In this document: in pieces, positions 1 through 32,915 of the stretch
Layout: the number at the start of each line of letters is the position of its first letter
How positions within the stretch are numbered: the stretch's first letter is position 1
NCBI GenBank assembly: GCA_016763135.1
Contig: JAESUI010000045.1
Location: 1 to 32,915 of the forward strand
Direction of reading: 5' to 3'
Length of the DNA stretch: 32,915 nt
Origin: Flavobacteriales bacterium
GTDB taxonomy: Bacteria; Bacteroidota; Bacteroidia; Flavobacteriales_E; Vicingaceae
Notes under the pieces: generated by a model
Seen by the model: only the letters and a program-made list of their open reading frames with translations
Database searches by the model: none
What the model was told of the DNA's origin: nothing
Position numbers and translations under genes: made by a program

Positions 1-7934: not shown

Positions 7935-8815
7935 TTATAATTTCAAGATTAAAGTTAACCCAGTTGCTCCTTTCAAATTATATGGATTTAAGGATAATTT
8001 TGAATTTATTTTAGTTTTGTGTAATTCAGGTACCAACCATCCTACTAATGCTCCAACAGCAAAACCCGTTTTACATCGGTGGGGAAATGCTTTCCACTTT
8101 TGACCCTCAAATAACCCATAGTGGCAGGTAACCCCAAGCCAAAAGTGTACAATCCAATTTTAACTCCATTTTTCATATTGGGATGATAATCGCTGATTAC
8201 CTTAGTTATAAAAATTGAAAAAGCGGCTGTTTGTGTAGTATGCCCAGAGAAAAATGATAACCTTGCTGTACTGCTAGTTCTTTCATTAATGGAAAATGCA
8301 GAATTGTATGCTTGAGGACGAGAACGATTAAAAATATATTTAGCATTAAACGATAATCCGTTTGAAATGGTTAAAATCTCTAAGCTCATAATTAATAAAG
8401 GGCCAACATCTTTACGAGTATGATGGTTACTCATAAAAAATAGAGTTGGAAGTGCAAGCCCGGTGTATAGAATGACATTACTCGCAGTTTGATCTGCATT
8501 GGAGTGATAGTTAACTGCTCTACGATCAAACGAATTAATTTTATTGGCATCTAAAGCATTTAATTCTTCTACTGTAAATTGAGGCTTTTCATTAATTGAT
8601 TTGATATACAAACCTGAACTTAGTAACCCCAAGCCTGTTAAAAAGAAAGGCACTTCTTTTTTTAAATTCACTTGATAAGGATCTAAGTGAATGTGCTTTG
8701 AGTCGCTCTTGCAAAGATTACATTGACTACCTATAGGATTAGCAACTTGACCAATTAAAGTAATTGAAAAACTTAAGCCAACTATTAAACAAATATATTT
8801 CTTAATCAGACTCAT
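7935..8815 (-). pseudogene. PAP2-family (type 2 phosphatidic acid phosphatase-like) membrane phosphatase with a 1-nt frameshift
   Basis: PAP2 motifs: KYIFNRSRP, SFFSGHT, LRVKSGKHFPTDV. After DV the annotated frame ends (KRVLLLEH*). The -1 frame continues with the expected GFAVGALVGWLVPELHKTKINSKLSLNPYNLKGATGLTLILKL* to 7935. The shift lies at A-run 8069-8072 (minus strand gtaaaacggg). Confidence 0.8.
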
Positions 8816-8880
8816 AGATTTGGGACAATTTCTTCTCCATCAATCTCAATTACAGGATTCTTTACTTCAATTATTTTCAT
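8812..8880 (-). CDS. 22-aa small ORF translationally coupled on both sides
   Basis: [22 protein letters not shown]. Its ATG overlaps the ACP stop (ATGA, 8880-8877) and its TGA overlaps the PAP2 ATG (ATGA, 8815-8812). Confidence 0.35.
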
Positions 8881-9113
8881 AAGTTATTATTTTGTTTATT
8901 CTCAATATAAAAAAGTGCATCACTAATGCTTACTATCTTATAAAGATCCTCATCAGGAATAGTAATATTAAAAGCATCTTCAAATGCCATAATTAATTCA
9001 ATTATATCAAGAGAATCTGCCCCTAAGTCCTTGTTAAATTCAGCTTCGTTTACAACTAAATTTTCATCTACCGCAAGCTTATCTACGATAATTGATTTTA
9101 TTCTTTCGTCCAT
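8877..9113 (-). CDS. acyl carrier protein (stand-alone, accessory)
   Basis: 78 aa with the phosphopantetheine attachment motif [18 protein letters not shown]. Confidence 0.88.
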
Positions 9114-9124
9114 ATAATTTACAT

Positions 9125-9721
9125 TTAAAATGTTTTTTTAATCCATAGTACAAGAAGGCCATTAAACATCATCTCCTTTATTTTATACGATGACGGTGGT
9201 GAAAAATCATGTGAACAATAAGTAACCAACCTAGTGCCCAAAGGCATTTTTAGCAGTTGACTATATACATAGTTTTCATATAAACGGTATTTGGTCTTTG
9301 AAAATGAAATATTCTGATCTATCCATTGACATGAGGCTATTTGCTCACAAAACGGATTAAAGTAATAGAATGCATCATATTTTCTAAAGTCACTATTTAA
9401 TATATTGGCATTGATAAATCTAACATTGTTTAATTCGAAATTCTTTAATAATTTATTTGCTTCAGAAACCAAATTCCCCCTCTTTTCTATGCCTGTGAAT
9501 TTTGAGTTTGACAAAATTCCACCAACTATACAAAACTTACCGGCTCCAGAACCTATGTCAAGAATGTTTGCCCCAGAATAGGCACCTAACCACTCTATAG
9601 CTACTTCTATTATTTCAATTGGAGTCCAGTGAATATTTGATAAACTTCTTATATATTCAGGGTATAATTTATCAAAATCCTGATTTGAAATATCGCTATA
9701 TAATTCTAACTGTTTCATCAA
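9125..9721 (-). CDS. class I SAM-dependent methyltransferase
   Basis: Motif [12 protein letters not shown], post-I GIE, and an acidic/aromatic motif II region ([10 protein letters not shown]). Confidence 0.8.
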
Positions 9722-9733
9722 TCTATTAATTCA

Positions 9734-10483
9734 CTATTTATTTTCGAATTTGTATCCAATTGTAATTTGTAAAGTGTGATTGTTTTCAAAATGAATCCCG
9801 TCTCCTTTTTTAACTACTTGATTCATATAACCTAATTGTATACTTCCATTAGGAATTATTTTATAACCTAACCCTCCATACAACCAATTTTGATTTAAGG
9901 AAGTTGGCATAACACTTTTATCATCTAAATTTATCCAAAGCTCATTAAAAGCCTTGCTAAACAGCTTTCCATTTTTAGAGATAGTCCTACTTAAAGTAAG
10001 TCTGTATCTAAATCGTTGAGCGTATTTATTGCCCTCAATTGTTGGTGCTAAACCGGAAGCATCATAAACGGTTTGTCCGATAAATCGTTGTTCAAAACGG
10101 TAACGATGACTTATTTTCAATTTTCCTGATTGATGTTTTAAGGTGATTTGCTCCCATATATTATTTTCAGGAGTAATAATGGCGATGGGTTGATTACCAT
10201 AAGGGCAAGATCTGATATAGGTATAACCTAGAGAAAGATCAATAGAAGAATTTAATTTGTAATTCAAGGCAGGCCTAAAAAGGAATTGTTGCCAATCTTC
10301 AAGACCATTTGCACGTCTTAAGTGGAGTTCAGATGAGAAATACCAATTCTCATTAACTGAGTATTTATTGGTGTTACTCCACCATGTATTAAGACTAGAA
10401 TCAACGATTCTTTTTTGAGACCATACCCGAATTGTCATTATTAACAATAAAAAAATAAGAATTGGGAATTTATTTAATTTCAT
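9734..10483 (-). CDS. predicted outer-membrane beta-barrel protein (DUF2490-like)
   Basis: Signal peptide, alternating amphipathic strands rich in Y/W/R, and a terminal strand LQITIGYKF. The family name is from memory only. Confidence 0.6.
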   Translation of the reverse strand: MKLNKFPILIFLLLIMTIRVWSQKRIVDSSLNTWWSNTNKYSVNENWYFSSELHLRRANGLEDWQQFLFRPALNYKLNSSIDLSLGYTYIRSCPYGNQPIAIITPENNIWEQITLKHQSGKLKISHRYRFEQRFIGQTVYDASGLAPTIEGNKYAQRFRYRLTLSRTISKNGKLFSKAFNELWINLDDKSVMPTSLNQNWLYGGLGYKIIPNGSIQLGYMNQVVKKGDGIHFENNHTLQITIGYKFENK

Positions 10484-10496
10484 TTTGTTGGAATTA

Positions 10497-10982
10497 TTAG
10501 TTGATTAAATTTACTTCCTGTACTTGGTAATTTTTAACTTCATATATAATGATTCCCTTTATATTTATTTCAAATTTACATCTATTATTTTGGAATAAAC
10601 TCATCCTAGAAATTTTAAGAATTTGATCTATAAGATCAATCCAAACTTTTTGTTTTTTAGGAGTTGTTGGAATCCTCTCTTTATCTGATTTCTTCCTAAG
10701 AATATTCAATTGTTTTTTTGCACTGGTCCAGTTTGACTTTTCCAATTGATGGAGCTGCATACTTTCATTGTTATCGCAGTTGTAATGACCGACTACTAAA
10801 ATTTCTGAGGCACCTTCTTCATAGACGCAATATTTAAAATAATCTAAATCAAGATTACTTGATGATTGGATAATGTTTCCAAAAAAGGTGCAAAGAATAA
10901 TGTTAGGGTTCTCAATAAAACTATTTACGAAATAGGAATCATTACAACTAATTACAATTGTTTTTTTTTTTGATATTTTCAT
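10497..10982 (-). CDS. degenerate beta-carbonic-anhydrase-like protein, 161 aa
   Basis: ISCNDSY aligns with CSDSR (Cys13, Asp15, Arg replaced by Tyr) and VVGHYNCD with CGHYGCG (His66, Cys69). FFGNI aligns with RNIAN, and IKGIIIYEVKN with HGWVYSLKD. It is about 50 aa shorter than Can. Confidence 0.65.
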   Translation of the reverse strand: MKISKKKTIVISCNDSYFVNSFIENPNIILCTFFGNIIQSSSNLDLDYFKYCVYEEGASEILVVGHYNCDNNESMQLHQLEKSNWTSAKKQLNILRKKSDKERIPTTPKKQKVWIDLIDQILKISRMSLFQNNRCKFEINIKGIIIYEVKNYQVQEVNLIN

Positions 10983-11012
10983 TTACATATTGTTCAAAGC
11001 ACACCTTCATTT

Positions 11013-12308
11013 TTACAGTATTGAATTAATTAGTAAAAAGGTGAGTATTCCAGAGATATAACCTATAAAAGCATAGAATGTAATATTCTTTAAATACCAG
11101 ATAAAATCTATTTTTAAAATTCCCATTATGGCAACTCCTGCCGCAGAACCAATAATTAAAATACTACCACCTGTACCTGCACAATAAGCTAAAAGTTCCC
11201 AGAATAAGTGATTTTCTGGATATACATTTAAGTCATACATTCCAATTGCTCCAGCAACTAAAGGCACATTATCTACTATAGAGGAGAAAACTCCAATTAA
11301 AGAATTAATAATCCAGATATTACCTATTTTATCATCTAAAATCAACGCTAAATCACTTAAATGACCTGCCACTTGCAAAGCTGAAACAGCTAAAAGAATT
11401 CCTAAAAAGAATAAAATACTTGGTGTATCTATTTTTTTTAATACTCCCACAATAGAGTATGTTGCTTTTAAACCTGAAGGTTTTCTTCGATGAATAATTT
11501 CTGTAACAATCCATAAAACACTTAGCCCTAATAATATCCCCATAAATGGAGGTAAATGGGTTGTTGTTTTAAATACAGGCACAAATAATAAAGAACCTAT
11601 TCCAAAATACATAACTGTTTTCTTCTCCCATTCTGGAATATTTTCATTTTTCTTTTCCTTTTCGATGCTTTTCAATTTCCCCTTCATCTTAAATGAAATT
11701 AAAACAAGAGGAACTAATAAACACATCAAACTAGGTAAGAATAACTTTAGAACAATATTTGCGGCTGTTACTTGTCCACCTATCCACAACATAATAGTGG
11801 TAACATCTCCAATAGGAGACCATGCTCCTCCTGCATTTGCAGCTAAAATTACCATGCCAGCAAATAACCATAGGTCTTTTGTTCTATGAATGAGTTTTCT
11901 CAAAAGAGCAGCCATTATTATGGATGTCGTTAAATTGTCAAGAGCAGCACTCATAAAAAACGTTACAAAACACAAAATCCAAAGTAATTTTGTCTTATTC
12001 AAAGTGGTTATTTTACTTGTTATAATATCAAAACCACCATGTACATCTACCAACTCTACAAGAGTCATTGCCCCTAATAGGAAAAACAGGATTCCAGAAA
12101 TTTCCCCCAAGTGATGCATTAGACTTTCTTCAACTAATAGAGTAGGGTCTTCTATAGCAGACAAAATAGTTTGACTACCTATAATTAATAATGTCCAAAC
12201 GATAACCGCTGTTAATAATGCAGAAGCTGCTTTATCTATTCTCAAGGGATGCTCTAAAGCAATAGCTGTGTATCCCAAGACAAAAATGAATATCATTAAA
12301 AAGTACAT
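11013..12308 (-). CDS. nhaD: NhaD-type Na+/H+ antiporter (ArsB/NhaD permease superfamily)
   Basis: 431 aa, polytopic. The N-terminus GYTAIALEHPLRIDKAASALL and overall architecture match NhaD as I recall it. Confidence 0.75.
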   Translation of the reverse strand: MYFLMIFIFVLGYTAIALEHPLRIDKAASALLTAVIVWTLLIIGSQTILSAIEDPTLLVEESLMHHLGEISGILFFLLGAMTLVELVDVHGGFDIITSKITTLNKTKLLWILCFVTFFMSAALDNLTTSIIMAALLRKLIHRTKDLWLFAGMVILAANAGGAWSPIGDVTTIMLWIGGQVTAANIVLKLFLPSLMCLLVPLVLISFKMKGKLKSIEKEKKNENIPEWEKKTVMYFGIGSLLFVPVFKTTTHLPPFMGILLGLSVLWIVTEIIHRRKPSGLKATYSIVGVLKKIDTPSILFFLGILLAVSALQVAGHLSDLALILDDKIGNIWIINSLIGVFSSIVDNVPLVAGAIGMYDLNVYPENHLFWELLAYCAGTGGSILIIGSAAGVAIMGILKIDFIWYLKNITFYAFIGYISGILTFLLINSIL

Positions 12309-12348
12309 CTCTTTATTTTTAATTAAACTGATTTTTCATACTCAAACT

Positions 12349-14541
12349 CTAAACAGTAACTAAAGCCTTATTTAAACATTTTATCAATCCTTTTCCTTTG
12401 TTTAAAAGCTCATGAATTTCTTTTGTTTCTAAAACTTTATGAGATTGATGTAACATTAAATCTGTACCATTACTCACCATATAATAATCTAAATTAGATT
12501 CAAAGAAGTTAAGGATTTCAGGGGTAAAGAATTTTCTTACTTCGTTTTCATTCAATCCTTTTAGCACGTAATTATTAGAGAATTTTTTGTGGGTATCGAA
12601 ATCAATATCTCTTGCACCAACTACTTCTGCTATTTTATCTACGAAAGTTTCCTTTTCCATATAAAATTTAGGAATTGGAGATAATCCTGAAATTTTTAAA
12701 ACAGTTGTTGATTCTAAATCAGTTGTAGTTTCAGCACCTTCTTGTGTTTTAATGTCTGCAATACTAAATAGTGCGTTATTATTTCTTGTGCTGATGATAT
12801 TCTTTATTGAAATTATTTTTTTACGAATAGTCAATGTATAAAAATCCCAACCTTCATTATCTGCTATTTTATTTTGAAATTCAAATTCATTGGATTGAGC
12901 AAAAGACAAAAGCTCTAGTGTACGAGAATCAATGTTGATATTTTTCAATTTAGCTTTAGAGTTCTTATCTCTTGCTGCTAATGGATGATTAGATACTGGA
13001 TGTAGATTTTCGACATTCTCTATATGTACATTTTTATTATTTTGTTTTGCCAACCTAGCGTAATCTTCTAAATGCTCCATAACTGTATGGTCAACAAAAT
13101 TAACCGCTGAGAAATCTAAAATTAACTCATCATAATTTTGAACGCCACTATCCATTTTCTTTTTTAGTGATAAGTAATTAGAAAATATTTGAGAACCTTT
13201 TAAGTAAATAATTTTACTACTTCCTTTGTGTTCTACGCTCAAATTAGATTTAAATAGTTCATTAATTTTTGTGCCTTTGAATAGAATTAATACGTACTTG
13301 AATAGAATTCCGATAACAATACCTATAATTAAATCTGTTGCTAAAACAGCGACAAGTGTTACCACAAAAATTTCAAACTCCATTAATCCAATTTTATACA
13401 TGTGCTTAAATTCTTTTGGAGAAGCTAATCTAAATCCAGTAAAAACAAGCATGGCAGCTAAAGCAGGAACAGGAATCATTTCAATTATAAAAACCCCTAT
13501 CAACACATAAATTAATAAGAATAATCCATGAGAAAAATTAGCCCACTGTGTTTTAGCTCCGTTATTTACATTGGCTGATGAACGTACAATTTCTGAAATC
13601 ATTGGTAATCCTCCCAATGCCGCAGCCAAGGAAGATCCCGCTCCCATTGCTATTAAATCTTTATCTAAATTGGAACTCCTTTTATAAGGGTCTAGGCTAT
13701 CCACAGCTTTTGCACTCAATAAACTTTCAATGGCAGAAACCAATGCAACTCCTATAACTGCAATCCAAAAAGGAGACGTTCCTATTTTTTCAAAAGAGGG
13801 TAGTTTTAAACCTCCTCCGCCTAATAAGCCTCCATCTAAATTTACCATTTTTAGGTTTTCATGACCTAAGTACATTGCTAATGGAATGGTAAAGATTAGT
13901 ACCCACATTGGAGCAGGAACCATTTTGATGATTTTACTTTTAATAATAGGGTGTATTATCAGTGTAGCTAAAGCAACAAGTGTTACTATAATAGCACTCA
14001 AATTCGTTTCGTGCATTAAATAATGTGGAATTTCTGATGCAACTTCTAAAATTTCACCTTTTGGTCCTTTTGCTCCTATGGCCGGAAAAACTTGTTTAAT
14101 TATAATAATAACACCAATAGCTGCAAGCATTCCGTGAACTGCTGCGGAAGGAAAATAATCTCCAACCTTCCCTACTTTTAGTAGTCCAAAAACAGCCATA
14201 ATTAATCCTCCAATTACAATTGCTCCTAAAGCATGAGGATACCCTGCAAAGCCACTTTCTATTCCTGCACCTCCCATACTTTCTGCTGCACCTAAAGTAA
14301 TTACAATTAACCCTGCGGCAGGGCCACTAATGGTTACAAATGTTCCGCCAATTCTTGATGCCAATACTCCACCAACAATAGCTGTAATTATACCTGCTAA
14401 TGGCGGTACTCCAGATGCTAAGGCAATACCTAAACAAAGTGGTAATGCAATAAGTGATACACTAAACCCTGAAATGATGTCGTCTTTAAAATGGGCTTTA
14501 AGTCCTGCAAACCCTGTTTTTGGTATGTTGTTATTTTTCAT
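12349..14541 (-). CDS. SulP-family anion (possibly bicarbonate) transporter with STAS domain and an extra ~200-aa C-terminal domain
   Basis: SulP N-terminal signature ([30 protein letters not shown]) and a second-repeat motif (GGLPMISEIVRSSANVNNGAKTQ). STAS-like region (IIYLKGSQIFSNY...LILDFSAVNFVDHTVMEHLEDY). Residues ~525-730 are unassigned. Confidence 0.9.
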   Translation of the reverse strand: MKNNNIPKTGFAGLKAHFKDDIISGFSVSLIALPLCLGIALASGVPPLAGIITAIVGGVLASRIGGTFVTISGPAAGLIVITLGAAESMGGAGIESGFAGYPHALGAIVIGGLIMAVFGLLKVGKVGDYFPSAAVHGMLAAIGVIIIIKQVFPAIGAKGPKGEILEVASEIPHYLMHETNLSAIIVTLVALATLIIHPIIKSKIIKMVPAPMWVLIFTIPLAMYLGHENLKMVNLDGGLLGGGGLKLPSFEKIGTSPFWIAVIGVALVSAIESLLSAKAVDSLDPYKRSSNLDKDLIAMGAGSSLAAALGGLPMISEIVRSSANVNNGAKTQWANFSHGLFLLIYVLIGVFIIEMIPVPALAAMLVFTGFRLASPKEFKHMYKIGLMEFEIFVVTLVAVLATDLIIGIVIGILFKYVLILFKGTKINELFKSNLSVEHKGSSKIIYLKGSQIFSNYLSLKKKMDSGVQNYDELILDFSAVNFVDHTVMEHLEDYARLAKQNNKNVHIENVENLHPVSNHPLAARDKNSKAKLKNINIDSRTLELLSFAQSNEFEFQNKIADNEGWDFYTLTIRKKIISIKNIISTRNNNALFSIADIKTQEGAETTTDLESTTVLKISGLSPIPKFYMEKETFVDKIAEVVGARDIDFDTHKKFSNNYVLKGLNENEVRKFFTPEILNFFESNLDYYMVSNGTDLMLHQSHKVLETKEIHELLNKGKGLIKCLNKALVTV

Positions 14542-14587
14542 TTTAATGTATTTTAATTATTGTGTTATATTTTTTTTAGATAGTTAT

Positions 14588-16456
14588 TTATGATGAACGA
14601 TATGCAAAGTCATGATAACCGCTTATATGCTGCCCTAAGAACAATCTTGAATAAATTCTAAAAACGACTAAGCCGTCTAATGCTAGACAAAGTGTTAATA
14701 AGACTAATAGTGGAAATTGATTTTCATGTATATGACCAAGCAATAAATCTTCTCCAATAAAAGTTGGAGTTATTGGAAATCCAGATATACCTAAACATGC
14801 TAATATGAAAATGAATGCTAACCCAGAGAATTCATAATTGTGACCTTGAAATTGATTAAGGCTGATGTCTTTTCCTTTTTTCTTGAGTTTATAAATTACG
14901 AATAGACCAACACCCCCAGAAACAAGAATACCGCTCAAATAAAGATGTACTTGAGTAAAATCAAACACCTCATTAAAACCAAAAGATAAAGAAAGAAATA
15001 GTTGACTTACAATGATTAACAACCATGCTGTAAGTACCGATTTACGTTTAACAAATGCTTTTAGAATCAAAATAAAACCTAAAAAAGCAAAAAATTCTGG
15101 TAGATAGTTGATTATATTATTGGGAACTATTTCTCTGTGATAAATAGCATATAAGCCAATTAAAAATATAGGCACATAAATGCTAAATGTAATTTTTGGA
15201 GACAATAAATTAATTCTATTTCCTACTTTTTTAAGAGGATTCCATAAAAAATTATACATAAATGTATCGAGGTTAAACTCTTTAATACTTAAAATGTATA
15301 AAGACAATTTTAGTTTATCCCAAAAGGAATCTTTCCCTTGTTGTGCTGGTTGATTAAAATGAAAAAATTGATCGTGAATTTTATAACTTAGAATAGATGG
15401 AGAAATAAGTAATTGATGAGAACGAAGCATTGCATTTCCCATAAAGTGAATCATTGCGAGCCAGTACCAACCAAAAGCAACTTCAATAAACATTAATCCA
15501 ATTTGGGCTAATGAGGAATAGGCAATTTGTGTTTTTATGGTAGATTGTACTTTAGCTGTAGATGATGCTAATAATACAGTTATCAATCCTATTCCTCCTA
15601 TAATAAAATGAAACCAATAGTTACCTTCCCAAAATGGAGATGTACGTATTAAAAGAAAAACACCAATGTGTGCGGACAATGAACCATAAAAAATGGAACT
15701 AGAAGTTGTCGGTCCTTCCATTGCTCTAGGTAACCATGAAGAAAATGGGAACTGAGCAGATTTAACCATTGCTGCCAATAAAAATAATCCAGGTATTAGG
15801 TAGATATAAATTGTTTCATTGATAATGTGATAGTGGGGGCTATGTAATCCATCTAAATCTTTGAAATTAATACTGTAACCAAAATAATGATGACTTAACC
15901 AAATGCCTAACAGCAAAGCAACATCTGCAATTCTATAAACCGAAATTACTTTTAAAGCATTTTTAACTGGGAGATACCTGTCTCGATAAAAACCGATTAG
16001 GAAAAAAGACGTAACACCAAGCACTTCCCAACCGACAAAGAGCGTTTCTAAGTTGCCTGACATCAACACAACTACTAGCCCAAAATAGAAGAATTTAATG
16101 TTGTTAAAAAATCGTTTAAATCCTTTTTCTCTATGGATATAATTTTTACTAAAAACCACAATAATTCCTGTTAAAAATGTTGCCGTCAATAAATAGATTA
16201 AGCTATATCCATCTAACAAAAAACTAATGGTAAAATCTGCTTTTCCTGTATGAAACAATACAGGCCCTTGCATAAAAATGGGTTCAAAACCATCCATTGC
16301 CCAAATGATTGCCATTATAATTAGTGCAATATAATTGACAAATACACTTGTAATTGAAATGCCAAATATGGCTTTTTCGTTCTCATTCGAGAATAAAAAA
16401 CTAATTATTAAAGCCAAAAATGGAGTAGTTAATAATGTATAAAATAAGATGTTCAT
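14588..16456 (-). CDS. dabB: DabB: NuoL/MnhA-like proton-conducting membrane subunit of a DAB/MpsAB inorganic-carbon pump
   Basis: PF00361-type motifs: WEVLGVTSFFLIGF and KSAQFPFSSWLPRAMEGPTTSSSIFYGSLSAHIGVFLLIR. It starts 16 nt downstream of the DUF2309 gene. Confidence 0.85.
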   Translation of the reverse strand: MNILFYTLLTTPFLALIISFLFSNENEKAIFGISITSVFVNYIALIIMAIIWAMDGFEPIFMQGPVLFHTGKADFTISFLLDGYSLIYLLTATFLTGIIVVFSKNYIHREKGFKRFFNNIKFFYFGLVVVLMSGNLETLFVGWEVLGVTSFFLIGFYRDRYLPVKNALKVISVYRIADVALLLGIWLSHHYFGYSINFKDLDGLHSPHYHIINETIYIYLIPGLFLLAAMVKSAQFPFSSWLPRAMEGPTTSSSIFYGSLSAHIGVFLLIRTSPFWEGNYWFHFIIGGIGLITVLLASSTAKVQSTIKTQIAYSSLAQIGLMFIEVAFGWYWLAMIHFMGNAMLRSHQLLISPSILSYKIHDQFFHFNQPAQQGKDSFWDKLKLSLYILSIKEFNLDTFMYNFLWNPLKKVGNRINLLSPKITFSIYVPIFLIGLYAIYHREIVPNNIINYLPEFFAFLGFILILKAFVKRKSVLTAWLLIIVSQLFLSLSFGFNEVFDFTQVHLYLSGILVSGGVGLFVIYKLKKKGKDISLNQFQGHNYEFSGLAFIFILACLGISGFPITPTFIGEDLLLGHIHENQFPLLVLLTLCLALDGLVVFRIYSRLFLGQHISGYHDFAYRSS

Positions 16457-16472
16457 TTTTTTTTTAATTTAA

Positions 16473-19001
16473 CTATGGATAAACATAAGTTGGTATATTT
16501 TCTAAAGTTGCATCAAGGATATGATTGGTTTTCATTTCACTTCCCTCTGCAATTACTTTATTGATGTCACCTGTTTTTAATGCCTCTTTTAGTGGTGTAT
16601 AAAGTTGAAATTTTCCATTATAAAAAAGGTAAAGATTATCGTCATCAGGAGATATAGCTACCAAGTGTATCCATCCTTTATCAAACCAATCATACATCTC
16701 TTGTGAAGATTTAATTATTTTTAAAATAATTTCAGGTTTCTGTTCTATCATCATTAATAATCTAACAGGATCATGATTTTCAATCATTTGCAACGGAAGT
16801 CCTGTACGAATATCACCATCACTACTGTTGGTTACTCCTATTAACCCTGTAACATTATGAGGGAGTTTTGTTCCTGCCCCCATTTTTTCAATGTCCATTC
16901 GTGAGAAATAATATTCTAAATTAATACCTCCACAAACATTTGGTAATGGTCCTAAAACCTGTTCTAATACTTTCCCGTCAGGATCTTTTTTGCAATCGTA
17001 GGATTGTAAAAAAGCTCTTCTATCTAAAAACAAACCTTTGGTACTCTCTCTCCTTCCAATATGACATAAAGCATTGGTTCCATGTCCTAATTCAGGTCTA
17101 GGTTCAAAATAAGAAACAGAGCGTTTTTTTATCTCATTTCTAATGTGTTTGATGTCTTTTTTAATGTTGATAGAAGCAAACCTTCTTGCTCTTTCTTTAG
17201 CGTTTAAATCGAGTGCCGTTTCAAATGTTTCTTGGTGTATTGAATGTGCTTTCTTATTCTCATTTGTTAATATTTCTTCATCATAAAAAGCCACTTCATC
17301 ACTAGCCGTATCATGCATTGCTGCAACAAATTGTGTTGTTTCTGGAATATTCAGTCCTTTTGTTTCTAAAGCAATTCTAACTGCTGGGTGATTTGCCATA
17401 AAAGCGAATACTCTAGCATTTACAGCTCCAGGTCTTCCGCTACAAGCTCCACAATCATGTGCTCCATGATGCGGATTGTTTGCACTACTACTACCATGAG
17501 CCACCACATATACTATTGAAGCAAAGTTTTCTGTTAAACCAATGCCTGTTAGCATAGATTCAACAATATCAATCATTTCAGAAATTTGATAACCTATCTG
17601 TAATCCATTCTCAATGTCTTTAGAGTCTTTATTTTCAATTAACAGTTTACCATTAATATCCATGTGAGAAAATGCATTGGAAATATCTGCTTGCATTTTT
17701 GGTCGAGCTAAATCTAACGTCATTTTTAAACCTGCCAACAACCCAATTGTAAACGTTGAAAGAATTCCTTGAAAAAAAGAATGTGTTTTTTTATTATGGA
17801 AAATTTCGTGCTTCCTAGTTTGTTTCATCTCAATTTCTTTGATAAGATGCTTTGGAGTTAGTGCAACAGGTGCATTTTTATCATAAAATTTACCACCAAA
17901 AGGTTGAAAATAAATAGCTGCACCATAATATCCTGGAGCACCTAATGTTTCACATTGTTTGTCCACATCCTCCAAATGTCTTCTGTAAGAACATTCTCTA
18001 TCATCCACACAAAACATAGCCTGAAAACTTACATCTGTACTTTTTGGTTTCTTTTTATTCTTAACAAGAAAGTCAACACCTGCAAGAACATCATCGTAGT
18101 AATCCCACTCAAAAGCTTCTTGCCATAATTGTAATATTTCTTCTAATTCAGTATGTTTAACCTTTGATAAATAATCAATCGGTTTTTTTGTAAAATCTTG
18201 AGCTAGAGGCTGCCATTTCTTACCCAACACATTATCAAGGGCATCAATTTCCAATAGCAGCTCAAGGAGTATTAAATCTTTAAATTGCACTTTCTTTTTA
18301 TAAAAAATGGTGTCAGGATTGTCTTCAATAACGCTAAACATCCCACTCCATCCTTTGTGTGAATATTGTTGGTCAAATAAATAATTAGAGTAATAATCGG
18401 GATTTCCAACCACTATTTTTAATAAACTTTCAATGGATAGATTTTCTGAGAACAGTAATTCTTTGGCTTTTTTTGTTTTGAAAAAACTACTAAAGCTGTT
18501 TTTTTCTAATAGCTTAATAGAATTGATAAGTCCTTCTTTTTCAAAAGGAAAATGCCAAATGGCTATTCCTTGGTCTAAAAAACTAGCTATAATTCTAAAC
18601 AACAAAGGTTGAACTAAATTATCGAGGTCTATTTTATATTGAATTTTCCATTGTTTTCTTAATTGACCAACTCTCGGATTATATTTATGCTCATAAGATG
18701 TATTGAGCATTTTATCCATATATGCTTTAACGTTTTTTTTTCCTTTACTTCTTTCAATAACCTGTTCAATAATTTCTTTTTTTATTCTGCTTTGTTGATG
18801 CAGTTTTCGATAATTATTGATATTAAAAGTTACATGAAATCCAAAAATTTCAGAAGCACTAAAAATGCCATCAAAAAATTCTTTATCTTGAAAAGAATGA
18901 AGAGAATTATGGTGTACAAAATCTTTTAAAGTAGCTTGTACTGGTAAGAAGTGTCTTAATTTTTTAAGACATTTATCTTCATTGAAAACGTGATTATTCA
19001 T
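16473..19001 (-). CDS. dabA: DabA: DUF2309-family inorganic-carbon transporter subunit
   Basis: 842 aa cytoplasmic protein paired with a NuoL-like gene. It has the beta-CA-like site MFCVDDRE (Cys331, Asp333, Arg335) and VVAHGSSSANNPHHGAHDCGACSGRPG (His502, Cys517). Confidence 0.85.
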   Translation of the reverse strand: MNNHVFNEDKCLKKLRHFLPVQATLKDFVHHNSLHSFQDKEFFDGIFSASEIFGFHVTFNINNYRKLHQQSRIKKEIIEQVIERSKGKKNVKAYMDKMLNTSYEHKYNPRVGQLRKQWKIQYKIDLDNLVQPLLFRIIASFLDQGIAIWHFPFEKEGLINSIKLLEKNSFSSFFKTKKAKELLFSENLSIESLLKIVVGNPDYYSNYLFDQQYSHKGWSGMFSVIEDNPDTIFYKKKVQFKDLILLELLLEIDALDNVLGKKWQPLAQDFTKKPIDYLSKVKHTELEEILQLWQEAFEWDYYDDVLAGVDFLVKNKKKPKSTDVSFQAMFCVDDRECSYRRHLEDVDKQCETLGAPGYYGAAIYFQPFGGKFYDKNAPVALTPKHLIKEIEMKQTRKHEIFHNKKTHSFFQGILSTFTIGLLAGLKMTLDLARPKMQADISNAFSHMDINGKLLIENKDSKDIENGLQIGYQISEMIDIVESMLTGIGLTENFASIVYVVAHGSSSANNPHHGAHDCGACSGRPGAVNARVFAFMANHPAVRIALETKGLNIPETTQFVAAMHDTASDEVAFYDEEILTNENKKAHSIHQETFETALDLNAKERARRFASINIKKDIKHIRNEIKKRSVSYFEPRPELGHGTNALCHIGRRESTKGLFLDRRAFLQSYDCKKDPDGKVLEQVLGPLPNVCGGINLEYYFSRMDIEKMGAGTKLPHNVTGLIGVTNSSDGDIRTGLPLQMIENHDPVRLLMMIEQKPEIILKIIKSSQEMYDWFDKGWIHLVAISPDDDNLYLFYNGKFQLYTPLKEALKTGDINKVIAEGSEMKTNHILDATLENIPTYVYP

Positions 19002-19075
19002 TAATTTACTTCTTGATTAGATTTATAACTTAGAAAGGGCTTAATAATTCAATCCCTTTTATTAAAGAAATAATC

Positions 19076-19420
19076 TCAAAGAGGTAAATTCAATCGACAA
19101 TAGAGTAAATAGTAAGGAATTTTTAATGTTGAAAGAAGATCATAACCTAGAAATGATCTGACTAATGTGACATCAAGATTATAAAGGTAACTATTTCGAG
19201 CACCAAGGATACTTTGAATAGGGTTACCACTCCCTGCACCATTGTTTTCGTCTGAAAAGGTTAAAAGGTCATTGCAGTAAGTATTTTCATTTTCTTCTAT
19301 TTCCTCTATGAATTCTAACGCATGACCATTTAGGTTAAGTTCAAGGGGGATTCGTTCTGGTGCTACTGCAACCAGAAGCATGAGAACATAAATTAAACAT
19401 ATTTTAGATAGACTTACCAT
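19076..19420 (-). CDS. hypothetical secreted/membrane-anchored protein
   Basis: 114 aa with an N-terminal hydrophobic signal-like segment (ICLIYVLMLLVAVA). I recognise no motif. It lies upstream of dabA on the same strand. Confidence 0.4.
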   Translation of the reverse strand: MVSLSKICLIYVLMLLVAVAPERIPLELNLNGHALEFIEEIEENENTYCNDLLTFSDENNGAGSGNPIQSILGARNSYLYNLDVTLVRSFLGYDLLSTLKIPYYLLYCRLNLPL

Positions 19421-19433
19421 ATAAATATTGAGG

Positions 19434-19441
19434 CAAATGTA
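19434..19441 (-). promoter_or_regulatory. possible -7 box (TAnnTTTG) for the 19420 / dab transcription unit
   Basis: The minus strand reads tacatttg, ending 13 nt upstream of the ATG at 19420. Confidence 0.3.
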
Positions 19442-19505
19442 TTGAATGTTTTAGAAATATTTGATTAATGCTACATTAATATTTAACATTTGTTATATTT
19501 GAAGA

Positions 19506-20198
19506 ATGAATATTTCTGAAAAATTTGACTTTAAAAGTGACCTTTTATATGAATCTCTCAATGATAGCGATATGAAATTGATTGAATCGACTTACGAAAG
19601 ATTAAGCTTTTCAAAAGGAGATAAGATTTTTTATGAGGATGGAATCCCAACTGGGATGTTCCAAATAGTTTCTGGACGAGTAAAAAAATTCAAGACAGTT
19701 TTAGATAAGCAACAGCAGATATTTTATGTCTATGGTAAAAATGATTTTTTCGGATATCACGCTCTTTTATCGAATGAGAGATATCAAGATTCCTGTGAAG
19801 CGATTGAAGATGTTGTAGTGAATTTTATTAGTGCTAAAAATTTTAAAATGTTATTAGACAAGCTCCCTATGTTGAAAGATGCGCTATTGGTAAATATTTC
19901 TCACGAGTTCGGTGTTTTAGCTAATGTTATTGGGATTCTAGCACAGAAGTCATTAATTGTAAGGTTGGGATTATTTTTATTGATATTGCATAAACGATTT
20001 AGGCTAAAGGAGAATTTAAAAAAAGGGATGAATTTTTCGCGCGAAGATTTGGCTAATATTATTGGTACTAGTCGAGAGAGTTTGTCACGGAGTTTAAATG
20101 AGTTAAAAACACTTGACCTTATTTTTGTTAAAGGTCGGTTTATTCAGATCAAAAGTGAAGATCGATTAGAAGAGTTTGTACTGAGTCACACAACATAG
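19506..20198 (+). CDS. Crp/Fnr-family transcriptional regulator
   Basis: cNMP-binding-like beta-roll (FSKGDKIFYEDGIPTGMFQIVSGRVK) and C-terminal HTH (FSREDLANIIGTSRESLSRSLNELK). It is divergent from the dab array. Confidence 0.88.
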   Translation: MNISEKFDFKSDLLYESLNDSDMKLIESTYERLSFSKGDKIFYEDGIPTGMFQIVSGRVKKFKTVLDKQQQIFYVYGKNDFFGYHALLSNERYQDSCEAIEDVVVNFISAKNFKMLLDKLPMLKDALLVNISHEFGVLANVIGILAQKSLIVRLGLFLLILHKRFRLKENLKKGMNFSREDLANIIGTSRESLSRSLNELKTLDLIFVKGRFIQIKSEDRLEEFVLSHTT

Positions 20199-20267
20199 TA
20201 TTTTCGGCTTAACCGATTCATTTTTGCAAAATGCAATAATTTATTTAAAGGTTTATAAAACAAAACG

Positions 20268-21794
20268 ATGAGAGTAAGAGATATATTTATCATTATATCC
20301 ATAATGTTACTGATTACAGTAGCAATAATTGCACAATATTATTTGCCTGTTTTATGGAGTTTAATTGTGATTGCTCCAATTGTATTGATTGGCTATGTTG
20401 ATATTTTTCAAAAAAAGCACACTATAAAAAAGAACTTTCCAGTAGTTGGACATTTCAGGTATATGCTAGAAGCAATTCGTCCAGAAATCATGCAATATTT
20501 TGTGGAAACAGATACTCAAGGAAGACCAATTAATAGGCAGTTTAGGTCCCTAATTTATCAAAGAGCAAAAAAAGTAAATGATACCGTTCCTTTCGGCACA
20601 CAAATGGATGTTTATCAGGCTGGTTACGAATGGTTAGATCATTCAATGTATGCAACATTAGATGATGAATTAGATAAAAACCCAAGAGTAACTGTAGGTG
20701 GTCAAGATTGCAAAAAACCTTATTCCGCAAGCATATTAAATATTTCGGCAATGAGTTATGGCTCGTTGAGTAAAAATGCAGTTTTAGCAATGAATGGAGG
20801 AGCTAAAAAAGGAAAATTTGCTCATAATACAGGGGAAGGATCAATTAGTCCTTTTCATTTAGAGCCAGGAGGGGATTTAATTTGGCAAATCGGAACTGGT
20901 TATTTTGGCTGTAGAAAAGAAGATGGTAGTTTTAGTGAAGGTCTTTTTGAAAAGAATGCAACATTAGAGAGTGTTAAAATGATTGAGATAAAACTTTCAC
21001 AAGGTGCAAAACCGGGACATGGAGGTATTTTGCCTGCTTCAAAAAATACTGAAGAAATTGCAAAAATAAGAGGTGTTAAGCCTCATACTGATGTACATTC
21101 ACCTCCTGGTCATTCTGCTTTTTCTAATGCTTCTGGCTTATTACGTTTTGTTAAAACTTTAAGAGAAAAATCAGGAGGAAAACCGATAGGTTTTAAATTG
21201 TGCGTGGGTAAAAAAGAAGAATTTATAGATATTTGTAAAGCAATGGTTTCATCTGGTATTAAACCCGATTTTATAACGGTTGATGGAGGTGAAGGAGGGA
21301 CAGGGGCAGCTCCAATAGAGTTTTCTAATTCTATAGGAATGCCTTTGAAAGATGGCCTTTCTTTTGTTTACAATACCTTGGTAGGATATGATTTAAAAAA
21401 AGATATTAAAATAATTGCTTCAGGTAAAGTTTTTAGTGGTTTTCATATTGCTCGAACTTTGGCTTTAGGAGCTGATATGGTAAATAGTGCCAGAGCAATG
21501 ATGATGGCAGTAGGTTGTATTCAAGCATTAGAATGTAATACTAACAAATGCCCAGTAGGTGTTGCGACACAGGCGAAATCATTGATGAAAGGCTTAAATG
21601 TAGAAAATAAAACGCAACGAGTAGCTAATTTTCATGAAGAAACAATACATAGTTTTGTAGAGTTGATTGCGGCAGCAGGAATTCAAAAATCATCTAATTT
21701 AGAGCGAAAACACATTAATCGAAGAGTTAGTATGAATTCAGTTTTAAAGTATGATGAAATATTTCCTTATACTGACAAAGGTAGTTTATTATAA
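20268..21794 (+). CDS. FMN-binding glutamate-synthase-related (GltS domain 2-like) protein with N-terminal TM helices
   Basis: Motifs ISAMSYGSLS, KLSQGAKPGHGGILP, ITVDGGEGGTGAAP and CNTNKCPVGVATQ. Confidence 0.88.
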   Translation: MRVRDIFIIISIMLLITVAIIAQYYLPVLWSLIVIAPIVLIGYVDIFQKKHTIKKNFPVVGHFRYMLEAIRPEIMQYFVETDTQGRPINRQFRSLIYQRAKKVNDTVPFGTQMDVYQAGYEWLDHSMYATLDDELDKNPRVTVGGQDCKKPYSASILNISAMSYGSLSKNAVLAMNGGAKKGKFAHNTGEGSISPFHLEPGGDLIWQIGTGYFGCRKEDGSFSEGLFEKNATLESVKMIEIKLSQGAKPGHGGILPASKNTEEIAKIRGVKPHTDVHSPPGHSAFSNASGLLRFVKTLREKSGGKPIGFKLCVGKKEEFIDICKAMVSSGIKPDFITVDGGEGGTGAAPIEFSNSIGMPLKDGLSFVYNTLVGYDLKKDIKIIASGKVFSGFHIARTLALGADMVNSARAMMMAVGCIQALECNTNKCPVGVATQAKSLMKGLNVENKTQRVANFHEETIHSFVELIAAAGIQKSSNLERKHINRRVSMNSVLKYDEIFPYTDKGSLL

Positions 21795-21795
21795 C

Positions 21796-22470
21796 ATGAA
21801 AATATTTAAGTATCAACAATGGCATTTACTTAGTTTAGTCATATTACTAACAATGCTTTTTAATATTGTTAGAATATACCCCAGTATTCTTGAAGGTTCT
21901 TTTTTAGGAATAAGTAGTTCGATGTGGTTTTTAGTAGGAATTTCTTCCCCAATTATACATCAATTGTATGTGCTTCTTATTTGGCGATTAGAATTATATT
22001 ATAAAAGTATCTCTAAATTATTTGGTGAAAATAGTTTTAGTTTTTACAAAACAGGATTCATAATCCTTATCTTTTCTCGATTAGTAAGCATTATCTTATT
22101 GGCAATATCCAACACTAAGACACTTACTATCGATGTATCTCTGTCATACTTAATAACAGGATTATTGGCTATTCCTGCTATCTACTTATTTTATTCCGTT
22201 AAGAAATATTTTGGAATGGATAGAGCTTTTGGAATAGATCATTTTGAACCTGAAGTAACAGCTAAATTACCTTTTGTTAAACGGGGAATATTCAAATATT
22301 CTTCTAATGGAATGTATATTTATGGTTTTTTCATTTTATGGATTCCTTGCCTAATCTTTCAATCAAAAGCTGCATTAATACTTGCTTTATTCAATCATAT
22401 TTACATTTGGGCACATTATTATTTTACAGAGTTACCCGACATAAAAATCATTTATAAAAAAAGGAAATAA
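21796..22470 (+). CDS. polytopic membrane protein, PEMT/ICMT-like methyltransferase family
   Basis: I chose the start at the ATG 1 nt after the upstream stop; the track ORF start at 21751 overlaps the previous gene. C-terminal GIFKYSSNGMYIYGFFILW and HIYIWAHYYFTE resemble the PEMT/ICMT core. Confidence 0.5.
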   Translation: MKIFKYQQWHLLSLVILLTMLFNIVRIYPSILEGSFLGISSSMWFLVGISSPIIHQLYVLLIWRLELYYKSISKLFGENSFSFYKTGFIILIFSRLVSIILLAISNTKTLTIDVSLSYLITGLLAIPAIYLFYSVKKYFGMDRAFGIDHFEPEVTAKLPFVKRGIFKYSSNGMYIYGFFILWIPCLIFQSKAALILALFNHIYIWAHYYFTELPDIKIIYKKRK

Positions 22471-22563
22471 AAGTTTGTTTTAAATAAAAATTTATGATGA
22501 TAATAATCATTTTATAAAAAGGAATATAGTCTCACCTTTATATTATAATTAAAGTTTATTTCT

Positions 22564-23325
22564 ATGAAAACTAATATAAATTATCAAATAAGTCAAAAGG
22601 AGTTTCATCTATTTGTTTCAAAAATATTTTTCAATTTAGTACAATCAAAGAAAGATGAAGATAGAAATTCTTTTAATGAACTATTGCTAAGTATTTTACC
22701 AGAAGTAAAAAAATATATAGTTAATAGATTAAAAAGAGCGATAAAAAAAGAAAAAATATCAGAAGGAAAGTACAAAGCTGAGGGTATTATAGATCAACTT
22801 TTTATTGAAGTTTATGAAAAAATAGAGGAAGTAAAACAAGAAGGAGACTTATACCTTTGGCTATTTAAAAAAACAGACGAGCTATTAAATGATATTTTGG
22901 TAGATGAGGAATTTGACCAACTTTTCTTTGAAAATATTGATAATTACTCCAAGCCTCAATGGGACGAGATGGAAGAACGATATAGTATTGATGGTGGAGG
23001 TGATTTAGTTTTAGAAGAAGATTTAGAAGACATCTCTTATAATAAAAGTAATTACAAATTAGCAGATGTTTTTATAGAAGAAAATGAAAAAGACCTGATA
23101 GATAAGTTAGATCATGAATTAAGTGAAAGGAAAATATCAAATAGTATTGATATGATTTTGCATCATCTTCCTCAGTTAATGCAGTCCATTTTTGAATTAT
23201 ACACTAACCATCAATTTGAATTTGAAGAAATTGCTGAAATAAAGAGCATTTCAACACAAGAAGTTGGTCAACTATTAGAAGATACAAGAAGAAGTATAAA
23301 ATTAAATTTTAATAGAAAATTATGA
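22564..23325 (+). CDS. sigma-70-like protein (region 2 / region 4-like) with a long acidic insert
   Basis: IIDQLFIEVYEKI...LYLWLFKKT is region 2-like. LPQLMQSIFELYTNHQFEFEEIAEIKSISTQEVGQLLEDTRRSIKLNF is a region 4-like HTH. An acidic ~90-aa linker separates them. Confidence 0.5.
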   Translation: MKTNINYQISQKEFHLFVSKIFFNLVQSKKDEDRNSFNELLLSILPEVKKYIVNRLKRAIKKEKISEGKYKAEGIIDQLFIEVYEKIEEVKQEGDLYLWLFKKTDELLNDILVDEEFDQLFFENIDNYSKPQWDEMEERYSIDGGGDLVLEEDLEDISYNKSNYKLADVFIEENEKDLIDKLDHELSERKISNSIDMILHHLPQLMQSIFELYTNHQFEFEEIAEIKSISTQEVGQLLEDTRRSIKLNFNRKL

Positions 23326-23714
23326 TAGAACAACTTAAAATATCAGAAAAAAATGTTTTAGCAATAGAGGTAATAGATGCTTTTACTGAAACAGATGAAC
23401 GGTATTGTCAAAAATTATTTGAACAAAAAAGAGAACAAGGATTTGAGCAGGTTAATGTTTTGGTTAAATTGGATGAAATAAAAATTTCTAAAACAAGTAT
23501 CAAAGTATTTTTTGAAGATATGGTTTGGGTACTTAGAAATTATAAACATTTAGGTCATTTGGCTATTGTAGCTCATTCAAATATTCTAAAAGTATTAGTT
23601 CCTATTGATAATCTATTTTTTGCACGAGCAAGTAAAGAAAGAGAAGAACGTTACTTTGATATTTCTCAAATAGAAGAAACTTTTAATTTTGTTAATGAAA
23701 CTTCTAAAAATTAA
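23322..23714 (+). CDS. STAS / SpoIIAA-like (DUF3478-type) protein
   Basis: 130 aa. Its ATG overlaps the upstream stop (ATGA). The pattern LAIEVIDAFTETD...VNVLVKLDEI...HLGHLAIVAHS is typical of SpoIIAA-like proteins. The assignment is from memory. Confidence 0.5.
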   Translation: MIEQLKISEKNVLAIEVIDAFTETDERYCQKLFEQKREQGFEQVNVLVKLDEIKISKTSIKVFFEDMVWVLRNYKHLGHLAIVAHSNILKVLVPIDNLFFARASKEREERYFDISQIEETFNFVNETSKN

Positions 23715-23726
23715 ATATAAAAATTG

Positions 23727-24190
23727 ATGGAAAATTATTTTTTAAAACTAACCGATACAGAAAAAGAAATATTGTTTCAAACACCTGTTTATGTGAGTCT
23801 TTTAGTCGCTTTAGAAGATGGAAAATAAGTAAAAAAGAAATGAGAGATGCTACTTCGTTAGTTCATTTTAGAGCCTTTACTTCAAATTCTATATTACATG
23901 ATTATTATAAGGCAGCAGAAATTCATTTTAATGACCATTTAAAGGAGCAAGAAATGGAATTGCCAGAAAATATTGAAGAAGCTAGAGAATTACTTCATAA
24001 TAAATTAAATGAAGTAAACAATGTCTTAGCTAAAATGAATAAAGAATTTACTATGGAGCTTAAACAGAGTTTACATTCTTTTGCGAACCATATTGTTAAC
24101 GTAAATTCTTCATGGATAAAATCACTCCCTCTTTTTATTGACCCTTTACTAGAAATTAAAGATAAGACTAGTTCAGAAAAATTGTTTTAG
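23727..24190 (+). pseudogene. TerB-like/hypothetical protein split by a 1-nt frameshift in an A-run
   Basis: ORF 23727..23828 (MENYFLKLTDTEKEILFQTPVYVSLLVALEDGK*) continues in the -1 frame as ISKKEMRDATSLVHFRAF... (track ORF 23840..24190). The join EDGK|ISKKEM lies at A4 run 23822-23825. Confidence 0.55.
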
Positions 24191-24312
24191 AAAACAGTTT
24201 TTCAAAAAATGAAAAGAGGAATAACGAAATTATTAAATACATTCTGACTCAGAATCTAGCTTTTGCAGAGATAGATTTTAAGTCTATCATTATAAACCTA
24301 AAACAAAAAAAT

Positions 24313-24795
24313 ATGAGTTCAAAAATAGCAGTGTATGACACACACGAAAAAGCAGTAAAAGCGATAAAGGCATTAGTTGATAATGGAATTTCTACTAAAC
24401 AGATTTCATTAATAGCTAAAGCGGAGGTAACGAATAATCATGTTCACCATATAAATAACAGAACTATTGAAGAATCAACGGCATTTATTGGAATGGGAGC
24501 TGGAGTATTAGCAGGTTTATTATCTGGAATAGGCGTTTTTGCAATTCCTGGATTTGGATTTTTATATGGAGCAGGGGCTGTAGTTGGAGTTCTTGGTGGT
24601 TTTGATTTAGGAATAATGGCTGGAGGATTAGGAGCATTAGCTGAAGTAATAGGGTTTAAAGATGAAAAGATAGGTGATTATGAAAAACACCTTAATAAAG
24701 GAAGTTATTTCGTAATATTTAAAGGATCTTCAGATGATGTTGATAGAGCTGAAAAAATATTAGGTTCAGAAGGGTCTCATTTCATGTTGGATTAA
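24313..24795 (+). CDS. general-stress-like protein with central glycine-zipper membrane segment
   Basis: The soluble N- and C-terminal halves look similar (VYDTHEKAVKAIKAL / FKGSSDDVDRAEKIL). They flank GMGAGVLAGLLSGIGVFAIPGFGFLYGAGAVVGVLGGFDLGIMAGGLGAL. Confidence 0.6.
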   Translation: MSSKIAVYDTHEKAVKAIKALVDNGISTKQISLIAKAEVTNNHVHHINNRTIEESTAFIGMGAGVLAGLLSGIGVFAIPGFGFLYGAGAVVGVLGGFDLGIMAGGLGALAEVIGFKDEKIGDYEKHLNKGSYFVIFKGSSDDVDRAEKILGSEGSHFMLD

Positions 24796-24811
24796 TGATT
24801 TACATTTATTG

Positions 24812-24851
24812 AAGTCTGATTTCAGTTGAAACTGAAATCAGACTTTTTTAT
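24812..24851 (+). terminator. rho-independent terminator
   Basis: Perfect 15-bp stem aagtctgatttcagt (24812-24826) / actgaaatcagactt (24831-24845), 4-nt loop tgaa, then a T-run. Confidence 0.85.
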
Positions 24852-24897
24852 TATAAATTAGATGGTTTAATAATTCTTTCAATTAATTAAATTATAA

Positions 24898-25788
24898 ATG
24901 GCGTTTATAGATTATTATAAAACATTAGGAATTGCAAAAACAGCAACGGATAAAGAGATAAAAAAAGCCTACCGAAAGTTAGCACGAAAATATCATCCAG
25001 ATGTAAATCCTAATGACGAAACGGCTAAGAAAAAGTTTCAGGAAGTTAATGAAGCCAACGAAGTATTAAGTAACGCTGAAAATCGTAAAAAATACGATAA
25101 GTATGGTAAAGATTGGAAGCATGCTGAAGAGTTTGAAAAACAAAGACAACAACAAGGTAATCAACAACAATATTATCAAGGTCAAGGAGGCGGCTTTTCA
25201 GAAAGTGATTATTCCGATTTTTTTGAATCCATGTTTAGTGGAGGAATGGGAGGAAGATCCAGAGGAGGAAGCGTTAAATTTAAAGGACAAGATTTTAATG
25301 CCGAATTGCATCTTAATTTAAAGGATGTATATAAAACTCATAAAAGGACATTAACCATTAATGGCAAAAATATCCGTTTAACCATTCCTGCTGGTGTAAA
25401 AAATGGTCAAGTCATTAAAATTAAAGGACATGGCGGTCCAGGAGTAAATGGTGGTCCAAAGGGGAATTTACACATTAAATTTTCTATTGCAAATCACACA
25501 AATTTTAAACGAGACAAAAATAATTTATATGCTACAGTTGATTTAGCTATGTATAAAGCTATTTTAGGTGGTGATATTACTGTTGACACTTTTAATGGAA
25601 AAGTAAAACTTAAAATAAAGGCAGAAACTCAAAACGAAACGAAAGTTAAATTAAAAGGAAAAGGTTTTCCTGTATATAAGAAAGAAGGTCAGTTTGGAGA
25701 TTTATACATTACCTATAAAATTAAAACACCAACTAACTTAACCGACAAAGAAAAAGAATTGTTTGAAGAATTAGCTAAATTGAGATAA
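24898..25788 (+). CDS. cbpA: DnaJ-class co-chaperone lacking the zinc finger (CbpA type)
   Basis: J domain (DYYKTLGIAKTATDKEIKKAYRKLARKYHPDVNP), a G/F/Q-rich linker and DnaJ C-terminal domains, with no CxxCxGxG repeats. Confidence 0.9.
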   Translation: MAFIDYYKTLGIAKTATDKEIKKAYRKLARKYHPDVNPNDETAKKKFQEVNEANEVLSNAENRKKYDKYGKDWKHAEEFEKQRQQQGNQQQYYQGQGGGFSESDYSDFFESMFSGGMGGRSRGGSVKFKGQDFNAELHLNLKDVYKTHKRTLTINGKNIRLTIPAGVKNGQVIKIKGHGGPGVNGGPKGNLHIKFSIANHTNFKRDKNNLYATVDLAMYKAILGGDITVDTFNGKVKLKIKAETQNETKVKLKGKGFPVYKKEGQFGDLYITYKIKTPTNLTDKEKELFEELAKLR

Positions 25789-25790
25789 AT

Positions 25791-26087
25791 ATGGAAAATC
25801 AAGAATACATTCCTATCCACCAACTTTGTACAACCTATCAAGTTGAAATTACCTTTTTTAATGAACTTAATGAAGTTGGGCTGATTGAGATTACAACCAT
25901 AGCAGAAAAACAATGTCTCCATCAAGATAATATTAGTGATGTAGAAAAGATGATACGAATGCATCTCGATCTGGAAGTAAATATACAAGGTATTGATGTC
26001 GTTTTCAACTTACTTCAAAAAGTAGATAAATTACAAGAAAAATTAATCGCCACTGAAAACAGGTTAAGAATTTATGAAAATGATTAG
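25791..26087 (+). CDS. cbpM: chaperone modulator CbpM-like (MerR-like HTH) protein
   Basis: 98 aa, directly downstream of cbpA with a 2-nt spacer. It ends in a coiled-coil tail (KVDKLQEKLIATENRLRIYE). Confidence 0.7.
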   Translation: MENQEYIPIHQLCTTYQVEITFFNELNEVGLIEITTIAEKQCLHQDNISDVEKMIRMHLDLEVNIQGIDVVFNLLQKVDKLQEKLIATENRLRIYEND

Positions 26088-26512
26088 TAAAATATTAATA
26101 GCAATAGATGGTAGTGACTCTGCCAAAAAATGCAGTAGAATATGCCATTCAATTAGCTAAAGAAGTGAATGCCGAAGTAGAAATTATTTATGTAGTAAGA
26201 TATGCTATTGGTGCAGTTGATGCAGGAGTATTACCAATAGACATTGAAGTCCATGAAAAAGAATTATCCATTGGGTTAATTGAAAAAATTAAAGAGAAAC
26301 ATCCAAACATAAAAATCAACGATTTTGAAACCATTGGCTATCCAACTGAAGAAATAAATAAAGCTATTCAAAAATGGGATGCTGATATACTTATTATTGG
26401 GCATCACACTCATAATTTTATTGAGCGAATATTAATAAGTAGCGTAGAAAACAAGTTATTGAAACATCTTCACTTACCTTTATTGATAATTCCCGAAAAT
26501 TATAAATGTTAA
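26074..26512 (+). pseudogene. universal stress protein (UspA family) with a 1-nt frameshift in an A6 run
   Basis: MKMISKILIAIDGSDSAK (start 26074) shifts frame at A6 26125-26130 into NAVEYAIQLAKEVNAEVEIIYVV...ADILIIGHHTHNFIERILISSVENKLLKHLHLPLLIIP (track ORF 26108..26512). Confidence 0.8.
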
Positions 26513-27819
26513 AAAAGCTTACACGAAAAAGGAAGAAAGAACTCGGACTTGCAGAACTAATTGCTATTGCATTAGGTGGTATGGTTGGTGGTGGTATATT
26601 TGCTATTCTGGGTATTTCTGTAGAACATATTGGAAACGCAACACCTATAGCATTTCTTATAGGTGGTCTTTTAGCTTTTTTTGCTGCATACTCTTATGTT
26701 AAATTAGCTCTACTTTATAAAGATGAAGGAGCTACTTATTCATTCTTTAAAAAAACTTTTCCAAATTCTAAATTTGCTTCATCTGCAATAGGTTGGTTAG
26801 TAGTATTTGGATACATAAGCACATTAGCGTTATATGCGTTTACTTTTTCTACTTATTTGTGTAGTGTATTGCCATTTGAAAATTCTTATTGGCTCAATAA
26901 AATTGTTGCAGGCTTAATCATTTTATTTTTTTCTATTATTAATCTTACTAGCGTAAAGGGGATGGGAAGACTAGAAGATTGGATGGTTTATACTAAGCTT
27001 GTTTTATTGCTTTTTATAGCAGGACTATTAGCAGGAAAAGGAGAGGTAGAAAACTTCACTCCAATATTTGAGAGCAACTCTTCTCTTATCAGTATCTTAA
27101 TTATTTCTTCTATCACTTTTGTTGCTTTTGAAGGATTTCAATTGGTAATTCATGCTTACAATGAAATGGATAATCCTCAAAAAAACATTCCTAGAGCAAT
27201 CTATAGTTCCATTGGGATTGCAACTTTTTTATATGTAGTCTTGGCAATTGGAGCATTAGCGACTATTCCGAAAGAACTTATTATTCAAGATAAAGAATAT
27301 GCATTGGCAGCTGGAGCTGAACAAATATTAGGGAAGGTAGGTATGTTTACTGTTATTTTTGCCGCTCTACTTGCCACTTCAAGTGCTATTAACGGAACGT
27401 TATTTGGAGCATCCAGGTTAATTGCAGTTATTGCCACTGATGGGTATTTACCAAATAAGTTGTCAAATAGAATTAAAGTCCATATTCCCAATTATGCTAT
27501 CATTACTATGAGCATTTTGTCCTTTGTATTAATATTGAGTGGAGGATTACAAATTATATTGGAGTTTGGAAGTATCACATTTATTATTGTTTCATTTTTA
27601 ATAGCTTATGCTAATTTCATAAAACGGAATGAAACTAAAACTCATATTGCTATTGCATTAATTGCAATGATTGGACTTTTTATAGCGGGAGGGATAATCT
27701 TTTATTTTGAGTATACAGAAAACCCCAAACAATTAATTTACATTTTTAGCATCTATTTTATTCTCATATTAGGTAGCTGGTTGTATTCTAAAAACAAAGC
27801 CAAAAATGAGTTGCTATAA
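26506..27819 (+). CDS. APC-superfamily amino acid/polyamine permease
   Basis: 437 aa with ~12 TM helices. The N-terminal motif is IAIALGGMVGGGIFAILG. Confidence 0.85.
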   Translation: MLKKLTRKRKKELGLAELIAIALGGMVGGGIFAILGISVEHIGNATPIAFLIGGLLAFFAAYSYVKLALLYKDEGATYSFFKKTFPNSKFASSAIGWLVVFGYISTLALYAFTFSTYLCSVLPFENSYWLNKIVAGLIILFFSIINLTSVKGMGRLEDWMVYTKLVLLLFIAGLLAGKGEVENFTPIFESNSSLISILIISSITFVAFEGFQLVIHAYNEMDNPQKNIPRAIYSSIGIATFLYVVLAIGALATIPKELIIQDKEYALAAGAEQILGKVGMFTVIFAALLATSSAINGTLFGASRLIAVIATDGYLPNKLSNRIKVHIPNYAIITMSILSFVLILSGGLQIILEFGSITFIIVSFLIAYANFIKRNETKTHIAIALIAMIGLFIAGGIIFYFEYTENPKQLIYIFSIYFILILGSWLYSKNKAKNELL

Positions 27820-27896
27820 GATCGGAATAAAAATTTAGAAATAGCCTCAAATCACTATAAACCATTTCCCAATGTACCTATTTCTTAGTTGGTAAA

Positions 27897-28169
27897 TTAA
27901 TTTTTGTGAATCTGGTTTTTACAATTTCCTTTGTGGGCCATATAGCCATATCCTTTGTTAACTCCTTCAGACTCGTGAAACAAGACATATTCACAAGAGT
28001 CAATGATTATTACTTTAATATCTTCATTTACTTTTAGAGAGTCCGTTGTCAAAATATTATACTCAACATAATCTAATTTCTGTTCATCTTTCATTTCCTG
28101 ACAACCAATCAATAGAATAATGCTTGAAAAAAAAAGGAAAATCAATCTATAGTTGGCACTTATTTTCAT
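27897..28169 (-). CDS. small lipoprotein, unknown function
   Basis: Signal peptide with lipobox (LLIGC), 90 aa. Confidence 0.5.
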   Translation of the reverse strand: MKISANYRLIFLFFSSIILLIGCQEMKDEQKLDYVEYNILTTDSLKVNEDIKVIIIDSCEYVLFHESEGVNKGYGYMAHKGNCKNQIHKN

Positions 28170-28437
28170 AAAAATCAGTTTTACACAAATTTACGAATTT
28201 GTATTTAATTGATAGGTTGATGATCCTGATTACTTCTTAGTGTAAGGCTTCTATAGCTGAGCTTATCATCTTTACTTTTTTAATTATTTCTGAGAAGAGA
28301 TAAAACAACATTTATTAATAAATGGATGATGCTTTAATGAGATGTATAATAGCAAAGATCAGATGGTTTTTGGAGATTCCCATAACCCTGTAATCATAAA
28401 TAACATTAAATTCAATAAACTATGTTAAGTAGAAGAT

Positions 28438-29014
28438 TTAGAGACTCAAATAAACATCTTGTATCTGTTCCTGTGTTATACCTAAATACCTTTGAGTTAT
28501 TGCTAAACTGGAGTGAGAAAACACTAGCGAAAGCATAATTAAACTACTCTCGCTTTTATCGTTAACTTCATAAACTCGTTTGCCAAATGTTTTTCGTAAA
28601 GTATGGCTACTTGGATTGTCTGTTTTTACTCGGTATTTTCCAAATATCCATTTTAGCCTTCTATTAATATATTGTATCGATATCCTTTTTCGTTTTCTAT
28701 TTGTAAAAATGTAGTTATCCAATTCCTGCTCTTGTTTTTTATTGTTCCAAGCTAATAAAATGTTTTCTTGGCATTGATCATTTATTGAAATAAAACGGAT
28801 GTTTCCTGTTTTCTTTTCTCTTAGTTGAAGTTTTATCTAAAAGATCATTCCATTTAAGATTTAAAATATCCGATCCTCTCAAACCTAAATAACTTCCAAT
28901 AGTAATTAATAGAAATTCTTACCAGTATTTATCTTTTTTTAATTGTGTTAGTAGTCCAATCATTTCATTCCATTCCAGACCACTGCATATAGTTTTACTT
29001 CCTTTAACGCTCAT
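28438..29014 (-). pseudogene. small tyrosine recombinase/integrase, disrupted (one in-frame TAA plus one A-run frameshift)
   Basis: The frame from ATG 29014 reads MSVKGSKTICSGLEWNEMIGLLTQLKKDKYW*EFLLITIGSYLGLRGSDILNLKWNDLLDK, with TAA at 28919-28921. After A-run 28831-28834 the +1 frame continues LQLREKKTGNIRFISINDQ...HTLRKTFG...FSHSSLAITQRYL. The catalytic R..HxxR..H..Y residues are recognisable. Confidence 0.8.
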
Positions 29015-29367
29015 AAGTGTTTTGGTTAAAGTAATAAATACCGTGATCCCTTGTTTCACTTATATACCTTATTTTACATTACTGAAACAGAAGTTCAACA
29101 GCGATTATTCTAACTGATTAACGGAGTGTATTTTGTGGCACTTTGTTTCACTGTCCTCAAAATATTAGTTCAAAATTCATAGGAAAAGAGTAGTAACTCG
29201 GTTCTGTCGCATTAATTTAGTTATAGTTAAAGACACTACTTTTGAATACAAAATTTAGAATCATGCTCAAGCACCATCATTATCCAAAAGCAATTATTTT
29301 ACTAGCCATCTTTTCATTTGTAAACACTATTTCTTGATAATGGTCTGCTGTTGCGTAATTTAGCGAT

Positions 29368-30048
29368 ATGAAAATACTCCTTATAGAAGACGAATTAAGT
29401 GTGTCTTCCTTTATTAAAAGGGGGTTAGAAGAACAAGGAAATAATGTAGTTCAAGCATTTGATGGAATCACTGGATTGAAGTTAGCGTTTCAAGATGAAT
29501 TTGATGTGATAATTCTGGATGTTGTGATGCCTGGAATGAATGGTATTGAGGTCTGCGACCAATTAAAAAACAAACGTATGACTGATACTCCCATACTCAT
29601 GTTAACAGCACTTGGAACAACAGATGATATTGTTACTGGGCTTGAGACAGGAGCAGACGATTATTTAACCAAACCCTTTAAATTTAAAGAACTCCTTGCT
29701 CGTATTAATGCACTGGTAAGAAGAGGAACAGTAAGTGATGAAAATGAAGCTTTAGTATTAAAAGTTCAAGACCTAAACATGAATCTAAAATCCAAAGAAG
29801 TTTACAGAGGTAGTACCGAAATTGTTCTTACTGCGAGAGAATTTAGATTATTGGAGTACCTATTGAAAAATAAGAATAGGGTTGTTTCACGAACTGATAT
29901 TCTTGAAAATGTTTGGGAGGTAAATTTTGATCTTGGGACGAATGTGATTGATGTTTATATCAATTATTTGCGCAAGAAAATTGAACATGGATTTTCATCC
30001 AAAATTATTAAAACGGTCATTGGAATGGGTTACGTCATTAAAGAATAA
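29368..30048 (+). CDS. OmpR-family response regulator
   Basis: KILLIEDE, VIILDVVMPGMNG, TKPFKFKELLARINALVRR, and a winged helix (VIDVYINYLRKKIE, VIGMGYVI). Confidence 0.93.
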   Translation: MKILLIEDELSVSSFIKRGLEEQGNNVVQAFDGITGLKLAFQDEFDVIILDVVMPGMNGIEVCDQLKNKRMTDTPILMLTALGTTDDIVTGLETGADDYLTKPFKFKELLARINALVRRGTVSDENEALVLKVQDLNMNLKSKEVYRGSTEIVLTAREFRLLEYLLKNKNRVVSRTDILENVWEVNFDLGTNVIDVYINYLRKKIEHGFSSKIIKTVIGMGYVIKE

Positions 30049-30051
30049 CAA

Positions 30052-31404
30052 ATGAAGATCAGTACTCGTTTACCCATTACCTTTTCCATCATTGCAAGTG
30101 CTATTTTCATAGCATTTGGGCTTACGGTTTATTTATTCTCTTCAAATTATCGAAAACATGATTTTCAAGAAAGATTAAAAGAAAGAGTAGTGATTACTGA
30201 AAAGATATTTTTAGAGAAAGAATCTTTTAGTGCACCTGAGCTTAAAAAAATAACGAATCAATTTCTCCATACATTGCCAAAGGAAACAGAAGAGGTGGTA
30301 GAGATTAATGATAATGTGGTGCCTATCTTTAAATATGAATATCCCAAAGAGGCAAAAGGGAAGCTAACATTAAGTAATGCTTTTAGTTTTGAAGATTCTG
30401 AGATTCAGGGTGAAAGTAGAATATTTAATGTAAAAGGGAAAAATTATCTAATAATTGTTACGGCAGTTGATCAAGTTGGCTTGCAAAACCTATCTTTCTT
30501 GAAGAACATTATAATTATATTGGTATTAATAGGGGTCCCCTTAATTTTCTTAGTTAGCTTCTTTATGGCTAGGAGGGCCTTACTTCCCATTTCAAAGAAG
30601 ATTAATAAGGCAAATACGATAAGTGCTACGAATTTGCATCAACGGTTAATTGTTCACAATTCGAATGATGAAATAGGGGAAATGGCCATCGCATTTAACA
30701 AATTGCTGGATAGACTAGAAGCTTCTTTTGAAGCACAAAAAGCCTTCATTCGGAATGCCTCACATGAAATTAGAAATCCATTGACGGCCATAATGGGGGA
30801 AGCTGAAATAATCAATAGTAAGGTACGAACAACAGAAGAATACCAGAAATCAATAAGTACTATACTTTCTGAAGCTGAGACTTTGAATTCAACGATGAAT
30901 AACCTTCTTCAGTTATCCAAAGTTGACGCTAATGAAGGAAATATTAATTATGAAACGATTCATTTTAATGACCTTTTGATTAAAATAAAGGAAAGCTTTG
31001 ATTTTCTAAATCCTAAGAATCAAATAGTACTAAATATAGAAAATGGAGGAACTATTTATTCAATTTCAGGGAACAAGAACCTATTAAAAACGGCCATTCT
31101 TAACTTATTTGATAATGCGTGCAAATTTTCTTCTAATGATGAGGTTGAGGTTGTATTGAAGAAAGATAAGAATTGGTTAATCTTAACCATAAAGGACACT
31201 GGGATTGGTATTGAAAAGAATGATATTGAAAAAATTCTTACTCCTTTTTACAGGGGGAATAATGTAATAAACATTAAAGGTTCAGGGATTGGATTGGCAC
31301 TTAGCTCCAAGATAATAAGTCTTCACCAAGGTGTTATTAAAATAAATTCCCACATTGGAAATGGCACAGAGGTTCAGGTAATACTTCCTGCGATTTTAAG
31401 TTAA
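30052..31404 (+). CDS. sensor histidine kinase (2 TM, HAMP, HisKA, HATPase_c)
   Basis: H-box FIRNASHEIRNPLTAI, N-box LFDNACKFS, G1 IKDTGIGI, G2 GSGIGLALS. Confidence 0.93.
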   Translation: MKISTRLPITFSIIASAIFIAFGLTVYLFSSNYRKHDFQERLKERVVITEKIFLEKESFSAPELKKITNQFLHTLPKETEEVVEINDNVVPIFKYEYPKEAKGKLTLSNAFSFEDSEIQGESRIFNVKGKNYLIIVTAVDQVGLQNLSFLKNIIIILVLIGVPLIFLVSFFMARRALLPISKKINKANTISATNLHQRLIVHNSNDEIGEMAIAFNKLLDRLEASFEAQKAFIRNASHEIRNPLTAIMGEAEIINSKVRTTEEYQKSISTILSEAETLNSTMNNLLQLSKVDANEGNINYETIHFNDLLIKIKESFDFLNPKNQIVLNIENGGTIYSISGNKNLLKTAILNLFDNACKFSSNDEVEVVLKKDKNWLILTIKDTGIGIEKNDIEKILTPFYRGNNVINIKGSGIGLALSSKIISLHQGVIKINSHIGNGTEVQVILPAILS

Positions 31405-31495
31405 CCTTCAAATTCTAATCTCATTTTAATGTTGGTCTAATTTCGTTTTAATCTTCCCATTCTACTTTCGCAGATATATTAAATTATCTGATAGA

Positions 31496-32915
31496 ATGGA
31501 AGGTTCAACAACAAGCAACAACAAAGGATTATTTTCAAGTTTAAAACAAGATTTACCAGCAAGCGTGGTCGTGTTTTTTGTAGCACTGCCCTTATGTTTA
31601 GGAATAGCACTAGCATCTGGAGCGCCCTTGTTTTCAGGATTAATCGCAGGAATAATTGGAGGTGTCATAGTAGGGGCGTTAAGTGGCTCAACTCTGGGAG
31701 TTAGTGGTCCTGCTGCTGGTTTAGCAGTAATTGTATTAACTGCTATTCAAGACTTGGGAGCTTTCGATATTTTCTTAGTTGCTGTTGTGTTGGCTGGGAT
31801 TATACAGTTAATAATGGGGTTTGCTAAGGGTGGAATTATCGCTTATTTCTTTCCATCGTCTGTTATCTTCGGAATGCTTTCAGGTATAGGAATTATCATC
31901 TTTATTAAACAAATACCACATGCCCTTGGGTATGACAAAGACCCCGAAGGAGATTTTGAGTTTATGCAAGTTGATGGACAAAATACATTTTCTGAATTGT
32001 TTAATATGATAGAATATATAAGTCCTGGAGCTTTAATTATTGCTGTCGTATCTCTTGGTATTTTGCTCTTGTGGGAAACTAAAATGATAAAAAAGTTTTA
32101 AATTTTCCAGTTAATACAAGGACCTTTAGTGGCAGTAGCAACAGGAATTGCACTTAATTTTGTTTTTGCAAATAAAGCAGGATACATGCTTAATAGCGAA
32201 CAAATAGTAAACGTTCCTATCCCTGGTAATATGAATGAGTTTATTGCCAATTTTACCTTCCCTGATTTTACGGCACTTACTAATCCTGCAGTTTATGTAA
32301 CGGCAATAGTAATTGCAATTGTAGCGAGTTTAGAAACCTTACTGTGTGTAGAGGCAACAGATAAACAAGATCCACACAAAAGAATTACACCAACCAATAG
32401 AGAGTTAAAAGCTCAGGGTGTTGGTAATATTTTATCAGGGTTAATAGGAGGTTTACCTATTACGCAAGTAATTGTTCGAAGTTCTGCTAATATGCAAGCT
32501 GGAGGAAAAACAAAAATATCAGCTATTGTTCATGGAGGGCTGTTGCTAGTAAGTGTAATGTTTATTCCTAACATTTTAAATATGATTCCATTAGCAACTC
32601 TTGCTGCTATTTTATTTGTGGTGGGGTATAAATTAGCCAAACCCTCTGTTTTTAAAAAAATGTACTCCCAAGGAATGGGACAATTTATTCCTTTCGTTAT
32701 TACCATTTTAGGGATTGTTTTTATTGATCTTTTGTGGGGATTAGGAATTGGGTTAGTAGTTGCTGTTTTTATTATTCTTAAAAACAATTACGCCATTCCT
32801 TATAAATTGAAAGAGGAAGAGCTAGAAGGGAAAAAGAAAATCACTATTGAATTGGCTCAGGAAGTTACTTTTTTAAATAAAGCAAGCATCTTAAAATCAT
32901 TAGATCGAATTCCTG
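31496..32915 (+). pseudogene. second SulP-family anion transporter, interrupted by one in-frame TAA (3' end beyond window)
   Basis: [30 protein letters not shown] ...TKMIKKF*IFQLIQGPLVAVATGIALN...GGLPITQVIVRSSANMQAGGKTK... The same frame is open on both sides of TAA 32099-32101 through to 32915. Confidence 0.85.

Follow-up and report, generated by a model that had tools for sequence, protein, structure and literature searches.

The locus studied here carries genes of the DAB and MpsAB type. DAB2 is a PMF-coupled vectorial carbonic anhydrase (CA) (PMC13144422), and DAB/MpsAB supplies HCO3- in heterotrophs (PMC6689103; bioRxiv 10.64898/2026.09.08.750065). The original description of MpsAB was of a cation-translocating, membrane-potential system (PMC6689103). 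In the window, i.e., the whole 32,915-nucleotide stretch of DNA analysed, genes of this type lie in an array that, judging from its sequence, appears to be a real, tightly packed, operon-like module joining a DabAB pump to a SulP anion transporter (Table 1). No description of a DabAB–SulP module was found in the literature searched.

Table 1 Features of the array and its flanks, with window positions.
Feature	Positions	Strand	Evidence
Can-type beta-CA	6814-7452	+	NF007756 261.5 bits (cutoff 251)
CAL2, degenerate CA-like, 161 aa	7449-7934	+	Pro_CA 23.4 bits, below cutoff 25.7
PAP2 family lipid phosphatase, local neighbour	7935-8815 (window ORF 8045-8815)	-	PF01569 47.9 bits
22-aa ORF, putative coding	8812-8880	-	ATGA overlap with ACP and with PAP2
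ACP, local neighbour, 78 aa	8877-9113	-	PP-binding 47.5 bits; NF002148 97 bits (cutoff 71)
SAM-dependent methyltransferase, lineage-specific, 198 aa, TTG start	9125-9721	-	Methyltransf_31 34 bits
DUF2490, signal peptide, putative outer-membrane beta-barrel porin, 249 aa	9734-10483	-	PF10677 163.6 bits
CAL1, short divergent beta-CA-like protein, lineage-specific, 161 aa	10497-10982	-	Pro_CA 30.3 bits (cutoff 25.7)
NhaD-type Na+/H+ antiporter, accessory, 431 aa	11013-12308	-	NF038006 158 bits (cutoff 80)
SulP, whole ORF, 730 aa	12349-14541	-	PF00916 + STAS
SulP C-terminal extension, aa 528-730, alpha/beta, TtfA-like fold	12352-12960	-	AF2 model
SulP membrane and STAS domains, aa 1-527	12961-14541	-	PF00916 176.6 bits, STAS 26.9 bits
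DabB, NuoL/MrpA-like cation-conducting membrane subunit, 622 aa	14588-16456	-	PF00361 140.6 bits, PF00662 42.3 bits
DabA (DUF2309/PF10070), beta-CA-like catalytic subunit, 842 aa	16473-19001	-	PF10070 676 bits
114-aa first gene: N-terminal signal/TM segment, acidic middle, C-terminal motif YYLLYCRLNLPL	19076-19420	-	Conserved position
Candidate Bacteroidota-type -7 promoter element TACATTTG	19434-19441	-	Pattern search; 13 nt upstream of 114-aa ORF ATG
Matching motif TATATTTG	19494-19501	+	Precedes divergent Crp gene
Divergent Crp/Fnr-family regulator, cNMP-binding + HTH	19506-20198	+	PF00027 60 bits, PF13545 49 bits

DabA and DabB

Profile searches bore out all family assignments of the sequence-only reading of this DNA. 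The match of the 842-aa protein to PF10070, singled out beforehand as the test of the DabA call, spans profile positions 2-747 of 747. DabA aligns to DabA2 of PDB 9rd0 (E = 6e-62), and its residues C331, D333, H502 and C517 fall on the DabA2 zinc-site residues C351, D353, H524 and C539, so that all four are kept. The 622-aa protein, proposed to be a PF00361 subunit, does belong to that family, and it also matches NuoL (4e-37) and DabB2 (9rd0_B; 6e-30). DabB lies downstream of DabA in all related loci, without exception. Given this family membership and the zinc-site residues, DabAB would, by analogy with H. neapolitanus DAB2 and S. aureus MpsAB, hydrate cytoplasmic CO2 to HCO3-, powered by cation influx through DabB.

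Architecture of the array

Ten minus-strand ORFs had been reported to run from 19001 to 7935, and the re-derived coordinates agree, as do the gaps of 16, 46, 40, 30, 13, 12 and 11 nt, in order from the dabA end, and the two 4-nt ATGA overlaps. The 114-aa ORF upstream of dabA is a conserved gene, which brings the array to 11 genes and moves its start to 19420. To place the end at 7935, PAP2 has to be read across a one-base indel in an A-run near 8065, where the gene is frameshifted in the window. In L020, a metagenome scaffold 99.98% identical to the window, PAP2 is intact (293 aa) and ends at the equivalent of 7935.

A terminator search located no terminator-like site in any intergenic gap of the array, in line with the lack of a convincing internal terminator noted earlier; the four sites in total, all intragenic, compare with 5.8 expected by chance. 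On the minus strand, TACATTTG is the sole Bacteroidota-type -7 motif that the pattern search placed at an intergenic position of the array, although such motifs are no more frequent in the window than chance predicts and the element is therefore weak evidence on its own. Taken with the spacing and the terminator search, it suggests that transcription would start ahead of the small ORF at 19420 and run at least through the DUF2490 and methyltransferase genes, probably continuing through PAP2 in this genome. The operon-like architecture is as it had been described.

Conservation across loci

Approximately 55 related loci keep a core consisting of the small acidic signal-peptide protein, DabA, DabB, a SulP of one clade and, usually, DUF2490. 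They are found in Flavobacteriia, Cytophagia-like and Saprospiraceae genomes as well as in metagenomes, and represent marine and aquatic Bacteroidota. A survey of PF10070 neighbourhoods, suggested by the sequence-only reading, reveals recurrent SulP linkage in four core orders: DabA-DabB-SulP(long), SulP-DabA-DabB, SulP-DUF2490-DabA-DabB, and DabA-DabB-SulP(short). SulP adjoins DabAB in 19/19 reference-genome loci with enough flank and in many metagenome loci. The metagenome sample was selected in part by a STAS motif, so SulP-linked loci are over-represented in it. In 11 loci, including that of the isolate Lewinella cohaerens DSM 23179, SulP and DabA form one uninterrupted ORF in which the STAS domain is followed by a 25-40 aa linker and the DabA N-terminus. 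The topology of the fusion is consistent, with the STAS domain and DabA both cytoplasmic. Together, the conserved adjacency and the single-ORF fusions uphold the proposed tie between a DabAB CA-type pump and a SulP transporter, and recurrence of the core gene set across dozens of species, in several orders, is far beyond chance. A sister DabAB clade is entirely without SulP, and SulP is therefore not required for DAB function.

Two core members had been missed in the sequence-only reading, namely DUF2490 and the conserved small protein, with a signal peptide, that is encoded first in the operon. The 114-aa protein has no Pfam or NCBIfam match, and its ORF is also called by independent gene callers. 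In >25 loci, covering every SulP-linked layout, the cluster begins with a positional homologue of 100-143 aa that shares the three features listed in Table 1; none was detected in the SulP-less DabAB clade. DUF2490, classed in TCDB as putative porin family 1.B.81 (PMC4827864), comes after the cluster in most loci, and in layout c (SulP-DUF2490-DabA-DabB) it separates SulP from DabA. The small protein co-varies with the SulP-linked clade, as does DUF2490. Going by synteny only, DUF2490 would let the anion cross the outer membrane and the small acidic protein would be a periplasm-facing accessory subunit.

SulP transporter and its C-terminal domain

The SulP belongs to a clade with the TM10 motif PMISE[IV][VA]RSSAN. 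Its nearest solved relative is the TM domain of the bicarbonate transporter BicA (6ki1, 1e-27). The suggestion that it is a BicA-like Na+/HCO3- symporter is not supported: the protein scores 143.7 bits against the BicA equivalog (cutoff 880), the BicA Na+/HCO3- site motif GAGATMGTV is replaced by PMISEIVRS in TM10, and Arg320 aligns at the position of the Na+-coordinating Gly304 of BicA. TM10 carries this Arg plus a conserved Glu, and with the motif replaced as well the coupling would not be of the BicA type. The transporter domain is strongly conserved (~66% mean column identity, 47 orthologues).

A further feature missed earlier is the C-terminal domain of SulP. This extension has no Pfam match, and its AF2 model (pLDDT 85, pTM 0.82) has a single significant PDB match, TtfA (6t84; E = 2.5e-4, TM 0.62/0.70). 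TtfA itself assists a PMF-driven transporter as an accessory factor. The profile of the domain collects 3383 representatives, among them SulP C-termini as well as stand-alone TM-anchored proteins of ~220 aa. The TtfA-like domain tracks DAB linkage, being present in 12/12 DAB-linked long SulPs and 0/4 unlinked close paralogs. The roles assigned here to DUF2490, the small protein and this domain are putative, being drawn from synteny and fold.

Accessory, local and flanking genes

The NhaD family call stands (NF038006, Table 1; 358 bits against TIGR00775, cutoff 577), but not its place as an integral part, as just 4 loci (the window, L013, L014 and L046) have NhaD in the vicinity of DabAB. In this organism, its presence suggests Na+ coupling of one step. 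In CAL1, residues C13, D15, H66 and C69 are conserved, but Tyr takes the place of the Arg in the Asp-Arg dyad. Only 5 homologues of CAL1 were recovered, and 5/5 contexts examined are inside dab clusters. The methyltransferase occupies the same position in L005, L012, L022, L039 and L112. Fusion of the operon to a lipid/ACP module did not hold up: ACP, the 22-aa ORF and PAP2 are beside the cluster in 0 of ~110 related loci, and they are local neighbours, not parts of the system. The 22-aa ORF was not called by the gene caller on L020.

The flanking Crp/Fnr regulator, which lacks an Fnr-type N-terminal Cys cluster, was confirmed divergently upstream of the cluster here and is found likewise in L004, L006, L007, L014, L023 and L049. 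In L046 it is upstream with other genes between it and dabA, and in L010 it is on the same strand. On the other flank, Can and CAL2 are convergent to the array (6814-7934) and overlap by 4 nt. They had been read as a CA pair, of which Can is a real member (261.5 bits vs 251), whereas CAL2 is degenerate, with a Pro_CA score of 23.4 and the zinc-ligand His changed to Asp. Many loci have a beta-CA in the neighbourhood of the cluster; the pairing of beta-CA with a CA-like protein, there of 157 aa, recurs in L023, a CAL2 homologue directly follows DabB in L016, and a SulP-beta-CA fusion also occurs in the vicinity of the cluster.

Function of the module

[quoted passage not shown] At its centre would be a DAB-type energy-coupled CO2 hydratase, tied in function, and probably also physically, to an anion carrier of the SulP family. 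Conserved linkage and the DabA fusion suggest that SulP moves HCO3- over the inner membrane, most likely inward. SulP would be kept beside DabA by covalent fusion in other lineages, and in the lineage of the window the TtfA-like domain would dock it there. The resulting HCO3- would feed pyruvate, PEP and acetyl-CoA carboxylases, carbamoyl-phosphate synthase (CPS) and PurK, a use established for heterotrophs in general. Energy-coupled hydration is useful only for an HCO3- pool above equilibrium, which favours an importer over an exporter as its partner. Counting against DIC acquisition, SulP fails the BicA equivalog and is without the BicA binding-site motif. HCO3- as substrate and the direction of transport are proposals here. 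In addition, a canonical cytoplasmic Can adjoins the array and would dissipate the HCO3- pool if co-expressed.

That SulP is not a bicarbonate carrier seems unlikely. It could instead move another anion (sulfate, C4-dicarboxylate or other), or mainly regulate or sense, gating DabAB via its STAS and TtfA-like domains. Its DauA, generic SulP and BicA scores (162.6, 146.2 and 143.7 bits, respectively) are indeed similar and all far below cutoff, and unlinked close paralogs with an identical TM10 motif occupy unrelated contexts, so the substrate of the clade need not be HCO3-. A regulatory role is in keeping with STAS domains, which are known regulatory modules. Precedent comes from E. coli DauA, a signal transducer that acts by interacting with DctA (PMC5703999). 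Set against this explanation are the DabA fusion, the co-clustering with beta-CA and the SulP-beta-CA fusion, which tie SulP to CO2/HCO3- chemistry, and the conservation of the transporter domain would be unexpected for a pure sensor.

Rather unlikely, in our assessment, is acid-loading pH/ion homeostasis, which can be likened to the SLC26/CA systems of animal epithelia. DabAB would produce H+ and HCO3- from metabolic CO2 and also let H+ in, SulP would export HCO3- by anion exchange, and NhaD would swap Na+ out and H+ in, such that protons are retained in a mildly alkaline, saline habitat. Cl-/HCO3- exchangers are reported to have Arg at the BicA Gly304 position (PMC13588710), as this SulP does, the first description of MpsAB as a cation translocator fits, and the porin and periplasmic protein are compatible with flux either way. 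NhaD is inside the array of the window and adjoins dabA in L046, but its presence in only 4 loci speaks against this explanation. Moreover, an exporter as sink makes energy coupling of the hydratase pointless, as a plain CA would suffice, and the characterised DAB and MpsAB systems all serve DIC supply. Incidental juxtaposition through compact-genome packing, with no shared function beyond DabA-DabB, is very improbable. Tight co-directional spacing is common in Bacteroidota, and the tail (ACP, 22-aa ORF and PAP2) is specific to the window. For the core genes, however, this explanation is already contradicted by their retention across families and classes, both in four arrangements and as a fusion, and by the confinement of the CAL1 family to dab clusters.

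The recurring DabAB-SulP pairing points to an undescribed carbon-handling machine in Bacteroidota thought to be heterotrophic.

Organization and boundaries of the array

The ten consecutive minus-strand ORFs that the sequence-only reading had described as one tight co-directional array were recovered with the same spacing (intergenic gaps of 16, 46, 40, 30, 13, 12 and 11 nt), dabB beginning 16 nt downstream of dabA, and the 22-aa ORF shares an ATGA overlap with its neighbour on each side. An end of the array at 7935 holds for the equivalent position of L020, an ENA metagenome scaffold that is 99.98% identical to the window and carries an intact PAP2 gene of 293 aa, but it holds in the window itself only if PAP2 is read across a single-base indel near 8065, in an A-run at ~8060-8070 (-), which otherwise truncates the protein. 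Because PAP2 is intact in so similar a scaffold, the frameshift is taken to be an assembly or strain variant.

Features of the array and its immediate flanks (window coordinates)
Feature	Length	Coordinates	Strand	Basis
Crp/Fnr-family regulator		19506-20198	+	
Small ORF		19076-19420	-	
DabA	842 aa	16473-19001	-	ORF reading
DabB	622 aa	14588-16456	-	ORF reading
SulP	730 aa	12349-14541	-	ORF reading
NhaD	431 aa	11013-12308	-	ORF reading
CAL1, CA-like protein	161 aa	10497-10982	-	ORF reading
DUF2490 protein	249 aa	9734-10483	-	ORF reading
SAM methyltransferase	198 aa	9125-9721	-	ORF reading
ACP	78 aa	8877-9113	-	ORF reading
22-aa ORF	22 aa	8812-8880	-	ORF reading
PAP2		8045-8815	-	ORF reading
CAL2, degenerate CA-like protein		7449-7934	+	
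Can-type beta-CA		6814-7452	+	

In keeping with the earlier description, no terminator was found in any intergenic gap of the array; a hairpin scan gave four candidates, all intragenic, against 5.8 expected. A sigma-70 promoter scan left the intergenic gaps empty, and since the sigma-70 model is inapplicable to Bacteroidota, we searched instead for the TAnnTTTG motif, whose window-wide count is not above chance. The small-ORF ATG is preceded, at a distance of 13 nt, by a candidate Bacteroidota -7 element, TACATTTG, and the operon start was therefore placed there. Rfam searches returned nothing at gathering score across the whole window and nothing at E <= 1 across 7800-19600, so that by Rfam a known riboswitch or leader is predicted to be absent. 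Between the small ORF and dabA, a spacer of 74 nt, 19002-19075 (-), contains an imperfect hairpin, AAAGGG-N14-CCCTTT, without a T-tract or an Rfam match. We also considered recent transfer revealed by a compositional anomaly and rejected it: GC is even along the array (0.29-0.35) and similar to that of the remaining window.

The DabA-DabB pair

Searches against Pfam and NCBIfam bore out the family calls made from sequence, those of the SAM methyltransferase, ACP and PAP2 included. The 842-aa protein matches PF10070/DUF2309 at 676.2 bits over profile positions 2-747 of 747, and the 622-aa protein matches PF00361 at 140.6 bits, as well as PF00662. DabB matches NuoL and also DabB2 (9rd0_B) at 6e-30. 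DabA is a distant relative of DabA2 (213 bits over 650 residues), and its C331, D333, H502 and C517 align with the zinc-site residues C351, D353, H524 and C539 of the latter (9rd0_A).

It is established that DAB/MpsAB systems are two-protein CO2-to-bicarbonate pumps and that they are present in heterotrophs; the published phylogeny includes Bacteroidetes (PMC6689103). The window pair resembles the known members (H. neapolitanus DabA-DabB, S. aureus MpsAB and B. subtilis NdhF-MpsB) in the adjacency of its PF10070 and PF00361 genes and in its retained zinc-site residues. Unlike them, it sits in a larger conserved unit with SulP, a putative porin and a small signal-peptide protein, and in this unit fusion of SulP to DabA is possible, whereas the reported fusions are of DabA to DabB only. 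The DAB operon of B. subtilis includes canC, which encodes a beta-CA (bioRxiv 10.64898/2026.09.08.750065).

SulP is not of the BicA type

The 730-aa protein is a SulP, as first called, with a PF00916 membrane domain and a C-terminal STAS domain (PF01740). Modelled with AF2, it resembles SLC26 structures and BicA 6ki1 (TMt 0.80-0.81), and its closest solved relative is the BicA membrane domain, 6ki1 (1e-27). The comparison with BicA that had been drawn from sequence does not extend to function-level models: the protein scores 143.7 bits with NF050096 against a cutoff of 880, and the DauA (162.6) and generic SulP (146.2) models score it much as the BicA model does. In TM10 of BicA, GAGATMGTV, the Ala and Thr touch HCO3-/metal and Gly304 touches Na+ (PMC13588710). 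The corresponding segment of the window SulP is PMISEIVRS: the Ala and Thr give way to E317 and I318, and Gly304 to R320. Arg at this last position is a mark of Cl-/HCO3- exchangers and inactivates BicA2 in E. coli (PMC13588710). Membership in BicA is ruled out by the equivalog score and the TM10 motif, and with the site replaced and the equivalog failed, a BicA-type Na+/HCO3- symport is unsupported.

Every DAB-linked SulP falls in one clade, whose signature in TM10 is PMISE[IV][VA]RSSAN; Glu317 is invariant, and of 120 members of the clade, 116 carry this motif. The window holds a second SulP gene of another clade, at 31496-32915 (+), with the TM10 motif PITQVIVRSSAN. It has an in-frame TAA at 32099-32101, past which the frame runs on unbroken to the window end, indicating a nonsense mutation, a pseudogene or a sequencing error.

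A TtfA-like extension of SulP

The 200-residue extension that follows the STAS domain, residues 528-730, has no Pfam match. With the full-length SulP model, SLC26 matches swamped the fold search, and a model of the extension alone was needed (pLDDT 85, pTM 0.82). In the PDB, this model has one significant neighbour, TtfA, 6t84 (E = 2.5e-4, TM 0.62/0.70), an accessory factor of the PMF-driven trehalose-monomycolate transporter MmpL3 (PDB 6t84). Sequence identity is just 12%, and the likeness is one of fold that does not imply a link to mycolate transport. A word-index homology search with the extension returned a single fragment, and an exhaustive profile search was required; it gave 3383 cluster representatives, in which the domain occurs at the C-terminus of SulPs and in stand-alone proteins of ~220 aa with a TM anchor. 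Like TtfA, the stand-alone relatives have a soluble domain preceded by an N-terminal TM anchor, whereas in the window the domain is joined to a SulP/STAS protein. The genomic context of P0194, one of the stand-alone proteins, was uninformative, its contigs being ~1.2 kb.

SulPs with the extension are DAB-linked at 12 of the 12 loci examined, compared with none of four close short-form paralogs with an identical TM10 motif. Because the extension tracks DAB linkage in this way, the modelled domain fits a role as a docking domain that would replace covalent fusion.

Conservation and fusion of the SulP-DabAB unit

To place the window among its relatives, we compared it with loci from reference genomes and metagenomes (labelled L). 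A DabA scan in which each GTDB species was represented by one genome gave 19 loci, with Maribacter antarcticus, Psychroserpens burtonensis, Lewinella cohaerens, Fluviicola and Saprospiraceae as named sources. Cultured carriers of the cluster include Maribacter antarcticus DSM 21422, Psychroserpens burtonensis DSM 12212 and Tenacibaculum aquimarinum. The sample name of the window, TULL18-1, and the NORP MAGs among its closest relatives hint at the North Pond subseafloor aquifer as a possible origin of the data. When the window proteins were mapped onto the 19 loci, SulP adjoined DabAB wherever the flank was long enough, in agreement with the link drawn earlier, and DUF2490 was present in most. 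Metagenome loci came from exact-protein look-ups and a metagenome scan in which one of the two patterns was a STAS motif, so that sample proportions are tilted towards SulP-linked loci.

Four layouts recur: (a) the window type, small ORF-DabA-DabB-SulP(long)-DUF2490, where long denotes a SulP with the extension; (b) small ORF-SulP(short)-DabA-DabB-DUF2490; (c) SulP-DUF2490-DabA-DabB; and (d) DabA-DabB-SulP(short). In 11 loci of layout b, SulP and DabA form one uninterrupted ORF of ~1390-1400 aa, in which the STAS end, HPLAAR, is followed by a linker of 25-40 residues and the DabA N-terminus, LKHYLPAQAALKDFVHHNSLH. The fusion is not an assembly artefact, because one of its carriers, Lewinella cohaerens DSM 23179, is an isolate genome. 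In the window itself, SulP and DabA are unfused: each has its own gene, and dabB separates the two. The core is the small ORF, DabA, DabB and SulP, usually with DUF2490.

A sister clade comprises ~25 loci, drawn chiefly from metagenomes of soil and rhizosphere, none of which has a SulP gene within 6 kb; its DabA and DabB are ~54% and ~40% identical, respectively, to those of the window. No DUF2490 occurs within 6 kb in the listed loci (L047, L051, L053-56, L067, L073, L082-83, L094, L097-98, L101, L103 and others), and no small upstream ORF is found in the five loci checked, L047, L053 and L067 among them. The absence of SulP from this clade indicates that SulP is a clade-specific rather than a universal DAB partner. 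In a large group of aquatic Bacteroidota, DabAB is always accompanied by this particular SulP.

In L112 (7653-8978) and L113 (5297-6643), the DAB-linked SulPs are just 441-448 aa with no STAS match recorded, a third, shortened form of the partner. L029 carries a SulP-beta-CA fusion of 743 aa (11790-14021, PF00916 and PF00484) and a separate beta-CA (10496-11143), both less than 3 kb downstream of a cluster with the order small ORF-DabA-DabB-SulP(long), giving a dense island of DIC genes. L002, L003 and L017 come from MAGs labelled Verrucomicrobiota, and their DabA, 76% identical to that of the window, together with a Bacteroidota-type layout points to mis-binning or lateral transfer.

Small ORF and DUF2490

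The small ORF is without a family match. Its positional homologues, of ~100-143 aa, recur across layouts and share an N-terminal signal/TM segment, an acidic middle and a C-terminal motif that follows the pattern (R/K)xY[IL]L[FY]xxLK[LI]xC. The 249-aa protein belongs to DUF2490 (PF10677, 163.6 bits), and its translation has an N-terminal hydrophobic leader; a PDB sequence search returned only spurious weak matches. TCDB ranks DUF2490 as a putative porin, TC 1.B.81, a pore function not being established for the family (PMC4827864).

Lineage-specific genes and flanks

Identification of the 431-aa protein as NhaD is upheld by NF038006 (158.1 bits against a cutoff of 80), although it falls under the stricter TIGR00775 (358.5 against 577.1). 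Its proposed place as an integral part of the system is not, since the only loci with NhaD close to DabAB are the window, L013, L014 and L046. The last of these is a second case of NhaD joined directly to dabAB: NhaD-DabA-DabB-beta-CA run on one strand (4457-11047), with NhaD directly preceding dabA and a Crp-family gene upstream.

CAL1 is CA-like in its Pro_CA match (30.3 against 25.7) and in its invariant C13, H66 and C69, but it lacks the Asp-Arg dyad of a CA, with Tyr in place of Arg. The motif, CNDSY in CAL1, keeps the Asp and has Tyr for Arg in all six family members (CxDSY, not CxDxR). NCBIfam gave no match to CAL1, and matches to beta-CA sequences in the PDB were marginal (E about 0.2). 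Just five homologues were found, and all five of their contexts, when examined, lay inside dab clusters. The methyltransferase, like CAL1 a lineage-specific member, is also found in L005, L012, L022, L039 and L112.

The lipid/ACP module suggested as part of the locus has no counterpart elsewhere: ACP, the 22-aa ORF and PAP2 join the cluster in no related locus, and module membership of ACP/PAP2 was rejected on this absence. In E. coli, the STAS domain of the SulP protein YchM/DauA binds ACP, and the complex was taken to tie HCO3- supply to fatty-acid synthesis (Babu et al. 2010, cited in PMC3340395), a precedent that serves here as no more than a lead. The window is similar in that an ACP gene lies four genes downstream of SulP, but ACP is conserved beside the cluster in no related locus, and the association of ACP with SulP in the window is most likely positional.

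Of the flanking CA pair described earlier, one member is a true Can-type beta-CA (NF007756, 261.5 bits against 251; CSDSR and HYGCGG motifs), whereas the other, CAL2, is below the Pfam cutoff and has Asp in place of the zinc-ligand His. The Can-type beta-CA is an unusually conserved neighbour, with 80-87% identity in L009, L010, L012, L013 and L039 as against 63-83% for DabA. On the other side, the Crp/Fnr-family gene is followed by a PF01645 glutamate-synthase-domain FMN protein and then a PEMT-like membrane methyltransferase (20268-22470 +); a PF01645 gene, 68% identical, also occurs upstream of dabA in L043 (535-2058). Near the window start, a 331-aa ORF at 1973-2968 (-) is a putative IS110-type transposase by the look of its translation.

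Discussion

Overall, the DabAB-SulP core of the earlier interpretation stands, whereas BicA symport, the lipid/ACP module and an integral NhaD do not. The array is probably a DIC acquisition module in which SulP is coupled to DabAB. DabAB would perform vectorial CO2 hydration, SulP would carry HCO3- in a manner coupled to DabAB, DUF2490 as a putative porin might offer outer-membrane passage for HCO3-, and the small protein may be an envelope accessory. The genes could also be read as a pH/Na+ homeostasis module that holds protons, with SulP as an HCO3- exporter; import is favoured, because energy-coupled hydration pays only with an HCO3- pool above equilibrium, and we regard the export reading as quite unlikely.

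SulP might instead carry another anion or act as a regulatory partner, a role for which DauA-DctA provides a precedent (PMC5703999), and this we consider unlikely; as a substrate of SulP, HCO3- remains plausible. The tie between SulP and DabAB that had been proposed is borne out by the conserved neighbourhood across loci and by the 11 fusions, and chance juxtaposition, very improbable as an account of the array, is tenable only for its tail. Beyond the coupled acquisition module that we prefer, we tentatively raise the possibility that SulP belongs to a variant DAB as its third, integral subunit. SulP, DabA and DabB would then make up a supercomplex, tethered by fusion or by the TtfA-like domain and working with a dedicated DUF2490 channel and the small periplasm-facing acidic subunit, and the whole could be a trans-envelope machine that couples HCO3- transport and vectorial CO2 hydration in organisms that lack RuBisCO. 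If true, such a supercomplex would bear on the dispute as to whether DAB/MpsAB hydrate CO2 or transport bicarbonate; PMF coupling has been argued for DAB (PMC13144422) and Na+/HCO3- cotransport for MpsAB (PMC6689103).

The arrangement is like the cyanobacterial CCM (BicA/SbtA with NDH-1(3/4) CupA/B) in combining an HCO3- carrier with an energy-coupled CO2 converter. It is unlike the CCM in that the window shows no carboxysome or RuBisCO gene and in that the parts are unrelated (DAB, not Cup) or divergent (SulP without the BicA site); the cyanobacterial parts, moreover, are unfused and do not form one operon with a porin. Felce and Saier reportedly described SulP-beta-CA fusion proteins in 2004. 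The SulP-DabA fusions of the window's relatives are similar in having the SulP C-terminus joined to a CA-fold domain, which implies a putative transporter-enzyme pairing, but the partner is an 840-aa energy-coupled DabA that needs DabB rather than a free reversible beta-CA, and the window lineage is unfused, with the TtfA-like domain instead.

In our literature search, the DabAB-SulP unit, the SulP-DabA fusion, the small protein, the membership of DUF2490 and the TtfA-like extension were undescribed; many subscription papers lie outside the corpus, which is therefore incomplete, and the absence of prior description is provisional. What appears to be new is thus the fusion, the conserved SulP partner, the putative outer-membrane channel and the small protein, as partners previously undescribed. 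The comparison offers a clue to the function of the TtfA-like SulP extension, DUF2490, the unannotated small protein and the CAL1 family, and the natural SulP-DabA fusions could ease structural work on a transporter-hydratase complex. To account for anaplerotic fixation, marine flavobacteria have been credited with 'BicA-like' SulP genes together with CA (PMC3595038); one lesson of the present analysis is that SulP genes beside CA genes should not be tagged 'BicA'. The SulP-DAB unit offers a testable hypothesis of how abundant marine and subsurface heterotrophs may obtain HCO3- for anaplerotic (dark) carbon fixation.

Follow-up and report, generated by a model that had tools for sequence, protein, structure and literature searches.

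Gene content of the window

We analyzed a window of 32,915 nucleotides (positions 1 to 32,915 of contig JAESUI010000045.1, assembly GCA_016763135.1, from a Flavobacteriales bacterium), in which an ORF on the minus strand, with an in-frame stop immediately 5′ of its ATG, encodes a β-carbonic anhydrase (β-CA)-like protein, referred to below as the target. The features used in this analysis are as follows.

6814..7452, plus strand: canonical type II-like β-CA (Can) with CSDSR and GHYGCGG motifs (Pfam Pro_CA, 183.5 bits; NCBIfam NF007756)
7449..7934, plus strand: second CA-like paralogue, 161 aa (Pfam Pro_CA, 23.4 bits, under the cutoff)
9125..9721, minus strand: SAM-methyltransferase-like protein, final gene of the same-strand array (Pfam Methyltransf_31, PCMT)
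9734..10483, minus strand: DUF2490 protein whose N-terminal sequence is signal-like (Pfam DUF2490, 163.6 bits)
10497..10982, minus strand: the target, an Arg-less compact β-CA-like protein, 161 aa (ORF, Pfam PF00484, AF2, Foldseek)
10776..10790, minus strand: G65-H66-Y-N-C69 of the target, second and third zinc ligands (translation)
10932..10946, minus strand: C13-N-D15-S-Y17 of the target, first zinc Cys, catalytic/ligand Asp and the Tyr replacing the dyad Arg (translation)
11013..12308, minus strand: NhaD-type Na+/H+ antiporter, between sulP and the CA-like gene (Pfam CitMHS; NCBIfam NhaD_1)
12349..14541, minus strand: 730-aa SulP-family transporter of anions (putatively bicarbonate), with STAS and an unassigned conserved C-terminal extension (Pfam Sulfate_transp, STAS)
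14588..16456, minus strand: DabB, proton-conducting membrane subunit (Pfam Proton_antipo_M, Proton_antipo_N; syntenic in related loci)
16473..19001, minus strand: DabA, vectorial CA subunit, its own dyad C331-x-D333-x-R335 kept (Pfam DabA, 676 bits; motif search)

Can scored 261.5 bits against NCBIfam NF007756 (cutoff 251), a model that left the target unmatched, and the NCBIfam search returned no model for the target, the second paralogue, or two members of its wider family. The antiporter scored 158 bits against NhaD_1 (cutoff 80), and SulP remained under the cutoff of the DauA, sulP, and BicA models. The C-terminal 220 aa of SulP were considered as a degenerate β-CA domain that might dimerize with the target, and this candidate was rejected at an hhalign probability of 0.5%, with no Pfam or PDB sequence match. 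A small ORF upstream of dabA (19076-19420) was not similar to the ORF that takes its place at a related locus (L001). Rfam gave no match in the whole window at gathering thresholds, and a promoter/terminator scan, which does not cover Bacteroidota promoters, yielded counts at or under shuffle expectation.

The target belongs to the β-carbonic anhydrase superfamily

The target matched Pfam PF00484 (Pro_CA) with 30.3 bits (E = 5.8 × 10−7, cutoff 25.7), and the match spanned profile positions 2 to 148 of 156, amounting to 147 of the 156 domain positions. The AF2 model had a pLDDT of 83.4 and a pTM of 0.80, and the best 50 matches of this predicted structure in a Foldseek search of the PDB were exclusively β-CAs (probability 1.00, TM 0.55 to 0.66). 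A profile of the target family aligned with solved β-CAs over the full length, with E values from 3 × 10−25 to 1 × 10−18, and CafD, the Porphyridium enzyme, Nce103, and HICA/ECCA-type enzymes were the nearest solved relatives of the family by Foldseek and profile search. These results showed that the target, as modeled, has the β-CA α/β fold, and by profile match and predicted fold it is a member of the β-CA superfamily (PF00484), its similarity far exceeding chance. A preliminary description of this DNA had proposed just such a profile or structure search as a check on its by-eye assignment, and Pfam, AF2, Foldseek, and the family profile all found the fold.

The same description had called the protein half-size, a label at odds with the profile coverage and with a length similar to that of the 171-aa CafD (PDB 6jqe). 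Its estimate of about 50 missing residues was accurate: the target is 51 residues shorter than Can, and the N-terminal arm and C-terminal tail of β-CAs are absent while the core is whole. The N-terminus is 9 residues shorter than in homologues, no signal peptide is apparent, and β-strand 1 begins at residue 8 of the AF2 model.

The zinc ligands are kept and the dyad Arg is lost

Translation located the zinc triad of the 161-aa protein at C13, H66, and C69, so that all three ligands are kept as reported before, and the first two are 53 residues apart compared with 56 in Can (C43 and H99), again in agreement with the earlier reading. The Asp-Arg dyad (C-x-D-x-R) is incomplete, with Asp15 kept and Tyr17 at the Arg position. 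Alignments with Can by BLASTP (target, E = 3 × 10−4) and hhalign (family, probability 89%, E = 2 × 10−6) placed D70-N71 where Gly-Gly follows the last Cys, which bears out the described loss of the CGG turn. The substrate-orienting Gln (Q-x-P), Q34 in Can, corresponds to S4 in the target and to Ile in longer homologues when positions are counted from the first zinc Cys through an unaligned stretch.

Among the motif pairings with Can that had been drawn by eye, those at C13/D15/Y17 and H66/C69 stood, but those of FFGNI and IKGIIIY appear to be shifted. In the profile alignment, T32-F-F-G-N36 falls on R65-N-I-A-N69, one position off the proposed match of FFGNI to RNIAN. For IKGIIIY and HGWVY, placing G143 on the Gly puts I146, not Y147, opposite the Tyr in our reading of a stretch that hhalign ended before and in which MAFFT left the two Gly residues unaligned. 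The noncatalytic bicarbonate pocket of type II β-CAs is formed by Trp39, Arg64, and Tyr181. In the target, V10 stands at the Trp and T32 at the Arg by profile alignment, and I146 is probably at the Tyr in our register, which lies beyond reliable alignment coverage. The CO2-pocket positions I29, F34, and Y51 retain hydrophobic character.

An exhaustive HMM search was needed to reveal the family, of which a word-indexed protein search recovered few members (6 and 12 matches): it is rare, confined to Bacteroidota, and comprises about 45 clusters among 1.84 billion representative proteins, and its members are at present annotated either as "carbonic anhydrase" or as "hypothetical protein." A genome scan with peptide patterns specific to the close clade of the target found two species, both uncultured Flavobacteriales MAGs. 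Residue counts were taken from 46 aligned sequences. The first zinc Cys (Cys13) is present in 46/46 and position 15 is acidic in 46/46 (Asp in 33, Glu in 13); His66 is found in 43, Cys69 in 45, and Gly65 in 40 of the 46. Position 17, that of the dyad Arg, is hypervariable (Tyr in 14, Asn in 7, His in 5, Phe in 5, and others including Cys, Asp, Val, Leu, Ile, and Gly), with Arg in 1/46, so that the missing catalytic Arg noted before is a trait of the whole family and not peculiar to the target; within the close clade (n = 6), C13-N-D15-S-Y17 is invariant. Besides the dyad Arg, the family has lost the Gly-Gly turn and, by position count, the Gln that orients the substrate. As judged from these 46 sequences, the metal site appears to be under selection, and catalysis does not. 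Most wider-family members carry an additional Cys (C-x-[DE]-C) and a conserved hydrophobic-Asn C-terminal end, a possible docking motif.

The CA-like gene is linked to sulP

As a further check, the preliminary description had asked whether the gene is conserved next to transporters of dissolved inorganic carbon (DIC) in related genomes, and it lies beside DIC-transport genes in all related loci examined. These are 13 distinct loci, 6 from the close clade, counting the window, and 7 from the wider family; a metagenome scan with a narrower alignment contributed a single new one (L020). The CA-like gene adjoins the SulP gene in 13/13. It follows sulP directly on the 3′ side in 10 loci, often by 4 nt, and is separated from it by one gene in the other three, this being nhaD in the window and L010 and the DUF2490 gene in L002. 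The linkage persists from 56% down to about 18% identity, and of the 12 loci whose flanks allow a judgment, 11 have dabAB. At L020, sulP and the CA-like gene form a pair with no dabAB within 10 kb 5′ or about 2.3 kb 3′. An nhaD gene occurs in 2/6 close-clade loci and takes the same position solely in the window and L010/L018.

These data showed that the CA-like gene is tightly and deeply linked to the SulP gene inside dabA-dabB-sulP operons, and they define a conserved Bacteroidota operon of dabA-dabB-sulP, the Arg-less CA-like gene, and then a gene for an outer-membrane-like protein. Synteny favors SulP over NhaD or DabAB, making SulP the most likely functional partner. The DUF2490 gene is co-conserved 3′ or 5′ of the CA-like gene and is present in seven loci (L001, L002, L008, L010, L014, L016, and L026), and the SAM-methyltransferase-like gene is co-conserved in six (L001, L005, L008, L010, L016, and L026). 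BLASTP detected no relation between the DUF2490 protein and the product of the 443-aa outer-membrane-like gene of Cytophagales loci. The SulP genes of L002 and L005 are without STAS, which the window SulP has. The same operon occurs without the Arg-less gene in L014 and L016, and the gene is therefore dispensable for the operon.

A His-less paralogue follows can

The ORF at 7449-7934 on the plus strand, overlooked in the preliminary description, overlaps the can stop by 4 nt and encodes the second CA-like paralogue. Its motifs are C9-P-D11-C12-Y13 and N63-D64-x-x-C67, in which the ligand His is replaced by Asp. The hhalign comparison of alignment A1 (target side) with alignment A3 (paralogue) gave a probability of 88% and an E value of 3 × 10−6 over the full length. 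This His-less paralogue is also directly 3′ of can, without exception, in L014, L016, and L022.

Comparison with known systems

To the preliminary description no characterized family of this kind was known, but an Arg-less compact β-CA has been characterized, the minor β-CA CafD of Aspergillus fumigatus (PMC7528686), which forms a cab-type dimer. Like the target, CafD is a compact core of about 170 aa that keeps the Cys-His-Cys triad and the Asp and has the dyad Arg naturally replaced (C-S-D-S-G compared with C-N-D-S-Y in a full-length alignment). It is the best Foldseek match of the target and its second-best sequence match among solved structures (E = 1 × 10−18, full length). CafD is described as predominantly inactive, being unable to form the Asp-Arg on/off switch, and its activity is 2.4 WAU/mg compared with 20 for CafA (PMC7528686). 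It differs from the target in being fungal, with no co-encoded transporter and about 15% identity, and in keeping the Arg of the R-x-L-G-N motif where the target has T32; moreover, it is a single enzyme with measurable activity and not a family defined by Arg loss. A literature search found no relevant description of an Arg-less bacterial β-CA family, of PF10070 in Bacteroidetes, or of β-CA pseudoenzymes.

Type II β-CAs (E. coli Can, H. influenzae HICA) share the fold of the predicted target structure at TM 0.60 to 0.66, and in their T-state the Asp is the fourth zinc ligand, the state proposed below for the target. Unlike the target, they keep the Arg and can switch open; they also have an N-terminal arm and exceed the target in length by about 50 residues.

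SulP-β-CA fusions and can2-sulP pairs (Rv3273 type) resemble the target in coupling a β-CA-fold gene to a SulP gene. Their CAs keep C-x-D-x-R and are treated as ordinary carbonic anhydrases, whereas the target is a CA-like protein without the Arg. The pairing has been taken to indicate that bicarbonate is transported and that the two proteins are functionally coupled (Felce & Saier 2004, as cited in PMC6458275), and in the can2-sulP clade the CA is said to replace STAS (PMC6458275). The window SulP, in contrast, keeps STAS and adds a C-terminal domain, and its operon also has dabAB. SbtB-type systems offer an analogy only: there a small cytoplasmic protein, encoded directly 3′ of a bicarbonate transporter gene, has a role like the one we propose for the target, while its fold and ligand chemistry are unrelated.

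A proposed role beside SulP

We propose, at a probability of roughly 0.5, that the target is a compact Arg-less CA-fold protein with an Asp-closed zinc site and little CA activity that serves as an accessory or regulatory protein of SulP. The target probably still binds zinc. True pseudo-CAs usually lose ligands, as the His-less paralogue has in part, and this counts against the proposed role. By analogy with CafD (PMC7528686), in the absence of an Arg to draw Asp15 off, the carboxylate would fill the fourth zinc position, making CO2 hydration slow or absent. The residual CA activity of CafD cautions that "Arg-less" does not equal "dead," and near-strict ligands with a carboxylate are also expected of a working, if unusual, catalytic site. 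We envisage that the target works in the cytoplasm as a partner of the SulP-type, probably bicarbonate, transporter, where it may couple transport activity to the local CO2/HCO3−/pH state or serve as a scaffold for the transporter. Rapid interconversion would fall to the nearby canonical Can and to DabA; since both Can and a dyad-bearing DabA are already encoded in the window, a third fast CA would be unnecessary.

The main rival is a slow but real CA, active, for example, at high pH, where hydroxide could displace Asp15. In this alternative the target is a genuine, slow or conditional CA in a transport metabolon with SulP, turning imported bicarbonate into CO2 or working in the opposite direction. 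We regard it as possible though on the unlikely side. The near-invariant zinc triad and carboxylate, the hydrophobic pocket positions, and a Pfam score exceeding the gathering cutoff all agree with it, and we reason that in heterotrophic Bacteroidota without a carboxysome a cytosolic CA cannot short-circuit a CCM. Against these points stand the absence of the dyad Arg and the hypervariability of its position, where catalytic selection should fix one residue, the additional loss of the Gln and the Gly-Gly turn, and the canonical Can encoded 3 kb off. We know of no Asp/Glu interchange at position 15 in active β-CAs, and Smith et al. in 2002 reportedly found activity lowered at least 250-fold in Arg-36 variants of Cab. 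In DabA2, whose dyad is essential, Ala at the zinc ligands and the Asp-Arg dyad impairs growth under limiting CO2 (PMC13144422), which likewise speaks against catalysis by the target, but CafD, the closest characterized relative, does have low activity (PMC7528686). In one SulP clade, sulP is always next to can2 and sometimes fused to it, and since SulP genes paired or fused with active β-CAs are known (PMC6458275), catalysis within a metabolon offers itself as a natural alternative.

In a second alternative, the target is a noncatalytic pseudosubunit that forms a heteromer with another β-CA-fold protein, Can or DabA through its CA domain, and modulates that enzyme rather than SulP. β-CAs are obligate dimers whose active sites lie where the two chains meet, and the presence of dabA in the same operon in 11/12 loci would suit such a pairing. 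In CafA, Q110′, F138′, and F160′ are supplied by the partner chain (PMC7528686). The His-less sister clade always lies directly 3′ of can, which suggests pairing with a CA as an ancestral theme. Both the close clade and the wider family, however, adjoin SulP and not can or dabA, the L020 pair occurs without dabAB in the flanks given above, and the target lacks the N-terminal arm with which each chain of a canonical dimer holds the other. We consider this reading improbable.

Still less probable is that the target is a β-CA-family hydrolase for another small molecule, such as COS or CS2, with SulP carrying the matching anion. Bicarbonate is only a putative substrate of the window SulP, which stays under the cutoff of the NCBIfam BicA, DauA, and sulP models; this leaves room for the idea and also counts against the preferred reading. 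The neighboring dabAB, can, and nhaD genes nevertheless point to inorganic carbon, and the clade D COS/CS2 hydrolases keep the Asp-Arg dyad that is absent in the target. β-CA members with very low CA and high COS/CS2 hydrolase activity do exist, but these are clade D enzymes, whereas CafD, the best structural match of the target, belongs to clade A (PMC12035519).

Finally, the reading of the gene as a CA relic that is decaying and has no function, which the lost catalytic residues and the N-terminus of the window copy, 9 residues short, might suggest, is effectively refuted by conservation, with intact ORFs in 13 loci at 18 to 56% identity, near-invariant ligands, and a conserved gene position.

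Implications

Marine Flavobacteriales and Cytophagales carry out substantial anaplerotic bicarbonate fixation, and to our knowledge their inorganic carbon acquisition and its regulation are poorly known. The family described here is a CA-fold component that has retained its metal site over long evolution and discarded the residue for fast catalysis. Beyond the preferred reading of an accessory or regulatory partner of SulP, we advance a speculative and rather doubtful extension: the zinc-retaining pseudo-CA would be the CO2/HCO3− (or pH/redox) sensing subunit of Bacteroidota SulP bicarbonate transporters, a counterpart of SbtB in function but with the fold of a CA, with the His-less paralogue possibly doing likewise for Can, so that the two together would form two branches of CA-derived regulators.

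If the target proves merely to be a slow CA, automated annotation would still be corrected. Should the regulator or sensor role be true, a SulP/SLC26-type transporter would for the first time have a regulatory partner with a CA fold, and the target would offer a natural case on which to test the Asp-Arg switch model of β-CAs. An unrecognized accessory protein could matter where DAB/SulP systems are transferred into crops or production strains, and a two-branch regulator system, if true, would control inorganic-carbon uptake in abundant marine heterotrophs.

Homology and fold of the beta-CA-like protein

The Pfam profile Pro_CA matched the 161-aa beta-carbonic anhydrase (beta-CA)-like protein with 30.3 bits (E=5.8e-7; cutoff, 25.7), BLASTP aligned it with Can, the canonical beta-CA of the window, at E=3e-4, and a profile of its close homologues matched Can with 89% probability. 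These comparisons indicated a resemblance to beta-CAs beyond chance. The preliminary description had called the protein half-size, which proved wrong, as the Pfam match covers profile positions 2-148 of 156; what it lacks relative to the longer Can type, 51 residues in all, is an N-terminal arm and a C-terminal tail. Since an in-frame stop lies directly 5' of the ATG, a longer protein is impossible. The N terminus is 9 residues shorter than in homologues (stop at the ATG; window 10980-11015), and no signal peptide was apparent.

With AlphaFold2, a 6-sequence alignment gave a pLDDT of 71, and a 46-sequence family alignment gave 83.4 (pTM, 0.80); in the latter, the segments that carry the ligands reached 87-91. 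The best 50 Foldseek matches in the PDB were all beta-CAs (probability, 1.00; TM, 0.55-0.66), the first-ranked being CafD, a minor beta-CA of Aspergillus fumigatus (6jqe, 171 aa). Searched against PDB sequences, the family profile matched a Porphyridium beta-CA (E=3e-25) and, over the full length, CafD (E=1e-18). Thus, the beta-CA fold, chosen beforehand as a point on which the proposal could fail, was upheld by both profile and structure searches.

Metal ligands and the missing arginine

Both sequence motifs were located by translation, and the key residues of the preliminary description were found to be right:

10497-10982, minus strand: beta-CA-like protein, 161 aa
10932-10946, minus strand: its C13-N-D15-S-Y17
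10776-10790, minus strand: its G-H66-Y-N-C69

Likewise, the Cys-to-His ligand spacing is 53 residues, versus 56 in Can (6814-7452; C43, D45, R47, H99, and C102), Tyr17 aligns with the dyad Arg of Can, and D70-N71 stand where Can has Gly-Gly behind its last Cys. Further polar features typical of canonical enzymes are lost too. The position of the Gln in Q-x-P, found by counting from the first zinc Cys rather than by alignment, is S4 here and Ile in longer homologues. Residues at hydrophobic-pocket positions are still hydrophobic or aromatic (I29, F34, and Y51). Two positions of the type II allosteric triad are V10 and T32 in the profile alignment; the third is probably I146, in a register of our own, hhalign having ended before this stretch and MAFFT having left the conserved Gly unaligned.

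The word-indexed search returned five relatives with 46-56% identity, and C13, D15, Y17, H66, and C69 are invariant among these and the window protein (together, the close clade). One genome was scanned for each GTDB species, with peptide patterns fitting the close clade only; the two carriers are MAGs of uncultured Flavobacteriales. Among 1.84 billion representative proteins, searched exhaustively with an HMM, 101 matched at E<=1e-3, and about 45 of these are 155-190 aa long and carry C-N-D-C-x or C-x-E-C followed by H-x-x-C; canonical C-S-D-S-R enzymes enter this list only from E ~5e-9 downward.

Column statistics of 46 aligned family sequences
Position 13: Cys, 46/46
Position 15: Asp, 33; Glu, 13 (acidic, 46/46)
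Position 16: Cys, 35/46 (Ser in the clade of the window protein)
Position 17 (dyad Arg): Y14, N7, H5, F5, others; Arg once
Position 66: His, 43/46
Position 69: Cys, 45/46

These data indicated that the family conserves its metal site more strongly than any other feature, with the catalytic residue free to vary. Named members belong to Flavobacteriales, Cyclobacteriaceae, Fulvivirgaceae, Peijinzhouia, and Bacteroidia and are currently annotated as "carbonic anhydrase" or "hypothetical protein"; no NCBIfam model matched the window protein or the two wider-family members compared, and our literature searches found no paper on such an Arg-less family.

The last residue is Asn in 29 of 45 family members, usually after L, M, I, or F, compared with a background frequency of 8.5% and a single case among 30 canonical beta-CAs from the same match list. 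The window protein ends in ..LIN (10500-10505), and its five closest homologues end otherwise than in Asn. This terminal hydrophobic-Asn may be a C-terminal docking motif.

Linkage to SulP and Dab genes

In the window, dabA, dabB, sulP, nhaD, the CA-like gene, DUF2490, and a methyltransferase gene lie on one strand in a tight array, 12-46 nt apart:

16473-19001, minus strand: dabA, encoding DabA with its own C331-x-D333-x-R335

Gene order was compared across 13 distinct loci, each with a family member: six of the close clade (window, L001, L002, L005, L008, and L010) and seven of the wider family at ~18-30% identity (L012, L013, L020, L021, L024, L025, and L026). All close-clade loci of sufficient length have dabA-dabB-sulP and then the CA-like gene; DUF2490 and the methyltransferase are variably present, and nhaD intervenes between sulP and the CA-like gene only in the window and L010/L018. 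The CA-like gene directly follows SulP in each wider-family locus, in several cases at a distance of 4 nt; L012, L013, L024, L025, and L026 also carry dabAB, with L026 showing the full gene order of the window plus a convergent can, and L020 has a complex-I/Mbh-like module upstream in place of dabAB. Thus, SulP is the most constant neighbour, and conservation beside DIC-transport genes in related genomes, the other check set in advance, held across the 13 loci.

At L020 (368-11831), a family member with 30% identity follows a 734-aa SulP, and the module comprises NuoL-, NuoH-, NuoK-, NuoM/N-, NuoCD-, and NuoB-like genes, the NuoB-like one with a ferredoxin-like domain; it brings NDH-1-type CO2 uptake modules to mind.

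Directly after the CA-like gene, four loci encode a homologous 441-449-aa protein (48-69% identity among copies) with a signal-like N terminus, an outer-membrane-barrel-like C terminus, and no Pfam match:

L012, 5891-7222
L020, 10482-11831
L021, 1239-2561
L013, ~4182-5535

A 427-aa ORF without a Pfam match holds this position in L024 (10608-11891) and L025, as does DUF2490 in the window (9734-10483). The 441-449-aa protein and DUF2490 might serve the system as anion porins.

The window SulP (730 aa) ends in a ~210-aa extension after STAS (12349-~12990, minus strand), for which neither Pfam nor PDB sequences gave a match and no resemblance to a CA was seen; the extension is kept in the clade (32% identity to an L021 fragment), and SulPs of 699-734 aa occur in L001, L008, L012, L013, L014, L016, L020, and L026. 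From its context we infer that this SulP carries bicarbonate; it scored below cutoff with the NCBIfam BicA, DauA, and sulP models. SulP is believed to serve marine flavobacteria in bicarbonate import for anaplerotic carboxylation (PMC3595038). A 201-aa ORF at 31496-32101 (plus strand), matching only the first 180 of 380 Sulfate_transp profile positions, is a second SulP gene that has been truncated or frameshifted, or else a split ORF.

Divergent from the dab operon lies a Crp/FNR-family gene (cNMP-binding plus HTH; 19506-20198, plus strand), a candidate regulator that was not seen at the equivalent position in the other loci examined. A small ORF precedes dabA (19076-19420, minus strand; 114 aa, hydrophobic N terminus); ORFs of 106-140 aa occupy this position elsewhere, the one in L001 having no sequence similarity to it.

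A His-less paralogue coupled to can

A second CA-like gene directly follows can:

7449-7934, plus strand: CA-like paralogue, 161 aa, overlapping the can stop by 4 nt

Its Pfam score (23.4 bits) falls just under the cutoff, and 8 of its 12 matches, the window paralogue itself included, lack a precomputed Pfam domain. C9-P-D11-C12 and N63-D64-x-x-C67 are invariant in the 11-member clade, the latter indicating that Asp has taken the place of the His ligand. Hhalign revealed full-length homology to the clade of the first protein (probability, 88%; E=3e-6). The paralogue directly follows can in every relative locus compared (L014, L016, and L022), and the pair adjoins the dab-sulP operon in three of four loci, counting the window; the L014 and L016 operons carry no gene of the first type. 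An IS110-family transposase gene lies ~4 kb from can (1973-2968, minus strand), and in L022 a phage-type integrase is directly upstream of the pair, a hint of possible mobility of these modules.

Putative function

In beta-CAs, the Asp-Arg pair prevents Asp from binding the zinc and positions the water bound to that metal; Smith et al. in 2002 reportedly saw Arg-36 variants of Cab lose at least 250-fold activity. Taking together the beta-CA fold, the kept ligands and carboxylate, and the loss of Arg, Gln, and Gly-Gly, we propose that Asp15 would close the zinc site of the window protein, so that CA activity would be low or absent. Since the window already encodes Can and a DabA that retains its dyad, and since SulP is the constant neighbour of the gene, the protein would most likely serve the SulP-type transporter in the cytoplasm as an accessory or regulator, a reading that we put at about even odds (0.5). 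Growth at limiting CO2 is impaired when the zinc ligands and dyad of DabA2 are changed to Ala (PMC13144422).

The main rival, a slow or pH-gated real CA in a SulP-CA metabolon as suggested for can2-sulP gene pairs and their fused forms (PMC6458275), is possible but doubtful: the strict ligand conservation and kept hydrophobic pocket favour it, whereas the hypervariability of position 17 and the swapping of Asp and Glu at position 15 argue against it. A pseudo-subunit of Can or DabA is unlikely, a hydrolase for another substrate more so, and a decaying gene highly improbable. The observation itself, apart from "half-size", is real, and an accessory or sensor function is a reading of these sequences.

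Homology places the protein in the beta-CA superfamily, but as it lacks the Asp-Arg dyad, the defining catalytic feature, canonical carbonic anhydrase is not the right label for it. It would work most like CafD, which is Arg-less (C-S-D-S-G), compact, and reported to be closed and predominantly inactive (PMC7528686), and it is arranged like known SulP-CA pairs. In contrast to both, it belongs to a distinct bacterial family defined by Arg loss, is embedded in dabAB-sulP operons, and has a His-less sister paralogue coupled to can.
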